Part shown: in pieces, positions 1-64,000 of the stretch | How the letters are laid out: the number at the start of each line of letters is the position of its first letter | How positions within the stretch are numbered: the first letter of the stretch is position 1 | Source of the DNA: an uncultured Chloroflexia bacterium | Lineage (GTDB): Bacteria; Chloroflexota; Limnocylindria; Limnocylindrales; CSP1-4 | Assembly: GCA_963833225.1 (NCBI GenBank) | Contig: CAWHXD010000006.1 | Span: forward strand, 160,001-224,000 | Length of the DNA stretch: 64,000 nucleotides | Direction: 5' to 3' | Translations under genes and position numbers: made by a program | The notes under the pieces: generated by a model | What the model was told of the DNA's origin: nothing | Database searches by the model: none | Seen by the model: the letters and a program-made list of their open reading frames with translations, nothing else

Positions 1-700
1 GGTCCACGTCCATGACGAGCGCCCGAAGCACACCGAAGCGCTTCCCGGTCTCGTCGCCGGTACGGACCTCGCGGATCGACACCCGCTCGCCGAGCGCATC
101 GAGGGCCGAGGCGTCGAGCACGATCTCGCCCTTCTGGGCATGGTGCTCCGCCTCGGCGAGGTCGTCCATCATCCGGCCGGCGAGGACGTCGATCAGCTGG
201 ATGTCCGGGTCGCCAACCACGAACCGACGGGCGCCACCCACCGCGATCGCCACCTTCATCGCGAGCTGCACCGTGTTGCCGCCCGGCGTCGTGATCGTGC
301 CGGTGCGGGCGATCGCCTGCTGCATCGCGGTGGCCGCGGCGCAGGCCCGTGTTCCGTCGTCCGCGTCGATCCAGCACGTGATCGCGTCGCCGGCGAAGTA
401 GATGACGTTGCCGTCGTACGCGTCCAGCTCCTCGATCACCGCGTGGAAGACGCGCCCGATGTTGGCCGTGAGCTCCTCGGCGCCGCGCTGCGGGCCGAGC
501 TCGTCGGCCAGCGCCTCGGTGAGTGGCGTGAAGCCGCTGATGTCGGCGAACAGGGCGGAGCCTCGGACGCGATCCGGGAGCGCGTGGCCCGCGTGAAGGG
601 CGCGCCGCCGGTCCCGCGGGATGTAGGCATCCGGGCGGTCACGCGCGAGGTCCCAGGCACCACGGTGCGCGGTCAAACCCTGCGCGGCGGGGACGCTCAT
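1..700 (-). CDS. Class III adenylate/guanylate cyclase domain protein (5' part; runs off the left edge)
   Basis: Manual translation from ATG 700: MSVPAAQG...ALFADISGFTPLTE...VIYFAGDAITCW...MKVAIAVG, with the metal-binding Asp motifs of class III cyclases. Not in the ORF track because the stop lies outside the window. Confidence 0.85.
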   Translation of the reverse strand, partial: MSVPAAQGLTAHRGAWDLARDRPDAYIPRDRRRALHAGHALPDRVRGSALFADISGFTPLTEALADELGPQRGAEELTANIGRVFHAVIEELDAYDGNVIYFAGDAITCWIDADDGTRACAAATAMQQAIARTGTITTPGGNTVQLAMKVAIAVGGARRFVVGDPDIQLIDVLAGRMMDDLAEAEHHAQKGEIVLDASALDALGERVSIREVRTGDETGKRFGVLRALVMDVD

Positions 701-786
701 GCGCCCATTGTCGGTGTTTCAGGCCCGAGCGTCAGCACACGGCGTGGCCACCGATGCCGGGTGGATCGCGACTCCGACCGGGCGCC

Positions 787-1560
787 TCAGAGTTCCCGGC
801 GGCGGAACGCGGCGAATGCCCCGATCACACAGGCACCCACGATCACGGTCGTCCCCGCGATCGCGGTCGCCAGGTCGCCGGTGGCCACCCGCTCGCCCTG
901 GCCGGCGGCCATGAGAGCCGCGGGCAGGGACAGCCCGGTGGGCAGCACGTGGTCCAGCGCCGGGATCACCGCAAGGAGGCTCATGACGATCAGCGCCACG
1001 AAGCCCAGGCCCGCGGCCGCCGTCGTGGAGCCGGTCGCGGCCGACGCCAGGAAGGTCAGCGCGGCCCACGCCACCAGTGCCAGCCAGGCAAGCACCGCGA
1101 GCACGAGCCAGCCCGCGATGGGCAGTGGCTCGAACAGGATGGCCGTGTAGATCCATGCCACGCCGACCCCGAGCGCCGTGCCGACCCCGAGCACGACGGC
1201 GATCCCGCTGAGCTTCGCCATCAGGAACGCCGGGCGGGTGGCCGGCTGCGCGAGGACCAGCGCCGCGGTGCCCCGATCCAGCTCGCCGGACACGGAGCCC
1301 ATTGCCAGCGCGATCGCGGCGAGCGCCCCCATCTGGCTCATGTTCTTGAGCAGCTGCTCGATGGCCGTGGCCGCCGTGGGGTCCGGGAGCGTGACCGGGA
1401 GCTGGTCACCCAGCGCCATGACCAGGATCTCGTTGAGGTAGCGCGCGGTGAGCGGCGACAGGATGCCGACGATCAGGAACAGGATGGCCACCGCCGGGAG
1501 CCGCCGCGTCCGCCACGCCTCGAGCAGCTCCTTGCGCAGGAGCACGCCAAAGCCGTTCAT
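787..1560 (-). CDS. ABC-2 type transporter permease (YxlG-like)
   Basis: LLRKELLEAWRTRR start, about 6 TM helices, ELDRGTAALVLAQPATR motif; ATGA-coupled to the upstream ATPase. Confidence 0.88.
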   Translation of the reverse strand: MNGFGVLLRKELLEAWRTRRLPAVAILFLIVGILSPLTARYLNEILVMALGDQLPVTLPDPTAATAIEQLLKNMSQMGALAAIALAMGSVSGELDRGTAALVLAQPATRPAFLMAKLSGIAVVLGVGTALGVGVAWIYTAILFEPLPIAGWLVLAVLAWLALVAWAALTFLASAATGSTTAAAGLGFVALIVMSLLAVIPALDHVLPTGLSLPAALMAAGQGERVATGDLATAIAGTTVIVGACVIGAFAAFRRREL

Positions 1561-2936
1561 GCCACAGCCTCCGGCTGGTCACCCGTCAGCTGCAGGAACA
1601 CGTCCTCCAGGGTGGGCCTGGCGCGCGCCACCGACACGACGGCGACACCGGCGGCGGCGATCGCCTGCAGCAGCTCACGCGAGGCCCGTGCTGGGTCCGC
1701 CACCGCCACGGTGAGCAGGCCATGCTCGACGGCCGCACCGGTGACCCAGTCGACGGCCTGGAGGCGCCTGGCGAGCTCCTGGAGCTCGTTCACCTGGCCT
1801 GGCTCCGCCTCCACGCGGTAGACCGGCAGCGCGTAGCGGTCCAGGAGCTCCGCGAGGGCGCCCTCGACGACGAGCCGGCCCCGGTCCAGGATCGCCACGC
1901 GATCGCAGATCCGCTCGACGTCCGCGAGGACGTGGGTGCTGAACAGGACGGTGGCCTCGCCACGGAGCGACGCGATCAGGTCCAGGACGTCCCGGCGACC
2001 CCCGGGATCAAGCGAGCTCGCAGGCTCGTCCAGGATCATGACGGGCGGGTGGTGGACGAGCGCGCCCGCGATTCCGAGTCGCTGGCGCATGCCTCCCGAG
2101 TAGGTTCCCGCCCGGCGATCCGCGGCGGCGCCCAGGTCCACACGGTCGAGCGCGGTCTCGACCGCGGCGGACAGATCCGAACCGCGGAGCCCGTGGAGGC
2201 GACCCAGCATGGCGACCTGCTCGCGGCCGGTCATCCAGCCGTAGGCGCGCGGATCCTGCTCGAGGTAGCCGAGGCCGCGCCGCACGCCGAGCGGATCCTC
2301 CGCGACCACGAGGCCGTTGACGATCGCGCGCCCAGCGGTCGGACGGGTGAGGCCGGCAAGCAGCCGGAGGGTGGTGGTCTTGCCGGCACCGTTGGGGCCC
2401 AGCAGGCCGAACACGGACCCGTTGGGCACGGTCAGCACCAGCCGGTCGAGCGCGAGCACACCGCCCGGGTACCGACGGGTCAGCCCTTCGATGACGATCA
2501 CCGCCGGGCCCGCGGGTGTCGATGGCGGCGGTGTCCCGACGGCGACCGGGTCGACCCGGGCACCGCCGACGGTCCCCCCGGCCGACACGTCCGACGGGCC
2601 ACCGGGTGCGGCCTGGCCGGCACCGGGACCCGTGACGATCGGTGGGTCGTGCGGGCTGCCCCAACCCGGGGCGGCGACGGATCCGGAAGAAGTGTCCTCG
2701 GGTGACCTGTCCACGCGCCCGGCCAGGAAATACAGGATCGGGCCGATCATGTTGACGAACACGATGATCACGGCCCACACGCCCTTGTTGCCGCCGCGGA
2801 CCCGGCGGTCGTCGCGCAGGAGGTCGACGACCGCGGCGACCAGCAGGCCCAGCTGGAGCACCACCAGGGGGACAAGGAGCAGCAGGATCGTCGGGTCGAA
2901 GCCGTCCAGTGAGAAGCCGCCCAGCGAGTGGTTCAT
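1557..2936 (-). CDS. ABC transporter ATP-binding protein with N-terminal PLDc_N (YxlE-like) membrane hairpin
   Basis: Walker A GPNGAGKTT, signature YSGGMRQR, Walker B ILDEP. N-terminus VDLLRDDRRVRGGNKGVWAVIIVFVNMIGPILYF is PLDc_N-like. Start ATG 2936 overlaps the sdpI stop. Confidence 0.88.
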   Translation of the reverse strand: MNHSLGGFSLDGFDPTILLLLVPLVVLQLGLLVAAVVDLLRDDRRVRGGNKGVWAVIIVFVNMIGPILYFLAGRVDRSPEDTSSGSVAAPGWGSPHDPPIVTGPGAGQAAPGGPSDVSAGGTVGGARVDPVAVGTPPPSTPAGPAVIVIEGLTRRYPGGVLALDRLVLTVPNGSVFGLLGPNGAGKTTTLRLLAGLTRPTAGRAIVNGLVVAEDPLGVRRGLGYLEQDPRAYGWMTGREQVAMLGRLHGLRGSDLSAAVETALDRVDLGAAADRRAGTYSGGMRQRLGIAGALVHHPPVMILDEPASSLDPGGRRDVLDLIASLRGEATVLFSTHVLADVERICDRVAILDRGRLVVEGALAELLDRYALPVYRVEAEPGQVNELQELARRLQAVDWVTGAAVEHGLLTVAVADPARASRELLQAIAAAGVAVVSVARARPTLEDVFLQLTGDQPEAVA

Positions 2937-3610
2937 GCGTCGTCCCCGGTCGGGCGCCGGTCGGGATCGGCGCGCCACTCCCGGTACGAGTACCCGAACG
3001 CGCCGACGATGGTCGCGATCAGCATCCCGGCCATGACCGCGAGCACCAGGGGCAGCTGGCCAGTGAGTGCGGCGGCGATCATCAGCAGGCCCGTCACCAC
3101 GAACAGCCGGCCAACGAGCCGGTGGGTTCGCTCCCACGAGCGCTCGCTGGTGAGCGTCCAGGGCGTCCGCACGCCGAACATGAAGTTGCTGCGGACCGTC
3201 CCCAGGACGTTGCCGATCAGGGCGATCAGGACACCGCCGCCCATGCCCACGACCAGCCCGATCGGGACGGCCACGCCCACGCCGGCAAGCACGGTGGTGA
3301 GGTGGATCACCCCGAAGAACAGGACCAGCGTGATCGCCATCGTCCGGTAGGCGCTCGCGGACCGCCGCAGGTGTTCCCTGCGCGGCTCCACCCGCGGGAC
3401 CAGTGCCATCAGGCCGATGGTCGCGGTCGTTGCCACGGGCATGATCAGGAACCCGACGAGCGCGGGAGCGAACCCGTCGGCCTGGCCATCCGCGTTCCAG
3501 TGGATCGGTACCGACGCATCGAAGCCGACGGCGATGAGGCCCCAGGCAGTGATCGCGGCCTCGAGGGCGATGACCACCCCGCCGGCCGTGTAGAAGCGCC
3601 GGAGGTTCAC
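2933..3610 (-). CDS. sdpI: SdpI family immunity protein (DUF1648 + SdpI)
   Basis: VPIHWNADGQADG (DUF1648) and NFMFGVRTPWTLTSERSWERTHR (SdpI); GTG 3610 overlaps the regulator stop. Confidence 0.85.
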   Translation of the reverse strand: MNLRRFYTAGGVVIALEAAITAWGLIAVGFDASVPIHWNADGQADGFAPALVGFLIMPVATTATIGLMALVPRVEPRREHLRRSASAYRTMAITLVLFFGVIHLTTVLAGVGVAVPIGLVVGMGGGVLIALIGNVLGTVRSNFMFGVRTPWTLTSERSWERTHRLVGRLFVVTGLLMIAAALTGQLPLVLAVMAGMLIATIVGAFGYSYREWRADPDRRPTGDDA

Positions 3611-3885
3611 TGGCTGGCCTCCGTGGGGTCGATCCCGAAGGTGTCGAAGAGGGCCATCAGAGCCTCCTGCAGGACGGTCTGGTTGAGACGGTAGGTCACG
3701 CTGGTGCCGGCACGCTCGGCCTGGACGAGCCCAGCCTCGCGAAGGACCGCGAAATGGCCGGACATCGTCGGCCACGAGAGCTCGAACTGGCCGGCGAGCT
3801 CGCCGGCGGTCATCGGGCGCTCCCGGAGGAGGCCCAGGATCCGGCGGCGCGTCGGATCCGCGAGGGCCTTGTAGACACGGTTCGT
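3607..3885 (-). CDS. sdpR: ArsR-family autorepressor SdpR-like, probable ACG start
   Basis: (T)NRVYKALADPTRRRILGLLRERPMTAGELAGQFELSWPTMSGHFAVLREAGLV; AGGAG lies 7 nt upstream of ACG 3885. Confidence 0.85.
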   Translation of the reverse strand, partial: TNRVYKALADPTRRRILGLLRERPMTAGELAGQFELSWPTMSGHFAVLREAGLVQAERAGTSVTYRLNQTVLQEALMALFDTFGIDPTEASQ

Positions 3886-4058
3886 GGCGCGGCTCCTGTT
3901 TCGTCGAGCGACTTGTTAGGCAGCTAGCAAAATAGCACCGGGCGTCAACGCGCGTCGAGCCACGTTCTGGGGGGAGACCGCACGCCTACGCTGCTAGACT
4001 CCGGGTGCCGCGGACATGTCCCGTCGCGGCGATCCCACGACGTCCCCGGAGGCGCACC

Positions 4059-4880
4059 ATGACCGACGACCGCGAGCGCTGGGCCCTGATCCTTGGAGCT
4101 TCCTCCGGGATGGGCGAGGCCACCGCGCTCGCCCTGGCGGGTGCCGGCTACCGGATCTGCGGCGTCCACCTGGACTTCCGGGCTGCGCTGGCGCACGTCG
4201 AGGAGATCAAGGCCAAGATCGGCGAGCTTGGCTCCGAGGCGCTGTACTTCAACATGAACGCGGCGGACGACGACAAGCGGCATGCCGCCCTCACGACCCT
4301 CCGCGAGCGATTCGACCAGTCGGTCGCGGCCGGCGGGCATCCGTACGTCCGCGTGGTCATGCACTCGCTCGCCTTCGGCTCGCTGGTGCCGTTCCTGGCC
4401 GAGGACCCCAAGGGTGCCGTCGACCGCAAGAAGATGGAGATGACCCAGGACGTCATGGCCAACAGCCTCGTCTACTGGGTCCAGGACCTGTGGCGGAGCG
4501 GCTTCCTCGAGCGGGGATCGCGGATCTTCTCGATGACGTCGGAGGGGTCCAGCCGCGTCGTTCCCAGCTACGGGGTCGTGTCGTCGGCCAAGGCCGCGCT
4601 CGAGTCGCACACCCGGCAGCTGGCCATGGAGCTCGCCCGGCTCGGGACGGGAGTCACGGCCAACACCATCCGGGCGGGCGTCACGCGCACGCCGGCGCTG
4701 ATGAAGATCCCCGAGCGGGACGCAATCATCGAGGCGGCGACCCGCCGCAACCCCACGGGGCGAATGACAACGCCCCAGGATGTGGCGAGCACGATCCTCG
4801 CGCTCTCGGGCGAGGGGACCGACTTCATCAACGGCGAGATCATCGGCGTCGATGGCGGCGAGTTCATCACCGGCTCATAG
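4059..4880 (+). CDS. SDR oxidoreductase, enoyl-ACP reductase (FabL/FabI-like)
   Basis: LILGASSGMG Rossmann motif, YGVVSSAK (YxxxxxxK) catalytic motif, NPTGRMTTPQDVA, VDGG; GGAGG RBS. Confidence 0.8.
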   Translation: MTDDRERWALILGASSGMGEATALALAGAGYRICGVHLDFRAALAHVEEIKAKIGELGSEALYFNMNAADDDKRHAALTTLRERFDQSVAAGGHPYVRVVMHSLAFGSLVPFLAEDPKGAVDRKKMEMTQDVMANSLVYWVQDLWRSGFLERGSRIFSMTSEGSSRVVPSYGVVSSAKAALESHTRQLAMELARLGTGVTANTIRAGVTRTPALMKIPERDAIIEAATRRNPTGRMTTPQDVASTILALSGEGTDFINGEIIGVDGGEFITGS

Positions 4881-4924
4881 GCAGCGGCCCGCGGCGCGGG
4901 CGGAAAGGAGATGGAGGCGGACCG

Positions 4925-5968
4925 ATGAGCGGTCGGGTGCTGGTCGTCGGGTCGGTCAACGTCGACCTCGTGGTCCAGACGGAGCGTCTGCCGCTGCCCG
5001 GCGAGACGGTCATGGGCGGCACGTTCAGCCGGTTCCACGGCGGCAAGGGTGGCAACCAGGCGGTCGCGGCCGCCCGCCTTGGCGTGCCCGTGATGCTGGT
5101 CGCGGCGCTGGGTGACGATGAGTTCGCCGGCGACGCACGGGCCGCGCTCGCCCGTGAAGGGATCGGCACGGATGTCCTGGTCACCCTGGACCGCACGGCG
5201 ACGGGCGTGGCCCTGATCCTCGTGGACGCCAAGGCAGAGAACCAGATCGCGGTTGCGCCCGGGGCGAACGCCGGCCTCACGGCCGCTCACGTGCGCGAGG
5301 CCCTCGGGCGGCTCAATCCGCACGCCGGTGACGCGGTCATCGTCACCCACGAGATCTCAACCGCCGCCGCGCGCGAGGCACTGCGCATCGGTCGCCAGGG
5401 TGGCGCGTGGACCATCCTCAATCCGGCGCCCGCCGATGGCTTGGACCGGACCGTGATCTCGCTGGCCGACGTCGTCGTTCCCAACCGGGGTGAGCTCGCG
5501 CGTCTTGTCGCGGACGATGCGCGGCGCTCCGGCCGGACGGCCCCGGGTCCCGACGAGCCCGTCAAGGCCGCCCGCATGCTCCTCGAGACGACGAGCGAGG
5601 GACCCGGGGCGGGCAAGGCGATTCTCGTGTCGCTGGGGTCGGCCGGGGCGGTCCTCGTCCGCCGCGACGGCCCCGCGATCGACATCAAGGCCCCCAGGGT
5701 GAAGGCAATCGATGCCACGGGCGCGGGTGATGCGCTCAATGGGGCGCTGGCCGCCGCGCTTGCCACGGGGCTGGACCTCGAGGCGGCGGCGCGTCGAGCG
5801 GTGGTTGCCGCCAGCGTGTCCGTCACGCGGGCGGGTGCTCGTGAGGGCTACCCGACACTTGACGAGCTGGCGATCGCGCTCGGCCAGACGCCGCCGTCAC
5901 AGCTCCGTGCCGAGGCAGAGGCCGCCGCGCGGGCGGAGGCGGAGACCGAGTCGACCGGGTCGGCCTGA
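4925..5968 (+). CDS. rbsK: Ribokinase (PfkB family)
   Basis: VVGSVNVDL, PGETV, GGKGGNQAVAAARLG, ILNPAPA, DATGAGDALNG. Confidence 0.9.
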   Translation: MSGRVLVVGSVNVDLVVQTERLPLPGETVMGGTFSRFHGGKGGNQAVAAARLGVPVMLVAALGDDEFAGDARAALAREGIGTDVLVTLDRTATGVALILVDAKAENQIAVAPGANAGLTAAHVREALGRLNPHAGDAVIVTHEISTAAAREALRIGRQGGAWTILNPAPADGLDRTVISLADVVVPNRGELARLVADDARRSGRTAPGPDEPVKAARMLLETTSEGPGAGKAILVSLGSAGAVLVRRDGPAIDIKAPRVKAIDATGAGDALNGALAAALATGLDLEAAARRAVVAASVSVTRAGAREGYPTLDELAIALGQTPPSQLRAEAEAAARAEAETESTGSA

Positions 5969-5970
5969 CC

Positions 5971-7011
5971 CTAGCCGAGCCGGTGCTCGGCCGCCCAGGC
6001 CGTCCTGACGCGCGCCTCCGGGGTCATCCCCAGGCGGCCGTTGTCGTCCACCCACCACGCGGCCACGCCGCGCGCCCGGGCATCGTCGGCGATGCCGTCG
6101 TGTCCGGCAAGGAACAGGGCCTTGCTCCAGACCTCCGCCCAGGCCGGGTCGGGGGCGGCCACGGTCACGGCGATCAGCCCGGTGCGAGCTGGGTCGCCCG
6201 TGCGCGGGTCCACCAGGTGGTGCACGGCCATCCCATCCGGTCCAACCCAGTTCCGGACCCGGACGGACGACGTTGCGACGGCACCCGCCCCCACGGCCAC
6301 GACCACTACCGGGTCGGCGCTCGCAGGATCCGGCGCGGCGGGATCCTCGACCCCGACCTGCCAGCCATCGGCCGGCGCCTCGCCACCAGCCACGAGGTCG
6401 CCACCCGCATCGAGCAGCAGCCCCGCACCGGGCTCCAGCGCTCCGAGCGCCCGATCGCGAGCCCAGCGAAGGGCGAGCCCCTTGCCGATCCCGCCCAGGT
6501 CGACCGGAATGGAAGGCACATGGACGAGCCGGCCGGCGTCAGTGGAACCCTGGGGGTCAGGCGCGGCCGCGGGCAACGCATCGAGCCGCGATTGCGCGTC
6601 GCCATCACCCGGCGCCAGGTCCGCGCCGTGCTCGCCGATCCGTTCCAGCGCCCCCAGCACGGAGGCGTCGAACCGTCCGTCGGTCACGCGAGCCGCCCGG
6701 TCGATCGCGGCGAGCGCCCTGCGCAGGCGCCATGAGACGCGGACGATCTGTCCGCTGCCGGCGAGCCGGTTGATGCGCGTGAGCTCCGAGTCGTCGCGGA
6801 ACCGCGAGAGGGCAAGGTCAACCGCGTCGAACTCGGATCGAACCTCCGCCCATGCGCGGTCGGCGGCGGCCAGCGCCGCGGCCGAGGCGGGCTCAGGAAG
6901 CCGGACCGTCATTCGGAGCGCGGATCCGAGCGCGCGCGCCGCGAAGGCGACGGTCCGATCTGGACCGTCGCCTTCGAGTGGAGGAGCCCCGGCAGGTGGG
7001 ATGAAGTTGAT
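5971..7011 (-). CDS. apbE: FAD:protein FMN transferase (ApbE)
   Basis: LSRFRDDSELTRIN, TDGRFDASV, DLGGIGKG, DAGGD, ATSS, HHLVDPRTG. Start uncertain: ATC 7011 after GAGG, or ATG 6912. Confidence 0.9.
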   Translation of the reverse strand: MNFIPPAGAPPLEGDGPDRTVAFAARALGSALRMTVRLPEPASAAALAAADRAWAEVRSEFDAVDLALSRFRDDSELTRINRLAGSGQIVRVSWRLRRALAAIDRAARVTDGRFDASVLGALERIGEHGADLAPGDGDAQSRLDALPAAAPDPQGSTDAGRLVHVPSIPVDLGGIGKGLALRWARDRALGALEPGAGLLLDAGGDLVAGGEAPADGWQVGVEDPAAPDPASADPVVVVAVGAGAVATSSVRVRNWVGPDGMAVHHLVDPRTGDPARTGLIAVTVAAPDPAWAEVWSKALFLAGHDGIADDARARGVAAWWVDDNGRLGMTPEARVRTAWAAEHRLG

Positions 7012-7018
7012 CGCGGCC

Positions 7019-7579
7019 TCAGCCTCCGGACGCACCGGACTTGCCGGAGGTCTTCGGGGCAGAGCCTCCGCCGCCGCCGCCGCTCGAGATCGGGCCGCGA
7101 ATGGACACCGTCGGCAGCTTGATCCGGGCCGGAAGGGCCGCGGCCGAGCCCTGGACTTCGGCAACCAGGGCCGCCAGGCTGTCCAGCCGCGCCTGGTAGG
7201 CCGCAACATCGGCCCCCGTTGCCCCGTAATCGGTGATCAGCGCGCTGATGGAGCCGTTCGCGGCCTGGATCCGGGCCGCCAGCGCGTCGTTCGCGGCCTT
7301 CGACGTGGCGACCGCCTGGAGCAGCGGCTCCCGGGTCGCGGCGATCGAGGCGTCGTCCCGAGCCTGGAGGACGGAGATCCCGGCCAGCGTCGCGGCGTAC
7401 ATGGCCGCCGAGGCACCGATCAGCATCCCGGCCCGGGCGGGCATCGAGAGGATGGTCTCGTGCCGCGCGACGGTCGGACGATCGATCGCCCGCGGCACGG
7501 CGATGGGACTCTCGGTCGCGCCGGCCGCCGGTCGACGGCGGACTCCAACGCCGATGGCGGGGAGGGCGCGCTCAGTCAT
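7019..7579 (-). CDS. Membrane-anchored coiled-coil protein with C-terminal SGAS tail (candidate flavinylation substrate)
   Basis: One hydrophobic segment, Ala/Leu heptad region, Pro/Gly linker, ends APKTSGKSGASGG; overlaps the upstream gene's stop. Confidence 0.7.
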   Translation of the reverse strand: MTERALPAIGVGVRRRPAAGATESPIAVPRAIDRPTVARHETILSMPARAGMLIGASAAMYAATLAGISVLQARDDASIAATREPLLQAVATSKAANDALAARIQAANGSISALITDYGATGADVAAYQARLDSLAALVAEVQGSAAALPARIKLPTVSIRGPISSGGGGGGSAPKTSGKSGASGG

Positions 7580-8081
7580 CGTCCCGCTCCCCACCGCCGC
7601 CACCACCACCGCCGCCCCCGCCGCCACCACCACTGCTGCGCCTCGCGGCGGCCTGGCGATTGAGCGCGGCCTGGCGGGTCGCCGCGCGATTGAGCGCGTC
7701 GAGGCGGCCCTGCGCGGACTTGAGCTGCTTCTGCATCTTGGTGAGCTTGTCCTTGGCGGCCGCCAGCTGGTCCTGGAGCAGCGTGGCGCTCTCGGTGTCA
7801 CTGTCCATGGAGCCATTGGCCGCGATCAGCGCGGCCTGGAGGTCTGACACCTGCGTCGCCACGCCGCCGATCTGCGCCTCGAGGTCTGCGGCGCGCCCGG
7901 ATTCGGCCGCGTACTGGTCGTTGATCGTGCTCAGGCTCACCGGAGACGTGTCGAGGGGCGCTTCCGCCACCCGCCATTCGGACGCGAGCTGGACGGTGTA
8001 CGCGCCAACGCCGATCACGGCGGCGGTCGCGGCGAGCACGAGCGCGCGTCGTGCGATCCTGGTGAGCAGGTCCCTGGACAT
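7572..8081 (-). CDS. Membrane-anchored or secreted coiled-coil protein with poly-Gly/acidic tail
   Basis: MSRDLLTRIARRALVLAATAAVIGVG then LEAQIGGVATQVSDLQAAL...LTKMQKQLKSAQGRLDAL; TGATG-coupled to the upstream gene. Confidence 0.72.
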   Translation of the reverse strand: MSRDLLTRIARRALVLAATAAVIGVGAYTVQLASEWRVAEAPLDTSPVSLSTINDQYAAESGRAADLEAQIGGVATQVSDLQAALIAANGSMDSDTESATLLQDQLAAAKDKLTKMQKQLKSAQGRLDALNRAATRQAALNRQAAARRSSGGGGGGGGGGGGGGERDDD

Positions 8082-8788
8082 CAGGACTCCTCCACGGTGA
8101 CGGTTGCCGGCCGGGGCCGGACGAGGGACATGGACGACGTTGCCGGCTCCTCGACGCGCCGCGGGCGAGCCTTCGCGGTCCACCAGCGATGGGCGACGCC
8201 CAGGAGGATCGGCACGCCGGTCGCCACGTACAGCGGCATGAGCGCGCCGCCGTCCGTGCCGGCAAGGACGCTGTGCACCCACGTGAGCAGGAACGTCAGC
8301 GCCGAGAGACGATGGATCTTGAGCCACCACCCGTCGGGCAGGAGCTTGGTCCACTTGGCGGTGATCGCGGTGACGAGCATCGCGTACGCGGTCAGCGTTC
8401 CGATTGCGATGGCGGGTGTCCGGTACTCGGACAGGCCCGGGACCAGCGCGCCGAGCCAGCCGACCTTGGCGAACGGGTCGATCGCCATCAGGACGATGTG
8501 CAGGATGAGGAACGCCCAGACGAAGACGGTGAGCAGCTCGTGCCACGGAACGACCTGGCGGGTCGTCCGCCAGGCTGCGGTATTGCGCGGGTGGCTGAGG
8601 ACGAGGCCAAGGCCCACCTGGAGGGTGAGCAGGAGGTAGGCAGTCACCCCGAGTGCGCGCGCGGCGATCCACGGTCGCAGCTCGAGGACCCGGGGATCAG
8701 CTGCGGGGAGCACCTGGTCGGTGACGGCCAGCGCCACGAGGGCGACCACGGCCCCGATGGCGACGAGCGTGATGGCGCCGATGCGCAT
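8081..8788 (-). CDS. Ferric-reductase-like transmembrane (MsrQ-like) cytochrome b
   Basis: About 6 TM helices with four His in two pairs (WHE...ILHI; KIHR...WVHS) as in heme-b ligands; GGAGG RBS before ATG 8788. Confidence 0.8.
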   Translation of the reverse strand: MRIGAITLVAIGAVVALVALAVTDQVLPAADPRVLELRPWIAARALGVTAYLLLTLQVGLGLVLSHPRNTAAWRTTRQVVPWHELLTVFVWAFLILHIVLMAIDPFAKVGWLGALVPGLSEYRTPAIAIGTLTAYAMLVTAITAKWTKLLPDGWWLKIHRLSALTFLLTWVHSVLAGTDGGALMPLYVATGVPILLGVAHRWWTAKARPRRVEEPATSSMSLVRPRPATVTVEES

Positions 8789-8892
8789 GCCTGGACCTCC
8801 GTGGCGTCTCCGCATGGTGTGGTACGACTCCGAGGCAGCCCAGCACCCGAAGGTTTCACCTCGACCGGCGCCGTTGGTCCCCCGCCCACCCC

Positions 8893-8919
8893 GTACCAGC
8901 CGGCGGGCGCCGCTGGTAC
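8893..8919 (-). terminator. GC hairpin downstream of the metal-binding protein gene (possible terminator)
   Basis: GTACCAGC-N11-GCTGGTAC about 10 nt past the stop; no U-tract. Confidence 0.35.
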
Positions 8920-8928
8920 CCGGGCTCG

Positions 8929-9855
8929 TCAGCCGCCCAGCGCCCGGACCACCTGGTCGAGGTTCCAGGTCATCACGCCCACGTAGGTGTCGACCGGGGC
9001 ATCACCAACCGTGTCCGTGTACAGGTCGGAGACCACCACCACGCCCGTCTCGTCCGCGATGGTCCGCACGAGGTCCTCGCTGAACTGGGCCTCCGCGAAG
9101 ATCGCGCGGACGCTGTCCGCCCTGACCACGCGGATGAGGTTCGCAACGTCGCCAGCGCTCGGGTCCTGGCCGGGTGCGTCGACGATCGTGCCGTCGATCC
9201 GGAGGCCGTAGGCGGCGGCGAAGTACGGGAACGCATCGTGGAACGAGAGGACCGTGCGGTTTGCCTCCGGGATCGCCCCGAGCGTCGCGCGCAGCGTCGC
9301 GTCGAGACCGTCGAGCACCTCGGTGTAGGCGCTGAGCCCGGCCGCGTACTCGGCAGCGTGCCCCGGATCCACCGCCGTGAGCTGCTCGGCGATGCGCTCC
9401 GCGTACTTGGCGGCGTAGGCCGCGTTGAGCCAGAGATGGGGGTTTGTCGCCAGGCCGTCGGGGCCGCTCGTGATGTAGTCGACGCCGGGGAGGTCCTCGC
9501 CAAGGCGGACGACGGGAGCGGCCGTGCCCGCGTCGGTCACCAGGTTCGCCAGCCAGTCGTCGAGCCCCAGGCCGTTGAGGAACACGAGATCGGCGGCGGC
9601 GAGTCGCCGCACGTCTGACGGCGTGGGGTCGAAGGTGTGGACCTCGCCGCCCCGCGGCACGAGGCTGTCCACCGTCACCCGGCTGCCACCGACCTGGGCG
9701 ACCAGGTCGGCCAGGATCGTGGTCGTCGTCACCACCTGCACACCACCGGACGACGGTGCGGCCGCACCCCCCGTGTCGGCGCATGCGGCCGTGAGAACGA
9801 TCAGGATCAGGGCGGAGATCACCAGCGGCATCGCCCGCACGGGTCGGCGCGTCAT
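8929..9855 (-). CDS. znuA: Zn/Mn ABC transporter substrate-binding lipoprotein
   Basis: Lipobox LTAAC, EVHTFDPTPSD, NPHLWLN, FHDAFPYFA. Confidence 0.88.
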   Translation of the reverse strand: MTRRPVRAMPLVISALILIVLTAACADTGGAAAPSSGGVQVVTTTTILADLVAQVGGSRVTVDSLVPRGGEVHTFDPTPSDVRRLAAADLVFLNGLGLDDWLANLVTDAGTAAPVVRLGEDLPGVDYITSGPDGLATNPHLWLNAAYAAKYAERIAEQLTAVDPGHAAEYAAGLSAYTEVLDGLDATLRATLGAIPEANRTVLSFHDAFPYFAAAYGLRIDGTIVDAPGQDPSAGDVANLIRVVRADSVRAIFAEAQFSEDLVRTIADETGVVVVSDLYTDTVGDAPVDTYVGVMTWNLDQVVRALGG

Positions 9856-9861
9856 CCCGGC

Positions 9862-10329
9862 TCAGCCCTCCTGCGCCTGGGCCGACGCTGCCTGGCAGGC
9901 GGCGCACAGTCCGAAGATCTCGAGCCGATGCTCGGTGACCCGGAAGCTCGAGCGGCGCCCGATCTCGCCGAGGATCTCCGCGAGGCCGCGATCCGCCACA
10001 TCGAACGAGCGGCCACAACCGGTGCAGATCGCGTGGTGGTGGTGGATCGGGTCACAGGCGACGTAGGCGTGATCGCCCCCGGGCAGGTCGATCCGCTCGA
10101 CGAGGCCCAGCGACGCGAACAGGTCCAGCGCCCGGAAGATCGTTGCCCGGCCCACGTCCAGCTGCCGGCGGCGAGCGTCGTCCTCGAGCTGCGCCGCGGT
10201 GAAATGGCCCTCGCGAGCCGCGATCAGATCGGCGACGGCGCGCCGTGGCGCCGTGAGCCGCTGGCCGGCCCGTTGGAGCGCGGCGACAAGGTGGCCGCCG
10301 ATGGGGGCCTCAGCCGGTGCGGTGGTCAC
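9862..10329 (-). CDS. zur: Fur-family regulator (Zur-like)
   Basis: RLTAPRRAV, HFTAAQL, ATIFRAL, HHHHAICTGCG, FGLCAAC; sits inside the metal-ABC operon. Confidence 0.85.
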   Translation of the reverse strand: MTTAPAEAPIGGHLVAALQRAGQRLTAPRRAVADLIAAREGHFTAAQLEDDARRRQLDVGRATIFRALDLFASLGLVERIDLPGGDHAYVACDPIHHHHAICTGCGRSFDVADRGLAEILGEIGRRSSFRVTEHRLEIFGLCAACQAASAQAQEG

Positions 10330-11210
10330 GCCGGCGTTCCGCCGACCGCCAGGGCGTCGTCGACCACCACGGGATCCGACCGGTGCCGCCGCCTGGCGAG
10401 CGGTCCGCGCGGCCCGAGGAGGAGGGCCACACCGAAGGCGGCTGTCTGGACCAGGACGATGGTGGCGCCGCTCGCGACGTCGGCCCAGTAGGACACGTAG
10501 AGTCCCACGACCGCGCTGGCGATCCCGATCACGGCGGCCAGCAGCATCACCCGCGTGAACTGCACCGTGAGCAGCTGGGCGGCAGCTGCCGGGGTGACCA
10601 GCATGGCCACGACCAGGATGATCCCCACGGCCTGGAGGCTGACGACGATCGTGAGCGCGACCAGCGCCAGGAACAGGTACTCGAGGCGGTCGACCTTGAT
10701 CCCCGAGGCGGCCGCCCCGAGGGGGTCGAACGTCGCGTACAGGAGCTCCTTCCAGAGCACCGCGACCGTGGCGATGACGCCGCCACCGAGGATGAGCAGG
10801 GCAACCAGGTCCCCGGTTCCGATCGCGAGGACGTTGCCGAACAGGAAGCTGAACAGGTCGGCCACGTAGCCGCGGATGCTGCTGAACATGAACACGCCGA
10901 GGGCGAAGGTGCCGGCGAACAGCACCCCGATCGCGGTGTCCTGGCGCACGCCGGCCCGCTTGGTCACGAACCCGATGGCCAGGGCGGTGCCCACGGCCGC
11001 GATCGCTGCGCCGATGTAGAACGGGATGCCGAGCAGGTAGGCGGCGACGACACCCGGGAAGCCCGCATGGGCGATCGCGTCGCCGATGAACGCCACGCCG
11101 CGCAGCACCACATAGGTGCCCACCACGGCGCACACGACGCCCACGAGCGCGAGGGCGACCAGCGCCCGGATGAAGAAGCCGTCACCGAGGGGACCGAGCA
11201 GGAGGTCCAT
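10326..11210 (-). CDS. znuB: Metal ABC transporter permease
   Basis: FIGDAIAHAGFPG, FLFGNVL, TFDP, GIILVVAMLVTPAAAA. Confidence 0.9.
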   Translation of the reverse strand: MDLLLGPLGDGFFIRALVALALVGVVCAVVGTYVVLRGVAFIGDAIAHAGFPGVVAAYLLGIPFYIGAAIAAVGTALAIGFVTKRAGVRQDTAIGVLFAGTFALGVFMFSSIRGYVADLFSFLFGNVLAIGTGDLVALLILGGGVIATVAVLWKELLYATFDPLGAAASGIKVDRLEYLFLALVALTIVVSLQAVGIILVVAMLVTPAAAAQLLTVQFTRVMLLAAVIGIASAVVGLYVSYWADVASGATIVLVQTAAFGVALLLGPRGPLARRRHRSDPVVVDDALAVGGTPA

Positions 11211-12127
11211 CAGCGGTTCACCTCGTGGAAGTGGCGCTCGCCGGGGTTCGCGTCGTCGTGGTGGTGGGCGTCATCGAGGACGATCGTCGAACCACCCAGG
11301 ATCAGCAGGTGGCCGCCATACGCCGCCGCGAGCACATCGGTGTCGAGGACCAGCTCCGACGGGCCGTACGCGACCACCGTGCGGTTGATGGCGAGGACCT
11401 GCTGGAACCGTTGCGAGGCGCACGCGAGATCATGCGTCGTGGCGACCACGGTCTTGCCCCGCGCGGCCTGGGCCTCGAGAAGGTCCATCAGCAGCTCCTG
11501 GGTGGTGGCGTCGATGCCCGTCACCGGCTCGTCGAGCAGGAACAGGTCCGGCTCGGCGGCGAGCGCACGGGCCAGGAACACGCGCCGGCGCTGGCCGCCG
11601 GACAGCCGCCCGATCTGCGTCCCCAGATGGCCGTCCATGTGGACCTGTCCGAGGGCGTCACGGACGGCGCGCCGGTCGTCCGGACCGGGACGACGGACCC
11701 GCCCCAGTCGTGGAAAGCGGCCCATCATGACGACATCCTCGACCGAGACCGGGAATGCCCAGTCCACCAGCTCCGCCTGCGGGACGTAGGCGACCCGCCT
11801 CGCCTCCCGGCCCGCGGGGCCGCCGAGCACCTCGATCCGGCCGCTCCACGGGGTGGCCAGCCCGGCCATCAGCTTGAGCAGCGTGCTCTTGCCCGCGCCG
11901 TTGGGGCCCACCACCGCCAGCAGGCTGCCGGGCTCCACGGCGACGGTGACGTGCTCGAGGGCCGTGCGCTCGCCGTAGCCCGCGGAGACGTCGCTCAGCC
12001 ACACGTCCGCATGGGCGTGCGCATGGGCCGCGTCCACGCCGGCCGCCGGGTCGTGGTCGTGGCCGCGATGGGCAGGGATGCCCGCAGGGTGGGAAGTCCC
12101 CGGCGGAGCCGGGCTCAGGGTGTCCAT
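11210..12127 (-). CDS. znuC: Metal ABC transporter ATP-binding protein with His-rich termini
   Basis: GPNGAGKST, YVPQ, LSGGQRRR, LLDEP; HRGHDHD/HAHAHA at the N-terminus and HHHDD at the C-terminus. Confidence 0.9.
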   Translation of the reverse strand: MDTLSPAPPGTSHPAGIPAHRGHDHDPAAGVDAAHAHAHADVWLSDVSAGYGERTALEHVTVAVEPGSLLAVVGPNGAGKSTLLKLMAGLATPWSGRIEVLGGPAGREARRVAYVPQAELVDWAFPVSVEDVVMMGRFPRLGRVRRPGPDDRRAVRDALGQVHMDGHLGTQIGRLSGGQRRRVFLARALAAEPDLFLLDEPVTGIDATTQELLMDLLEAQAARGKTVVATTHDLACASQRFQQVLAINRTVVAYGPSELVLDTDVLAAAYGGHLLILGGSTIVLDDAHHHDDANPGERHFHEVNR

Positions 12128-12144
12128 ATGAGACACAGTATCAT
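12128..12144. promoter_or_regulatory. Zur/Fur-type inverted repeat overlapping a probable leaderless znuC promoter
   Basis: ATGAGAC-ACA-GTATCAT (7-3-7, one mismatch) abuts the znuC ATG; contains minus-strand TACTGT 7 nt before the ATG. Confidence 0.65.
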
Positions 12145-12237
12145 CTAGCGACACACGTCGCGAATCCTGCCCCAACGCCGCGTGTGCGCGACAATGCTGT
12201 CTGTTCCTCGCCCCCAGCACCAGACCGGAGGCCTCCC

Positions 12238-13071
12238 CTGAGCGGCAAACAACCCACCCCGTCGACCACCCGCAAGGAGCGTCGCGCCGCCGAGCGCCGC
12301 GACCGGTTCGAGGCCGCCCGGGAGGAGCGGCGCGCGCGCCCGGCCGGTGGCGGTGGCGGGCCCTCGTTCATCAACAGTCGGAACATGACCATCGCCGGCG
12401 TGCTGATCGGCGTGCTGATCGTGGCCGTCGTGGCCGTCGGCCAGCTGGGCAACAAGGCGACCGGCCGGCTTGTCGACCCGGGATTCGCCTACCAGGCTGC
12501 GGTCGAGGACGGGTCGAACCTGGGCTCGGTGGATGCGCCGGTCCTGCTCGAGGTCTTCGAGGACTACCAGTGCCCGGTCTGCGCCCGGTACTCGCTGGAC
12601 GTGGAGCCGACCATCGTCAACAAGTACGTGGCCAGTGGCCAGGTCCGGATCGTGCACCACGACATCGACCTGCTGGGCGGTGGCGGCGACGAGTCCCGGA
12701 TCCCGGCGCTCGGAGCCTACTGCGCGGACCAGCAGGGCCTGTACTGGTCCTACGCGCACTGGATCTACAACAACCAGGACGGTGAGAACCAGGGTGGCTT
12801 CCGGCGCGAGCGCGTGATCCAGATCGCGGTGGCGGCGGGCGTGGACGAGGCGGCCTTCAACACCTGCATGGACAGCCCGGAGGCGGCAGCCGACGTCACC
12901 CAGACCACCGACATGGCTGCCGGCCTGGGCATCAACTCCACGCCGACGCTGCGGATCAACGGTGGTGACCTGATCCGGTCGCTGCTGACCGCGACGGACC
13001 TGAGCACCCTGATCGATGCCGAGCTGGCCAAGGCCAGCGGGGCGCCGGCCTCCCCGACCACCGCCCCCTGA
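12238..13071 (+). CDS. Membrane-anchored DsbA/thioredoxin-fold protein
   Basis: EDYQCPVC active site, GINSTPT cis-Pro loop, one TM helix; probable CTG start 6 nt after GGAGG. Confidence 0.85.
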   Translation: MSGKQPTPSTTRKERRAAERRDRFEAAREERRARPAGGGGGPSFINSRNMTIAGVLIGVLIVAVVAVGQLGNKATGRLVDPGFAYQAAVEDGSNLGSVDAPVLLEVFEDYQCPVCARYSLDVEPTIVNKYVASGQVRIVHHDIDLLGGGGDESRIPALGAYCADQQGLYWSYAHWIYNNQDGENQGGFRRERVIQIAVAAGVDEAAFNTCMDSPEAAADVTQTTDMAAGLGINSTPTLRINGGDLIRSLLTATDLSTLIDAELAKASGAPASPTTAP

Positions 13072-13073
13072 CC

Positions 13074-13547
13074 ATGGACGACGGAATGCCGCGGGTCCGC
13101 CGTGGACCGCTTGGCCTGCCCCTGCTCGCCTTGGTGCTGGCCGGCACCGCGATCGCCGGGTACCTGGGCCTCACCCGGCTGATCGGCGAGCCGGCGGTCT
13201 GCGGGCCGAGCCTTGGCTGCGAGACCGTCGCCCAGTCCCCGTACTCGCAGGTGCTGGGGTTCCTGCCGGTCGCATACCTCGGGTTCGGGTTCTCGCTCGT
13301 GCTGTCAGCGCTTGCCGCGACCTGGTGGTGGCGATCGGACCGGCGGGCGCTGCTGGCGGCCTACGGCCTGCTGCTGCTCGGGACCCTGTTCGCCGCGTAC
13401 CTCACCTATCTTGAGCTGTTCGTGATCGAGGCGATCTGCCCGTGGTGCGTGTCATACGCGGTGACCATCGTCGTGGCGCTCGCGATCGCGGGGCTTGCCC
13501 TGCGGCGCAGCTCGCGGGGCCCGGACGCGTCAGCCGACCGTCCCTAG
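13074..13547 (+). CDS. Vitamin K epoxide reductase (VKOR) family protein
   Basis: CGPSLGCETVAQSPYS loop cysteines and ICPWC CXXC; directly after DsbA. Confidence 0.9.
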   Translation: MDDGMPRVRRGPLGLPLLALVLAGTAIAGYLGLTRLIGEPAVCGPSLGCETVAQSPYSQVLGFLPVAYLGFGFSLVLSALAATWWWRSDRRALLAAYGLLLLGTLFAAYLTYLELFVIEAICPWCVSYAVTIVVALAIAGLALRRSSRGPDASADRP

Positions 13548-14728
13548 CGGAGGGGTGCGTACCCCGTGAGCTCCACGTAGGCCTGGCCGCCCACCGAAGT
13601 GCCGTCGCGCGTCGCGACGACGACCTGTGAGCCCTCCCAGTACACGACGCCGGTGGTTGCCCTGGTGTCGAGCTCCTGCTGCGACACCGTCGGGGAGAGG
13701 CGGATCTCGAGTCCCTCGCCCGGCAGGCTGATCGTCCACGCGGCGGGGTAGCCGGCGCCGGTCCCGGGACTCGTCCAGTGGTCCGTGACCTCGATCGCGA
13801 AGTCCGACGCATCGAGGTGGCGGGTGGCACCGTCCGGCTGGACCAGCGTGCCGTACGCCAGCGGATACGTGCCGTCGGCCGCCCGCACCAGCGACAGGGT
13901 GAGGTCGCTGCCGTCGTCGAGGTTGACCGCGAACCAGTCCCACCCGCCGCCGCCAACCGAGATGAAGTCGCCCCACTGGTGGTCGAACCAGGCATCGCCC
14001 ACCACGTCGAGCGTCTCGGACCCCAGGGTCACCGTGCCGGTCGCGTCCATCGCCGTGCGCGAGTAGTAGTAGGAGCCGCCTGCGGGCCCGAAGTCGATGA
14101 AGCCGTCCGTGTCATGGAGCGCGGGCGGCTTGGTTGCGCGCAGCCGCAGGTCCAGCCCGAACCCTGGCACCGGGTCTCCGGACACCTCGCCGCCTGTCGC
14201 GGCCGCGATCAGCGCGTCGGACCCGTTGCCCCCGGCCATGGTCCATGGGACCCCCGGCAGGCGCGTCGGATCCGTCGGGTTGAAGCCGCTGACCACGAAG
14301 GCGAAGCCCGTCGGATCGCCGCCCGCGTCGCGCGGCGACTGGTCCACGCTGGGTCCGATCTCGGCCCGCTGTGCATAGTGGAACCCGCCGCCCGTCTCGT
14401 CGGTCAGCGCGAGGTGCGAGGCCCAGGTCACCGGAAACCCGCCGCGCTCGGCTCGGAACACGACGTACTCGAAGCCGAACCGGGATCCGTCGCCGGCACG
14501 GAGATGCCCGGTGTCGTACCACCACTCGGTGAGCCGGTCGTGCGGCCCGTCGTCGCGCGGGAGCTCGACGGGCTGGGGATCGGGGAGGCGCGGCGCAAGC
14601 GACGGCGGGGCCGCCTGGGCCGGCCGGGCCGCCGGGGGGTTGGCGAGCACGGGCCCGCCGCACGCCGCGACGACGATCGCGAGGACGACCGGCAGGGCGG
14701 GAACCATCGAGACCGAGCGGGATCTCAT
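13544..14728 (-). CDS. AttH/CrtC-like (lipocalin-like) secreted lipoprotein
   Basis: Lipobox VVAAC, HDRLTEWWY, SYYYSRT, AWFDHQWG, GWDWF, YWEG. Confidence 0.8.
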   Translation of the reverse strand: MRSRSVSMVPALPVVLAIVVAACGGPVLANPPAARPAQAAPPSLAPRLPDPQPVELPRDDGPHDRLTEWWYDTGHLRAGDGSRFGFEYVVFRAERGGFPVTWASHLALTDETGGGFHYAQRAEIGPSVDQSPRDAGGDPTGFAFVVSGFNPTDPTRLPGVPWTMAGGNGSDALIAAATGGEVSGDPVPGFGLDLRLRATKPPALHDTDGFIDFGPAGGSYYYSRTAMDATGTVTLGSETLDVVGDAWFDHQWGDFISVGGGGWDWFAVNLDDGSDLTLSLVRAADGTYPLAYGTLVQPDGATRHLDASDFAIEVTDHWTSPGTGAGYPAAWTISLPGEGLEIRLSPTVSQQELDTRATTGVVYWEGSQVVVATRDGTSVGGQAYVELTGYAPLR

Positions 14729-16992
14729 CGCGCCGCAGCCTCCGCCTCGGCCTCGGTGCGCGGAAGGACGCCCCGCAAGGCGCGGTCAAGGCGACCCGGC
14801 ACCCACCAGTTCCACTTGCCGAGCAGCCGCATCGTGGCGGGCACGAGCAGCGCCCGGACCACGGTCGCGTCGAGGGCCACCGCGATCGCCACGCCGAGAC
14901 CAAGCGCCTTGATCAGCACGATGTCGGCGAAGGCGAACGATCCGGCCACCACGACGACGACCAGGGCCGCGGAGCTCACGATCCGGCCGCTCCGCTCGAG
15001 GCCACGAGCCACCGCCTCGGTGTTGTCACCGGTCCGGTCCCAGACCTCCTTCATGCGCGAGAGCAGGAAGACCTCGTAGTCCATCGACAGCCCGAACAGG
15101 ACGCAGAACAGGATCACCGGCTGCGTGGTCTCCACGAAGCCCAGCGGCTGAAACCCGAGCGGCGCGGACAGGTTGCCGTCCTGGAAGATCCACACCAGCG
15201 CCCCGAAGGAGGCGGCGATCGAGAGGGTGTTCATCACCAGCGCCTTGATCGGCAGCACCAGGGATCGCAACAGCACGAACAGGACGAGGAAGGTGGTCAG
15301 GACGATGAACAACGCGGTCCGCGGAAAGTCCGCCCAGACCCGCGAGACCACGTCGTCCACATCGGCTGCCCCGCCGCCGACCAGAATGGTGAACCCGGCT
15401 GGCGGGGCCAGCGGGCCGGCCGGGTTGCGGAGCTCGCCGACCAGCGCCCGGGACGCATCGTTGTTGGGTCCAACAGGCGTGTACACGGTGAGCGCCGTCA
15501 GGTTGCCGCGGGTTGTGGACTCCAGCGCGCTGCTGACGACCCGGTCGGGCGGTCCACCCGGCGACGCATACAGGAGCTGGTACTGCGCCAGCGTGATCCG
15601 CGGGTCGAGGTCCACGATGCCCGACACGCGGCTGACGCGCGGGTCTGCGGCCAGCCGGCGCGAATACTCGTACAGCGCGGCGACGTTCTCCGGCGTGGTT
15701 GCGCTGCCCCGGGTGCGCACCGCGATCACGAGCGGCGCAAACTCGCCCTCGCCGAACTCCCGGACCAAAACGTCGTACGCCTCGCGGGATGGGACCGATG
15801 GCGGGAGGATCGTCGCGTCGGGCGCGTTGAACCGGACGTGCAGGAACGGGGTCCCCAGGACGAGCAGCAGGCCCAGGGTCGGGATGAGCACCGCGACCGG
15901 GTGGCGCATCACGCGCCGGGCAAGGCGGGCCCACGGCCCATCGGCACCGGGCTCGACGGTCACCTTCCGGACGCTCCAGCGGTCGATCCGCGTGCCCAGG
16001 ATCGCCAGGATCGCCGGCAGCAGGGTCAGGGCCGCCGCGACCGCGAGACCGACCACGATCGCGCCCGCGATGCCGACCGAGCGCAGGATCATGAACTCGA
16101 ACAGGACGAGGCCCAGGAGGCCCAGGAGCACGGTGAGCCCCGAGAAGAACACCGCTCGCCCGGCCGTCGCGACCGTCACCCGGACCGCCTCCGCGACCCG
16201 GTCCGGACCCTGCCGGTGGGCCAGCTCCTCGCGGAACCGGCTGGTCATCAGCAGCGAGTAGTCCACTCCCAGGCCGAGGCCAAGAAGCGTGGCCAGGTTG
16301 AGCACGAAGATGCTCATCGGCGTCACCGACGCCACAGCGTAGATCCCCGCCAGCGCGACCAGGACGCTCGCACCGCCGACCGCGAGCGGGACACCGGCCG
16401 CCACCACGCCGCCGAACACGAGCAGCAGTGCCAGCGCCGCCAGCGGCAGGGAGATCAACTCGCTGCGCCGGAGATCGCTCTCGGTCACGTCCTGGACGTC
16501 GCCGTAGAACGCCGGGCCGCCGCCGATCTGGACGCGCAGGCCGGGCACCTCGTGCAGCGCAGCGGCGACGGGCGGGATGGCATCGGGGGAGTCGTCGGGA
16601 GGGAGGTCGAGGAACACGATGTCGTAGGCCGTGTGACCGTCGGCGCTCACCTGGCGCGGCGCAAGCACGTGCGACAGGATCCGGGTCACGTGCGGCGCTC
16701 CGGACACGTCGCGGGTCGCCTCGTTCACCGCCGCGATCCACGTCGGCGTCCCGGCGCTGAGCGTGTCGGAGGTGTACACCAGCACGAACGCCGACGGCTC
16801 GACACCGAGCTCCTCGGCGAGGACCTGCTTGGCCCGCGCGCTCTCGAGATCGTCAAGGATGAACCCGCCCGCGGACAGGGCCCCGGGTGCCTGCGGGGCG
16901 AACGGGAGGGCGGCAAGGAGGAGGACGGCCCACGACGTCACGATCCACCACCGGCGGCGGACGGCAAACCGGCCGATACGATCGAAGCTCAT
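14725..16992 (-). CDS. MMPL family (RND) transporter
   Basis: GLGLGVDYSLLMTSRFREE, TAGRAVFFSG, FGLSMDYEVFLLSRMKE, LDATVVRALLVPA. Confidence 0.92.
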   Translation of the reverse strand: MSFDRIGRFAVRRRWWIVTSWAVLLLAALPFAPQAPGALSAGGFILDDLESARAKQVLAEELGVEPSAFVLVYTSDTLSAGTPTWIAAVNEATRDVSGAPHVTRILSHVLAPRQVSADGHTAYDIVFLDLPPDDSPDAIPPVAAALHEVPGLRVQIGGGPAFYGDVQDVTESDLRRSELISLPLAALALLLVFGGVVAAGVPLAVGGASVLVALAGIYAVASVTPMSIFVLNLATLLGLGLGVDYSLLMTSRFREELAHRQGPDRVAEAVRVTVATAGRAVFFSGLTVLLGLLGLVLFEFMILRSVGIAGAIVVGLAVAAALTLLPAILAILGTRIDRWSVRKVTVEPGADGPWARLARRVMRHPVAVLIPTLGLLLVLGTPFLHVRFNAPDATILPPSVPSREAYDVLVREFGEGEFAPLVIAVRTRGSATTPENVAALYEYSRRLAADPRVSRVSGIVDLDPRITLAQYQLLYASPGGPPDRVVSSALESTTRGNLTALTVYTPVGPNNDASRALVGELRNPAGPLAPPAGFTILVGGGAADVDDVVSRVWADFPRTALFIVLTTFLVLFVLLRSLVLPIKALVMNTLSIAASFGALVWIFQDGNLSAPLGFQPLGFVETTQPVILFCVLFGLSMDYEVFLLSRMKEVWDRTGDNTEAVARGLERSGRIVSSAALVVVVVAGSFAFADIVLIKALGLGVAIAVALDATVVRALLVPATMRLLGKWNWWVPGRLDRALRGVLPRTEAEAEAAAR

Positions 16993-17206
16993 ACGCGATC
17001 CCGTTCGGGGCAGGCCCGGCACCGGATGGCCCCACGGCACCGCGGGTTGAACGTGCTCATAGTCGGTAGCATGTTATGAGGGATCGACCGTCCGTGCCGG
17101 GCGGCACGGGTGCGGGGTTTCGAACGGCCCGCGCCGTTCTGCTAGGATCGTGCGGCCGCGCCCGGCGCGGCGCCCAGACGCCACCCCCCGTCCGAGGGAT
17201 GCCCGC

Positions 17207-17542
17207 GTGACCATCTTCACGATCTGGTTCCAGAACTTCCCGAACAACTTCGTCATCTTCCTGGCCGCAACTGCGCTCGCGGGCGGCTTTGTCTACACGT
17301 TCGCGCGATCCGCGATGGTGGCCGAGGGCGGACGCCGGGGCTGGTCCCGGCGTGTCACCGGCCCCAACTCCCGCCTGGTGTTCGCCGTGCTGTTCGTGGC
17401 CTGGGCCGTGGTCTTCGGCGTCGGGCTGCAGCTGGTCCCGCACGAGGGCGCGAGCTCGCCGTACGGCGGCATCGGCCTGATCGCGATGTTCAGCGGCTTC
17501 TTTATCATGATGGGCCTGATCTGGAGCGTGATCGGCGAGTAG
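17207..17542 (+). CDS. Small membrane protein (3 TM), unknown function
   Basis: GTG start after GAGGG; three hydrophobic segments; strong GC3 bias. Confidence 0.65.
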   Translation: MTIFTIWFQNFPNNFVIFLAATALAGGFVYTFARSAMVAEGGRRGWSRRVTGPNSRLVFAVLFVAWAVVFGVGLQLVPHEGASSPYGGIGLIAMFSGFFIMMGLIWSVIGE

Positions 17543-17570
17543 GCCGGCGCTGCAGGTCGACAGGCGCACG

Positions 17571-17596
17571 GAAGCCCGGCCAGCAGGCCGGGCTTC
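17571..17596. terminator. Hairpin between convergent genes (possible bidirectional terminator)
   Basis: GAAGCCCGGCC-AGCA-GGCCGGGCTTC, a perfect 11-bp stem. Confidence 0.65.
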
Positions 17597-17615
17597 GCGA
17601 TTCCTTGGCCCGGCG

Positions 17616-18254
17616 TCAGGGCAGCTGCTCGAGGATGCCCTTCGCGACGGCGTCGGTCGCCAGCAGGATCAGGTACGCGGTGTCGCCCTTGACGTAGACC
17701 CATTCGCCGAACCCGCCACCGCCGGCGGTGTAGACCTTCTTGCCGGCGATCGTGTCCTCGGTCATGTCGGTCGTGTCGACGCTCATCGCCGACAGAACGT
17801 CCTCCGCGTTCACGCCCTCGATCTGGACCGCGTAGATCAGGGCGCCGACGTCGCTGCCCTCGGAGGCGGCGATGGCGAAGTTGACGTCGTTGAGCGTCTT
17901 GCCGTTGGCGGTGAGGATCGGCTCGAGGGCGTCACCGCTGAGCCCCGCCGCGGCGCCAAGGATGCCCAGCTGGTCACCGTCGTAGCCGGTCCGCTGGAAC
18001 GTGACGTCGCCCACCTTCTCAGGGAGCGTCGATGCGAGGTTGTTCAGCTGGCCGTCGTTGCTGCCGCTGTCATCGGTCGGTGCCTCGGTGGCCGCGGGTT
18101 CCTGGGTGGCCGCCACCGTCGCCGCGGGTTCCGTGGTCGGCGCGACCGTCCCCTGGCCTCCGGTGGCCGCCGGGCTGGCGGCCGATCCTCCGCAGGCGGC
18201 GAGGACGAGCGACAGGCTCAGGGCGCCCACGATCAGGCGTCGATCGTTCGTCAT
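17616..18254 (-). CDS. Hypothetical lipoprotein
   Basis: AAGGAG RBS, lipobox VLAAC, Thr/Ala/Pro-rich tether, globular C-terminal domain. Confidence 0.75.
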   Translation of the reverse strand: MTNDRRLIVGALSLSLVLAACGGSAASPAATGGQGTVAPTTEPAATVAATQEPAATEAPTDDSGSNDGQLNNLASTLPEKVGDVTFQRTGYDGDQLGILGAAAGLSGDALEPILTANGKTLNDVNFAIAASEGSDVGALIYAVQIEGVNAEDVLSAMSVDTTDMTEDTIAGKKVYTAGGGGFGEWVYVKGDTAYLILLATDAVAKGILEQLP

Positions 18255-18442
18255 CGGACTGGTGCTCCTTTCGCCGGTGGCACGCGGAGCCGTCCAAGCG
18301 GACCCCCGGATGCCGATGCGGCGCGCGCACCGTAGCGGCCGCACCCAGTCGTGGTCAAGCCAGTGGATCGCATCGGCGTGGTCCCCGCAGTGCCGTGGAC
18401 GCTGGCCGGCCCCTCCGCTATGATTCGCGGTCCATACAGGGT

Positions 18443-18457
18443 GCATAGAATTTATGC
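18443..18457. promoter_or_regulatory. AT-rich palindrome upstream of kamA (candidate operator)
   Basis: GCATA-GAATT-TATGC in a divergent intergenic region. Confidence 0.4.
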
Positions 18458-18510
18458 GTCCGGCCGGTGGCGGCGATGACCGGCAGGGCGGACACCGGGA
18501 GGTTCGGCAG

Positions 18511-19992
18511 GTGGTGGAGCAGGTGAACGGATCCGGCGACGAGACCGCGGTCGAGACGACGTGGGTCAACCAGCGGGATCCGGCGAAGCGGCTCGGCCCC
18601 GATGGGAAGCCGGCGGTGAGCCGCCGCGCCCCGATGTGGGCCGACACGCCCGATGAGAAGTGGAACGACTGGAAGTGGCAGCTCTCCCACCGGGTCAACG
18701 ATCTCGAGGATTTCGAGCAGATCCTGGAGCTGACCGACGAGGAGCGCGAGGGCCTGTCCGCGCCGGACAAGTTCAGGGTCGATGTCACCCCCTACTTCGC
18801 CAGCCTGATGGATCCGAAGGATCCGAATGATCCGATCCGGCGCCAGATCATCCCGCTGGGCCGCGAGCTGCGGTCGTTCACCGGGATGATGGAGGACTCG
18901 CTCGCCGAGGACCGCCACTCGCCCGTCCCGGGGCTGGTGCACCGCTACCCGGATCGCGTCCTGATGCTGATCACGACCCAGTGCGCGGTCTACTGCCGGT
19001 ACTGCACGCGCTCCCGGATCGTGGGTGACCCGACCCAGAACTTCAATCGCAAGGAGCACGAGGCCCAGCTCGAGTACATCCGCAACAACCCCCAGATCCG
19101 CGACGTGCTGATCTCGGGCGGTGATGGCCTCACGCTGGCGCCCAAGCTGCTGGAGTCCGCCCTGCGCGGCCTGCGCGACATCCCGCACGTCGAGATCATC
19201 CGCATCGGGTCGCGGGTGCCGGTGTTCCTGCCGCAGCGGATCGACGACGAGCTGTGCGAGATGCTCGCCAAGTACCACCCGCTGTGGCTGAACATCCACG
19301 TGAACCACCCCAACGAGATCACCCCCGAGCTGGCTCGTGCGTGCGACAAGCTGTCCCGCGCTGGCATCCCGCTGGGCAACCAGTCCGTCCTGCTGGCGGG
19401 GGTGAACGACTGCGTCCACACCCAGCGCGAGCTGGTCCAGCGCCTGGTGGAGAACCGGGTCCGGCCGTACTACATCTACCAGTGCGACCTGGTGGAAGGC
19501 GCCGGCCACTTCCGGACGCCGGTGGGCAAGGGGCTCGAGATCATCGAGGGGCTGCGCGGCCACACGTCGGGCTACGCGGTTCCCCAGTTCATCGTTGACG
19601 CGCCGGGCGGCGGCGGCAAGATCCCGGTCATGCCCAACTACCTGGTCTCGTACTCGGACCACAAGGTGATCCTTCGCAACTACGAGGGCTACATCACCAC
19701 CTACGAGGAGCCCACGGAGTACCAGCCACACGATTCCTCGACCTGCCGGTATTGCCAGAACCCGCGGCCCGAGCCGGGCCAGGAGGGGATCACCGGCCTG
19801 CTCGACGGCAAGAAGATGTGGATCGAGCCGACGGGGTTCCAGCAGGTGCACGATCGCGGCGCGACCGGCACGCACCGGCTCAAGGACCCCTCCAAGTGGG
19901 TACCGCTGGGCGTCGGTGCGATCGAGGGGTCGGCCACCGAGTCGACACGCGAGCTGCCCGTCCTCGAATCCGGTGACGCACCCGCCGAGTAG
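18511..19992 (+). CDS. kamA: KamA-family radical SAM enzyme (lysine 2,3-aminomutase)
   Basis: GLVHRYPDRVL, CAVYCRYC (CxxxCxxC), SGGD, NQSVLL, DAPGGGGKIP (PLP Lys); GGGAGG RBS before GTG 18511. Confidence 0.9.
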   Translation: MVEQVNGSGDETAVETTWVNQRDPAKRLGPDGKPAVSRRAPMWADTPDEKWNDWKWQLSHRVNDLEDFEQILELTDEEREGLSAPDKFRVDVTPYFASLMDPKDPNDPIRRQIIPLGRELRSFTGMMEDSLAEDRHSPVPGLVHRYPDRVLMLITTQCAVYCRYCTRSRIVGDPTQNFNRKEHEAQLEYIRNNPQIRDVLISGGDGLTLAPKLLESALRGLRDIPHVEIIRIGSRVPVFLPQRIDDELCEMLAKYHPLWLNIHVNHPNEITPELARACDKLSRAGIPLGNQSVLLAGVNDCVHTQRELVQRLVENRVRPYYIYQCDLVEGAGHFRTPVGKGLEIIEGLRGHTSGYAVPQFIVDAPGGGGKIPVMPNYLVSYSDHKVILRNYEGYITTYEEPTEYQPHDSSTCRYCQNPRPEPGQEGITGLLDGKKMWIEPTGFQQVHDRGATGTHRLKDPSKWVPLGVGAIEGSATESTRELPVLESGDAPAE

Positions 19993-20056
19993 ATCGAAAG
20001 GGGAGGTGGAGGACGCGGCTTTCCGGCCGCGGCGGTGCCCTGCCGCGGCGGTGCCC

Positions 20057-20305
20057 GACGGCCGCTTCGGCCCACGCCGCCGCGCTGCCCGACGGCCGGG
20101 TTGCCCTGACGGCCGCTTCGGCCCACGCCGCCGCGCTGCCCGATGGCCGGGTTGCCCTGACGGCCGCTTCGGCCCACGCCGCCGCGCTGCCCGATGGCCG
20201 GGTTGCCCTGACGGCCGCTTCGGCCCACGCCGCCGCGCTGCCCGATGGCCGGGTTGCCCTGACGGCCGCTTCGGCCCACGCCGCCGCGCTGCCCGATGGC
20301 CGGGT
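20057..20305. repeat. Tandem repeat, 51-bp unit, about 4.9 copies
   Basis: GACGGCCGCTTCGGCCCACGCCGCCGCGCTGCCCGA(T/C)GGCCGGGTTGCCCT starts at 20057, 20108, 20159, 20210 and 20261; no spacers. Confidence 0.95.
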
Positions 20306-20371
20306 CGGCCAGCCGCCGAGTCGCCCTGTCGCTCGCTTCACCCTGCCGCCAGGCTCGTCGGCCTTCGCTGG

Positions 20372-20494
20372 GAGTGAACGCTTTGCCGTCGAGGCAGGTT
20401 GTGGCGGCTTCCTCGCACGCCGGCGTTGACTCCGGGTGGCCGAGCGCTGCCCAGGCCGAGCCCAGAGCCACCTTCGGGCCGAAAGTGTTCACTC
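20372..20494. repeat. 123-bp element bounded by 13-bp inverted repeats (REP/MITE-like)
   Basis: GAGTGAACGCTTT (20372) and AAAGTGTTCACTC (ends 20494), 12/13 complementary. Confidence 0.5.
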
Positions 20495-20546
20495 AGGGTC
20501 AGCGCCGCTGGGCCCGCGGCCGGTGGCGCCGCAGCCTGAACAAGCC

Positions 20547-20596
20547 GCACGCGTCCAGCGCGCCGCCCGATGCACGCGTCCAGCGCGCCGCCCGCT
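20547..20596. repeat. 25-bp direct duplication
   Basis: GCACGCGTCCAGCGCGCCGCCCG at 20547 and 20572. Confidence 0.8.
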
Positions 20597-20646
20597 GCGC
20601 CCGCGTCGACGGGCGGCTCCCGGGTCGGGCCTACAATCGGCGAGCC

Positions 20647-21336
20647 ATGACGGAACGCGACGATCCCCGGCCGCCCGCGAAACGAAAGAAGCCACCCATT
20701 GGCCAGTCGATCGGAGGCGTGCTGTTCGGGTTCGAGCAGCAGGTGTGGCGCAACCAGCCGCCGCCCCACGAGCTTGTCCACCAGGCGCGGCCGGACGACC
20801 CGGTGCCCGCCGGTGACGGCAGCTTCCTGACGCTGGAGCTGCCGCCCACGATGAGCCTGCACCACGACGAGCCAGGGGGACCAACCATCGTGCCCGAGCT
20901 CGACCCCGGCGCCGTCGGCCGCCGCCAGCTTCCCGCCGGGTTCCCCGGCGACCTTCCGCGACCACCGGTCGTCGCCGAGCCCGGCGACCCGTTCAGCTCA
21001 CTTCGCGTGATTGACACCATCGCGCGCATGGACCGGGGGCGCACCATCCGGATGGACGACCTTGTCGACCGCCTCAACGCGACGCACCTCGACTGGCTGT
21101 TCACGCGACAGGTGGTGGTGGACGTGCTGGTCTCGCTCCAGGCGAACTGGATGGCCGACTACCGGAACAGCTCCGGGATCGTGCTCGACGACAGCGACCG
21201 GGGCCCCGTCGTGACCCTGGAGGACTCGCCGCGCGTGGACCCGTGGCTTACCCAGCAGGCGCAGCGCCACGCCCAGAGCTGCCGCGAGGCGCTCGATGCC
21301 TTTGCCCGACGGGACAGTCCCTACGCGTCGGGCTGA
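20647..21336 (+). CDS. Hypothetical protein (possibly two fused small ORFs)
   Basis: TACAAT 9 nt before ATG 20647; coding-like codon bias; internal ATGA at 20851. Confidence 0.6.
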   Translation: MTERDDPRPPAKRKKPPIGQSIGGVLFGFEQQVWRNQPPPHELVHQARPDDPVPAGDGSFLTLELPPTMSLHHDEPGGPTIVPELDPGAVGRRQLPAGFPGDLPRPPVVAEPGDPFSSLRVIDTIARMDRGRTIRMDDLVDRLNATHLDWLFTRQVVVDVLVSLQANWMADYRNSSGIVLDDSDRGPVVTLEDSPRVDPWLTQQAQRHAQSCREALDAFARRDSPYASG

Positions 21337-21340
21337 CGAC

Positions 21341-22045
21341 GTGGACGGCGGCCCCGGCCCCGGCCCCGCGCGGAGCACGCCAGGGCGAGGCGAGCCCGAG
21401 GTTGCCCTCTACGCTCCGGTCAAGGCGTTGCTCGAGGCGCAGGGCTACGAGGTCAAGGGCGAGGTCCTGGGCTGCGATGTCGTCGGTGTCCGCGGGGAGG
21501 AGCCGCCGGTGATCGTGGAGCTCAAGCGCTCGTTCTCGCTGGCGCTGGCGCTCCAGGGCATCGACCGGCTCTCCGTCAGCGACATCGTGTATCTCGCGGT
21601 CGGAGCGTGGCCGAGGCAACCCGCGGACGTGCGGCGGCTGTGCCGGCGGCTCGGGCTGGGCCTGATCGTGGTCACCGGCGGACGCGCCGACGTGCTGGAG
21701 GACCCGGTTCCGTACCGCCCCAGAAAGGACGTCCGACGACGCTCCCGGCTCCTGCGGGAGCACCAGCGGCGGGTCGGCGACCCGACGCCCGGCGGCGCCA
21801 ACCGGCAGCCCGTGATGACCGCGTATCGGCAGCAGGCCCTGCGCTGCGCCCGGCTCCTCGAGGCAGGCCCCATGCGCGTCCGCGATGTGAGGACGCAGGC
21901 GGACGCACCCGGAGCCGGCTCCATCCTGCGCGACGACGTCTACGGCTGGTTCGAGCGCGTCGAGCGCGGCACCTATCGCCTGACGCCAAACGGCCGGCTG
22001 GCGGTCAGCGCGGACCGGGAGCTGGATCCGGGCGCCGCCCCATGA
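21341..22045 (+). CDS. DUF2161 family putative PD-(D/E)XK protein
   Basis: LYAPVKALLEAQGYEVKGEV.GCDVV, IVELK, MTAYRQQAL, YGWFERVERGTYRLT. Confidence 0.85.
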   Translation: MDGGPGPGPARSTPGRGEPEVALYAPVKALLEAQGYEVKGEVLGCDVVGVRGEEPPVIVELKRSFSLALALQGIDRLSVSDIVYLAVGAWPRQPADVRRLCRRLGLGLIVVTGGRADVLEDPVPYRPRKDVRRRSRLLREHQRRVGDPTPGGANRQPVMTAYRQQALRCARLLEAGPMRVRDVRTQADAPGAGSILRDDVYGWFERVERGTYRLTPNGRLAVSADRELDPGAAP

Positions 22046-23231
22046 GCGCCGGGCCGCCGCCCGCGCGCGGGCCCCGTCCGTAGCGCGCCATGACGTCGAG
22101 CAGGCGATCGTGGTCCAGGGCGTGGGCGGTGATCCCGTCACGCCCGGTCATCGTCTGCGCTGCCAGCAGCGCGTTGACCACCGCCGCCTCGACCGCTTCG
22201 ACGGCCGCCTGGAACAGCGGCGACATCGCCTTGTCGACGACCATCCGTGCCTCGATGGTCCGCCTCGCATCCTTCTCCGTCCCGGATGCCCCGAGGGCGC
22301 GGTTGCCGGTGGCGAACGCGATGAACAGGTCGCCCGACCCGTGTGAGGCAATGGATCCCATGCGCGCCAGCCCCAGGCCGGCCCGCTGGGCCAGGCGCTC
22401 GCACTGGTGCGGGAGCAATGGTGCGTCCGTCGCCAGGACCACGATGATCGAGCCGCCGCCCGGGCCCTGGCGCCCCGCCATGCCGGGGGCCGCGTCCGAG
22501 CTCGCCGCGTCGAGGGCGTCCACCTGGTCCCACGCGCTCGGCACCTCGGTGACAGGGATCTCCTGGCCCACCGGCACACCGTCAACCCGGAGCAGGTCGC
22601 GCGAGCCGTAGTTGCCCTGGACCAGCGCCCCCACGGTCCAGCCGCCATCGGCGTCCGGCACCCGGCGAGAGGCCGTCCCGATGCCGCCCTTGAACTCGTG
22701 AAGGATCATCCCCGTGCCGCCGCCCACATTGCCTTCCGCGACGGGGCCGCCCGTTGCGGATGTGATCGCGGCGTCGACGTGCGCCGACCGCACGTGGAAC
22801 CCATCGATGTCGTTGAGCGCGCCGTCGTACGTCTCGCCCACCACCGGCAGCGAGTGGAACACGCCCTTGCCGTCGTTCACGTGCGCAGCGTGGGCCACCA
22901 GGGCATCACGGACGACCCCCACGCTGTGGGTGTTGGTGATGCCGATCACGCCACCCAGGAGGCCGGACTCTCGGATCCACTCAAGCCCCGTCAGCTCGCC
23001 GTTTCCATTGAGCCGATGGCAACCCGCAAACAGCGGCTCCGTCCAGACCGCGTCCTCGTGCGGGACGACGATCGTGACCCCCGTGCGGACAGGCCCCTCG
23101 CCGACGACCAGGGGCCCGTCGCCACTGATCAGCGTCGTGTGACCCACCAGCACGCCCGGTACATCCGTGATCGCGTCGTGCTGACCGGCCTCGAGCAGAC
23201 CGATCCTCAGGCCAAGCTCCCGAGCGCGCAT
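22005..23231 (-). CDS. DmpA/BapA-like P1 (S58) aminopeptidase
   Basis: DAITDVPGVLVGH, NGNGELTG, EGNVGGGTGM, autocleavage site G|SIIVVLATDAPL, GSGD. Confidence 0.9.
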   Translation of the reverse strand: MRARELGLRIGLLEAGQHDAITDVPGVLVGHTTLISGDGPLVVGEGPVRTGVTIVVPHEDAVWTEPLFAGCHRLNGNGELTGLEWIRESGLLGGVIGITNTHSVGVVRDALVAHAAHVNDGKGVFHSLPVVGETYDGALNDIDGFHVRSAHVDAAITSATGGPVAEGNVGGGTGMILHEFKGGIGTASRRVPDADGGWTVGALVQGNYGSRDLLRVDGVPVGQEIPVTEVPSAWDQVDALDAASSDAAPGMAGRQGPGGGSIIVVLATDAPLLPHQCERLAQRAGLGLARMGSIASHGSGDLFIAFATGNRALGASGTEKDARRTIEARMVVDKAMSPLFQAAVEAVEAAVVNALLAAQTMTGRDGITAHALDHDRLLDVMARYGRGPRAGGGPALMGRRPDPAPGPR

Positions 23232-23292
23232 CACACCTCCTGATGCCCCCGAGCGGGTGCCCGTCCGGGGAAACGCGTCCTATCATCGCCCA

Positions 23293-24804
23293 GTGCCGTC
23301 CTCGCCGCGAGCCACCGAGACAACCCGTCGCCCGTCCGGCGCCTCCGCTCCGGGAGGCGTGGTCACCCGGCGGCTCCCGTCGCTCGATGCCGTGCTGCCG
23401 ATGGATGCGGCCGAAGCCTTCCGCGACCTGCCCGGGCTGGCGCTGCTCGAGAGCGCGAGGCCCGGTCGCACCGGTCGTTGGAGCTACCTCAGCGCCGATC
23501 CCGTTTCGGTCGTGGACACGCCAGCGGAGGGACCGGATCCATTCGCGGAAGCTCGCGCGCTGCTGGTGCGGATGGACGGCGGATCGCCCTGGCCGTCGGG
23601 GGACCAGGGCGATCCCGTCACGCCGCCGTTCCTCGGTGGGCTGGTGGGGTTCCTCGGGTATGACCTCGGGCGCCGCTTCGAGCGGCTGCCATCGATCGCC
23701 CGGGTGGACCAGCACCTCCCGCTGCTGCGGCTCGCGCTCCACGACTGGACCATCGCCTGGGACCGGCGAACGGGACGGGCCTGGCTGGGTGTGCGGGCGG
23801 TTGACGGCGACGTCACCCGGGTGGCCAGGCGTGTAGGCCAGATCCTCGATCGGGTCGAGCGGTTCCTCGGCGGCTACCTGCCGGATCCCCGGCCGGTACC
23901 CGACTCGCGCTCGATCCCCGAGGCCGCGATCCCGACCTCGTTCCGCTCCGGGACCTCGCACCCGGCGTGGCTGGCGGGGGTGGACGCCGTCCGGGCAGCG
24001 ATCGGCCGGGGCGAGATCTACCAGGCGAACCTCACCCGGCGCCTGCTGGCGCCGTTCGCGGGGGACCCGTGGCCGCTGTTCCGGCGGCTCCGCACCGGGG
24101 ACCCGGCGCTGTTCTCGGGGTACCTGGACCTTGGCGCCTCCCCCGCCACCGGCGCCCCACGGGCGCTGCTGTCGGCGTCTCCCGAGCCGTACCTCTCGGT
24201 GGACGGCGACGGGAACGTGAGCACGGACCCGATCAAGGGAACCCGGCCCCGGGGCCGCAGTCGCGACGATGACCGGGCGCTGGCCCGCGAGCTGCTCGCC
24301 AGCCGCAAGGACCAGGCCGAGAACGTGATGATCGTGGACGTCCTGCGCAACGACCTGGGCCGGGTCTGCGAGCCGGGTTCCATCCGGGTGCCGCGGCTGC
24401 TGCGCCTGGAGCGGACCGCAGCGGTCCAGCACCTGGTCACGACCGTGACGGGGCGCCTTCGGCCGGACCGCGACGCGTTCGAGCTCCTCGCGGCGGCGTT
24501 TCCCGGCGGATCGATCACGGGTGCGCCGAAGATCCGCGCGATGGAGATCATCGAGGGGCTGGAGCCGGTGCGGCGCGGCCCCTATTGCGGCGCGATGTGC
24601 TGGATCGGTCCGGACGGGCGGCTCGGGTCGTCGATCCTCATCCGCACGTTCGTCGCGGACGGCGAGCGGCTCACCCTCCACGTCGGGGGCGGGATCACGT
24701 GGCGAAGCGACCCCCAGGACGAGTGGGACGAGACGGTCGCCAAGGCGAGTGGCCCCCTGTCGTCGATCGGGGCTGCCGAGGCACCCGGCGAGGTGGACCG
24801 ATGA
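23293..24804 (+). CDS. pabB: Aminodeoxychorismate synthase component I (PabB/TrpE-like)
   Basis: LLES, GEIYQANL, SASPE, PIKGTRPRG, AENVMIVDVLRNDLGRV, FPGGSITGAPK; followed by a class IV aminotransferase. Confidence 0.82.
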   Translation: MPSSPRATETTRRPSGASAPGGVVTRRLPSLDAVLPMDAAEAFRDLPGLALLESARPGRTGRWSYLSADPVSVVDTPAEGPDPFAEARALLVRMDGGSPWPSGDQGDPVTPPFLGGLVGFLGYDLGRRFERLPSIARVDQHLPLLRLALHDWTIAWDRRTGRAWLGVRAVDGDVTRVARRVGQILDRVERFLGGYLPDPRPVPDSRSIPEAAIPTSFRSGTSHPAWLAGVDAVRAAIGRGEIYQANLTRRLLAPFAGDPWPLFRRLRTGDPALFSGYLDLGASPATGAPRALLSASPEPYLSVDGDGNVSTDPIKGTRPRGRSRDDDRALARELLASRKDQAENVMIVDVLRNDLGRVCEPGSIRVPRLLRLERTAAVQHLVTTVTGRLRPDRDAFELLAAAFPGGSITGAPKIRAMEIIEGLEPVRRGPYCGAMCWIGPDGRLGSSILIRTFVADGERLTLHVGGGITWRSDPQDEWDETVAKASGPLSSIGAAEAPGEVDR

Positions 24805-25715
24805 GCGACCGGATGCCACGGTTCGTGTGGGTCGACGGTGCGGTCCGCCCGGCGGAGGACCTCCACCTGTCCGCGTTCGACCGGGGGTTCCAGCTCGGGG
24901 ACGCGCTGTTCGAGACGCTCCGGGCGCGCGCCGGCCACGTGACCGAGCTTGCCGAGCATTGCGCGAGGCTCCACCGATCGGCGGATGGGCTGGGCATCGC
25001 GCTGCCGGCCGACATCGACGCTCGCCTGGCTCGAGGGATCGGCGACCTGCTTGCGGCGGAGGGCCTTGACGGGCCTGGCGGCGATGCGTCCGTGCGGGTC
25101 ACCGTCTCGCGCGGTGCGTGGAGCTCACGCGGGCTGCTGCCCCCCTCCTCGGTGCACCTGGAACCCACCATCGTGATCCAGGTGTGGCCCGTGACGCCGG
25201 CGCCGGCCGATCACCTCGAGCGGGGCCTGTCGCTGGTGGCGTCCGTGATCCGGCGTGACCCGTCCAACCCGCTCCTGGCCCTCAAGACCACCTCCAGGGT
25301 GGACTATGTCTTCGCCCGCCTCGAGGCTCGCCGTGCCGGTGCCGAGGACGCGGTGTTCCTGACGTCGTCCGGCCATCTCTCCGAGTGCACCACCGCGAAC
25401 ATCTTCCTGGTTCGCACGGCCCTCGACGGCGCGATGGAGCTGGCAACCCCGGACCTCGCCTGCGGCATCCTGCCGGGCACGACCCGCTCCTGGCTGCTGC
25501 ACTGGGCGGACGGGGTCGGCCTGCGCCCCGTCGAGGGCTGGCTCACCCCGGACGAGCTCGCCGCGGCCGCCGAGGCGTTCATGTCCTCGTCGGTGGCCGG
25601 CGTGCTGCCGATCACGCGATTCAACGGGCACCCCATCGGTGACGGTCGGCCGGGCCCCTGGACGCTGCGGGCGCGGGCCGACCGCGAGGCGGTGTTCGGG
25701 GCCGGAAAGACGTAG
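24801..25715 (+). CDS. pabC: Class IV aminotransferase (ADC lyase-like)
   Basis: DRGFQLGDALFET, LKTTSR (PLP Lys), ECTTANIF, ILPGTTR. Confidence 0.78.
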   Translation: MSDRMPRFVWVDGAVRPAEDLHLSAFDRGFQLGDALFETLRARAGHVTELAEHCARLHRSADGLGIALPADIDARLARGIGDLLAAEGLDGPGGDASVRVTVSRGAWSSRGLLPPSSVHLEPTIVIQVWPVTPAPADHLERGLSLVASVIRRDPSNPLLALKTTSRVDYVFARLEARRAGAEDAVFLTSSGHLSECTTANIFLVRTALDGAMELATPDLACGILPGTTRSWLLHWADGVGLRPVEGWLTPDELAAAAEAFMSSSVAGVLPITRFNGHPIGDGRPGPWTLRARADREAVFGAGKT

Positions 25716-25982
25716 CCGCCGGCGGTGATGGCAGCGACACCCCGGCCGTTGCCAGCCAGTCACCGGATTCGCCCCGATGGGCCTCCGGACGGCGGAATCG
25801 TGGACCGGCAGACGACATTTCCGGCGGCGTGCGGCAAACCGCTGCCTCCGGGACAACGGTCTCGCCGCACGCGTGATGAGGGAGGCAGAATCGTGGACTC
25901 GGGGTCAACGGCTCCGCGACGAGGTGTAGTCGCCGCCAACGCGACGGCGGCTGAGCCGGGAGACCCGACCTACACTGGATCG

Positions 25983-26477
25983 ATGACGCGCGACGAGCTG
26001 ATCCTCCGCACCCGCCAGCTCATCGCCGAGGGCGAACGGCTCGAGGCGGACCCGTCGCTCACGGCGCTCCAGACCTGGCTCCAGCTGTCCGACGACCTGC
26101 TCGCCACGGCGTGGGGGTCGATGGATCGATACCACCTGGCGTGGCTGATGGTGGGCAAGCCCAAGGGGATCGTCCGCGGGCGTCCGATGACCGCCGAGGA
26201 GGAGTCGACCTACGTCCGGGAGGTCGCGGGCCAGAAGACGGCCGCGCTCCGGATGAGCCTCGATGCGGTGGAGCGCCAGGGCATGCCATACCGTGGCGAG
26301 ACCGGGGGGGTCGGCGCAGGTCAGGGTATGGGCCAGGTGCCCGCGAGCGGCGTCGGCCGGTCGATCCCCCTGGACCCCGCGCTGCAGGCGCGCCTGGACG
26401 AGGCCCGCCGCACCGCAGCCGAGCACCCCGCTCACGGCGAGCGGCGTGCCCCTCGACCGGAGCGACTCCAGCGGTAG
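25983..26477 (+). CDS. Hypothetical protein
   Basis: TACACT 6 nt before ATG; helical, coding-like sequence. Confidence 0.65.
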   Translation: MTRDELILRTRQLIAEGERLEADPSLTALQTWLQLSDDLLATAWGSMDRYHLAWLMVGKPKGIVRGRPMTAEEESTYVREVAGQKTAALRMSLDAVERQGMPYRGETGGVGAGQGMGQVPASGVGRSIPLDPALQARLDEARRTAAEHPAHGERRAPRPERLQR

Positions 26478-26513
26478 GCCCCGGCCCCGATGAGCACCGG
26501 GCGGCCGCGATCG

Positions 26514-26990
26514 TCAGCGGGCACGCGCGGCGCCCACCACAGCGGCGACCACGACCGACAGCGGTCCCCACAGCCCATACCGCTGCGCGACGTACTCGAG
26601 CGGGCCCAGCACGCCGCCCTGCGTCAGCGCGTATCCCCAGTCGATGGCGATCGCAAGCACGATCGCCCATGCCGCCAGCGACGCCGCCAGGGCGATGCGT
26701 CGCTGCCCCCTGGCGATGGTGTCATGGCCCCACCAGATCACAGCAACGCCGATGACCCAGCCGAGGAAGGCGGCGACGGCCAGCAGCCCGACACCCAGGT
26801 CCAGCAGCCCGATCAGGAAGAACGCCACGGCGCCTGCGTCCGCGACCACGAGGACGGCGACGATCGCTCGCGTCCTGGGGTTGCTCGCCGCCCCGTCTGG
26901 CGCCGCATCCCTGCCTGGTGCCGCCCGGTACCGCTCGCCGGGCGCCCGGTCCAGGCGCCGTCGCTCACCCCCGTCCTGCTGCTCGCTCAT
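26514..26990 (-). CDS. Hypothetical membrane protein (4 TM)
   Basis: Hydrophobic helices; TAGCAT 6 nt before ATG. Confidence 0.65.
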   Translation of the reverse strand: MSEQQDGGERRRLDRAPGERYRAAPGRDAAPDGAASNPRTRAIVAVLVVADAGAVAFFLIGLLDLGVGLLAVAAFLGWVIGVAVIWWGHDTIARGQRRIALAASLAAWAIVLAIAIDWGYALTQGGVLGPLEYVAQRYGLWGPLSVVVAAVVGAARAR

Positions 26991-27038
26991 CCCGACATGC
27001 TACGCATTGTGGCGTCCGGGGCGGTATCCTTCGGCACC

Positions 27039-27521
27039 GTGAGCCATCCGTCGCTGGGCAAGCCGCCGCGCAGCCTGCAGGCCGGGTACCCGGACGCCGC
27101 CGCGCGACTTCGCGCCGGCCGCGCCGCCCTCGCCGTCCGCGCGCTCGAGGTTGCCGTGGACGCGGATCCGACGATGCGAACCCGATACGACGAGGCCGGA
27201 TTGCGCAACCTCCTCCGTGACGCCGAAGTTCATGTCGACCGCCTCGCCCTGTGCGTGGCCGCCGACGACAGCCAGTGGCTGGGGCACTTCGCGGACCAGA
27301 CGGCCACCGTCTTCCGCCGCCGCCGCGTCGGGATGGACGACGTCGTGCGGCTCATGGATGGGCTCCGGGCGGCCGTCCGCGGGGTGCTGTCCGCGGACGA
27401 GATGGTTCCCGCCGACGGGGCCATCGACGAGGCCGTGAAGGTCTACCACGCGTATCGCCGGCTGTCGGGCGATGCCCGCCGGAAGAACCGGATCCTCGAC
27501 GCCATCTACAAGGGCATCTGA
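27039..27521 (+). CDS. All-helical protein, possibly globin/phycobiliprotein-like fold
   Basis: GTG 8 nt after TATCCT; LLRDAEVHVDRLALCVAADD...VLSADE resembles the allophycocyanin core by eye. Confidence 0.6.
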   Translation: MSHPSLGKPPRSLQAGYPDAAARLRAGRAALAVRALEVAVDADPTMRTRYDEAGLRNLLRDAEVHVDRLALCVAADDSQWLGHFADQTATVFRRRRVGMDDVVRLMDGLRAAVRGVLSADEMVPADGAIDEAVKVYHAYRRLSGDARRKNRILDAIYKGI

Positions 27522-27523
27522 CG

Positions 27524-27853
27524 ATGACGATCAAGTGGGTCCAGATCGACCCGCTCGTGATGAACGGCGAGCCCTTCTGCTATGGATCGCGCCTCACCGT
27601 CCGACAGGTCCTTGAGCTGCGGCGCAACGGCTACACCCTCGTGGACCTGCTCAAGGACCACCCGGAGCTCAAGGTGATGGGCATCGCAGAGGCGTACGCG
27701 TTCGCGGGCGCGAACCGCGCTCGATACGCGGAGTTCTTCGAGGCCGATGGTTCGCTGGTGGGACCCGGCTACACGGATGCCGAGTCCGCCCCGCTGCCCG
27801 AGCGCCTGCACATCCCGGGCATCGTGGTCAAGGGGGACGCGGTCCGCGCCTGA
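27524..27853 (+). CDS. DUF433 domain protein
   Basis: IDPLVMNGEPFCYGSRLTVRQVL...GYTLVDLLKDHPEL...IAEAYAF. Confidence 0.8.
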   Translation: MTIKWVQIDPLVMNGEPFCYGSRLTVRQVLELRRNGYTLVDLLKDHPELKVMGIAEAYAFAGANRARYAEFFEADGSLVGPGYTDAESAPLPERLHIPGIVVKGDAVRA

Positions 27854-27893
27854 GCGCGCCCTTCGGCTGCGGGGTGCTGGGCCAGGCGTGGCC

Positions 27894-28388
27894 TCAGGCG
27901 TTCGCGGCGATCGCCTTGGGCGAGTCATGCGGCCCCGACACCAGGACCTCGGCCTGCTGATCCTCGGTGCCCGGTGACCGGACCAGGTAGCTGTGGTGGA
28001 TCACCAGCTCACCCGAGGCGAGCGTCGAGCCCACGGCGCAGTACTTGGTGGCCGACAGCTCGATCGAACGGGCGACGGCCGCGACGTCGATCCCATCGCC
28101 GTCCACCACGTGGACCACGTCGAAGCGGGTGAAGTTGTTGGGATGCGCCTCGACCTGCTCACCGCTCACACGCAGCTCGTAGCGCGTGACCGGCTGGCGC
28201 TTCTTGCGCAGGATCGAGATCACGTCCATGGCCGTGCAGCCGGCCAGGGCGACGCCGACCAGCTCGGACGGGCGGGCCCCGGTGTCGCTCTCGCCGTTGT
28301 CCATGACGATCGTGTGGCCGCTGCCGACCACGGCCTCGAACCGCATGTCGTCGTTGGTCAGGAGAAGCGTGGCGGTCTTGGTGCTCAT
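27894..28388 (-). CDS. OsmC family protein
   Basis: GARPSELVGVALAGCTAMDVISILRKKR ... SATKYCAV. Confidence 0.88.
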   Translation of the reverse strand: MSTKTATLLLTNDDMRFEAVVGSGHTIVMDNGESDTGARPSELVGVALAGCTAMDVISILRKKRQPVTRYELRVSGEQVEAHPNNFTRFDVVHVVDGDGIDVAAVARSIELSATKYCAVGSTLASGELVIHHSYLVRSPGTEDQQAEVLVSGPHDSPKAIAANA

Positions 28389-28810
28389 GCGGCGGACTCC
28401 GTGACGGGGAACTGTGACGCGACGACGCCGATGGCACGGACGAGGCGGGCCCGAACGTCGCCGGCCACCTCGTCGACGCGGGGATCGCCAACCAGCCCGA
28501 GGACCGCCTGGGGATCCATCGCCTCGACCACGACCGAGTCACCGTCGGCGCGGACGACGACGTTGCAGGGCAGGAGGGCGCCGATCGCCGGATCGGTCGT
28601 CAGCGCGCGGTGCGCGAGCGGCGGGTTGCAGGCCCCGAGAATGACGTACGGGGTGAGATCCACGTCCAGCCGGGCCTTCATGGTCGCGGCAACGTCGATC
28701 TCGGTGAGCACGCCGAAACCCTCCGTCCGGAGCGCGGCGACCGTGCCTTCCCGGATGTCGGCGAAGGCACCGGCGACGCGGGCGCCAAACGAATAGCGGG
28801 CGTCGAACAT
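28385..28810 (-). CDS. DUF302 family protein
   Basis: GFGVLTEIDV, YVILGACNPPLA, IGALLPCNVVV. Confidence 0.9.
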   Translation of the reverse strand: MFDARYSFGARVAGAFADIREGTVAALRTEGFGVLTEIDVAATMKARLDVDLTPYVILGACNPPLAHRALTTDPAIGALLPCNVVVRADGDSVVVEAMDPQAVLGLVGDPRVDEVAGDVRARLVRAIGVVASQFPVTESAA

Positions 28811-28850
28811 GATCTCCCTCTGTGGCATGGGCTCGTATGGTGCCACTTGT

Positions 28851-28866
28851 TTGCGTAATTGCGCAA
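28851..28866. promoter_or_regulatory. Near-palindromic operator candidate between divergent DUF302 and DUF59 genes
   Basis: TTGCGTAATTGCGCAA in an AT-rich patch. Confidence 0.5.
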
Positions 28867-28944
28867 GTAGGCGAACGGCCCTGTGACCCCGGTCCTGGCG
28901 GCCCGTTCTGCCATACCCGAGTCCGGTGGTAGGATTTCCCGGCG

Positions 28945-29286
28945 ATGACCGATACCCAACCCTCGACCGAGCCTGCAGTCCAGCCCGCCGACGCCGCGTT
29001 TGACGCCCAGCGCCGCGCGACCGAGCTCGCCATCCTCGACGCGCTGCGCGCCGTGGTGGACCCGGAGATCGGGATGAACGTGGTGGAGCTTGCGCTGATC
29101 AGGCAGATCATCCTCGGCCCCGATTCGACCGAGGTGAAGATGATCCTGACCACGCCCTTCTGCCCCTATGCCGGCGCCATGATCCAGCAGGTAAAGGAGC
29201 AGGCCGAGAGCGTCGTGGACCACCCCGTCAAGGTCACCCTGCTGGCGGAGCGCTGGGACCCGCGCGACGCCGGCCTGATGTGGTGA
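28945..29286 (+). CDS. DUF59/SufT metal-sulfur cluster assembly factor
   Basis: LRAVVDPEIGMNVVELALI, LTTPFCP. Confidence 0.88.
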   Translation: MTDTQPSTEPAVQPADAAFDAQRRATELAILDALRAVVDPEIGMNVVELALIRQIILGPDSTEVKMILTTPFCPYAGAMIQQVKEQAESVVDHPVKVTLLAERWDPRDAGLMW

Positions 29287-29963
29287 GCGATCCACGAATC
29301 GACTACGAGAGCGCCGTCGCGACCGGTCGGGGAGATGACGGCACCACCGCGCTGCTGTTCGGCGGCGACCGGGTCAACAAGGATGACCTTCGAACCGAGG
29401 CGTATGGGGCCGTGGACGAGGCCGTCGCTGCCCTTGGTCTCGCGCGCGCCGAGCTGTCCGCGATGGCCCAGTCCGGGACGCTGACGCCCTACCTCGGGCG
29501 CCTCAACGAGCTCGTCCTGCGCATCCAGCGCGAGCTGTTCGTGGTGGGGGCCGAGCTGGCGACCAACCCCGAGGCGCGGGCCAAGGCGCGCGACGATGTG
29601 ACCCGTGTCTCGCAGCAGATGCTCGAGGGCATGGACGAGATGCTCCGCGAGATCGAAGCCCAGATCGTCCTCCCCAAGGAGTTCGTGGTCCCGGGCGAGA
29701 CGCGGCTGTCGGCCGGCCTCGAGATGGGGCGGACGGTCCTGCGGCGTGCCGAGCGGCGTGCCGTGACGCTGTCGCTCAACGATGAGGGGCTCGCCGACAG
29801 CCGGCTCCTCTCGTACCTCAACCGACTGGCCGACCTGCTGTGGGTCCTGGCCCGGGCGGCCGAGCAGGCGGAGGCGCACGCATCGACGGTCGCCCGCCCC
29901 GACCGGCGAGCCACCGGTGCCACAGCGGGTGCGGCAGCCTCACCCGAGCGGGACAACCACTGA
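29283..29963 (+). CDS. PduO-type cob(I)alamin adenosyltransferase
   Basis: TGRGDDGTT, EAYGAVDE, RRAER, YLNRLADLL. Confidence 0.88.
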   Translation: MSDPRIDYESAVATGRGDDGTTALLFGGDRVNKDDLRTEAYGAVDEAVAALGLARAELSAMAQSGTLTPYLGRLNELVLRIQRELFVVGAELATNPEARAKARDDVTRVSQQMLEGMDEMLREIEAQIVLPKEFVVPGETRLSAGLEMGRTVLRRAERRAVTLSLNDEGLADSRLLSYLNRLADLLWVLARAAEQAEAHASTVARPDRRATGATAGAAASPERDNH

Positions 29964-29999
29964 GCGGAACCCCGGGACACCCGGAACCCCCGGAACCCC

Positions 30000-32900
30000 T
30001 TACGCGCCCCCGATGCCCGGCGCCGGCGCTCGCGTCTCCAGCACCGCCGGCGCGCCAAGTGACGCGGCCAGGAGCGCCTCAATGCCGGCGCCCGGGAGCG
30101 GGCGCGAGAACAGATAACCCTGTCCGCGGTCGCATGCGAGCTCGCGCAGCGACGCCAGCTGCGTGTCGGTCTCGATCCCCTCGGCAACCACGTCCATCCC
30201 GAGCCCGTGCGCGAGCGCGACAACGGCCTGCACGATCGGCGTGGACTCGAGCTCCGTGCCGAGCCCGGACACGAATGAGCGGTCCACCTTGATCGTGTCG
30301 AGCGGCAGCTGGAGCAGGTACGACAGGGACGAGTAGCCGGTTCCGAAATCGTCGAGCGCCAGCCTCACCCCAAGGGCGCGCAGTCCACGGAGTCGCTCCA
30401 CCGACGCCTCCGTCTGGTCCATGACCACGCTCTCGGTGATCTCCAGCTCGAGGCACCCGGGGTCCAGGGCGGCGTGGTCCAGGATCATGGCCACGGTCGC
30501 GATGAGGCCGGACTCCGCGAACTGGCGGGCTGACAGGTTGACCGACATGGACAGGCCGGCCGCGGTCGGGAACCGCCGCTGCCACTCGCGAAGCTGGTCA
30601 CAGGCCGTCTCCAGCACCCAGCGCCCGATCGGGAGGATGAGGCCCGTGTCCTCGGCAAGCGGGATGAACGAGAGCGGCGGCATCATCCCGCGCGTGGGAT
30701 GCTCCCAGCGCAGCAGCGCTTCCATGCCCCGGATCTCACCCGTCTCCAGGCTGACCAGCGGCTGATACTGGAGCCGCAGCTCCGACCGCTCGATGGCCCG
30801 GTGCAGGTCGTGCTCCAGCGTCGTCCGCTCCAGCATCTGGGCGTGCATCTCGGGGTCGAACAGGATGGTCGTCCGGACCGGGTCCGACTTCGCGCGATGC
30901 AGGGCGATCTCCGCCTGCTTGAGGAGCTCGAACGGGTGCCCGAGGGCGGGGCTGCCAACCGCGATGCCCATGCTGGCGCCGACGGAGATGTCATCGCCGC
31001 CGAGATCGAACGGCTCCGCGATCGCTGCCTCGATGCGCCCCGCCACCCGCTCCGCCTCGCGCGCGCTTCGTACCCGCCCCAGCAGGATCCCGAACTCGTC
31101 CGACCCCAGCCGCGCGACCGTGTCGGTGGTGCGTGCGGCCACCTCCAGCCGCCGGCCGACCTCCGCGAGCAGCTGGTCTCCGGCCGCATGCCCGAGACTC
31201 TCGTTGACGACCTTGAACCGGTCCAGATCGAGCAGGATGAGCGCGATCCGGCCTGGCGACACGCGGCGCCGGCCCTGGTCGCGCTCGTCGAGGTCCACCA
31301 GCTCCGCGAGGCGGTTGAGGAGCAGGGTCCGGTTGGGGAGCCCGGTGAGCGAATCGTGCAGGGCTGCGTGCGCCCGCTGGCGGACCTCGGTCTGGGCCCG
31401 TTCGAAGAGGCGGGCATTGTCCAGCGCGATCGAGGCAAGCTGCGCGAACCGGGCCAGCGTTTCGACCTCGCGCTGGCTGAACGGCCGGGACGCGTCGCCC
31501 GACGCCAGTCCGATCAGGCCCAGCACCTCACCCCCCGACGTCAGCGGCACCGCGCAGACCGCCCCGAACACCTCGGACGGAAGGTCCGGCGAGCGGTCGG
31601 GGTAGGCGGCATAGTCGTCCACCACCACCGGCTGGCCGCTGCGGACCACGGCCCAGCCCACTCCGGCCCCGGCCGGTAGGCGGTACCCGTCGTATTCCGC
31701 GAAGTTGCCGATGCCAACGCGAGCCACGAGATCCAGCCCACCGTCGGGTTCCAGGCCTTCCTCGAGGAGATAGAGAAAGCCGTGGGCGACGCCCACCAGC
31801 CCGGCGGCCCGCCGGACGATCTCTGCCAGCAGCTCACGGGGCTCGAGTCGCTCCAGCAGCCGGAGCGTGGTCTCGTCGACGGCGGCGAGGTAGAGGTCGC
31901 GGGTCGGGTCCTCTCGGGACAGCCGGGCGCGACCAGACGGCTTGGCGAGATACAGGGCTTGGTCGGCGACCGCGACGAGCGCATCCTTGTCCTGCGCGTC
32001 CTCCGGGAAGTGCGCGATGCCCACGCTGACCGTCACGGGCGGACCATGAACCTGGGTCAGCCGCGCGACCGCGGACCGGATGCGCTCCGCCACCACGTGC
32101 GAGCCTGGCCGGTCGGCGCCGGGCAGCAGGACGGCGAACTCGTCGCCGCCGTAGCGGTAGACGGAATCGCCGTCACGCAGCGAGTCCTTCATCGCCGCCG
32201 CGACCCTGGCCAGCAGCGCGTCCCCGGCCGGGTGTCCGTGGGTGTCGTTGTAGGCCTTGAAGGCATCGAGGTCGAGCATGAGCAGGGCGAACGGCGCTCC
32301 CTCGTCCAGCATCGCTCCGGCCTGCCGCTGGAAGGCACCGTGATTGTGGATGCCCGTCAGCACGTCCTGCTCGGCGGCGGTGACGGCCGCGCCGTGGGTC
32401 TCGGCGTTGCTCAGCGCGATCGACGCCTGGCCGGCGAACAGCTGGACAAGCTCGAACTCGTCCCGGCTGAAGTGCGACGTTTCGCCGCCCATCCGGGAGA
32501 CATTGAGCGTGCCGATGACCTCGCCGGCCGCGAGCAGCGGGCAGACGATCATGGACTCGGATTCCTCGGGCGTGCCGGGGATCTGGACGACCCTGGGGTC
32601 GAGGTGGGCATCGTTGGCGAGCACGGCTTCGCTGTTGCGGATCACCCAGCCGGTGAGCCCGACGTCCAGCGGCCCCTCGTGCGACAGGATCAGATCGGCG
32701 AACCGGTCGCGTGACACGACGGCGCGACGGATCAAGTGCGCCCAGTCAAGCCGGTAGATCGTCAGCGAGTCGTAGGCCACGACCGACTTCAGGGAGTCGG
32801 CGATCAGCTCGAGCACGCTGGCCGGTTCGAGCGTGGCCATCAGCTGCCCGTTGACCTCGAGCAGTCGACGCTGGCTTTCGAGCCGGTGATGCAGCTCCTG

Positions 32901-34007
32901 CTGCTGGCGACGGACCTGTCCGAAGGCGTCCGCGTTGACCATCGCCTGGGCCGCGTATCCCGCGAAGATCTCGAGCGTCCGCTGGTCGTCCTCGGAGTAC
33001 CTGTCGTAGCCCATCTTCGAGAGGACGATGACGCCCAGCACGCGTGACTCATAGGACATCGGCACGAGCAGCATCAATTCCACGCCGCGGTCTCCGCCCA
33101 ACTGCCGGCCACGCGGATCCGCCCGTGCGTCGCCCAGGCAGATCGACTCGTTGTGGAGCGCCACCCAGCCCGTGAGTCCCTCGCCGACCCGGAGGCGCAG
33201 CTGGTCCGTCGTGGGCCGCCCGATCCCCAGGAACTCGCCCTGGAAGGCGACCGGCTCGCAGGTCTGCGTGCGCTGGTCCACGCGATAGACCCGGATCGTG
33301 TCGTGGGCGATGAGCCGATCGGCCTCGGCCACGATCGCCTCACCGATGCCCTCGACCTCCTGGATCCGGTTGAGCCGCGACGACAGCTCCTGGATCGCCC
33401 TGAGCCGGGCGGCACCCTCGCGGACCGAGGTGTAGAGCCGGGCATTGGTCACGGCGATGGCCATCTGGCTCGCGAAGGTCGTGCACAGCTCCAGCTCGTC
33501 GGGAGTCCACTCGAATCGGGTGCGGTGGTACAGGACGAGCAGCCCAACCGCCTCGTCGCGGAACACGAGCGGGACGAAGTTGACGGTCCGGAAATCCAGC
33601 CTGGCGTACAGGTCGGCGAACTTGGGGGCGGTCGATGGGTCGTCGACCACGATCGGGCGCCGCTCGTTCAGGGCGCGCATCCCCATGGTCGGCTCGCCGC
33701 GAGTGACGGCGCCCGCGGCGTCGATCAGCTCCTGCGTCAGGCCGTGGTGGGCGGCAAGGCGCAGCGGATGGCGGCCCGGGTCGTGCAGCCACAGTCCAGC
33801 GACATCCGTGCCGAACAGCGAGCGCGCGGAGGCGAGCACGGCCTCGAAGACCTGGTCGAGCTCAAGGCTGGCGCTGGTCTCGGCGACCACCCGGCCCAGC
33901 ACGCTGGCTCGAGCCTGGGCCGCATGGACCCGCTTCGTTCGGGCAAGCGGGGTCTCGCGCGCGCGGCGCGCGGTGGAGGGCTGCGTGCTCTCGTTCGCGA
34001 CGGTCAT
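30000..34007 (-). CDS. GAF-GAF-GAF-GGDEF-GAF-GGDEF(GSDEF)-EAL c-di-GMP signalling protein
   Basis: RYGGDEF, RLGSDEF, EALLRW, DDFGTGYSS, EGIET, QGYLFSRP; repeated GAF ends such as FASQMAIAVTNARLY. Confidence 0.92.
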   Translation of the reverse strand: MTVANESTQPSTARRARETPLARTKRVHAAQARASVLGRVVAETSASLELDQVFEAVLASARSLFGTDVAGLWLHDPGRHPLRLAAHHGLTQELIDAAGAVTRGEPTMGMRALNERRPIVVDDPSTAPKFADLYARLDFRTVNFVPLVFRDEAVGLLVLYHRTRFEWTPDELELCTTFASQMAIAVTNARLYTSVREGAARLRAIQELSSRLNRIQEVEGIGEAIVAEADRLIAHDTIRVYRVDQRTQTCEPVAFQGEFLGIGRPTTDQLRLRVGEGLTGWVALHNESICLGDARADPRGRQLGGDRGVELMLLVPMSYESRVLGVIVLSKMGYDRYSEDDQRTLEIFAGYAAQAMVNADAFGQVRRQQQELHHRLESQRRLLEVNGQLMATLEPASVLELIADSLKSVVAYDSLTIYRLDWAHLIRRAVVSRDRFADLILSHEGPLDVGLTGWVIRNSEAVLANDAHLDPRVVQIPGTPEESESMIVCPLLAAGEVIGTLNVSRMGGETSHFSRDEFELVQLFAGQASIALSNAETHGAAVTAAEQDVLTGIHNHGAFQRQAGAMLDEGAPFALLMLDLDAFKAYNDTHGHPAGDALLARVAAAMKDSLRDGDSVYRYGGDEFAVLLPGADRPGSHVVAERIRSAVARLTQVHGPPVTVSVGIAHFPEDAQDKDALVAVADQALYLAKPSGRARLSREDPTRDLYLAAVDETTLRLLERLEPRELLAEIVRRAAGLVGVAHGFLYLLEEGLEPDGGLDLVARVGIGNFAEYDGYRLPAGAGVGWAVVRSGQPVVVDDYAAYPDRSPDLPSEVFGAVCAVPLTSGGEVLGLIGLASGDASRPFSQREVETLARFAQLASIALDNARLFERAQTEVRQRAHAALHDSLTGLPNRTLLLNRLAELVDLDERDQGRRRVSPGRIALILLDLDRFKVVNESLGHAAGDQLLAEVGRRLEVAARTTDTVARLGSDEFGILLGRVRSAREAERVAGRIEAAIAEPFDLGGDDISVGASMGIAVGSPALGHPFELLKQAEIALHRAKSDPVRTTILFDPEMHAQMLERTTLEHDLHRAIERSELRLQYQPLVSLETGEIRGMEALLRWEHPTRGMMPPLSFIPLAEDTGLILPIGRWVLETACDQLREWQRRFPTAAGLSMSVNLSARQFAESGLIATVAMILDHAALDPGCLELEITESVVMDQTEASVERLRGLRALGVRLALDDFGTGYSSLSYLLQLPLDTIKVDRSFVSGLGTELESTPIVQAVVALAHGLGMDVVAEGIETDTQLASLRELACDRGQGYLFSRPLPGAGIEALLAASLGAPAVLETRAPAPGIGGA

Positions 34008-34283
34008 GCGAAGGCGTCATCCCTCGACCTCAGCGGGGCAGCGGGAACGCCAACCCAGAGGTGTCAACTCGCACCGTACCGGTCGGACGCCCCACGCACG
34101 ATAGGCCGGAGGTACCGGGTGGCGCGGCCGCCCCCTTGCCGCCGATCTTGGATGCCGTGCCCGGGGGCCCGGTTTAGACGGGCGGTTTGGCCGTTCGTCG
34201 CCGGCGGGACCCTGTGCACCATGGACCTTTGTCCACCCGTCCCATGGTCGCCGGACACGGCGACCGAGCGAGGATCCAAGCGC

Positions 34284-36869
34284 ATGAGCCTCGACGCGGT
34301 GGTTGGGCGGCAGCCCGACCCGTTCCTTCCCCTTCCGGCCCTGACGGTCGCCGCCGCCCGCACCGAGGCGGAGCGCTGCCTCTACTGCGTGGACGCGCCG
34401 TGCGCGACCGCCTGCCCGACGAGCATCGATGTGCCGTCGTTCATCCGCAAGATCGCGACCGACAACCTCGATGGGAGCGCGCGGACCATCCTGGCCGCCA
34501 ACCCGCTGGGGGCCACCTGCGGGGCCGCGTGCCCGGTGGAACGCCTGTGCGAAGGGGCGTGCGTTCACAACGAGATGGGCAACCGGCCGATCGAGATCGG
34601 GCGGCTGCAGCGGTATGCCGTGGAGCAGCTGGCGGCATCCGAGCGGCCGTTCTTCGTGCCTGGCGAGGACGCCGGGAAGTCGGTGGCCGTGGTTGGCGCC
34701 GGACCGGCGGGCCTTGCGTGTGCGGTTGTCCTTCGCAAGGCCGGCGTGGCTGTCACGATCTACGACGCCCACGAGCGGGCCGGCGGGCTGGCCGACCACG
34801 GGATCGTGCCATGGCGCCTGCCACGCGAGACCGTGGCCATGGAGGTCGCCGAAGTCGAGCGAGCAGGCGCGCGGATCCTGACCGGCACGATGGTCGGGCG
34901 CGACGTCGAGGCCGCTGACCTGCTGGCGGTCAACGATGGCATCGTCGTCGCCACCGGTCTCGGCCACTGCAAGCCGTTGGGGATCCCCGGCGAGGAGCTG
35001 AGCGGGGTCGTTGACGCCCTCGACGTGATCGGGCGCGCCATCGCCGGTGGCGAGGAGCCTGCCCTGGGGCGGCGGGTCGCCGTCATCGGTGGTGGCAGCA
35101 CGGCGTTCGACGCGGCCGCCGCGGCCGTCCGTTTGGGCGCCGAGGAGGTCACGCTGTTCTACCGGCGGGGCGCCGCCGAGTGTCCCGCGTACCCCCACGC
35201 CATCGATCTCGTGCGCTCATTGGGCGCGATGGTTCGCTGGCTGGCCGCGCCCGTCGAGGTCCTGGGCGGCACGCACGTCACCGGGATCGCCCTCGAGGCG
35301 ATGTCTCTCGGGGAGCCCGACGCGTCCGGGCGCCGCCGGCCCGTGCCGGTTCCGGACTCGCGGTTCGAGGTCCGCGTCGACACGGTCATCCGCGCCGTCG
35401 GCCAGGACGGTCCGACCGAGCTGTTGACCGCGCTCGGCATGCCCCTCGAGCACGGGGTGGCACGCGTGGAGCCCGCCACGTTCCGCACCGACGTGCCCAG
35501 GATCTGGGCGATCGGCGACATCACCAGTGGCGGCGCCGAGGTCGTCAACGCCGTCCAGGCCGGCAAGATGGCCGCCGCCTCGATCATCCGCGACCTCGGC
35601 CTGGGCACCCGGATCCAGCCCGTGCGCCCGACGGACGCCACGGTCCCCGGCGTGGACCTGTTCACCGACATCGCGGGCATCCGCAGCCCCAACCCGTTCT
35701 GGCTCGCGAGCTGCCCCATCAGCAACAACGCCGAGATGGTCGCCCGGGCCTTCGACGCGGGCTGGGGCGGCGCCGTCTGGAAGACGGTCGGCGATCCGAT
35801 CCGCAACGTGACCGCCCGCCTGGGCACCTTCAACCAGGGTGGCCGGCGGATCGTCGGGATCAACAACATCGAGCTGATCAGTGACCGCCCGACGGACGTC
35901 AACCTCGCGGAGATCCGCGAGGTCAAGAAGCGCTATCCCAACAACGCCGTGATCCTCAGCCTGATGGTCGAGGCCAAGCGCGAGGCGTGGCACGAGATCC
36001 TGGCCAAGGGCAACGACACCGGCGCGGATGGCTACGAGCTCAACTTTGGCTGCCCGCACGGGATGAGCGAGCGGGGGATGGGCGCGGCCATCGGCCAGGT
36101 CCCGGACTACGTCCAGATGATCACCGAGTGGGTGATGGAGAAGGCGGAGATGCCGGTCCTCGTCAAGCTCACGCCCAACGTCACCGACATCCGCTTCCCC
36201 GCGCGCGCCGCGCGGGCCGCGAAGGCCGACGGCGTCGCCCTGATCAACACCATCTCGTCGCTGATCGGGGTCGACCTCGACACCTGGGCCCCGCTCCCCA
36301 ACGTGCGCGGCAAGGGCACCCACGGCGGCTATGCGGGTCCCGCGGTCAAGCCGATCGCGCTCAACATGGTCTCGCAGGTGGCCGCGGACCCGGAGGTGGG
36401 AATTCCCATCTCGGGCATCGGCGGCATCGAGACCTGGCGCGACGCCGTGGAGTTCATGCTCGCCGGCTCGACCACCGTGCAGGTGGGGACGAGCGTCATG
36501 CACTACGGCTTCCGGCTCGTCGACGACCTCGTCGACGGCCTGTCGGTCTACCTGCGGGACAAGGGTCTCCACTCGCCGAGCGAGCTGGTGGGCAAGGCGC
36601 TGCCGGCGCTCACCGACTGGGGCAACCTCGACCAGGAGTTCCGGCTCCTGGCCCACATCGACCAGCAGCAGTGCATCAACTGCGGCCTGTGCTACGCCGC
36701 CTGCAACGACGGCGCACACCAGGCCATCCGCAAGACCGGCTCCAACGGGACCACGCGGCTGGAGGTCATCGACGACAACTGCGTGGGCTGCCTGCTGTGC
36801 CAGCACGTGTGCCCGGTCGAGGGCGCGATCGAGTTCGAGGAGCTCGAGGGGGCAGCTCCGATCCACTGA
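34284..36869 (+). CDS. preTA: Single-chain dihydropyrimidine dehydrogenase (PreT-PreA fusion)
   Basis: N-half: RCLYCVDAPC..ACP, VGAGPAG, IGGGSTAFD. C-half: NPFWLAS, NNIELIS, ELNFGCPHGMSERGMG, KLTPN, two C-terminal ferredoxin motifs (CINCGLC, CVGCLLC). Confidence 0.92.
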   Translation: MSLDAVVGRQPDPFLPLPALTVAAARTEAERCLYCVDAPCATACPTSIDVPSFIRKIATDNLDGSARTILAANPLGATCGAACPVERLCEGACVHNEMGNRPIEIGRLQRYAVEQLAASERPFFVPGEDAGKSVAVVGAGPAGLACAVVLRKAGVAVTIYDAHERAGGLADHGIVPWRLPRETVAMEVAEVERAGARILTGTMVGRDVEAADLLAVNDGIVVATGLGHCKPLGIPGEELSGVVDALDVIGRAIAGGEEPALGRRVAVIGGGSTAFDAAAAAVRLGAEEVTLFYRRGAAECPAYPHAIDLVRSLGAMVRWLAAPVEVLGGTHVTGIALEAMSLGEPDASGRRRPVPVPDSRFEVRVDTVIRAVGQDGPTELLTALGMPLEHGVARVEPATFRTDVPRIWAIGDITSGGAEVVNAVQAGKMAAASIIRDLGLGTRIQPVRPTDATVPGVDLFTDIAGIRSPNPFWLASCPISNNAEMVARAFDAGWGGAVWKTVGDPIRNVTARLGTFNQGGRRIVGINNIELISDRPTDVNLAEIREVKKRYPNNAVILSLMVEAKREAWHEILAKGNDTGADGYELNFGCPHGMSERGMGAAIGQVPDYVQMITEWVMEKAEMPVLVKLTPNVTDIRFPARAARAAKADGVALINTISSLIGVDLDTWAPLPNVRGKGTHGGYAGPAVKPIALNMVSQVAADPEVGIPISGIGGIETWRDAVEFMLAGSTTVQVGTSVMHYGFRLVDDLVDGLSVYLRDKGLHSPSELVGKALPALTDWGNLDQEFRLLAHIDQQQCINCGLCYAACNDGAHQAIRKTGSNGTTRLEVIDDNCVGCLLCQHVCPVEGAIEFEELEGAAPIH

Positions 36870-36886
36870 CGGTCCGAGAGGGACGG

Positions 36887-36922
36887 ACGAGGCCCCGGGG
36901 TCTGCCCCCGGGGCCTCGTTCT
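36887..36922 (+). terminator. Intrinsic terminator-like hairpin
   Basis: ACGAGGCCCCGGGG-TCTGC-CCCCGGGGCCTCGT followed by TCT, between convergent genes. Confidence 0.7.
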
Positions 36923-36961
36923 GTGTGCGGGGGCCGATCGATTCCGCCCGGCCGCAAGCCG

Positions 36962-37372
36962 TCAGACGCCGGTCGTCGCCGCCTCACCCCACCGGGCGAC
37001 GAGCATTCCGTACAGCACGATGACGTTGACCACCACCGAGCCGATCGTCGAGCCGGTCGTGAACGCGTGCGGGTAGAGCGCCGTGGCCAGCAGCGACACC
37101 GCGGCCGATCCGACCGCCGCCTGGCGCCACCACGCCTGCCCGGTGAGCAGGCCGACCGCCGCGACCAGGAAGCCGGCCATCGGGACCAGGAACAGGACGC
37201 CCGCCCCGAGGCGTGCGACGCTGTCGCCGACGGTGTCCGTGAGCAGCCAGGAGCGACTCGAGACGCCCTCGAACGAGGCCACGCCCCAGGCGGGCAGCCA
37301 GCCCAGCACATGCCCAACGCCGTGTGCTCCGAGCACGCAGCCCGCGACCACCTTGACCAGTCCTGCGTCCAT
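36962..37372 (-). CDS. Small membrane protein (4 TM)
   Basis: HGVGH in TM1, hydrophobic helices; GAGGAG RBS; divergent from tetR. Confidence 0.7.
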   Translation of the reverse strand: MDAGLVKVVAGCVLGAHGVGHVLGWLPAWGVASFEGVSSRSWLLTDTVGDSVARLGAGVLFLVPMAGFLVAAVGLLTGQAWWRQAAVGSAAVSLLATALYPHAFTTGSTIGSVVVNVIVLYGMLVARWGEAATTGV

Positions 37373-37407
37373 CCTGCCGTCTCCTCAGCGTTCGTTGATT
37401 TGCCCGT

Positions 37408-37439
37408 GCGTACAGCGTACGCTTGCGTACGACGTACGC
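37408..37439. promoter_or_regulatory. Tandem TetR-type operators
   Basis: Two GCGTAC-N3-GTACGC palindromes (37408-37422, 37425-37439) between the divergent membrane gene and tetR. Confidence 0.75.
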
Positions 37440-37457
37440 TAACGGTACAGTGGCCGC

Positions 37458-38158
37458 ATGTCAAGCCCGATCGCCGTCGCACCGTGTCCCGTCGCCGGCC
37501 CCGGGCGACGCTGTCGCGGGAGGCGATCGTGGACGCGGCGGTGGCCATCCTCGACGAGACAGGGCTCGACGGCCTCACGATGCGCGCGGTGGCGGATCGC
37601 CTCGATGCGGGTGCCATGTCCCTGTACCGACATGTCGCGAGCCGAGACGAGCTGCTCGATCTCGTGGTCGCGCGGCTGACCGCCGGCGTGACCACCACGT
37701 GCGCACCGGCGACTGGCGGGCCGACCTGGCCGCGCTGGCCCATGACACGAGGGCTGCCCTGATGCGTCGCCCAACCTGACGGTCCTGCTCACGTCCCGGG
37801 CGGCATCGGCCGGAGCGGCATGGTCGCGCTCGACCACGCCCTGGGGATCCTCCGCGATGCCGGGTTCCCGCCACGCGACGCCGTGCTCGCAAACCACGCC
37901 CTCGGCAACTACGTCGCCGGTGCGGCCTGTGGGAGGCCGTGGGGCTGGCCGGCGCGAGCGGCGAGGACCGGCGACGCCGGGCCGACGACGCGGCTCGGGC
38001 CTGGGCGCCTTCCGCCCGATGTCGCACCCAACGTGACCTGGGCCGCCGGCGGCTGTTTGCGCACGCTCGATGACCGGTTCGAGTTCGGCCTCGAGGTGGT
38101 GCTCGACGGGCTCGAGGCCCGGCTGACAGCCGTCGATCCCGACGAGACGCCGTCCTGA
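37458..38158 (+). CDS. TetR-family regulator with TetR_C domain (frameshifted, probably sequencing errors)
   Basis: LSREAIVDAAVAILDETGLDGLTMRAVADRLDAGAMSLYRHV; later frames give GDWRADL and DDRFEFGLEVVLDGLE. Confidence 0.8.
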
Positions 38159-38251
38159 GGTCAGCCGGGTCGATCGACCCCGGCGCCGCGTCAGCCAGGG
38201 CCTGACCGCTCCTGCTCGCGCGGCGTCAGCCAGCCGTCGTCCGCGGTGTCC

Positions 38252-38856
38252 TCAGCCGGCGCCGATCGGCTCCGCGGCCGTGGGCTCCGTCCTGAGCTCG
38301 AACGGCCGGTCCAGCGGGGCGTCCTCGTGGAGGGCTGTGCCGTTCATCGTCGGCTGGTGGGTCGAGAAGGTCCCGGCGACACGGCCCGCGATATGGAACC
38401 GCACATAGCGCCAGCCCATCCGGTCGAACGGGGCGGCGACCGGGGCCGGGAACATGCCCGTCTCGGTCACGGTGATCAGCTCCGGCCGGTCAAGGTCAAG
38501 CAGCTCGTCGTGGAGCTGGAGCCGCGCGTGACCGGCATGGAGCACGTTCTGCGCCCATTGCGATCCGACACCGAGCGGCGTCGGCACGAGGATGGCGTCG
38601 CCGACGACGGTCGGATGGACCGGCGTGAAATGCGCCGCGCCACTCGTGCGGCCCGTGTGCTCGAGCGTGCCGATCTCCGCGTGCTCGCTGCCCGGGTAGC
38701 CGCGGGCCAGGAGCCACGGATTGACCCGCTCGTTCATCGCCTCCGGAGACCGGGGAACTGCTCCGGCGCCGGCTTCCCCAGCTCGATCACCACCCGGTCC
38801 ATCACGACGCCGACCGCGACGCCCGTCGCGAGCAGCGCCATCGCCCTGCGCACCAT
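38252..38856 (-). CDS. DUF385/deazaflavin-dependent nitroreductase-like protein (frame break near 38735)
   Basis: VNPWLL, LEHTGRTSGAAHFTPV, SQWAQNV; GGAGG RBS before ATG 38856. Confidence 0.6.
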
Positions 38857-38994
38857 CGGTCTGCCTCCTGCTGTTGCGTCCGCTGAGCCTGTGGGACGCG
38901 GCCGTCGGCGGCCAGTGCCGATGCGCCACACGCGGGGATCGGGAGGAAGCGTGACGGCGAGTCACGGTATCCGCCTCGAAGCGACCTGAGGCGG

Positions 38995-40249
38995 TGGAGT
39001 TGCTTCGGTTTCGTGGACGATCATTTCATGCCACTGATTGCTGGATCGACCACCTCCTCTCGAACTCGACGGTGAGATGTTGCCGATGGCCGAGTGGCGG
39101 CGGGTGCGGTTGTAGAAGACCTCGATCCAGTCGAAGACGGCTGCCCTCGCCTCGGCCCGGGTCACCCAGTGGCTGCGGTCGATGAGCTCGGTCTCGAGGC
39201 TGGCGAAGAGCTCTCGGCATGGCGTTGTCGTAGCAGGTGCCGGGGGCCCCGGTGGAGGCCGCGATCCCCGATCGGCGAGTCGGTCGCGGAACGCCTCGCT
39301 CGTGTACTGGGAGCCGCGATCGGAGTGGAAGATCACCCCCACCGGCCGCGGAACCCGAGGGCAGCGTCGAGGGCCGACGTGACGAGGTCGGTCCGCTGCC
39401 GCTCGGCCAACGACCAGCCCACGACCCGCCGGGAACAGGCATCGAGGACGGTTGCGAGGTAGAGCTTGCCCTCGTCGGTCGGGAGCTCGGTGATGTCGCC
39501 GACCCACAGCCGGCCGGGGCGGTCAGCGAGGGCGGTGAAGCGGCGCCGGACGAGGTCGGGCGCGGGGCTCGCGGCCGGGTCCTGCCGTGTGGTGGCGCGG
39601 TACCGGCGGCGGGTGACCCCCGGATCCCGGCCAGGCGCATCAGGCGGGCCACCCGGCGGAGACCCACCGGGATGCCGCCGCCCCGGATCTCGGCCCGGAT
39701 CCGGGGCGCGCCGTACGTGCCGCGGCTCGCGGCGTGGGCCAGCGCGATCCGGGCGACGAGCCGGGCATCGGCCTCCCGGCGCGGGGAGGGTGCCCTGCCG
39801 GGCCAGGCCCAGAAGCCGGTCGGGGAGACGCCGAGCAGGCGGCACATGCGCCAGACGGATGGCTGGCCTTCTCACGCTCGATGAACTGATACGCGCTCAG
39901 GCGCGCCGGCTCGTCTCCCGGGCGAGGGAAGCCGAGGCCGTACCTGGATCTCCCGCTCCTCCTCGAGGACGCGCACCCTCCGGCGGAGGGCGACGACTTC
40001 CGTGTGCTCGTCGAGCGCCCTCCGCTCCCGCGGGCTGGCCTGGGCCTAGTCTGCTCGACCCAGCGCCGGATCGTCTCGTGGCTCACGCCCAGGTCGGCAC
40101 CGACGGAGCGCAGCGTGGCGCCGGGCTGCCGGGCGAGGCGGACGGCCTCCTCCCGGAACTCCCGGGAGAAGCGGGTTGTTCTGGCCATGGGGACACCTCC
40201 AGGGGACCTCGTCACACAATCGGGTGTCCACGAAACCGGGTCAAGTCTA
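38995..40249 (-). mobile_element. IS3-family insertion sequence (orfA/orfB, frameshifted)
   Basis: Inverted ends TGGAGTTGCTTCGGTTTCGTGGAC and GTCCACGAAACCGGGTCAAGTCTA. OrfA MARTTRFSREFREEAVRL; OrfB fragments YGAPRI, LWVGDIT, FHSDRGSQY, FYNRTRRHS; about 1.25 kb. Confidence 0.9.
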
Positions 40250-40579
40250 CATCGGCCCGGACCGCGGGCGGCTCCAGGAGCACCGTCCACCACATTGGGG
40301 TGAGGCCGTCCCCACGGGGGGTGGACGGAGAGCGATCCGTCGTGATCCTCGAGGACCCCAGGGCGACATACCTCCGGCGGTCGTTGGCGGGGTTGTAGAT
40401 GGGGCGGGCCGATGTTGCCGTGCCAGCAGATGCCGGGACCCTTCGATGTCGCCGACGGACGACAGAGCCCGGCTTTGTCGACGTCCCGGCTGATGACCAC
40501 AGGTACATCGAAGCGTCTTCGAGCGGGACTCCCGCACATGTAGGGGAGTGCGGGGCTGGCCTCGACGGTCGGCCGGAGC

Positions 40580-41230
<651 letters not shown>

Positions 41231-42512
41231 TGACGTCAAGACTCTTGTGTAAAAGCAACGAGCGGGCGCGCTGCCAGGAGCTCGTTGAGGCGGAGCACCC
41301 CGCCATACAGGATCCGGTCTGCTGACCGGCGGTCAGCGAGCGCGCCGATCGGCCGGAGCCGGCGGCGGAGCTCGCGGAAGGCGCGCTCGAGCAGGTTGGT
41401 GGTGCGCAGGCTGGCCCGGAGCGGCTCGGGCAGCGAGAACACGGCGAGCAGGCTGTCGAGGTCGCGCTCGAGCCCGCGGACGAGGCGGGGATGGCGCTCC
41501 CGCCAGGCCTTCGCCCAGCGCCAGTAGGCTGCCACCGCGGCCCGCCTCGTGCGGGCCCGGTAGATCGAGCGCAGGCTGCGCAGGCAGGCCCGCCGTTCGG
41601 CGAGCGGGAGCGCCTCGAGGATGTTCCGGAGCCGGTGGGTCCAGCAGCGCTGCAGCTCGGCTGCGGGGAACGCCTCGGTGACCGCGGCGGCGATCCCGCC
41701 GGCCCCGTCGGCGGCCACGAGGAGGACGCCCTCGGGGTCGAGCCCCCGCTCGACGAGCGAGCGCAGGAGGATCCCCCAAGCCGCCGCCGACTCCGCGCTG
41801 GCCTGGCGATAGTCGAGCAGCTCGCGCCGACCGGCCGCATCGATCCCGTAGACCGCGAGGATCACCCGCCTGGCGGCCCGGCCGCTCCGGTCGCGGACCG
41901 AGACCCACAGCCCGTCGCAGAGCAGGTAGCGGGCCGCGAACGGGATCGGCCGCCGGTGGAAGGCAGCGACCCGGGCGTCGAGCGCCCGGCCGAGCCGGCT
42001 GATCGCGCTCGCGCTGAGCGGGACGCCGGTGAGCCGCTCAGCGAGCCGGGCCGTCTCGCGGGTGGAGAGGCCCCGGCTGAACGCCTCGCGCAGCAGCCCG
42101 TCGACGAGGCTCGTCCGGCGGGCCGCCCGGGCCAGGAACGACGGGCGGTACGGGACGAGCCTCCGGCGCGGGACGTCGAGCTCGGTCGCCCCGAGCTCGG
42201 TCACGAGCAGGCGCCGGTAGATCCCGTTGCGGTGGTCGAGCCGCTCGCGCGTGCGTTCGTAGCGCCCCGCGAGGATCAGCGCCGTCAGCTCATCCTCCAT
42301 CGTCGCCTCGAGGATCGTCCGGACGGCGGCGAGGAGCTCGGGGCGCAGGTCGCCCCACAGCGCCTCCTCGTCCCTCACCTCCGCCCAGCGCTGGGCTGGT
42401 GTCCGGTCGGTCAGAGCGGGTACCGTTGCCATGGGCGTACTCCTTCTGTGCTGGAACACGTGAAGTTGTACGCCCGCTCGTTTCGGGCTTTCCCACAAGA
42501 GACGCTACGTCA
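41231..42512 (-). mobile_element. IS256-family insertion sequence
   Basis: Imperfect IRs TGACGTCAAGACTCTTGTGTAAAAGC and GCTTTCCCACAAGAGACGCTACGTCA enclose a single transposase. Confidence 0.88.
41236..42432 (-). CDS. IS256-family (mutator-type) transposase
   Basis: RNGIYRR, GLSTR, YLLCDG, ADGAGG, QRCWTH, TTNLLERAFRELRRR; AAGGAG RBS. Confidence 0.9.
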   Translation of the reverse strand: MATVPALTDRTPAQRWAEVRDEEALWGDLRPELLAAVRTILEATMEDELTALILAGRYERTRERLDHRNGIYRRLLVTELGATELDVPRRRLVPYRPSFLARAARRTSLVDGLLREAFSRGLSTRETARLAERLTGVPLSASAISRLGRALDARVAAFHRRPIPFAARYLLCDGLWVSVRDRSGRAARRVILAVYGIDAAGRRELLDYRQASAESAAAWGILLRSLVERGLDPEGVLLVAADGAGGIAAAVTEAFPAAELQRCWTHRLRNILEALPLAERRACLRSLRSIYRARTRRAAVAAYWRWAKAWRERHPRLVRGLERDLDSLLAVFSLPEPLRASLRTTNLLERAFRELRRRLRPIGALADRRSADRILYGGVLRLNELLAARPLVAFTQES

Positions 42513-42522
42513 CTGGCGGTCG

Positions 42523-42551
42523 TTGACGCTCCAGCGCGCCCGCTCTACACT
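42523..42551 (+). promoter_or_regulatory. Sigma70-type promoter of the rrf2-suf operon
   Basis: TTGACG-N17-TACACT. Confidence 0.75.
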
Positions 42552-42552
42552 C

Positions 42553-42577
42553 AATCCCTAGGAAACAGGTCGGAATT
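42553..42577. promoter_or_regulatory. IscR/Rrf2-type operator
   Basis: AATCCCTAGGAAACAGGTCGGAATT, an imperfect 25-bp inverted repeat over the predicted +1, upstream of an Rrf2 gene. Confidence 0.55.
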
Positions 42578-42692
42578 CCCCGGCGGCCTCTGAGGCCGAT
42601 CGGCGACCCCTCGGGGAACTCCAGACCGCCCTTGATCGCCCCGGAGGGCCGTCCCCTGACGAAATCGCGCGAGCTTCCACGGATCCGGCGCC

Positions 42693-43208
42693 GTGTCCTT
42701 CTCCACGAAGGGCGAGTACGGCGTGCGGCTCATGGTTCAGCTCGGGCGGCGGTATGGGGAGGGACCGGCGAGCCTGGCGGAGATCGCCGCGGACGAGGAC
42801 CTGCCGCGCGCGTACCTGGAGCAGCTCGTGACGAGCCTCCGGGATGCGGGTCTGGTCGTCTCCACCCGTGGCGCTCGCGGTGGCTATGAGCTCACGGCAC
42901 CGCCCGCCGAGATCCGGATGAGCGAGGTTCTCCGGGCCCTGGAGGGCCCGATCGCGCCGATGATCTGCGCCTCGGACGAGCCCGACCACGCCTCGTGCGA
43001 ACGCTCGACGCTGTGCACGGTCAACGTGCTCTGGGTCCGGGTCCGCGACGCGATCACCGGCACCCTCGACGGCATGACCCTCGCGGACCTCGTCCCGGTC
43101 CGCCACATCACCCTCCATCCCCGCGTGCCGGCCACGTCCCAGGCCGGCACTGCGATGGGGGATCTCGACCCCGAAACCCCTGCAGCGCTCACAGGAGCCA
43201 CCTCGTGA
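42693..43208 (+). CDS. Rrf2-family Fe-S regulator (IscR-like)
   Basis: [24 protein letters not shown], three Cys (MIC...ASC...LC). Confidence 0.88.
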
Positions 43209-44057
43209 CCGACGCCAACGACCGGGAGCTCATCATCCGCGACCTGCGTGTCGCACCGGCCGCCAAGCCGGAGCTCGAGATCCTCAAGGGGATCAACCTG
43301 ACGATCCGCAAGGGCGAGACCCACGCGATCATGGGCCCCAACGGGTCCGGCAAGACGACCCTCTCCTACGCCCTGATGGGCCACCCGGCGTACGTGGTGA
43401 AGAGTGGCTCAGGTCAACTGGAAGGGCTACGACCTGCTCAAGCTGTCGGCCGACAAGCGGGCGCGCCTGGGCCTGTTCCTCGCCTTCCAGTACCCGACCG
43501 CCATCCCGGGCCTCTCGGTCGCCTCGTTCGTCCGCAGCGCGCTCAACGCGAAGCTCCAGGGCATCGACAAGAACCCGGACATCGACCCGACCGACGCGAT
43601 CAAGGGCGGCGTCTCGATGATCGACTTCCGCAAGCGGATGCGCGCCAAGATGGCGCTGCTGAGCATGGACGATGGGTTCGCCGCCCGGTACGTCAACGAC
43701 GGGTTCTCGGGCGGCGAGAAGAAGCGGCTCGAGATGCTCCAGATGGCGATGCTGGAGCCGGAGTTCGCGATCCTCGACGAGACGGACTCGGGGCTTGACA
43801 TCGACGCTCTGCGCATCGTCGCCGAGGGTGTCAACGCCCAGCTCAACCCCGAGATGGGCGTGCTGCTGATCACCCACTACCAGCGGCTGCTCAACTACAT
43901 CACGCCGGACGTCGTGCATGTCCTCGCCGAGGGCCGATCGTGACCTCGGGCGGCAAGGACCTCGCGCTGCGCCTGGAGGACGAGGGGTACGGCCCGATCC
44001 TCCGCGAGAACGGCATGGACATCAACGTCCCGGACGAGGCCCTACCCTCCCCCGTGA
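43205..44057 (+). CDS. sufC: Fe-S assembly ATPase SufC (two apparent frameshifts; end approximate)
   Basis: [53 protein letters not shown]. Confidence 0.88.
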
Positions 44058-44117
44058 GCCCGAGGGCGGCGCCGGCCGGAGACGCCGGTAGCCACTGCCA
44101 GCGAGAGCGAGCACCCC

Positions 44118-45372
44118 ATGACCACCGAGACGCGCCCGGCCCCGACCCCGCTCGACCCGGCCGCGCTGCGGGCCGACTTCCCGATCCTTGACCAGGAGGT
44201 CAACGGGCACCGGCTGGTCTACCTCGATCGGCCGCCACGTCGCAGAAGCCGACGCCCGTCCTGGAGGCGATGGATGGCTACTACCGGCACGACAACGCGA
44301 ACGTGCACCGCGGGATCTACGCGCTGTCCGAGCGCGCGACGGCGGCCTACGAGGGCGCCCGCGAGAAGGTCGCCCGCCTGATCGGCGTGGCCGACCCGCG
44401 GACGATCGTGTGGACGCGCAACGCCACCGAATCCATCAACCTCGTGGCCTACGCGTGGGGCCGGCGGAACATCGGTCGCGGCGACGTGATCGTGCTGACC
44501 GAGATGGAGCACCACGCGAACCTCGTCCCGTGGCAGGTCCTGGCCCAGGAGAAGGACGCCGACCTGGAGTTCATCCCGATCACCGATGACGGGATCCTGC
44601 GCCAGGACGTGTTCGAGGTCCTGCTCCGCCTGAAGCCCAAGATGGTCGCGTTCACCCACGTCTCGAACACGCTGGGCACGATCAACCCCGTCGCGGAGAT
44701 GACCCGCAAGGCCCACGAGGCCGGGGCGCTCGTGCTGATCGACGGCGCCCAGGCCGTGCCGCACCTCCCGGTGGACGTGGCCGCCATCGGCTGCGACTTC
44801 TACGTGTTCTCAGGCCACAAGGCGCTGGGTCCCACCGGCTCGGGCGTCGCTCTGGGGCCGCCGCGAGCTGCTGGAGGCGATGCCGCCGTTCATGGGTGGC
44901 GGCGACATGATCCGCGAGGTCCACCTCCGGCGCTCCGAGTGGAACGACATCCCGTGGAAGTTCGAGGCCGGGACCCCGGACATCTCGGCGCAGATCGGTC
45001 TGGGTGCGGCAGCGGACTACCTGCTCGCGCTGGGCATGGACCGGTTCGCGATCACGAGGCCGACCTGGTCGCCTACGCGCTGGACGTCCTCGCCCGCGAG
45101 GTCCCGGGCATCGAGATCTACGGCCCGGCCGCGGAGCTGCGCGGCGGGGTGGTCTCGTTCAACCTGCCCGGGATCCATCCCCACGACGTGGCCCAGGTGC
45201 TGGAGGCTCCGGCGTGGCGATCCGCGCCGGTCATCACTGCACGATGCCGCTCCACGAGCGCCTGGACCTCTCTGCCACCGCCCGCGCCTCGTTCCAGTGC
45301 TACACGACGCACGAGGACATCGACGCCCTGGCGGTCGGCCTGCAGGAGGTCCAGCGCCTCTTCGGGGGGTGA
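44118..45372 (+). CDS. sufS: Cysteine desulfurase SufS (several apparent frameshifts)
   Basis: RADFPIL, ANVHRG, EHHANLVPW, DGAQ, FSGHK, FEAGTP, HPHD, RAGHHC across frames. Confidence 0.88.
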
Positions 45373-45387
45373 CCGCGCGCCTGACAT

Positions 45388-46778
45388 TCAGTCCAGCCTG
45401 AACACCCTGGCGCGCGAGCTCGGCCCGCACCTTCCCGACGTCAAGGCCGTCGAACGGCCGGCCCTCGCGGATCGAGACGGCCGCGGCCACCCCGGCGCCC
45501 TGGCCGCTGACCGTGCAGCACATCATCGAGCGCACCGCGGCATGGCTGATCTTGTCGCCCCCGATCGACCGCCCGGCGACCAGGAGGTTCCGCACGCCTT
45601 TCGGGCACGAGCGAGCGGTACGGCACGTGGAAATAGCGGCCGGTCGTCGGCAGGATCAGCACGCCGTAGCCGTCGATGAACTCCGGGAAGATCCCGATCG
45701 AGTCCTCGAAGCGCGCCTCGCCCCGCACGTCGTCGGCGGTCAGGTTGTAGAGCGCGTCGATCTTGCGCGTGTCGCGCAGGCCGACGGTCATCCCGAAGTT
45801 GCGCAGCCTCGCGTCCTCGCAGCCGGGCATGAACTCCGCAGCGCCTCGATCGCGTGCATCGCCTGCCTGCGGCCCTCGATCTCGGCCCGGGTGAGGTCGT
45901 CGGCGTCGGTCCCGTCGATCCCGCCCATGTGGATCAGGTTGAGGTACGTCAGGTCGCCGTTGTCGTGGACCGTGCCGTAGGTGCCGGCCATCGTGATCAG
46001 GCCCGGCGGGATGACGCCCGCCTCGACCGCCTGCTTGAACGGCTTGCGCAGGAAGGGCGAGAACAGCTCGTCCTCCTTGCCCGTGGTCTCGATGTCCCAC
46101 TCGAAGTTGCCGGCCCAGTCTCGATACCGGGCGGGTCGGCCTTGATCGCGTCGATGAACCGGCGCTTGTTGACGCCCGTCATCGAGAACATCACCGACGC
46201 CGAGAGCATCTCCTCCCTGGGCGTCTTGCGGACCGGCGCCCCGGCACCAGGCGGCCACGTCGGCGTCGCCGGTCGCGTCGATCACCCGCCGCGCCAGGAT
46301 CGCCTCGCGGCCGGACTTGCTCTCGGTGATCACGCCGCGCAGCACGCCGTCTTCGAGGATGGGCGCCACGAACGTCCGGTGGAGCATCGGCGTGATGCCG
46401 GCTTCCTCGACCAGCGCGTCCGCGACCACCTTGAAGCGCTCGGCGTCGAACGCCTGGCTGATCGACTGCGACTCGTCGGACGAGGCGCCCGCAGCCCGCG
46501 CCCGCGCCTCGATCTCGGTGCCGATGCCCACGCTGTCGACCGTCTGCTCGTGGCGGTACCAGGCGAAGCTCTCGACGCCGACCGCGGTGATGTTGCCGCC
46601 GAAGCAGCCGAAGCGCTCGAGGAGCGTGGTCTGGACCCCGGCCCGTGCCGCTCCCAGCGCGGCACCCAGGCCGCCGGGGCCGCTGCCGACGACGAGGACG
46701 TCCGTCTCGTGGATCACGTCGATCTCCCGGGCGGGCTCCGTGACCCGGCCGGGGGACGGAGGCGCGCGGCGTGGTCAT
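45388..46778 (-). CDS. FAD-dependent oxidoreductase (FAD_oxidored family; frameshifted)
   Basis: DVLVVGSGPGG...ERFGCFGG, IDATGDADVA, VPYRSLVP, NLLVAGR, GQGAGVAAA across frames. Confidence 0.8.
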
Positions 46779-46821
46779 GGAGAACTCGATTCGGGCAGGG
46801 GGCGAGCGCCGCGGGTGGCCG

Positions 46822-47896
46822 TCAGTCGGAGGTGGCGAACACCGGGGGCGGGCACGACGCCGACTGACGGCGGCCCCGCCGGGGTGCAGGCCGACCGAGT
46901 CCGCGGCCGCCATCTGCGCCACGACGATCGTTCCGTCCCTCAGGGCCACCTGCGCCCGGCACAGCGGAGCCGAGGAAGCTGACGGCGAGCACGCGCGCCG
47001 TGCCATCCGCGGCCGGTGTCAGGTGGACGGTTCTCGGGGCGGACCAGGGCGGTCACCGGGCCGCGGTCCGCGGACCCCGGCAGCAGCTCGATGCGCGTGC
47101 CGAGCACCTCGACCGGCGCCCGTCGGCGGTGCCCTCGATGCGGTTGGTCAGGCCCACGAACTCGGCGACGAACCTGGTCCTGCGGGCGGTCGTACAGCTC
47201 GGCCGGGGCGGCGATCTGCTCGAGACGGCCGGCGGACATGACGCCCACCCGGTCGCCCATCGCGAGCGCCTCCTCCTGGTCGTGGGTGACGAACAGGGTG
47301 GTGATGCCGACCATGATCTGGATGCGCCGGATCTCCTCGCGGAGTTGGCGGCGGACCTTGGCGTCGAGCGCCGACAGGGGCTCGTCGAGGAGCAGCACGC
47401 TGGGCTCGATGGCGAGCGCCCGCGCCAGTGCCACGCGCTGCTGCTGGCCGCCCGACATCTGGTGCGGGTAGCGATCCGCCTGCGCTGCGAGCCCGACCAA
47501 GTCGAGCGTTTCCTCGGCCTTCTTGCGGCGTGCTGTGCCGTCCACGCCGCGAAGGCGCAGGCCATAGGCCACGTTGTCGCGGGCGGTCATGTTGGGGAAC
47601 AGGCTGTAGGCCTGGAACACGATCCCCATGTTCCGCTTGTTGGCGGGCACGCCGGTGATGTCCTCGCCGTCCACCAGGATTCGGCCGTGGTCCACTTCGT
47701 CCAGGCCGCCGAGGGCGCGGAGCGCGGTGGTCTTGCCGCAGCCGGACGGGCCGAGCAGGGCGATCAGCTCGCCGGGGGCGATGTCGATGGACAGGCCCTG
47801 GAGTGCGTGCACGGGGCCGTACCAGCGGTGCAGCTCCTCGAACACGACGGCGACGCCGTGACCGGCCTCGGAGGTGCTGGGGCTCGGGGTGGTCAT
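46822..47896 (-). CDS. ABC transporter ATP-binding protein (PotA/FbpC-like; 3' frameshifts)
   Basis: GPSGCGKTT, FQAYSLFP, MSGGQQQRVALARA, LLDEP. Confidence 0.88.
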
Positions 47897-48807
47897 GCGT
47901 TGGGCTCCTCGACGGCTCGCTGGGCGCGCGAACCGGCGCCGGGGGCGAAGCGAGAGATGACGAACAGGAGGGCGAAGGCGAACACCAGGGCGGCCAGCGA
48001 CACGGCGACCGAGATGAACGGATCGCGCTTGCCGAGCAGGTAGATCACCACCTGGATGGTGTTGAACGCGAGCAGCGAGGAGATCGTGTACTCGCCCAGC
48101 ACCAGGGCGATGGCGAGGACCGAGGCCGACAGGATGCCGCCGCGGATGTTGGGGACGATCACCTGGAAGATCGTCCGAGGCCAGCCGGCGCCCAGGCTGC
48201 GGGCGGCGTCGGCCAGCGTGGCGGTGTCGATCGCCCGGAGCGCCGCGTCGATCGCCCGGTACGAATACGGAAGCACGAGGATGATGTCGATGAAGGCAAG
48301 CGTGAGCGCGGACGCGCCGACCCCGCCGAGGTTCTGGCCCATCCAGCGGTAGATGGGGGCGATGCCCACCACGATCACGATCGCAGGAATGGCGAGCGGG
48401 AGCAGGCACAGGAACTCGACCACTCTGCGCATGCGCGGCACGCGGACCACGGTCCAGACCATCGTGGGGACCAGCAGGATCAGCATCCCGAACACCGTGA
48501 GCGCCGCGATCTCGAGCGAGGTCGCGATGCTCGACACGAGGTCCTCGTTGCCGAGGATCGCCGCGAACGAGTCGAGCGTTCGGGCGTAGGTCGAGGTCGC
48601 CCGGTCGAAGTCGCCGCGGGTGGAGAACTCGAGCATCGCGAGCAGCGGCACGATCAGGTAGCCGAGCACGATGATCAGGACCACGATCCTCGTGACTCGC
48701 TGGCCCAAGGGAGCTCGGCGCCCCCTGCCGGCGCCTTTGGGGCGGCTGATCATGGCGCCGCCCTCAGGGGCCGCAGCGCCTAGAGAGGTCGGTGTGGACG
48801 CGGTCAT
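47893..48807 (-). CDS. ABC transporter permease (PotC-like)
   Basis: EAA-like loop LADAARSLGA; about 6 TM helices. Confidence 0.85.
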   Translation of the reverse strand: MTASTPTSLGAAAPEGGAMISRPKGAGRGRRAPLGQRVTRIVVLIIVLGYLIVPLLAMLEFSTRGDFDRATSTYARTLDSFAAILGNEDLVSSIATSLEIAALTVFGMLILLVPTMVWTVVRVPRMRRVVEFLCLLPLAIPAIVIVVGIAPIYRWMGQNLGGVGASALTLAFIDIILVLPYSYRAIDAALRAIDTATLADAARSLGAGWPRTIFQVIVPNIRGGILSASVLAIALVLGEYTISSLLAFNTIQVVIYLLGKRDPFISVAVSLAALVFAFALLFVISRFAPGAGSRAQRAVEEPNA

Positions 48808-49733
48808 TTCACCCACCTCGAGGCGCGCCGCTGGATCCAGGCGTAGACGAGCATCACGAACGAGACGACCACGATCATCGCCAGCGCCAGCGCCTTGCCG
48901 ACGTTCTCCTGGCCGAGCACGACCTCGCTCGTCATCTGGTTCGCGATCTGGAGGGTGATGATGGGGGCGCCCTGGCTGATCAGCGCAGCCGCGGTCGCGT
49001 ACGCCGAGAAGGCGTTGGTAAACAGCAGCAGCAGCGCGCCCAGGAAGCTCGGGGCGAGAATCGGGCCGCCCACGTGCCGCCAGAACGACCAGGAGCCGCC
49101 GCCCAGGCTGGCCGACGCGTCGTACCACTCCTGTCGCAGCCCGTCGAGCGAGGGCAGGAACACGATCAGCATGAGCGGGATCTGGAAGTAGGTGTAGACC
49201 ACCGCCAAACCGGTCAGGCTGTACAGCCACGACATGTCGAGCTGCATGCCGAGGTTGTTCTTGATGATGACGGTGACCAGGCCGTTGAAGCCGAAGGTCG
49301 CGAGGAACGCGAAGGCGAGCATGACGCCGCCGAACTGGGCAAGCACGCCCGAAGCGGCGATCACCATCTGGCGAAGGAGTCCGTTCGGATCGCCCCGGGC
49401 CACCGCCCACGAGAGCAGCCCGCCGAAGACGGCGCCCAGGATCGCGGTGATCACCGCAAGCTGGAGGGCCTTCACCATCGAATCGATGAATACGTCCGTG
49501 GTGAAGATCGCCTGGATGTTCTCAAGGGTGAACGATCCGTCGCTGGTCATCAACGCACCGACGGTGACGATGAGGGTCGGGAGCAGGAGGAACAGCCCGA
49601 CATAGGCGTGGAAGGGGATGAGGGCGAGGTAGTTCCCCGCCCCCTTGAAACGGCTGGTGTCGGCCCCACGCGGTGTGGGACCGACACCAGCGGACGAGGG
49701 GGACTCTGGCATGGAGGCCGCTGGTTCGGTCAT
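48804..49733 (-). CDS. ABC transporter permease (PotB-like)
   Basis: YFQIPLM, WYDASASLGG loop; about 6 TM helices. Confidence 0.85.
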   Translation of the reverse strand: MTEPAASMPESPSSAGVGPTPRGADTSRFKGAGNYLALIPFHAYVGLFLLLPTLIVTVGALMTSDGSFTLENIQAIFTTDVFIDSMVKALQLAVITAILGAVFGGLLSWAVARGDPNGLLRQMVIAASGVLAQFGGVMLAFAFLATFGFNGLVTVIIKNNLGMQLDMSWLYSLTGLAVVYTYFQIPLMLIVFLPSLDGLRQEWYDASASLGGGSWSFWRHVGGPILAPSFLGALLLLFTNAFSAYATAAALISQGAPIITLQIANQMTSEVVLGQENVGKALALAMIVVVSFVMLVYAWIQRRASRWVK

Positions 49734-49764
49734 GCGAGCCCCTCCTCTGTCAACGCTCAGTTGG

Positions 49765-50946
49765 CTACGGGATCGAGATGAACTTCCAGTTGTCCGTGAG
49801 GTACGTCTTCGCGGCCTCGGTCTGGGCATCCGTCAGGATGACGGGTGCGGTCGAGGGCGGGTTGAGCGCGGCGGCGGCTGCCTGGTCGATCGTTCCGGCC
49901 GTCGTCATCGCGGCAGACCGGACCGGCAGGGCGAAGCCCTTGAGGAACGTGTTCTGGCCGGCGTCGGAGAAGAGGTACTCCTGCCAGCAGCGAGCGGCCG
50001 CCGGGTGCGCCGCGTCCTTGTTGATCGTGGCGTTGTAGAAGGCGCCGACGGGCGGCGCGTCCGTCGGGATGACGGTCGTCCAGGTGATGCCCTTGGGCTC
50101 CAGGGAGGTGGCCAGCGGGCCGTTGTTGTAGCCCCAGTCGATGACGATCGGGGTCTGGCCCGACGCGATCGTCGCCGGGGTCGGGTCGACCGGCAGCAGG
50201 TTGCCCATGTCGGAGAGCGTCTTGAAGAAGTCAACGCCTGGGGCGATGTCGTCAGCCGAGCCGCCGTTGGCCAGCGCAGCCATCACGACGCCGTTGAAGC
50301 CCGCAGAGGCCTTGAGCGGATCGCCGTTGAGGCCGACCTTGCCCTTGTACTTCGGATCAGCGAGATCGGCGACCTTGGTGATCGTCCCAATGCTGGTGTC
50401 GTAGCCGATCGACATGAAGCCCATGTAGTTGTTGGTCCAGACGCCGTTCGGGTCCTTGTTCCCGTCCGGGATGTCTGCCCACGTCGCGACCTGATACGGC
50501 GCATACATGCCGGTGTTGGCGAGCATGACGGCCGTCCCGAGGTCGAACGTGTCGGGCTGGCGGCCGGTGCCGGCCAGCTGGTTGGCAGCGTCGATCTCCT
50601 GCTGGCTGTTGGCGTCGGGCTGGGCCGAGTTGACCTTGATCCCGTACTTGGTCTGGAAGTCAGTGATCATCTGGCCGTAGTTCGCCCACTCGGGCGGCAG
50701 CGCGATGACGTTGAGCTCGCCCTCGGCCTTGCCGGCGGCGCAGACGGCGTCGACGCCGCCGTCACCAGCGGAGGTGGCGGTCGACCAGTCAACCGCCGCG
50801 GCGGTGGGCTCGGTGGTGGACGCGGTGGTGGGGGCGGTGGTGGGGGCGGTCGTCGGTGCCGACGTGGCACCCGACCCGCCGCAGGCGGCTACCGCGATGA
50901 CGGTGACCGCCAGCGCTGCAATGATCCTGGGTTTCATCGAGTTCAC
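49765..50946 (-). CDS. ABC substrate-binding lipoprotein (polyamine/Fe(III)/thiamine class)
   Basis: Lipobox AVAAC, Thr/Pro tether, LPPEWANYG, HPAAARCWQEYLFSD; GGAGG RBS. Confidence 0.85.
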   Translation of the reverse strand: MNSMKPRIIAALAVTVIAVAACGGSGATSAPTTAPTTAPTTASTTEPTAAAVDWSTATSAGDGGVDAVCAAGKAEGELNVIALPPEWANYGQMITDFQTKYGIKVNSAQPDANSQQEIDAANQLAGTGRQPDTFDLGTAVMLANTGMYAPYQVATWADIPDGNKDPNGVWTNNYMGFMSIGYDTSIGTITKVADLADPKYKGKVGLNGDPLKASAGFNGVVMAALANGGSADDIAPGVDFFKTLSDMGNLLPVDPTPATIASGQTPIVIDWGYNNGPLATSLEPKGITWTTVIPTDAPPVGAFYNATINKDAAHPAAARCWQEYLFSDAGQNTFLKGFALPVRSAAMTTAGTIDQAAAAALNPPSTAPVILTDAQTEAAKTYLTDNWKFISIP

Positions 50947-51173
50947 TCGTTCTCCTCCAATGACCGGTGCTCAACGAGTCCCGGTCGTAAGTCCCGCAAC
51001 TCGGGCGATCTGTGCTTCGGATCCGGCCAATGCCGCGCCCGAACGTTGCAAATCGGAGTCTACCTCCCTGCTTCGGGCCGGTGTTCGCCCGTGCCAGCCG
51101 GTGATCTCATTGCTACCCCCCAATTCGAGTCCTCCGGTCGGGATTGGGATGCCGCGCTACACTCGCCGAACCG

Positions 51174-51569
51174 ATGGACGATCTGTACCGCGACTACATC
51201 CTCGAGCACTACCGCAGGCCCCACAACTTCAGGGTCCTCGAGGCACCCTCGGCATCCTTCGAGGGATCCAACCCCCTGTGTGGTGACCGGATCACGATGC
51301 AGCTGACCATCAAGGACGGCATCGTGTCCGAGGTGGGGTTCACGGGCCGCGGCTGCGCCATCAGCCAGGCGTCGGCCTCGCTGCTGACCGACGAGATCAA
51401 GGGCAAGCCCGTGGAGGACGTCGCCGGGTTCGCCGCCGTGGACCTGCTGGACCTGCTCGGGATCGACATCAGCCCCGCCCGCCTCAAGTGCGCCATGCTC
51501 TCGTTCGAGTCGCTCCAGCACCTGCTCGACGAGACGGGCGTCAAGCCACTTGCCGGGGACGCGGTCTAG
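51174..51569 (+). CDS. sufU: SUF system NifU-family protein SufU
   Basis: LYRDYILEHYRRPHN, NPLCGD, GCAISQASAS, RLKCA. Confidence 0.92.
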   Translation: MDDLYRDYILEHYRRPHNFRVLEAPSASFEGSNPLCGDRITMQLTIKDGIVSEVGFTGRGCAISQASASLLTDEIKGKPVEDVAGFAAVDLLDLLGIDISPARLKCAMLSFESLQHLLDETGVKPLAGDAV

Positions 51570-51627
51570 CACCGCCACCGTCCGTCCGCCGTTCCGGCGG
51601 CCCGTCGTCGCACCGGAGCCTGACGCC

Positions 51628-52839
51628 ATGTCGAAGACCTACGACGAGCTCCTTCGCCAGGCCCGGAGCGAGATCCGGGAGGTCACGCCGGCGGAGGCGG
51701 ACGCGGCCCGGCAGCGGGGTGGCACGGCGCTCATCGACGTCCGCGAGGCATCCGAGTGGGAGCAGGGTCACGTCCCGGGTGCGCGGCTTGTCGCCAAGAG
51801 CCACGTCGAGCAGGACATCGAGGCGGCGGTTCCCGACCACGCGACGCCCATCGTGCTGTACTGCGCCGCCGGGGTCCGCTCGCTGTTCGTGGCCCAGACG
51901 CTCCAGGCGATGGGCTACCACGACGTCGCATCCATGGCCGGCGGCTTCGACGCCTGGAAGCGCCAGGGCCTGGAGTGGTCGCAGCCGCGCGGCCTCACCG
52001 ACACGCAGCGGCAGCGCTACAGCCGTCATCTCCTCATCCCGGAGGTCGGGTCCGATGGGCAGGCGAAGCTCCTCGGCGCGCGCGTGCTGCTCATCGGCGC
52101 CGGTGGCCTCGGGTCGCCGGCCGCCCTGTACCTCGCGGCAGCTGGCACCGGGACGATCGGGATCGTCGACTTCGACGTCGTTGACTTGTCCAACCTCCAG
52201 CGCCAGGTCCTCCACACCAGCGACCGCGTGGGTGAGAAGAAGGTCGACAGCGCACGGCGGACGCTCAACGCGCTCAACCCCGACGTCACGGTGGTCGCGC
52301 ACGACGAGATGCTGGTGGCGGGCAACGTCGAGCGGATCATCGCCGGCTACGACGTCATCCTCGACGGCACCGACACCTTCGAGACGCGCTACGTCGTCAA
52401 CGACGCGGCGGTCGCGGCCGGGATCCCGGTGGTTCACGCGAGCGTGTTCCGGTTCGAGGGCCAGCTGACGACGTTCATCCCCTACGAAGGGCCCTGCTAT
52501 CGCTGCCTGTACCCGACGCCGCCCCCGCCGGAGCTCGCGCCCGGCTGCTCGGTGGCCGGGGTGCTTGGGGTGGTCCCCGGGATCATGGGCCTGCTCCAGG
52601 CGAACGAGGTGCTGAAGCTCCTGCTCGGGCTCGGCACCACCCTGTCCGGGCGGCTCGTCCTGTTCGATGCCCTGGAGACGGAGTTCACCGAGCTCCACCT
52701 GCGCCGCGATCCCGCCTGCCCGGTCTGCTCCGACGAGGCGCGCGCCGCCCGCGCGGCCGGCCAGCCGCTGCCGGTCCTCGGCAGCGAGGCGGCCGCGTCC
52801 GGCGAGACGGGCGTGTTCACGCTGGGCGGGCCGCGTTGA
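51628..52839 (+). CDS. moeB: Rhodanese-MoeB/ThiF (E1-like) adenylyltransferase
   Basis: N-terminal rhodanese (IDVRE, YCAAGVRS), RYSRH, IGAGGLG, SNLQRQ, CYRC, CPVC. Confidence 0.9.
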   Translation: MSKTYDELLRQARSEIREVTPAEADAARQRGGTALIDVREASEWEQGHVPGARLVAKSHVEQDIEAAVPDHATPIVLYCAAGVRSLFVAQTLQAMGYHDVASMAGGFDAWKRQGLEWSQPRGLTDTQRQRYSRHLLIPEVGSDGQAKLLGARVLLIGAGGLGSPAALYLAAAGTGTIGIVDFDVVDLSNLQRQVLHTSDRVGEKKVDSARRTLNALNPDVTVVAHDEMLVAGNVERIIAGYDVILDGTDTFETRYVVNDAAVAAGIPVVHASVFRFEGQLTTFIPYEGPCYRCLYPTPPPPELAPGCSVAGVLGVVPGIMGLLQANEVLKLLLGLGTTLSGRLVLFDALETEFTELHLRRDPACPVCSDEARAARAAGQPLPVLGSEAAASGETGVFTLGGPR

Positions 52840-53270
52840 GCGTGGGTCATCCCGGGCCGCGAGCGGTGCGACTGACCCCGGCCATCGTGGGCGCCATCAT
52901 CGACCAGGCACGCGCCGAGGCCCCGCTCGAGGCCTGCGGGCTGGTCATCGGCTCCCGTGAGGCGGCCGATGGCGGCGAGGCGCTGCGGTACGTGCCTTGC
53001 CGCAACGAGCTTGCCTCGCCCGTCCGCTACTCGGTGCATCCCGACGACCTGTACCGGGTCACCGTGGATGCGGACGATGCCGGCGAGGTCATCTGGGGCA
53101 TCGCCCACTCGCACCCCAGGTCGCCCGCCATCCCGTCGCTCACCGACATTGGTCGCGCGTTCTACCCGGCCACCCTGTACATCCTCGTCTCGCTGTCGGA
53201 CGAGCCGGCGCTCCGCGCCTGGCGGATCGTCGACGGCGTGCGGCACGAGGTTGCGCTGGAGGTCGCATGA
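52836..53270 (+). CDS. M67/JAMM metallopeptidase (Mec-like)
   Basis: EACG...HSHPRSPAIPSLTD JAMM motif. Confidence 0.88.
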   Translation: MSVGHPGPRAVRLTPAIVGAIIDQARAEAPLEACGLVIGSREAADGGEALRYVPCRNELASPVRYSVHPDDLYRVTVDADDAGEVIWGIAHSHPRSPAIPSLTDIGRAFYPATLYILVSLSDEPALRAWRIVDGVRHEVALEVA

Positions 53271-53692
53271 ACGGGAACGGGCTTGATCGCGGCCGGCTCG
53301 CATGGCTGCTGGCGGGGGCCGCCGCCCTGCTGGGCGGCACGGCGCTCGGCTGGAACGGCGACCTGCTGGCGGCCATCGCCACCCCACCGTCCGTCGTCCG
53401 CGCGGCGCTGGTCGGGATCAGCGTCGTGGGCGCCCTGTGGTGCCTGGTCGAAGCGGTTCGCCGCCTGGAGGCCGGCCGCCACCTGGCGTCGGCCGGGCTG
53501 ACGGGACGTGACCTCGCCACGCTCGTGCGTGGCGTTCGCTTCGTGTTCCTGGCGGTCGCCGCGCTGTCCGCGGCGGCAGGCTGGCTGGTGGGCCACCCGC
53601 TCCCGTTCGTCGTGGCGCTCGTGATCGCGGGCGTGGACATTCTCGAGACGACGTTCCTGCTGGTGGTGGTCGCCCTGCGCCGCGAGGGATGA
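53267..53692 (+). CDS. Hypothetical membrane protein
   Basis: ATGA-coupled to the JAMM gene; four hydrophobic segments. Confidence 0.65.
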   Translation: MNGNGLDRGRLAWLLAGAAALLGGTALGWNGDLLAAIATPPSVVRAALVGISVVGALWCLVEAVRRLEAGRHLASAGLTGRDLATLVRGVRFVFLAVAALSAAAGWLVGHPLPFVVALVIAGVDILETTFLLVVVALRREG

Positions 53693-53775
53693 GGGCCGCC
53701 TCGAGGGTTGAGTCGCGCATTTGGGCCCTCGGGGGAGCGAGCGTACTGTAGTGGCGTTCGTACCAGGGAGGCCCC

Positions 53776-56169
53776 ATGTCCGGCACAACCCCGACCCATC
53801 CCAGCGCCCTCTCCGCCGACGAGTTGGGGCGCATCGACGCCTACTGGCGGGCCGCCAACTATCTCTCCGTCGGCCAGATCTACCTGCTCGACAACCCGCT
53901 GCTGCGGACCGCCCTCGAGCCCGCGCACGTCAAGCCGCGGCTCCTCGGCCACTGGGGCACGACCCCGGGTCTCAACCTGATCTACGCGCACATGAACCGC
54001 GTGATCAAGCGCAACGACCTCGACGCGATCTACGTGATCGGGCCTGGGCACGGGGGGCCCGCGATCGTCGCCAACGCGTACCTCGAAGGCACCTACACGG
54101 ACGTCTACCCCTCGATCACGCGCGACGAGGAGGGGATGCGGAAGCTGTTCCGCCAGTTCTCGTTCCCGGGCGGGATCCCGAGCCACGTGGCGCCCGAGAC
54201 GCCAGGCTCCATTCACGAGGGCGGCGAGCTCGGGTACGCGCTGTCGCACGCCTACGGCGCCGCGTTCGACAACCCGAACCTGCTGGTATGTGCCGTGGTC
54301 GGCGACGGTGAGGCCGAGACGGGTCCGCTGGCAACGAGCTGGCACAGCAACAAGTTCCTCAGCCCGGTCCGTGACGGCGCCGTGCTCCCGATCCTGCACC
54401 TCAACGGCTACAAGATCGCCAACCCGACGGTGCTCGCCAGGATCCCGCGCGCCGAGCTGGCCGCGTTGATGGAGGGCTACGGCCACACGCCGTACTTCGT
54501 GGAGGGCGACGATCCGGCCGACGTCCACCAGCAGCTCGCCGCGACGCTGGACACGGTCGTCGCCGAGATCGGCGAGATCCAGCGGCGGGCCCGCGAGGAC
54601 GGCGTCACCGAACGCCCTCGCTGGCCAATGATCGTGCTCCGGACGCCCAAGGGCTGGACAGGCCCCAGGGAGATCGACGGCAAGCCTGTCGAGGGGACGT
54701 GGCGATCACACCAGGTCCCGATGGGCGAGGTGCGCACGAACGCCGAGCACCGCGCGATCCTCGAGACGTGGATGCGGAGCTACCGGCCCGAGGAGCTGTT
54801 CGATGACCATGGACGGCTTCGTCCGGACCTCGCCGAGCTGGCCCCCACCGGGACCCGGCGCATGAGCGCGAACCCCGTTGCCAATGGTGGCGAGCTCTTG
54901 CGGGACCTGATCCTTCCCGACTTCCGCGACTACGCCGTCGACGTGCCGGCACCGGGCGGCACGGACGCGGAAGCCACCCGCGTGCTCGGAGCGTTCCTCC
55001 GTGACGTCATCGATCGCAACCGCGACACGTTCCGCCTGTTCGGCCCCGACGAAACGCAGTCGAATCGTCTCGGGGCGGCGTTCGAGGTGACGGATCGCCA
55101 GTTTGACGCCCAGATCCTGCCGACCGACGAGTTCCAGGCCCCGGAGGGCCGGGTCATGGAGGTGCTCTCGGAGCACCAGTGCCAGGGCTGGCTGGAGGGC
55201 TACCTGCTCACGGGCCGGCACGGCCTGTTGAACTGCTACGAGGCGTTCATCCACATCGTCGATTCGATGTTCAACCAGCACGCGAAGTGGCTCAAGGTCA
55301 CCCGCGACATCGCCTGGCGCCGCCCGGTCGCGTCGTTGAACTACGTCCTCTCCTCGCTCGTCTGGCGGCAGGATCACAACGGCTTCTCCCACCAGGATCC
55401 GGGGTTCATCGACCATGTCGTCAACAAGAAGGCCGACGTCATCCGGGTCTACCTCCCACCCGACGCGAACACGCTGCTGTCCGTCGGCGACCACTGCCTC
55501 CGGAGCCGGAACTACGTCAACGTCATCGTGGCCGGCAAGCAGCCGAGCCCCAACTGGCTGACGATGGACCAGGCGATCCTGCACTGCACCCGCGGCATCG
55601 GGATCTGGGACTGGGCAAGCAATGATCAGGACGGTGAGCCAGACGTCGTGATCGCCGCTGCGGGCGACGTCCCCACGCTGGAGGCCCTGGCGGCGGTGGA
55701 CCTCATCCGCCAGCACCTGCCGGACCTGCGGGTCCGATTCGTGAACGTCGTGGACCTGATGCGGCTCCAGGACGAGAAGGAACACCCCCACGGCCTCTCG
55801 AACCCCGAGTTCGACGCCCTGTTCACGCAGGACAAGCCGATCGTCTTTGCCTACCACGGCTACCCGTGGCTGATCCACCGCCTCACGTACCGCCGGACCA
55901 ACCACGCGAACATGCACGTCCGCGGCTACAAGGAGGAGGGGACCACGACCACGCCGTTCGACATGGTGATGCTCAACGACCTCGACCGGTACCACCTCGT
56001 GATCGACGTGATCGACCAGGTGCCGGGGCTCGGGCCCCGCGCGGGCCACGTTCGCCAGCTGATGGTCGACAAGCGGATCGAGGCCCGCGCCTATACGCGG
56101 CGCGAGGGCGAGGACGCACCGGAGATCGCGAACTGGGCGTGGAACCAAGGGGCGGATGGCTCGCGGTAG
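53776..56169 (+). CDS. xfp: Phosphoketolase (Xfp/Xpk)
   Basis: [51 protein letters not shown]; 797 aa. Confidence 0.95.
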
Positions 56170-56196
56170 CGTCGCTTCCGAGCTCGGAGGGTCCCG

Positions 56197-57315
56197 GTGA
56201 GGGTCCTCGTCGTCAACGCGGGGTCCAGCAGCCTCAAGCTCCGGGTGCTCGACGAGGCGGACGCGATCGTCGCCGAGGCGGACCTGCCGCCGCCGGGCGG
56301 GCCCGACGACGCCACGACACTGATCGGTGCGCTCCCGTCGCTGGGGCCGGTCGAGGCGGTCGGGCATCGCGTGGTCCACGGCGGAACCCGCTATACGGTC
56401 CCGATGCTCGTGGACAGCGGGGTGATCGCCGGGCTCCGGGAGCTGACGGCACTCGCGCCGCTTCATCAGCCCAAGTCACTCGCCGGGCTGGAGGTGATGG
56501 TCACGGCGCTCCCCGGCGTGCCCAACGTCGCCTGCTTCGACACGGCGTTCCACGCCACGATCCCGGCCACCGCGGCGACCTACGCGATCCCCGCGGAATG
56601 GCGCCGCCGGTGGGCCGTCCAGCGCTATGGGTTCCACGGGCTCTCCCACGCCTACGCGTCGCGTCGCGTCGCCGAGCTCCTGGGCCGTGATGCCGATGCC
56701 GACCTGCGGGTCGTCACCTGTCACCTCGGGGCCGGTGCCTCCCTCGCCGCCGTCCGCGGAGGCCGGTCCGTGGACACCACGATGGGCTTCACGCCCCTCG
56801 AGGGACTCGTGATGGCGACCCGCTCCGGGACCGTGGATCCGGGGCTCGTCCTGTGGCTCGCGGAGCACGAGATGGTGCCCGTGGCGGAGATCGCGCACGC
56901 CCTGGAGCACCGGTCGGGCCTGCTCGGCCTGGCCGGGACCGCGGACATGCGGGCGGTGATCGACGGGGCGCAGGCCGGGCACCCCGAAGCGCGCCTGGCC
57001 ATTGACGTCTACGTCCATCGGCTGCGGGCCGGCATTGCCGCCATGGTGGCCTCCCTGGGTGGACTGGATGCGATCGCGTTCACCGGAGGGGTCGGCGAGC
57101 GGTCGCCGGTCACCCGTGCCCTCGCGGCTGACGGGCTCGGGTTCCTCGGCATCGCGCTTGACCCGGTTGCGAACGCCGGCGCCGGCGGCCGTGGCGAGGC
57201 TGCGGACCGTGATGTCTCGGCGGCAGGCGCGAGCGTCCGGGCGTTCGTGATCCCGGCCCGGGAGGACGTCGAGATCGCGCGGGCGGTCCGGTCGGTGCTG
57301 GGGGCTGCGTCCTGA
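56197..57315 (+). CDS. ackA: Acetate/propionate kinase
   Basis: VNAGSSSLK, GHRVVHGG, FDTAFH, YGFHGLSH, TMGFTPLEG, FTGGVGE. Confidence 0.93.
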   Translation: MRVLVVNAGSSSLKLRVLDEADAIVAEADLPPPGGPDDATTLIGALPSLGPVEAVGHRVVHGGTRYTVPMLVDSGVIAGLRELTALAPLHQPKSLAGLEVMVTALPGVPNVACFDTAFHATIPATAATYAIPAEWRRRWAVQRYGFHGLSHAYASRRVAELLGRDADADLRVVTCHLGAGASLAAVRGGRSVDTTMGFTPLEGLVMATRSGTVDPGLVLWLAEHEMVPVAEIAHALEHRSGLLGLAGTADMRAVIDGAQAGHPEARLAIDVYVHRLRAGIAAMVASLGGLDAIAFTGGVGERSPVTRALAADGLGFLGIALDPVANAGAGGRGEAADRDVSAAGASVRAFVIPAREDVEIARAVRSVLGAAS

Positions 57316-57407
57316 GGTTCGGGCACCATGAGGGCCGTTGATCGGGCCGTTCGGCCGTCCCGACAGGCGTCCGGAAGCGCGACGATGCGGGGGATCGGAG
57401 GTCCCCG

Positions 57408-58319
57408 ATGCGCATCTTGCTCGCCGTCGATGGCTCAGCCTGCAGCAACCGGGCCCTGGAGTTGGTCCAGGGCTTCCGCCTATCGCCCGACTCGGTGATC
57501 CGCGTTGTTGCCGTCCACCAGCCGTTGTCCGACACGCTTGCCGTGTCCTGGGCGTCGCCCGGCGGGGACACCTCCACGGGCGGCGAGACCGAGGACGAGG
57601 CGGAGATCCGCGTCCTGCGCGAAGGGGTGGCGCTCGCGGAGGCCGATCTCGCCGACACCGGGGCCACCGTGGAGGGGTTCCTGCTCGAGGGTCGCCCGGG
57701 CACCGCGATCGTCGACGAGGCGGGAGACATGGGCGCGGACCTTGTCGTGGTGGGCAGTCGCGGCCACGGTCGGATCGCCACCATGCTGCTCGGCAGCACC
57801 GCTTCCGAGATCGTCGATCATGCGCCGTGCCCGGTGCTCGTCGCGCGCCACCACCACCTGGCGCCACTGGCGTTCGCGGACGACGGCTCCGCGTCGGCCC
57901 ACCACGCGGAGCAGGTGTTCACGGCCTGGCCGATCTTTGCCGGGATGCCGGTCTCGGTGGTGACGGTCGCGGAGGTCGCCGTCCCGGTCGCGGCCGGGTT
58001 CACCCCCGGCCTCTACGACCAGGTCCTGGAGAGCTACACGAAGTCCGTCGACGAAGCCCGCCGGGAGGTCATGGTGGAGGCGGACAACGAGGCGCATCGC
58101 CTGGCGGACGCGGGCTACCCGGCGACGGCGATCGCGCTCGAGGGCGACCCGGCGACAGAGATCGTCCGGTTCGCCTCGGAGCAGCACGTCGGCGCCATCG
58201 TGATGGGTACCCGCGGGCACACCGGCCTCACCCGTCTGCTCATGGGCAGCGTCGCGCGCAACGTCCTGCTCCATGCCCCGTGCTCGGTGCTGATCGTGCG
58301 GGAGCACGCCAAGCCGTAG
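57408..58319 (+). CDS. Tandem universal stress protein
   Basis: ILLAVDGS, VVGSRGHG..LLGS, VMGTRG..LMGSV, APCSVLIV. Confidence 0.9.
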   Translation: MRILLAVDGSACSNRALELVQGFRLSPDSVIRVVAVHQPLSDTLAVSWASPGGDTSTGGETEDEAEIRVLREGVALAEADLADTGATVEGFLLEGRPGTAIVDEAGDMGADLVVVGSRGHGRIATMLLGSTASEIVDHAPCPVLVARHHHLAPLAFADDGSASAHHAEQVFTAWPIFAGMPVSVVTVAEVAVPVAAGFTPGLYDQVLESYTKSVDEARREVMVEADNEAHRLADAGYPATAIALEGDPATEIVRFASEQHVGAIVMGTRGHTGLTRLLMGSVARNVLLHAPCSVLIVREHAKP

Positions 58320-58341
58320 TCACCGGCACAGCGGCGACCGC

Positions 58342-59415
58342 TCAGCGCTGGTCTGCTGCGCGCTCCGCGGCCAGCGCGCCGACGCGCTCGACGAGTCGCC
58401 GAAGGAACGCATCCGCGTCGGCCTCCACCGCCACGTCGGCGTTTGGCGTGCGACCCCAGAGCCTCCTCCAGTCCGCGACCGTCTGCGCGTCCGCAACCCC
58501 GCCAGACGTGTCGACATCGACCGCGGCCCCCTCGGACCGCACCAGGGACGGATCCAGCGCGCAGGCCACGACCAGCGGGTCATGGATGAAGGCACCGTAG
58601 AAGCCGTCGTACCGGGCGTGGAACTCGAAGTAGTAGCGGAGCGCATCGGCGATGAACCGGACGACGGGGACGCTCGCCGATGATGCGCGGGCGGGATTCG
58701 GGGCCTGGCCCGGATCGAGGCCGAGATCGCCCGCGCTCCCGGCGCGGGTGGCCAGCGCGGCCACGTCATCCGGCAGGATCCGCGCCCGCTCGGTCACGTC
58801 GAGGCCCATCAGGAGCGCCCGCGGCAGCTCCGGATCGCCGGCGACCGACGCCTGCCACGCCGCGAGGCAGATCCGGGCCGCCTCCGGGTCGCAATGGATG
58901 TTCCACTCGGTGGTCGGCGTCGTGTTGCCCGGCGCCCGGAACGTGCCACCCATCGCGACCCATCGTCGGAGGAGGCGCGGCAGGCGCGGCTCGGCCAGGA
59001 CGGCGATGGCGAGGTTGGTGAGCGGTCCGAGGGTCACCAGCGTGATCTCGCCGGGCCGCTTGCGAGCCTCGTCCACGATGAGCTGCGGGCCGAACCTCGA
59101 CGAGATCGGTCGAGTCGGCTCGGGCAGCGTGGCGTACCCGATCCCGTGCGGACCGTGCGTCTCCGGCGTGATCTCCAGCGGTCGCAGGAGTGGGACCGGC
59201 CGCCCTGCCGCCACCTCGACATCACCTCGACCGGCGAGCTCGAGGATGGCCCGGGTGTTGCGGGCGACGTCGGTGACCTCGGCGTTGCCGGACAGGCAGG
59301 TGACCCCGACCAGGTCAGCCTCGGGGCTGGCGGCCGCATAGAGGAGGGCCAGGGAGTCATCGATGCCGGTGTCGACATCGAGGATCAGCGGGGTTCGCGC
59401 GTTGTCGGTGCTCAC
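58342..59415 (-). CDS. Nucleoside hydrolase (IUNH family)
   Basis: DVDTGIDD, LGPLTN, MGG, EWNIHCDPEAA, HDP. Confidence 0.9.
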   Translation of the reverse strand: MSTDNARTPLILDVDTGIDDSLALLYAAASPEADLVGVTCLSGNAEVTDVARNTRAILELAGRGDVEVAAGRPVPLLRPLEITPETHGPHGIGYATLPEPTRPISSRFGPQLIVDEARKRPGEITLVTLGPLTNLAIAVLAEPRLPRLLRRWVAMGGTFRAPGNTTPTTEWNIHCDPEAARICLAAWQASVAGDPELPRALLMGLDVTERARILPDDVAALATRAGSAGDLGLDPGQAPNPARASSASVPVVRFIADALRYYFEFHARYDGFYGAFIHDPLVVACALDPSLVRSEGAAVDVDTSGGVADAQTVADWRRLWGRTPNADVAVEADADAFLRRLVERVGALAAERAADQR

Positions 59416-59456
59416 CCGACCGATGCTAGCGGGATTGGGCGGGCGCCGGGTGCTCG

Positions 59457-60305
59457 TCAGGGCGCCTTGGGCGTCACGGCCCGGCAGCGGTCCCGCACCG
59501 GGCACAGGTCGTGCTTCGGGTTCTGGGCATGGCAGATCACCCGGCCGTGGTGGATCAGCAGGACGTGGGCGGCGTACATCTGGTCGGGCTCCAGCAGCCC
59601 CAGGAACAGGTCGTGCGCCTGGTCCGCGGTGGCCTTGGCCGGGATGAGGCCGATCCGCTTGGACACGCGCTCGACGTGGCGGTCCACGGCCATGACCGGG
59701 GCGCCGAAGCAGAACGCGAGCACGATCGAGGCCGTCTTCTTGCCGATGCCGTCGATGGCGGTCAGCCAGTCCCGGGCCTCGAGCGCGGGCATCTCGCCCA
59801 GGAACGCGAGCGAGTAGTCGCCGCGCTGCTCCCGGATGTGGCGCAGGGTGGCCTGCAGGCGAGGTGCCTTCTGCGGCGCCAGGCCACCGGGGCGGATGAC
59901 GTCGATGAGCTCCGGCAGCGGCGCGTGCTCCACCATCGACCAGTCGGGCGGTGGCTCTGTCGGCAGGCCGCCGCCGCCCCAGCCGATGCCGGGCCGGTGC
60001 TCCTCGGGATCGCGCTCGCTGGGGTAGGCGCGGCGGAGCTGCCCGTACGCCTTCTCGGCGTTCGTGTCCGCGGTGTTCTGGGTGAGGATGGTGAGGATCA
60101 GCTCGCTGGTGGGATCGAGCCGGGCTTCCCAGCGCTGCTCGCCGTACGTGGCCGTGAGCTGCTCCAGCACGTAGCCCTGCAACCCGGGTCGATATCGCCG
60201 CAGGTAGCTCGCCCACCGTCGGACGGGGTCGCCCGATGTCCGGGTGCGCCTGGCAGGCCGCTTCGCGGCGGGCTTGCCGGCCGGAGTCGACGTCGACGGG
60301 CTCAT
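59457..60305 (-). CDS. nth: Endonuclease III-like HhH-GPD glycosylase
   Basis: LILTILTQNT, IDGIGKKTA, VDRHV, C-terminal Fe-S loop CHAQNPKHDLCPVRDRC. Confidence 0.85.
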   Translation of the reverse strand: MSPSTSTPAGKPAAKRPARRTRTSGDPVRRWASYLRRYRPGLQGYVLEQLTATYGEQRWEARLDPTSELILTILTQNTADTNAEKAYGQLRRAYPSERDPEEHRPGIGWGGGGLPTEPPPDWSMVEHAPLPELIDVIRPGGLAPQKAPRLQATLRHIREQRGDYSLAFLGEMPALEARDWLTAIDGIGKKTASIVLAFCFGAPVMAVDRHVERVSKRIGLIPAKATADQAHDLFLGLLEPDQMYAAHVLLIHHGRVICHAQNPKHDLCPVRDRCRAVTPKAP

Positions 60306-61405
60306 GAGGCGGTCGTGATCTCGAGCGCGAGCCGCTCGGCTGCCGCCTCCACGGGGGCAACCCCGGCCGAGCGAGCTGTCTCCAGGCTGATGGGTCCCTC
60401 GTGGGCCGCGACGACCCTGACCCCGACCGTCCCCAGCGCCCGGATGCCTTCGGCTGTCGCGCCGCCACCGATCGCGACGCACTGCACGCCAGCGGCCTGC
60501 GCTCGGCGCGCCACGCCCATCGCCGTCTTGCCGAACGCCGTCTGGGCGTCGATCCGGCCCTCGCCGGTGATCACGAGATCCGCCGCCGCGAGCACGTCGT
60601 CGAACCGCGTCTCCGCCATCACGAGGTCGATGCCCGGTTCCAGGCGCAGCGCCGCGAACCGATCCGCCAGGCAGAGCAGCCCGAAGCCGAGCCCGCCCGC
60701 CGCGCCGGCACCGGCGATCTCGCGCTCGCGGCGGCCGGTCGCGGCCTCGAGCGCGTCGGCGAACCGTGCCAGACGGATGTCCAGGGTGATGACTACCTCC
60801 GGTGTTGCCCCCTTCTGGGGTCCATAGATGGCGGCCGCGCCCTCCGGGCCCAACAGTGGGTTGGTCACGTCACAGGCGATCCGGAGCCGGACGTCGGAGA
60901 GCCGCGGATCGAGGTTCGCCAGCTCCACCTGGCCGAGGTCGTCGCTCACGATGGCCCCCAGCGCCCGCAGGACGCCCGCCCCGCCGTCGGTCGTCGCCGA
61001 TCCTCCAATCCCCAGCGCCACGTCGCGGATGCCGGCATCAAGGACCGCGTGGAGCAGCTCACCCGTGCCGCGGGTGGTGGCCCGCATCGCGTCCCGGTCG
61101 TCCGGATCCAGCCGGGAGAGCCCAGAGGCCTGCGCCATCTCCACGAACGCGGCGGCGCCATCGTCACGGGCCAGCCAGGCAGCGCGGATGGTCCGTCCCA
61201 GTGGATCCGTGACGTCGGTCTCGCGGCGGGTCCAGCCACCGGCGGCCTCGATCGCGACCAGGGTGCCTTCGCCGCCATCGGCCAGCGGGGCAAGCCGCAC
61301 GTCGTCGTCTGGGCGCGCTCGGCGCCACCCGGCGGCGATCGCCCGCGCCACCTCGACGCTGGTGAGCGTGCCCTTGTAGGAATCGGGCGCGACCAGGACC
61401 CGCAT
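60302..61405 (-). CDS. glxK: Glycerate kinase (GlxK/GarK family)
   Basis: APDSYKG, PLADGGEGT, GGSATTDGG, YGPQKGA, ITGEGRID.QT..GK. Confidence 0.92.
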   Translation of the reverse strand: MRVLVAPDSYKGTLTSVEVARAIAAGWRRARPDDDVRLAPLADGGEGTLVAIEAAGGWTRRETDVTDPLGRTIRAAWLARDDGAAAFVEMAQASGLSRLDPDDRDAMRATTRGTGELLHAVLDAGIRDVALGIGGSATTDGGAGVLRALGAIVSDDLGQVELANLDPRLSDVRLRIACDVTNPLLGPEGAAAIYGPQKGATPEVVITLDIRLARFADALEAATGRREREIAGAGAAGGLGFGLLCLADRFAALRLEPGIDLVMAETRFDDVLAAADLVITGEGRIDAQTAFGKTAMGVARRAQAAGVQCVAIGGGATAEGIRALGTVGVRVVAAHEGPISLETARSAGVAPVEAAAERLALEITTAS

Positions 61406-61411
61406 GGGTGC

Positions 61412-63334
61412 CTAGTCGCCCGTCCTGGAGATGCCGGTGGCCGCTCGCCGTCGCTCCAGGTACTCCGGGATCCGGATCATGGGCGGCCGCTCGTTGTCGG
61501 CGAGCTCCATCACCTCGAGGCTCAGCCGCCCTCGCCCGGCGCGCGGCAGCTTCATGGTCGATCCCGGCTCGGCGAACAGCCTGGCCCGCCGACGCTCCTC
61601 CAGCCGCTTGGTGACGGCCTGGAGGATGACGAACGACATCCGCGACAGCCCCTCGAGCTCCTGGTTGCGGTGCACCCGGCGCTCCAGGTCCACCTGTCCG
61701 AGGCCTCCCAGGCCGATCTTCTCGGCCACGTCGATCAGATGCCCGATCTCGACCGCGTAGCCCGTGAAGAACGGGAGCTGTTCCAGGAGCGACCGCCGGC
61801 CCGCGTACTCGCCCGACAGCGGCTGGATGAAGCCGGACAGCTCTGGGAAGAACAGGTTGATCAGCGGCCTCGCGACCAGCTCGGTGACGCGACCGCCGCC
61901 TCCCTCCTTGAGCACCCCGCCTTCGACGATGGGGCGCTGGTAGTAGCCCTTGACGTACTGGAGGCGAGGCTCCACGAGCAGCGGGCCAAGCGTCCCGTAG
62001 ACCATCCGGTGGTGCCAGTTGCGGACGTCGGTGTCCGCCCAGATCACGATGTCACCGGTCGACTCGAACAACGACTTCCAGAGCGCCTCGCCCTTGCCGG
62101 CAAACGAGCCGTAGCGCGGCAGGATGTCGGGGTGCTGAACGACGCGGGCGCCTTCGGCGGCGGCGATCGCCCGCGTGTCGTCCGTTGACGCGGAGTCGAT
62201 GACCAGGATCTCGTCAAGGATCGGGTAGCGCTCCTGCATCTCGCGGACCGCCCGGCGCACGATCGGACCGATCGTCTCCGACTCGTTGAGCGTGGGCAGC
62301 ACGAGCGAGACGGTGATCCCCTGCTTCGCCTTGAGGGCGGCCAGCCGCGCGAGATCCGCGAACTCGCTGTGGTGGAAGTTGACCTCCGCGAACCAGCGGT
62401 CCACCTTGACCCGGATCGCTCGCGCCTCGTCGGCGGCACGGTCGGCCGCGGCGAGGCTCTCGGCCTTCTGGACAAGCTGCTCGAACGTCTGGCGACCGAT
62501 GGGCTCGCGCGTCTTGACCACGATCACGGTCGGCTTCGCGCGCTGGGCGATCGCCTCCGGGAGGGCCCCGAACAGCGCGCCGCCGGGCTCCCCGCCGGGG
62601 GCCGAGGCGCCCATCACCACCAGGTCCGCGTGATCCGCCTCGCGCAGGATTGCCGTCCGGACGTTGCCGGCCTCGCGGAGCAGCGGTTCCATGTTCGCGG
62701 TCAGGAATTGACGGGCGAACGCGGCGAGCGCCCGCTCCTCCTGGGCCCGGACGCCCTCGGTCACGCCAACCGGAACCAGGTGCATGACCACGATCGTCGC
62801 GCCGTGACGATTGGCCAGGGCGTCGGCGACGCGCAGCGCCAGCTCCGCGTGGGGACCGCCTCGGACGGGAACCAGGATCCGGCGGATCCGGGTGGCGCCG
62901 CGCTGCTTGACCACGGCGATGTCGCAGGGCGACTTGCGCACGACCTCGTCGATGGTCGGGCTGATCACCGACGCGCCGGGTTCACGGTGCGGCCCGGACT
63001 TGCCGCCCCAGCCGAAGATCATCAGGTCCGCTTCCTGCTCGGCGGCGGCCTCCACGATCCCGGCGGCGGCGTGGCGCCCGATCCGGACCATGGGGTGGAT
63101 CACGGTCCCCTCCGGGACGTAGTCCATCACCTTCTGGAGCAGCCGTCGCGACTGGCGGGCGCGTGTCGCCCCCTCGGACAGCGGCATGCCCTCGGGCACC
63201 TCCACGATGCCCAGGGCGGTGAGCTCACCGGTGCGCTCGTCCATCAGCGCGGCACCGATCCGGATCAGCTCCTCCGCGGTGAGCGGGTTCGCGACCGGGA
63301 TGATGACCCTCGAGGGGAGGGGCGTGATGCTCAC
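61412..63334 (-). CDS. gpgS: Tandem-USP fused to glucosyl-3-phosphoglycerate synthase
   Basis: Two USP domains (IIPVANP...SPCDIAVVK; ILVPVRGGPHA), then LPTLNE, GKGEALWKS, DTD, GGGRVTELVARP, QPLSGEYA, RVHRNQ. Confidence 0.85.
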   Translation of the reverse strand: MSITPLPSRVIIPVANPLTAEELIRIGAALMDERTGELTALGIVEVPEGMPLSEGATRARQSRRLLQKVMDYVPEGTVIHPMVRIGRHAAAGIVEAAAEQEADLMIFGWGGKSGPHREPGASVISPTIDEVVRKSPCDIAVVKQRGATRIRRILVPVRGGPHAELALRVADALANRHGATIVVMHLVPVGVTEGVRAQEERALAAFARQFLTANMEPLLREAGNVRTAILREADHADLVVMGASAPGGEPGGALFGALPEAIAQRAKPTVIVVKTREPIGRQTFEQLVQKAESLAAADRAADEARAIRVKVDRWFAEVNFHHSEFADLARLAALKAKQGITVSLVLPTLNESETIGPIVRRAVREMQERYPILDEILVIDSASTDDTRAIAAAEGARVVQHPDILPRYGSFAGKGEALWKSLFESTGDIVIWADTDVRNWHHRMVYGTLGPLLVEPRLQYVKGYYQRPIVEGGVLKEGGGGRVTELVARPLINLFFPELSGFIQPLSGEYAGRRSLLEQLPFFTGYAVEIGHLIDVAEKIGLGGLGQVDLERRVHRNQELEGLSRMSFVILQAVTKRLEERRRARLFAEPGSTMKLPRAGRGRLSLEVMELADNERPPMIRIPEYLERRRAATGISRTGD

Positions 63335-64000
63335 CGGGGCGCTTCCCGCGCGGTGCCCGGTCGCTTGGCCGGCGCCGCGTCCAGCGCGTGCCAGCGGTCC
63401 ACCAGGTACGGCTTGAGGAGCTCGAACTGGCGGGCCTGGCGCTCCACCCGCTCCTCGGCGTCGGCGGTGGTCAGGTGGCGGTTCTCGATCACGAAGCTCC
63501 CGACTCGTCCGAAGTAGATCGGCACCAGCGCGGCCACCATCGCCCCCGTGTCCAGGACGCCCCGGCGGGTCGCGATGATCAGGTCGTACATCACCCGCGC
63601 CCACAGCTCGTCCGGGAAATGGAACGCCGCCAGGGCCTCCGCCATGTCCGCGGTGGCGACCGGCGTGGTGCCTGCCTCGCCGCCGATGCCCAGCCTGCGC
63701 AGCGCGTCGTCGGCGAGCCGCCCGCCTCCTCGGCGAGCGCGAGGACCATCTCGGCATTGTCCCGCTCGAGCATCGTCCGCCAGGTATCGGCGAGGGCGAG
63801 CGAGCCTCCGTGGAACTCCGACAGCAACCGGATCGAGTTCACCTCCAGCGGGGGCGGGTCGATGATCCGCTCGAACCCGTAGACCGGGATGTCGTGCGAA
63901 CCCCGCACGTCCAGCCAGGCGTCGGCGTGGGAGGCGGCCAGCCGGAGGATCGTGCCCACCACCTGGCGGAACATCGGACCCAGGTCCGAGCCGGGATCCT
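63331..64000 (-). CDS. GT2 glycosyltransferase, glucosylglycerate synthase (Ggs)-like C-terminus (partial; frameshift near 63720)
   Basis: MFRQVVGT, ELWARVMYD, LVPIYFGRVGSF, FELLKPYLVDRW; context with gpgS and glycerate kinase. Confidence 0.65.
   Translation of the reverse strand, partial: GSRLGPGSDVPPGGGHDPPAGRLPRRRLAGRAGFARHPGLRVRADHRPAPAGGELDPVAVGVPRRLARPRRYLADDARAGQCRDGPRARRGGGRLADDALRRLGIGGEAGTTPVATADMAEALAAFHFPDELWARVMYDLIIATRRGVLDTGAMVAALVPIYFGRVGSFVIENRHLTTADAEERVERQARQFELLKPYLVDRWHALDAAPAKRPGTAREAPR

Follow-up and report, generated by a model that had tools for sequence, protein, structure and literature searches.

A conserved bare C-terminal tail beside ApbE: a candidate flavin carrier in a metal-transport gene row of soil Chloroflexota

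In a soil bacterium of the Chloroflexota (Ca. Limnocylindrales), a ferric-reductase-like membrane protein (FRD), two single-anchor helical proteins (CC1 and CC2), and ApbE are encoded side by side, and CC2 ends in a conserved ApbE-type motif on an apparently disordered tail. We lean toward the view that CC2 serves as a naturally occurring "flavin-tag" carrier, encoded in an operon for metal reduction and uptake linked to Fur, and that FRD, CC1/CC2, and ApbE make up a membrane electron-transfer module.

Gene layout, FRD, and ApbE

The module lies at positions 5971 to 8788 on the minus strand of the window (the whole 64,000-nucleotide stretch analyzed; Table 1), and all four genes were confirmed as described in the initial annotation. 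The first three do overlap: TGATG is shared by the FRD stop and the CC1 start, and CC1 and CC2 overlap by 8 nt (ATGACTGA). The claim that apbE follows within 10 nt of CC2 is less secure because its start is uncertain, being either a GTG at 7035, inside the CC2 tail codons, or a noncanonical in-frame ATC at 7011, 8 nt past the CC2 stop. The next canonical start, ATG at 6911, would remove conserved residues.

TABLE 1 Features of the module and its upstream neighbors (positions in the window)
Feature	Position	Strand	Basis
ABC transporter ATPase, first gene of the co-directional row	11210..12220	-	Pfam ABC_tran, E 9.1e-27
ABC-3 family metal-importer permease	10326..11210	-	Pfam ABC-3, E 3e-74
Fur-family metal-responsive regulator	9862..10335	-	Pfam FUR, E 3.1e-23
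ZnuA/TroA-family metal-binding, lipoprotein-like solute-binding protein	8929..9855	-	Pfam ZnuA, E 8.2e-75; synteny
FRD, six-helix ferric-reductase/MsrQ-like membrane protein, 235 aa	8081..8788	-	Pfam PF01794; invariant columns
CC1, single-anchor helical protein, 169 aa, ends in Gly run + ERDDD	7572..8081	-	AF2; flank charges; alignment
CC1 disordered acidic/His tail, ...E-H-x-D-D type pattern family-wide	7575..7649	-	53 loci; pLDDT
CC2, single-anchor helical protein, 186 aa, candidate flavin carrier	7019..7579	-	AF2; alignments; 366 database relatives
CC2 membrane helix, residues 50-71	7367..7432	-	Alignment; complex model; flank charges
CC2 predicted extracytoplasmic helix, residues 72-148	7136..7366	-	AF2; complex model
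CC2 disordered C-terminal tail, residues 149-186	7022..7135	-	pLDDT 45-64; variable linker columns
S-G-A-S flavinylation-type motif with Ser184 (codon 7030-7028), proposed to receive FMN	7028..7039	-	Conservation
ApbE (FAD:protein FMN transferase), start uncertain (GTG 7035 or ATC 7011)	5971..7035	-	Pfam ApbE; 3pnd_A

FRD matches Pfam Ferric_reduct (PF01794) with an E value of 1.6e-5 and 25.4 bits, under the 28-bit gathering cutoff. The four heme-type histidines initially reported form two pairs, H83/H97 and H159/H172, invariant in 23 of 23 orthologues. Each pair is spaced 13 to 14 residues apart on two predicted transmembrane helices, as in di-heme ferric-reductase-like proteins, and the pairs would fit the two b hemes expected for such proteins. 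FRD consists of the membrane domain only and carries no FAD/NAD domain.

ApbE scores 143 bits against Pfam ApbE (PF02424; cutoff, 25.6 bits) over residues 54 to 321 and matches the solved ApbE 3pnd_A (E 4.7e-20), with an H-x-x-D-P-x-T-G stretch reading vhHlvDPrTG in the query and vsHviDPqTG in the structure. By its sequence, this protein is predicted to be an FAD:protein FMN transferase, which would move FMN from FAD to a target Ser/Thr in a Mg-dependent reaction. A signal peptide, anchor, or hydrophobic N terminus is absent from ApbE in the host and in every other locus examined. Characterized ApbEs typically carry a lipoprotein or secretion signal at the N terminus, and cytosolic ApbEs are also described (PMC12052999), so the missing signal does not exclude membership in the family.

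No known ApbE substrate had been recognized in the window, a result that extends to the host genome, which is 86% complete and encodes two ApbE genes: FMN_bind, NqrB/RnfD, and DUF3570 were unmatched at E ≤ 0.1, and DUF2271 reached only 14 bits. Of two other genomes, one (G139) encodes a single ApbE, located inside the module, and the other (G024) encodes two; FMN_bind was found in neither.

Conservation of gene order and of the CC2 tail

Synteny with apbE and a ferric-reductase-like gene held in every uncut locus examined. The order FRD-CC1-CC2-ApbE occurs in 18 of 19 loci of the same genus, the sole exception lying at a contig end, and in 14 of 14 loci of other genera, where CC1 and CC2 each escaped tblastn in one case (that CC2 tail was recovered later). 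Among 53 named loci from metagenome-assembled genomes, FRD is present in all 53 and ApbE in 51; both loci lacking ApbE stop short of the 6.4 to 6.6 kb available for most. CC2 is always directly upstream of apbE. The same genus also has a classical cluster in which the gene between FRD and ApbE encodes an N-terminally anchored FMN_bind protein with the sequence DGISGATYTS; there, FRD carries an FAD/NAD domain, and ApbE is again leaderless.

The module lies in a metal-related setting. In the host, FRD is immediately preceded by genes for an ABC ATPase, an ABC-3 permease, FUR, and ZnuA, and ZnuA occupies the position next to FRD in 48 of the 53 named loci. In other genera, ZIP, ZnuA/ABC-3, multicopper oxidase, and Rrf2 genes stand beside the module. 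In paralogous modules, a leaderless ApbE and an FRD are accompanied by two small proteins, one with an acidic tail and the other ending in ...T-R-Q-S-G-K-P, with Gln at -1 (5 of 5 loci); a further ApbE is preceded by a protein ending in ...TAASGKP. These paralogous modules, the Fur/ZnuABC operon context, and the His/Asp-rich tail of CC1 all lie beyond the initial annotation.

The CC2 translation ends, as first read, in ...GGGGGGSAPKTSGKSGASGG, with SGAS at 7028 to 7039. The host tail reads K-S-G-A-S, with S/T at -3, G at -2, A at -1, and S/T at 0 relative to the proposed acceptor, and fits the ApbE motif D-x-x-[S/T]-G-A-[S/T] in the form x-x-x-[S/T]-G-A-[S/T], that is, without the canonical Asp at -6. 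Replacement of this Asp by Ala is described as having only minor effects, 7-residue flavinylation tags work best at protein termini, and ApbE modifies bare terminal ones (PMC12052999).

The terminal motif proved to be conserved at the protein level, both across genera and among database relatives. An alignment of 32 CC2 sequences spanning several genera (mean column identity, 42%) has just six invariant columns, S184 and G185 among them, and keeps A183 in at least 90% of the sequences. When 1.84 billion representatives were searched with a profile, 366 CC2 relatives appeared at E ≤ 1e-3; among the best 150 of these 366, 126 have a C terminus of S-G plus 0 to 4 residues. In these 126 relatives, the positions before Ser hold T/S at -3 (125), G at -2 (82, with substitutions in 44), A at -1 (117), and P at -9 (111), while -6 is H (51), N (26), or Q (10) and is S in the host. 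The tail of the family reads P-x-[TV]-[HNQ]-A-T-T-G-A-S-G, and the strict [ST]GA[ST] pattern is present in only 23 of the 53 named loci; no second aligned position in FRD, CC1, or CC2 shows it recurrently. No flavin-binding fold (FMN_bind, NqrB/RnfD, DUF2271, DUF3570, or flavodoxin-like) was found around the motif by Pfam, NCBIfam, or AF2.

Predicted topology, proposed electron route, and competing readings

Neither CC1 nor CC2 matches a Pfam or NCBIfam family beyond weak coiled-coil noise. AF2 models CC1 as three helices (residues 3 to 38, 50 to 90, and 96 to 150) followed by residues of low confidence (152 to 169; pLDDT, <50); across the 53 loci, its last 10 residues contain on average 4.9 D/E, and His occurs among the last 12 in 35. 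CC2 is modeled as a single helix (46 to 148) followed by disorder, in which LPxRIxLPxV, a conserved segment, precedes a linker that varies in length and composition (32-sequence alignment) and then the conserved end. The tip had been described as unstructured and Gly-rich; the AF2 model bears out the disorder, and the Gly-richness is confined to the host genome, the linker of the family being S/T/P/A-rich. In all 20 CC1 sequences, the N-terminal flank of the membrane helix carries more K+R residues than the C-terminal flank; the same holds for 21 of the 32 CC2 sequences, and in 7 others the two flanks are tied. Both proteins are thus predicted to be N-in/C-out, with their tails outside.

The suggested heterodimeric coiled-coil arm was supported by complex modeling, in which a parallel CC1-CC2 pair docked on FRD passes the complex test. 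The FRD + CC1 + CC2 model scored 0.80, compared with 0.10 for the best of three controls; 116 of 157 solved complexes attain this mark, as do 2 of 215 mismatched pairs. The runs had at least 37% of contacts in common, and partner pLDDT was at least 53. In the model, CC2 residues 75 to 118 are predicted to pair with CC1 residues 42 to 88 in a parallel heptad pattern, and the invariant CC2 residues Y61 and L65 to contact FRD helices 2 and 3. The model covers these three proteins and is uninformative on ApbE and on the CC2 tail.

From the computed gene anatomy, the conservation of tail and gene order, the absence of known substrates, and the passing complex model, we infer a possible electron route. 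The two hemes of FRD would pass electrons through the membrane, most likely from the quinol pool, since FRD has no NAD/FAD domain. The parallel CC1-CC2 heterodimer would dock on FRD via the CC2 membrane helix, and ApbE would move FMN from FAD onto the invariant Ser184 of the disordered CC2 end (...T/S-G-A-S-G), making CC2 a tethered flavin carrier without a flavin-binding domain. The FMN could then oxidize the outer heme and reduce an extracytoplasmic acceptor, for which a metal ion such as Fe(III) is the most probable candidate. The His/Asp-rich CC1 tail may hold this metal, which the Fur-linked ZnuA/ABC-3 transporter of the operon would bring into the cell. Distance weighs on the idea, present in the initial annotation, of a swinging arm reaching a distant acceptor. 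Residues 72 to 148 of CC2 would span ~11 nm as a helix, and a 38-residue tail at the end of such a stalk would rarely return to the outer heme, which poses a geometry problem for flavin shuttling. In addition, a pocket-free flavin on CC2 would be solvent exposed, which counts against the flavin-carrier reading, as do the absent Asp at -6, the replaced Gly at -2 and the few strict motif matches, the Gln at -1 in the paralogues, and the FRD match below the Pfam cutoff.

It is unlikely, in our estimation, that the CC2 tail instead binds FRD, CC1, or a cell-wall partner as a docking peptide, or carries another modification, with ApbE acting on an unrecognized substrate or supplying FMN. The missing Asp at -6, the variable -2 position, the T-R-Q-S-G motif of the paralogues, and the Ser/Thr-rich, low-complexity surroundings would all suit such a role, and certain ApbE homologues are described as FAD pyrophosphatases (PMC4767422). 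Nevertheless, the best-conserved positions of the tail (-3 T/S, -1 A, and 0 S) are those of the ApbE motif (PMC12052999), the neighbor immediately upstream of apbE is invariably CC2, genomes whose sole ApbE sits in the module have no known substrate family, and the module proteins offer no second recurrent [ST]GA[ST]. Scarcely credible is an origin of the motif by chance in a low-complexity, high-GC tail or as a side effect of the apbE ribosome-binding site and start that overlap the tail. In the host genome, GGAGG and GTG do lie within the CC2 tail codons, and a single C-terminal [ST]GA[ST]G tail ends 6 of 26,994 stop-to-stop frames of at least 80 aa; a lone terminal motif is therefore not rare, and the signal lies in its conservation. 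Terminal Ser-Gly, however, is invariant in the 32 diverged sequences and recurs in the 126 relatives. Third positions of the SGASG codons vary synonymously, indicating selection on the protein, and this variation, together with apbE starts lying past (often well past) the CC2 stop in many loci, argues that the overlap is not the cause of the conservation. Chance or overlap origin is thus contradicted by cross-genus conservation and synonymous codon variation.

The leaderless ApbE and the predicted N-in/C-out rods would place enzyme and substrate apparently on opposite sides of the membrane. One resolution, a reversed topology, strikes us as very improbable: rods and tails would be cytoplasmic and flavinylated there by the leaderless ApbE, with FMN serving as the electron input to FRD in place of an FAD/NAD domain. 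The lack of an ApbE export signal in all loci agrees with this arrangement, as do the absence from this FRD of the FAD/NAD domain that the classical FRD of the same genus has and the existence of cytosolic ApbEs (PMC12052999). Against it stand the positive-inside rule, which puts the N termini of CC1 and of most CC2 sequences inside; the paralogue Pa, which starts with a signal-anchor-like MIQK and then a hydrophobic run; and the complex model, in which the outer end of the CC2 membrane helix (residues 65 to 72) would meet FRD residue 41, itself at the outer end of helix 2 if, as read from charged loops, both FRD termini are inside. The classical cluster, with its anchored FMN_bind partner and leaderless ApbE, also speaks against the reversal; it has the same side mismatch, which is therefore not specific to the tail hypothesis. 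A bolder form of the flavin-carrier reading, to which we give only slim chances, is that ApbE flavinylates the unfolded CC2 tag while it is still in the cytoplasm, either ahead of Sec-dependent export or in the course of it. This would be possible because the proposed acceptor tail is unstructured, in contrast to a folded domain. CC2 FMN and the CC1 metal tail would then form a domain-less extracellular metal reductase.

Relation to known systems and implications

In the lipoyl, biotinyl, and phosphopantetheinyl swinging arms, the carrier domains are small and folded, and the groups moved are acyl or carboxyl. The proposed CC2 arm would share with them a prosthetic group covalently tethered to a flexible segment between sites and would differ in being an unfolded C terminus with a redox flavin. 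To our knowledge, every established ApbE substrate holds its flavin within a folded domain, and we found no published account of a bare-tail flavin carrier of the CC2 kind.

A close described arrangement is the MsrQ-like flavinylation cluster (Meheust et al. 2021, eLife, PMC8238504). Like the module, it places a PF01794-type two-heme protein beside apbE, is proposed to move electrons to a flavin outside the cytosol, and has been tentatively linked to iron assimilation. At a distance of two genes from apbE, FRD falls within the five genes allowed for PF01794, although its match is below the 28-bit cutoff; under the same definition, ApbE here is leaderless and the other three domains are absent. 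Such clusters typically include a gene for an FMN-binding domain, and their MsrQ-like protein often has an NAD-binding domain, whereas here both are absent and two rod-like proteins take that place, the classical form existing in related genomes. MsrQ-like clusters are also described as mainly actinobacterial, in contrast to the Chloroflexota module.

The engineered Flavin-tag (Tong et al. 2021, as described in PMC12052999), like the proposed CC2 acceptor end, is a bare terminal motif of ~7 residues ending in the modified Ser/Thr, with no flavin-binding fold. The tag is reported to be fully flavinylated by ApbE. That tag is synthetic and begins with Asp, whereas the CC2 tail is natural, has S/H/N/Q at that position, and sits on a membrane-anchored helical stalk beside a cytochrome. 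FMN reductase and Flavodoxin_4 substrates (Huang et al. 2024, mSystems, PMC11334425) are likewise newly recognized and outside FMN_bind, as candidate CC2 is, and the flavinylated FMN reductases resemble CC2 in carrying the modified Ser on a C-terminal extension. These substrates are folded, with the flavin in a pocket, unlike the helix and disorder modeled by AF2 for CC2. With the FmnB/PplA extracellular electron transfer system of Listeria (PMC8238504, PMC9973259), the module shares a monoderm cell, an ApbE-type enzyme, and, as proposed here, a membrane-tethered surface protein passing electrons outward. In Listeria, PplA has folded FMN-binding domains, FmnB is a lipoprotein ApbE, and flavin has its own dedicated transporter. 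The ApbE of the module lacks a leader, the operon showed no flavin exporter, and the proposed acceptor is a bare tail.

If the flavin-carrier reading is correct, covalent flavins can serve as tethered, pocket-free electron shuttles, and a whole class of flavoproteins would have been missed by Pfam-based surveys. It would also explain part of the genomes with "orphan" apbE, which Meheust et al. (2021, PMC8238504) put at 4% (670 genomes). The analysis sharpens the question of how a leaderless ApbE serves partners predicted to lie outside the membrane. Were flavinylation to occur in the cytoplasm, a covalent flavin would be placed outside without exporting FAD or the enzyme, CC2 FMN and the His/Asp metal tail of CC1 would meet at the tip of a ~11- to 15-nm heterodimeric stalk, and this minimal metal reductase would supply the neighboring ABC importer, under Fur control, with reduced metal. 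The CC2 family may offer natural, evolutionarily optimized flavin-tag sequences with their cognate enzymes, and the module suggests a possible route of metal reduction in abundant, uncultured soil Chloroflexota.

Gene organization and synteny of the module

The module, which was analyzed computationally throughout, belongs to a row of eight codirectional minus-strand genes running from position 12220 to position 5971. Gene calls, Pfam searches, and coordinates bear out the set described in the initial annotation, in which a ferric-reductase-like di-heme membrane protein (FRD), two single-anchor helical rod proteins (CC1 and CC2), and the FAD:protein FMN transferase ApbE are encoded in succession, with CC2 ending in SGAS and a short extension (...SAPKTSGKSGASGG). 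Stop and start codons overlap at the FRD/CC1 and CC1/CC2 junctions; for apbE, the candidate starts are GTG at 7035, within the CC2 tail codons, and a noncanonical ATC at 7011. A promoter and terminator scan of positions 5800 to 12500 gave no signal exceeding shuffle expectation.

Genes of the module and its flanks, with a classical flavinylation cluster for comparison
Feature	Coordinates	Strand	Remarks
ABC ATPase	11210-12220	-	
ABC-3 permease	10326-11210	-	
Fur-family regulator	9862-10335	-	
ZnuA-family binding protein	8929-9855	-	140-nt gap separates gene from FRD
FRD	8081-8788	-	235 aa; Pfam Ferric_reduct E 1.6e-5, 25.4 bits, gathering score of 28 bits not reached
CC1	7572-8081	-	169 aa
CC2	7019-7579	-	186 aa; SGAS at 7028-7039
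ApbE	start uncertain, to 5971	-	Pfam 143 bits; solved structure 3pnd_A at E 4.7e-20
PfkB-family kinase	4886-5968	+	converges on apbE
SDR/enoyl-reductase-like gene	4005-4880	+	converges on apbE
Classical cluster example (L053)	G006:C1:2713426-2716647		same-genus genome; FRD with FAD/NAD-type domains; ApbE without signal peptide

The SDR/enoyl-reductase-like and PfkB genes adjoin the module in other genera too, so the wider neighborhood is syntenic. Elsewhere in the window, G+C content is lower at 40001 to 42000 (0.64) and 48001 to 52000 (0.67 to 0.68) than the typical 0.71 to 0.74.

Of 24 other genomes in the genus, 19 carry CC2, against none of 16 from a sister family with 1-Mb genomes. All 19 same-genus loci carry FRD-CC1-CC2 and 18 carry ApbE, the exception being cut by a contig end. 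At the family level, 64 of 158 further genomes matched a CC2 profile, spread over 14 of the 32 genera (source genus included); in the sister family, none of 42 did. FRD and ApbE are kept in all 14 loci fetched from other genera; one CC2 among these was missed by tblastn, and its tail (...TTSASGH) is nonetheless present. The synteny with apbE and ferric-reductase-like genes that the initial annotation put forward as a test holds across 53 named loci, with FRD in 53 and ApbE in 51; these loci come from Chloroflexota, mostly Candidatus Limnocylindrales or "uncultured Chloroflexia" metagenome-assembled genomes. In a 400-genome sample of the phylum, matches to the profile were confined to the same family (11 of 23 genomes) and a second one in the class (4 of 16); the remaining 361 genomes, from 80 other families, gave none.

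Conservation of the CC2 C terminus

In the source genome, 26,994 stop-to-stop frames reach 80 amino acids or more, and six of them end in [ST]GA[ST]G plus zero to three residues. The CC2 tail of the source genome alone is not beyond chance; the signal emerges when relatives are compared. A 32-sequence alignment across genera (mean column identity, 42%) has just six invariant columns, among them the terminal Ser and Gly (32/32). The Ala before this Ser is kept in at least 90% of the sequences, and the linker leading up to the motif differs among them in length and composition. Ends in other genera read TTGASGG, KTGASG, STGASGH, TTAASGG, CTTASGKPC, and similar.

Searching 1.84 billion representative proteins with the CC2 profile returned 366 relatives at E ≤ 1e-3 (282 at E ≤ 1e-10), and among the best 150 of the 366, 126 have S-G plus zero to four residues as their C terminus. 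Conservation of a terminal motif in CC2 homologs, one of the points on which the initial annotation was to stand or fall, is seen at this scale as well. When these 126 are aligned on the Ser corresponding to Ser184 of CC2, the proposed FMN site (position 0), they carry P at −9 (111 sequences), T/V at −7 (99), H/N/Q at −6 (87), A at −5 (99), T at −4 (84), T/S at −3 (125), G at −2 (82), and A at −1 (117). By eye, most of the other 24 retain the Ser in variant ends (e.g., ...TTGASAKP and ...TSGGSAKP), and about nine appear truncated or miscalled. In the 53 named loci, an S-G end is found in 51, A-S-G in 48, and strict [ST]GA[ST] in 23; the two loci without an S-G end encode the tail in another reading frame. 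At L100 and L112, the frame of the tail differs from that of the CC2 body, which points to a frameshift in either the assembly or the gene. A cysteine-flanked variant, ...C-T-T-A-S-G-K-[AP]-C, occurs at L045, L049, and L127 and in several database relatives (e.g., P0027 and P0064); judging from the sequence, its two cysteines could close a disulfide loop around the tag.

Two other explanations of the tail were rejected. Overlap with the Shine-Dalgarno sequence or start of apbE cannot account for the conservation, since the motif codons vary at third positions between loci and apbE starts downstream of the CC2 stop in many of them. Fusion of CC2 to ApbE by frameshifting or read-through fails as well: the frame of apbE relative to CC2 is not constant among loci.

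Predicted complex and compartments

FRD has six hydrophobic helices and no FAD/NAD domain. Its His pairs H83/H97 and H159/H172 (spacing, 14 and 13 residues) are kept in 23 of 23 orthologs, and the pattern is that of a putative two-heme transmembrane electron carrier. Neither CC1 nor CC2 matches a Pfam or NCBIfam family, both databases giving only subthreshold coiled-coil noise. AlphaFold2 predicts CC2 as one helix (residues 46 to 148; pLDDT of >90 for about 70 to 140) followed by 38 disordered residues, and CC1 as helices 3 to 38, 50 to 90, and 96 to 150 with a disordered end.

Multimer prediction had been suggested for all four proteins; our model covers FRD, CC1, and CC2 with two hemes. It supports the three-chain heteromer, CC2 scoring 0.80 against FRD and CC1 versus 0.10 for the best of three controls. 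Of 157 solved complexes, 116 attain this mark, as do 2 of 215 mismatched pairs; these counts serve as a rough benchmark, given our own alignments and the riding ligands. At least 37% of contacts were common to runs, and partner pLDDT was at least 53. The confident contacts place the CC2 membrane helix, in which Y61 and L65 are invariant, alongside FRD helices 1 to 3 and loop 178 to 182. Contacts between CC2 75 to 118 and CC1 42 to 88 are spaced by 3 to 4 residues and rise in both chains, which in the model reads as parallel pairing. Together, these predictions support binding among FRD, CC1, and CC2.

Lys and Arg are in excess on the N-terminal flank in all 20 sequences analyzed for CC1 and in 21 of the 32 for CC2 (7 ties), and the N termini of both proteins are predicted to lie inside. 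CC2 helix 72 to 148 has a calculated length of about 11 nm (0.15 nm per residue), a distance over which the disordered 38-residue tail would only rarely extend back as far as the outer heme. The CC1 helix breaks at 91 to 95, where the confident CC1-CC2 contacts also end, making a fold-back conceivable in the model.

The alignment of ApbE to solved ApbE structures covers the H-x-x-D-P-x-T-G stretch. No signal peptide was found for ApbE at any locus, and 60-residue upstream translations at all loci revealed none hidden in an upstream overlapping frame. The enzyme is leaderless, yet the CC2 end is predicted to be extracytoplasmic. An identical mismatch occurs in the genus's classical FMN_bind cluster, which makes this a property of the lineage rather than an argument specific to the tail; modification before export, an unrecognized export route, or a wrong topology are possible answers. 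In one genome (L013/L027), the leaderless ApbE opens with five tandem EPEPSV-type repeats, followed by the conserved fold.

Candidate flavinylation and a proposed metal reductase

Flavinylation of the CC2 tail by ApbE is the best reading of these sequences. The minimal ApbE recognition motif is given, in the available text of PMC12052999, as seven residues, D-x-x-[S/T]-G-A-[S/T], the last being modified; there, replacement of the Asp has only minor effects, and the tag is most effective at a protein N or C terminus. The CC2 family consensus, H-A-T-T-G-A-S-G, lies in a disordered C terminus and agrees with this motif at −3, −2, −1, and 0. It deviates in lacking the Asp at −6 and in varying at −2, and a paralog has Gln at −1. 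Among FRD, CC1, and CC2, no recurrent [ST]GA[ST] was found besides the CC2 end.

The absence of a recognizable FMN_bind, DUF2271, Nqr, or Rnf substrate, noted initially for the window, extends to the whole source genome (86% complete, two ApbE genes), where FMN_bind, NqrB/RnfD, and DUF3570 were not found and DUF2271 reached only 14 bits. One relative, which belongs to another genus (89% complete), has the module's ApbE as its sole copy, and no FMN_bind was found there; a further one (95% complete) carries two ApbE genes, with no known substrate above the cutoff. For DUF3570, the search of three relatives is uninformative, since none of the control genomes gave a match. The logic is identical to that by which Meheust et al., in the available text (PMC8238504), recognized DUF2271 and DUF3570 as substrates from an orphan apbE, a conserved neighbor, and a conserved [S/T]GA[S/T]. 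As described in their available text, the surveys in PMC8238504 and PMC11334425 were built on Pfam domains and signal peptides and would therefore have missed the CC2 family. The literature searched, which included main-text passages of these two papers, contained no natural domain-less terminal flavinylation tail.

The second ApbE of the source genome sits in a related, diverged module (L022; contig C7:609637-612425 of G000). It encodes, in order, an acidic, His-tailed small anchored protein (...ENDEHEQGERGGQDD), an anchored protein ending in ...KTRQSGK, a leaderless ApbE, and an FRD-like protein whose gene runs off the contig end; a response regulator flanks it on the opposite strand. In five of five examined loci of this paralogous type, the second small protein ends in ...RQSG[KR](P). 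Related genomes contain other ApbE copies, and at L066 (G117) and L054 (G104) the ApbE+FRD pair follows a protein whose long linker is rich in Pro/Thr or Ser/Thr; one of these proteins ends in ...PTAASGKP and the other in a Ser/Thr/Gly-rich tail. In one subclade (L035, L036, L049, L119, L122, and L123), CC1 itself bears ...TTTGASG or ...TTTRASG ahead of its acidic end, and both rods may be tagged there. Taken together, the recurring unit is a leaderless ApbE, a di-heme FRD, and small anchored proteins with T-x-x-S-G ends. The classical cluster, found in two genomes of the genus, has an FRD fused to FAD/NAD domains, which the module FRD lacks, followed by an anchored FMN_bind protein carrying DGISGATYTS and then by ApbE; given this order, CC1 and CC2 take the position of the known substrate gene.

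In the source genome, the module follows the Fur-family regulator and the ZnuA/ABC-3 importer, and ZnuA is found in 48 of the 53 named loci; neighbors in other genera include ZIP, ZnuA/ABC-3, multicopper oxidase, and Rrf2 genes. The last ten residues of CC1 contain a mean of 4.9 Asp/Glu, with His within the last twelve in 35 of the 53. Overlap with the CC2 start partly dictates the final Asp-Asp, but the acidity reaches further upstream. Assimilatory iron reduction was proposed for some MsrQ-like clusters in the available text of Meheust et al. (PMC8238504); a Bifidobacterium apbE mutant is described in that of PMC5449479 as growing poorly under ferrous-iron chelation, a finding that bears only loosely on the module.

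We regard the module as a probable MsrQ-like flavinylation system whose candidate substrate is of a new type, and our reading is that it is a metal reductase, a reading in which we infer the reduction and uptake step. Quinol electrons would cross the membrane through FRD and pass to the tethered FMN, which would reduce a metal bound at the CC1 tail ahead of its uptake.

Follow-up and report, generated by a model that had tools for sequence, protein, structure and literature searches.

On balance, we think it probable that CC2, a small anchored protein encoded beside apbE in an uncultured Chloroflexia bacterium, is a natural ApbE substrate without a flavin domain, and that its tethered FMN would relay electrons outward from the di-heme membrane protein FRD. 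The gene anatomy, its conservation, and the synteny are directly established, as is the absence of known substrates; from these we infer the FMN attachment, the electron flow, the partner, and the acceptor. Throughout, "the window" is the whole stretch of DNA that was analyzed (64,000 nucleotides).

Layout of the Locus

The cluster contains the following features, all of them on the minus strand.

8788-8081, minus: FRD, predicted six-helix ferric-reductase-like/MsrQ-like di-heme membrane protein, 235 aa
8081-7572, minus: CC1, predicted N-in single-pass protein with a long helix, a Gly/Ser-rich linker, and an acidic (His/Asp/Glu) C-terminal tail, 169 aa
7579-7019, minus: CC2, predicted N-in single-pass protein (TM at about residues 51-71) with a 77-residue extracytoplasmic helix, a disordered tether, and a conserved tail, 186 aa
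7022..7057, minus: CC2 tail motif P175-x5-S-G-A-S184-G185-G186, proposed flavinylation tag
7028..7030, minus: Ser184 codon, predicted FMN-bearing residue; invariant in alignments A1, A3, and A6
5971..7035, minus: ApbE (FAD:protein FMN transferase family), without signal peptide; 354 aa if started at the GTG at 7035

The initial annotation had described four tightly packed genes, with apbE starting within 10 nt after CC2. The minus-strand order and the overlaps among FRD, CC1, and CC2 hold: the FRD stop and CC1 start have 1 nt in common (TGATG), CC1 and CC2 overlap by 8 nt, and a GGAGG lies 7 nt ahead of the FRD start (ATG at 8788). The start of apbE had to be moved. No ATG, GTG, or TTG is found in its frame in the 10 nt that follow the CC2 stop. 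Only one canonical start, the GTG at 7035, retains the ApbE fold's first strand; it falls within the Gly-Ala codons of SGAS and gives a 17-nt overlap with CC2. The other candidate start is an ATC at 7011. The SGAS itself is encoded at 7039-7028 (residues 181-184), just where it had been placed in the 7019-7579 protein, whose C-terminus reads ...GGGGGGSAPKTSGKSGASGG.

The ApbE Enzyme and Its Missing Leader

The identification of ApbE is borne out by Pfam PF02424 (142.3 bits against a cut-off of 25.6, over residues 114-379 of the long ORF) and by homology to solved structures (E 4.7e-20 for 3pnd and 1.2e-19 for 4xgw). The stretch HHLVDPRTGDP aligns with SHVIDPQTGRP of a solved ApbE, and the His of this H-x-x-D-P-x-T-G stretch is presumably the catalytic base that the review cited below names. 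From its sequence, the protein is predicted to function as an FMN transferase.

No signal peptide or hydrophobic leader was found for ApbE in the window or in any related locus examined, and in relatives the first ApbE strand begins just a few residues into the protein. An N-terminal lipoprotein or secretion signal is typical of most characterized ApbEs, though not strictly defining. Since ApbE is leaderless and the CC2 tail is predicted to lie outside, enzyme and proposed target are apparently separated by the membrane. Other ApbE paralogues and Sec-type FMN_bind proteins of the order pose the same puzzle, and the leader problem is therefore not specific to FRD-CC1-CC2-ApbE; cytosolic ApbEs are also recorded in a review of these enzymes (PMC12052999). 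The order-wide lack of export signals on ApbE raises the question of where and when extracytoplasmic proteins are flavinylated.

CC2, CC1, and Their Orientation

Pfam and NCBIfam searches place CC2 in no family, and its named database relatives, none of which has a Pfam domain, are all labeled "hypothetical protein" or with a generic JGI name. CC1 and CC2 match no characterized family; such a match would have counted against the initial annotation. The helical stalk proposed there appears in the AF2 model as one long CC2 helix (46-148; pLDDT >90 for about residues 60-145) that gives way to a disordered tail (pLDDT about 50). The predicted extracytoplasmic helix measures 77 residues in 35 of 37 relatives, which would be about 11 nm if straight, and the tether measures 23-43 residues (median 30).

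The CC2 tail is predicted to lie outside the cell. All 37 CC1 sequences carry a charge of +2 to +4 in their 7-15-residue N-terminus, with a neutral or acidic C-flank, and CC2 has a long Arg-rich N-region. At locus L036, CC1 is fused in frame to FRD and follows the cytoplasmic FRD C-terminus, so the CC1 helix should be outside. The only invariant CC1 column is R11, and R12 is kept in at least 90% of sequences. An RR, a possible sign of twin-arginine (Tat) export, stands immediately ahead of the hydrophobic segment in 35/37 CC1 and 19/37 CC2 sequences (mean hydropathy of CC2, 1.3-2.0), and the genome encodes TatC; an RR beside a membrane anchor is also what the positive-inside rule alone would give. 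CC1 is likely the partner helix of CC2 and is a probable paralogue of it with an acidic, His-containing tail; at loci L033-L035, CC1 itself bears HATTGASGG.

The Conserved Tail

Across 45 loci, the CC2 tail follows the consensus P-x5-[ST]-G-A-S-G-x(0-4)-end. The Ser (position 0), the Gly at +1, and the [ST] at -3 are present in 45/45 loci, Pro at -9 and Ala at -1 in 42/45, and Gly at -2 in 34/45, with one to five residues beyond the Ser. Conservation of the motif among homologues, on which the initial annotation had staked its proposal, is thus found for the Ser and Gly throughout and for the exact [ST]GA[ST] in 32/45 tails; in the remaining 13, the core Gly at -2 has given way to R, K, S, or T, or the Ala at -1 to G. 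In a 37-sequence alignment, where identity to the window protein falls to about 24-40%, Y61, Y118, S184, and G185 are the sole invariant columns. The tails of 150 representative clusters divide into [ST]GA[ST] (87), [ST]xA[ST]G (38), [ST]xxSG (11), and "none" (14, mostly TGGSA).

The review cited above (PMC12052999) states that ApbE attaches FMN at the last position of [ST]GA[ST], and Ser184 occupies that position. The canonical Asp at -6 of D-x-x-[ST]-G-A-[ST] is absent from all 45 tails, which have H (12), T (10), S (7), N (5), or Q (4), among others, at that position. The same review reports that one tested enzyme can do without this Asp, and that seven residues are enough of a tag for ApbE, which works best when the tag ends the protein chain at either terminus.

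The tail codons vary synonymously (GCG/GCC/GCA/GCT, TCC/TCG, GGA/GGC/GGG), and selection is therefore on the protein; the GGAGG or GTG overlapping these codons in the window is not conserved in related loci. One should not lean on a lone terminal [ST]GA[ST], which is not rare: it occurs in the last 10 residues of 41 of the 13,805 stop-to-stop ORFs of at least 150 aa in this genome. It is conservation that lifts the CC2 motif above chance. The initial annotation had placed the FMN on an unstructured, Gly-rich tip. The disorder agrees with the AF2 model, but the Gly run is confined to this genome and its closest relatives, and the kept feature is P-x5-[ST]-G-A-S-G. The core proposal, a bare-tail substrate without a folded flavin domain, gains from motif conservation, synteny, and the lack of a match to any characterized family; we regard the initial annotation's reading as a whole as partly supported.

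The Di-Heme Membrane Protein

FRD had been called an MsrQ/ferric-reductase-like protein with four heme-type His. Its match to Pfam Ferric_reduct (PF01794; 25.4 bits, E 1.6e-5) is below the gathering score of 28; at E<=1e-3, PF01794 is matched by 18 of 37 relatives (best 2.8e-9) and Ni_hydr_CYTB (cytochrome b561, PF01292) by 16. Bis-His ligation of two hemes b calls for two His pairs, on the third and fifth helices and 13-14 residues apart. All 37 relatives keep His83/His97 (spacing, 14) and His159/His172 (spacing, 13), and the AF2 model (pLDDT 80.5, six long helices) has these pairs on helices 82-103 and 154-177. Foldseek places STEAP2, SpNOX, DUOX1, and NOX5 at the top, but with E values of 0.09-0.5. 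Structural alignment with VIA-align gives Z 13.3 for SpNOX (rmsd 2.8, 144 residues), 13.1 for STEAP4, and 12.8 for cytochrome b561, although helical bundles commonly reach Z values just short of about 13 or lower. There is no dehydrogenase domain fused to FRD (235 aa, single Pfam match), and Pfam and NCBIfam profile searches revealed no recognizable flavin-binding fold or motif in FRD, CC1, or CC2.

Synteny and Distribution

All 45 loci keep the order FRD-CC1-CC2; they belong to two orders of the class Limnocylindria (Chloroflexota). The host group consists of soil and freshwater bacteria. ApbE directly follows CC2 in 41/45 loci, so the predicted synteny of the coiled-coil genes with apbE and a ferric-reductase-like gene is what one finds; two of the four misses are contig ends, and two are second copies with a complete locus elsewhere in the genome. 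Throughout the family, starts and stops overlap by 1-11 nt, and this, together with the L036 fusion, suggests that the products form a complex. Within the family sample, ApbE is present in 111/112 CC2-bearing genomes versus 91/147 genomes without CC2 (the 91 include G248, an unpublished genome), and in the single exception the CC2 match abuts a contig end.

The initial annotation saw no recognizable ApbE substrate domain in the window, and the observation extends to the whole genome (86% complete): no match to FMN_bind, to NqrB/RnfD, or to DUF2271 was found in either. DUF3570 was also not found in the genome; the same search matched no control genome, and its absence therefore says little. Five relatives (G059, G211, G049, G139, and G238) have a single ApbE match each and no FMN_bind, NqrB/RnfD, or DUF2271 match. 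In four of the five, this ApbE lies directly after CC2, by coordinates or by locus L028, from which the position in G049 is deduced. Genomes of the order may have up to seven ApbE matches, and many have FMN_bind proteins.

Upstream of FRD lies a run of metal genes on the same strand (8929..12040; Pfam ZnuA, FUR, ABC-3, and ABC_tran).

8929-9855, minus: ZnuA/TroA-type metal-binding protein (Pfam)
9862-10299, minus: Fur-family regulator (Pfam)
10326-11210, minus: ABC-3 permease (Pfam)
11210-about 12040, minus: ABC ATPase (Pfam)

In NCBIfam they come nearest to MntC/AztC and MntA, though no score reaches the cut-off. SBP/transporter genes adjoin FRD in 8/8 loci of the genus with enough flank and in 9/20 loci of other genera. 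An SDR gene is conserved on the flank of the cluster opposite the metal transporter, and part of the neighborhood is therefore simply inherited gene order.

A Paralogous Trio

On another contig of the genome, a second trio encodes a small anchored protein, ApbE2, and FRD2. Of 30 fetched loci, 27 have a small protein whose tail takes the form T-[RT]-Q-S-G-x(0-5)-end (TRTSG in one), and this tail is carried on a Pro/Gln/Thr-rich spacer without a helix. Pro/Thr/Gln-rich spacers are typical of envelope-spanning linkers. Judged from the sequences, the trio appears to be an independent repeat of the design of an anchored tail, ApbE, and FRD.

Proposed Mechanism and Alternatives

In the reading that we favor, the adjacent ApbE would move FMN from FAD onto the Ser184 hydroxyl in the P-x5-[ST]-G-A-S-G tag, which finishes a disordered tether of 23-43 residues hung from a strictly 77-residue helix that is membrane-anchored beside FRD. 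Electrons would pass the membrane via the two FRD hemes and reduce the tethered FMN, which would act as a leashed flavin shuttle to extracytoplasmic acceptors. These would plausibly be Fe(III) or oxidized Mn, for use by the Fur-linked metal ABC importer whose genes lie just upstream. Metal uptake is possibly the role of the relay; against it counts that, beyond the genus, only about one locus in two has the transporter neighborhood. The relay as a whole has to contend with the absent Asp at -6, the substituted core in 13/45 tails, and an ApbE apparently on the opposite side, and an FMN without a pocket would be exposed to O2 and have the unmodulated potential of free flavin.

A bolder version, which we regard as doubtful, makes CC2 a peptide-only carrier. 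Here, the cytoplasmic, leaderless ApbE would load the tag of the unfolded tail, and CC2 would be exported, or inserted, already carrying its cofactor, perhaps through Tat, at which the CC1 twin-Arg hints. With the helix as an 11-nm ruler, the leashed FMN could travel back and forth between the di-heme cytochrome and acceptors at distances of up to about 20 nm. TGASG with ApbE1 and T[RT]QSG with ApbE2 would then be two orthogonal natural flavin-tag systems.

The FMN might also not swing freely. The tether could fold back and park the isoalloxazine on the outer FRD face or on CC1/CC2, giving a static heme-heme-FMN wire. A median tether of 30 residues, when extended, is about as long as the 77-residue helix, and the tag can therefore reach back to the membrane, where the predicted outer loops of FRD hold invariant residues (P28, D104, P117, G118, G177, and D179, with T178 in at least 90%). 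Flavinylation sites on an unstructured C-terminal extension beside a conserved flavin site are described by Huang et al. 2024 (PMC11334425); the static wire would resemble these ApbE-associated FMN reductases, in which the extension sets FMN into a site already there. Against such docking stand a tether that is variable in length (23-43 residues) and poorly conserved, the lack of a recognizable flavin-binding fold or motif in all three proteins, and the helix-less spacer under the tail of the second trio. We think parking unlikely. Less probable again is a tail that carries no flavin at all, being otherwise modified, docking to a partner or protease, or attaching the protein to the envelope, with ApbE serving an unrecognized substrate or acting as an FAD pyrophosphatase. 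The missing -6 Asp, the second trio's T-[RT]-Q-S-G (which differs from [ST]GA[ST] at both middle positions), the leaderless enzyme facing an outside tail, and the multiple ApbE and FMN_bind proteins of the order all suit this explanation. It must nevertheless account for an invariant Ser exactly at the modified position of a known motif and for the five relatives whose single ApbE has no FMN_bind, NqrB/RnfD, or DUF2271 partner. The consensus of FRD relatives offers no other conserved [ST]GA[ST] (the conserved outer loop is AGTDxGAL), and no enzyme for another tail modification is conserved in the cluster.

If helices and tails were instead cytoplasmic (N-out, C-in), the FMN would feed the inner heme and replace the NAD(P)H/FAD domain of NOX-type enzymes. 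This would suit an ApbE without an export signal and an FRD without a fused dehydrogenase domain, but the charge bias points the opposite way (CC1 in 37/37; Arg-rich N-region of CC2), the L036 fusion puts the CC1 helix outside, and the spacer of the second trio resembles envelope-spanning linkers. We consider this arrangement very improbable.

Comparison with Known Systems

If the outward relay from FRD is true, covalent flavins can be deployed as tethered shuttles by a substrate that is a helix plus a 10-residue tag, and surveys that demand FMN_bind domains or signal peptides overlook whole systems. Compact tag and enzyme pairs for protein labeling would be gained as well, with ApbE enzymes that have no signal peptide and therefore may be soluble. 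It would also point to a reductive metal acquisition route in an uncultured Chloroflexota class.

The nearest relatives are the MsrQ-like flavinylation clusters described by Meheust et al. 2021 (eLife, PMC8238504), in which apbE likewise lies beside a six-helix, two-heme PF01794-type protein. These are proposed there to transfer electrons extracytosolically, and some are suggested to be assimilatory iron reductases. Unlike the clusters described in that paper, the CC2 locus has no FMN_bind gene or NAD domain, its ApbE is leaderless, and the substrate would be a helix with a bare tail. The engineered 7-residue Flavin-tag (PMC12052999) is also a short linear motif, has the modified Ser/Thr as its last residue, and places FMN on an unstructured peptide; as given in that review, it is D-x-x-[ST]-G-A-[ST] and prefers Thr, whereas the CC2 tail has no Asp, always Ser-Gly, and a conserved Pro at -9.

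[quoted passage not shown] 2024 (PMC11334425), FMN_red also has its flavinylation site on an unstructured C-terminal extension, but there the extension feeds FMN into the protein's own folded ancestral flavin domain, which CC2 lacks. The multi-flavinylated coiled-coil proteins of the same paper likewise use a coiled-coil scaffold for extracellular covalent flavins; their flavins are held in FMN-bind1 domains, whereas the CC2 scaffold has a peptide tag only. In the natural ApbE substrates that these cited papers describe, the flavin is always in a folded or membrane domain. If CC2 is flavinylated as proposed, the engineered Flavin-tag has a natural precedent and physiological counterpart.

The known swinging arms (lipoyl, biotinyl, and phosphopantetheinyl) are tethered carriers that visit distant sites and are hung from folded carrier domains. 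The secreted flavin shuttles of Shewanella and Listeria diffuse freely and take electrons to extracellular Fe(III). A flavin leashed by a peptide would fall between the swinging arms and these freely diffusing shuttles.

Gene arrangement

The initial annotation described four tightly packed genes and a terminal SGAS on the second coiled-coil product; both are confirmed, with the genes placed at 8788-5971 on the minus strand. The features of the unit and its flanks are as follows.

8788-8081, minus strand: FRD, a ferric-reductase-like di-haem membrane protein of 235 aa; GGAGG precedes the ATG
8081-7572, minus strand: CC1, a single-pass helical protein of 169 aa; its ATG and the FRD stop codon have one base in common
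7579-7019, minus strand: CC2, a single-pass helical protein of 186 aa; 8 nt overlap with CC1
7035-5971, minus strand: ApbE, FAD:protein FMN transferase family; probable start GTG, 17 nt inside CC2, the sole canonical start that preserves the first fold strand
Upstream, same strand: ZnuA/TroA-type binding protein, Fur-family regulator, ABC-3 permease and ABC ATPase
Downstream, convergent: PfkB kinase, which closes the unit

An alternative ApbE start would be the ATC at 7011. The likely GTG (window 7033-7035) sits inside the Gly-Ala codons of the CC2 SGAS tag, an overlap that is peculiar to the window's genome. Pfam recognizes the window's ApbE at 142 bits; for CC1 and CC2 it gives scattered coiled-coil noise only, and NCBIfam assigns no name to either.

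A promoter and terminator scan returned no promoter-like sites and a single terminator-like one, located in apbE (0.9 expected). The gap at 8780-8935 revealed no inverted repeat, and Rfam found no match anywhere in the window. The G+C content of the window is 64-74% in 2-kb windows, with a fall to 0.637 at 40001-42000 compared with about 0.72 elsewhere. Adjoining the metal ABC operon, and divergent from it, is a gene for a membrane-anchored DsbA/Thioredoxin_4 protein (12184-13071, plus strand).

Conservation of the CC2 tail

CC2 ends in a tag of the form P-x5-[ST]-G-A-S-G, in which Ser184 (position 0) is the residue proposed to carry FMN. The tag was examined in 45 loci. The genus itself supplied 20 of them, the rest of the family a further 20, and a different order of the class 4; the last is a second copy. 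The initial annotation had proposed looking for the motif in homologues, and the tail is indeed conserved there: with positions counted from the last Ser-Gly as anchor, Ser at 0 and Gly at +1 are found in 45/45 loci, as is Ser or Thr at -3, while Pro at -9 and Ala at -1 each occur in 42/45 and Gly at -2 in 34/45. The exact [ST]GA[ST] is present in 32 of the 45 tails, and the protein ends after 1-5 further residues. Among 37 CC2 sequences, with identity to the window protein as low as 24%, no columns other than Y61, Y118, S184 and G185 are invariant.

A CC2 profile run exhaustively against 1.84 billion representative proteins matched 454 clusters (E<=1e-3). The best 150 of these were scored on their last 12 residues: [ST]GA[ST] was found in 87, [ST]xA[ST]G in 38 and [ST]xxSG in 11; the other 14 were scored as having none, and most of them carry TGGSA. 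A terminal [ST]GA[ST] by itself is not rare, being found in 41 of the 13,805 long ORFs of the window's genome.

Given the overlap in the window, one should ask whether the tail is kept for the sake of the ribosome-binding site and start codon of apbE rather than for the peptide. This is ruled out, since the GGAGG and GTG that overlap the window's tail codons are absent elsewhere and the Ala, Ser and Gly codons of the tail differ at third positions among loci; the constraint is therefore on the peptide and not on translation signals. Production of CC2 and ApbE as one protein, through a frameshift or stop codon readthrough, is likewise ruled out, because the frame of apbE relative to CC2 changes from locus to locus.

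In two loci a pair of Cys residues flanks the tag (tails NACTTGSGKPC in L021:3995-4576 and HACTTASGKAC in L022:3995-4513), and a disulfide between them could enclose the Ser in a small loop.

Association with ApbE

The initial annotation also suggested a search for synteny with apbE and a ferric-reductase-like gene. The order FRD-CC1-CC2 is kept in all 45 loci, and ApbE is directly next in 41. Two of the four loci without it (L004 and L032) stop at a contig edge, and the other two (L030 and L038) are duplicates: each of their genomes (G055 and G130) has another copy of the locus, with ApbE. Among 259 sampled genomes of the family, which are related and so not independent for the purpose of such counts, ApbE is present in 111/112 CC2 carriers (the CC2 match of the lone exception touches a contig end) and in 91/147 genomes without CC2, the unpublished G248 being one of the 91. 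The ApbE of locus L013 has five tandem EPEPSV(S/N) repeats ahead of the first fold strand (~3539-3670, CC2-plus orientation).

The window's genome, which is 86% complete, has two ApbE genes and yielded no match to FMN_bind, NqrB/RnfD or DUF2271. DUF3570 gave zero matches even in the control genomes, and that search is uninformative. Five relatives (G059, G211, G049, G139 and G238) have a single ApbE match each and no FMN_bind, NqrB/RnfD or DUF2271 match; in four of them this sole ApbE lies directly after CC2, as judged from coordinates or from locus L028 (the position in G049 is inferred from L028). The main argument for CC2 as a substrate is that an ApbE lacking any known substrate adjoins a protein in which the ApbE recognition core is the best conserved feature. 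On these comparative grounds the core of the initial interpretation, that the CC2 tail is a candidate ApbE substrate, is strongly supported.

The helical proteins and the membrane protein

Both CC1 and CC2 have a short or Arg-rich N-terminus and one weakly hydrophobic segment whose C-terminal flank is neutral or acidic; from this difference in charge the N-terminus is predicted to be inside and the remainder outside. In the AF2 model CC2 is a single helix spanning 46-148, mostly at pLDDT >90, and then a disordered tail. The extracytoplasmic helix is exactly 77 residues long in 35/37 relatives and 73 in the other 2, and the tether from the end of the helix to the conserved Ser measures 23-43 residues (median 30; 37 relatives). 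The C-terminal part of CC1 consists of a Gly/Ser/Thr-rich linker and then an acidic tail, often with His; its last two Asp codons are in part constrained by the start codon of CC2, which overlaps them. An HHalign comparison of CC1 with CC2 (probability 58%, E 9.6e-5, 77 columns) is suggestive of paralogy, with the caution that coiled-coil composition can yield such a score.

Locus L039 has an additional CC1-like frame between CC2 and ApbE (3276-4130, minus strand). L026, which is G131's second copy, has CC1 and ApbE frames broken into fragments alongside an intact CC2 and tail; the duplicate may be decaying, or the assembly may be at fault.

FRD scores 25.4 bits against Ferric_reduct, where the Pfam cut-off is 28, so membership of the family proper is borderline. 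In the alignment of 37 relatives, His 66, 83, 97, 159 and 172 are invariant, and the AF2 model (pLDDT 80.5) has six long helices, with H83/H97 on the third and H159/H172 on the fifth, an arrangement that we take to be the bis-His pattern of the ferric-reductase superfamily. The best Foldseek matches (STEAP2, SpNOX, DUOX and NOX5) have non-significant E values, and the VIA-align Z scores of 13.3 (SpNOX) and 13.1 (STEAP4) are at the edge of chance level for helical bundles. FRD is treated here as a member of that superfamily that conducts electrons across the membrane through two haems.

At L036:4414-5583 (minus strand) a continuous frame of 390 residues covers both FRD and CC1, possibly a natural fusion or the result of a lost stop codon. 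Such a fusion agrees with the predicted N-in topology of CC1 because the C-terminus of FRD is cytoplasmic, and it hints at a physical association of the two proteins.

Other carriers of the tag

A paralogous trio (system 2) is encoded by the same genome outside the window:

Contig C7:610670-612425 (L043:1501-3256): small anchored protein, ApbE2 and FRD2

The small protein is single-pass, with a Pro/Gln/Thr/Val-rich spacer, and ends in KTRQSGK. The gene for ApbE2, which is leaderless, lies 2 nt downstream and overlaps by 4 nt with that for FRD2, a second ferric-reductase-like protein inside which the contig stops; a response regulator and a histidine kinase are found upstream. The tail T-[RT]-Q-S-G, with 0-5 residues after it, is present in 27/30 related loci, one of which reads TRTSG. 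ApbE2 adjoins the small protein in 27/27 of the tail-bearing loci and FRD2 in 25/27.

CC1 can be a carrier too. In three genomes from two other genera (L033:3622-4062, L034:4383-4823 and L035:3555-4049) it has H-[AT]-T-T-G-A-S-G-G before the acidic end, and CC2 is tagged there as well, so the CC1-CC2 pair would hold two tags. Three different carriers thus hold a terminal x-x-S-G tag in company with ApbE and a di-haem protein; the fold of the carrier appears to matter less than the tag.

Export and possible function

Neither the window's ApbE nor that of any related locus examined shows a signal peptide, which is a puzzle if the tail is, as predicted, outside the cell. Across loci L094-L099 and L091-L093, a further six ApbE paralogues from the order are likewise leaderless, and FMN_bind proteins of the order carry a Sec-type signal anchor together with a canonical D-x-I-S-G-A-T-Y-T motif. 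The puzzle is thus order-wide and does not tell against CC2 in particular. It might be resolved if flavinylation took place in the cytoplasm, with export of the loaded protein afterwards. A twin-Arg directly ahead of the anchor is found in 35/37 CC1 sequences, where R11 is the only invariant column, and RR in 19/37 CC2 sequences; TatC is encoded in the window's genome. Tat export of CC1 and CC2 should be regarded as a lead only, as RR would equally fit the positive-inside rule.

The metal ABC transporter and Fur gene are directly upstream in 8/8 loci of the genus with enough flank, and a transporter gene adjoins FRD in 9/20 loci of other genera. An assimilatory metal-reductase role has been raised for some MsrQ-like systems (Meheust et al. 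2021, PMC8238504), and this neighbourhood would fit such a role; with its acidic residues and His, the CC1 tail could bind a metal ion close to the flavin. Part of the neighbourhood is merely inherited gene order, since an SDR gene on the other flank is also conserved.

Distribution and comparison with known systems

Among 401 genomes sampled from the phylum, the CC2 family is present in 11/23 genomes of the window's family and 4/16 of a second family of the same class; elsewhere in the sample there are just three weak, partial coiled-coil matches. Every named database relative is either a "hypothetical protein" or bears a generic label from JGI, and some come from "Candidatus Limnocylindrales" or Chloroflexota records. 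A literature search found no paper that joins ApbE with Limnocylindr-, and nothing closer than two Light-laboratory papers among the matches listed. The available text of Meheust et al. 2021, Huang et al. 2024 and a 2025 review (PMC12052999) describes no natural ApbE substrate without a flavin-holding domain, though the supplement of the first may list such clusters.

The review gives the motif as D-x-x-[ST]-G-A-[ST] and states that seven residues are enough for ApbE, best at a terminus, with Thr favoured over Ser. Asp-to-Ala changes had only minor effects in one enzyme, Gly-to-Ala and Ala-to-Val changes cut modification by half, and cytosolic ApbEs are known (PMC12052999). Huang et al. 2024 (PMC11334425) add the substrates Flavodoxin_4 and FMN reductase, the latter having its site on an unstructured C-terminal extension adjacent to a folded pocket for flavin, and describe FMN-bind1 domains set on coiled-coil cores.
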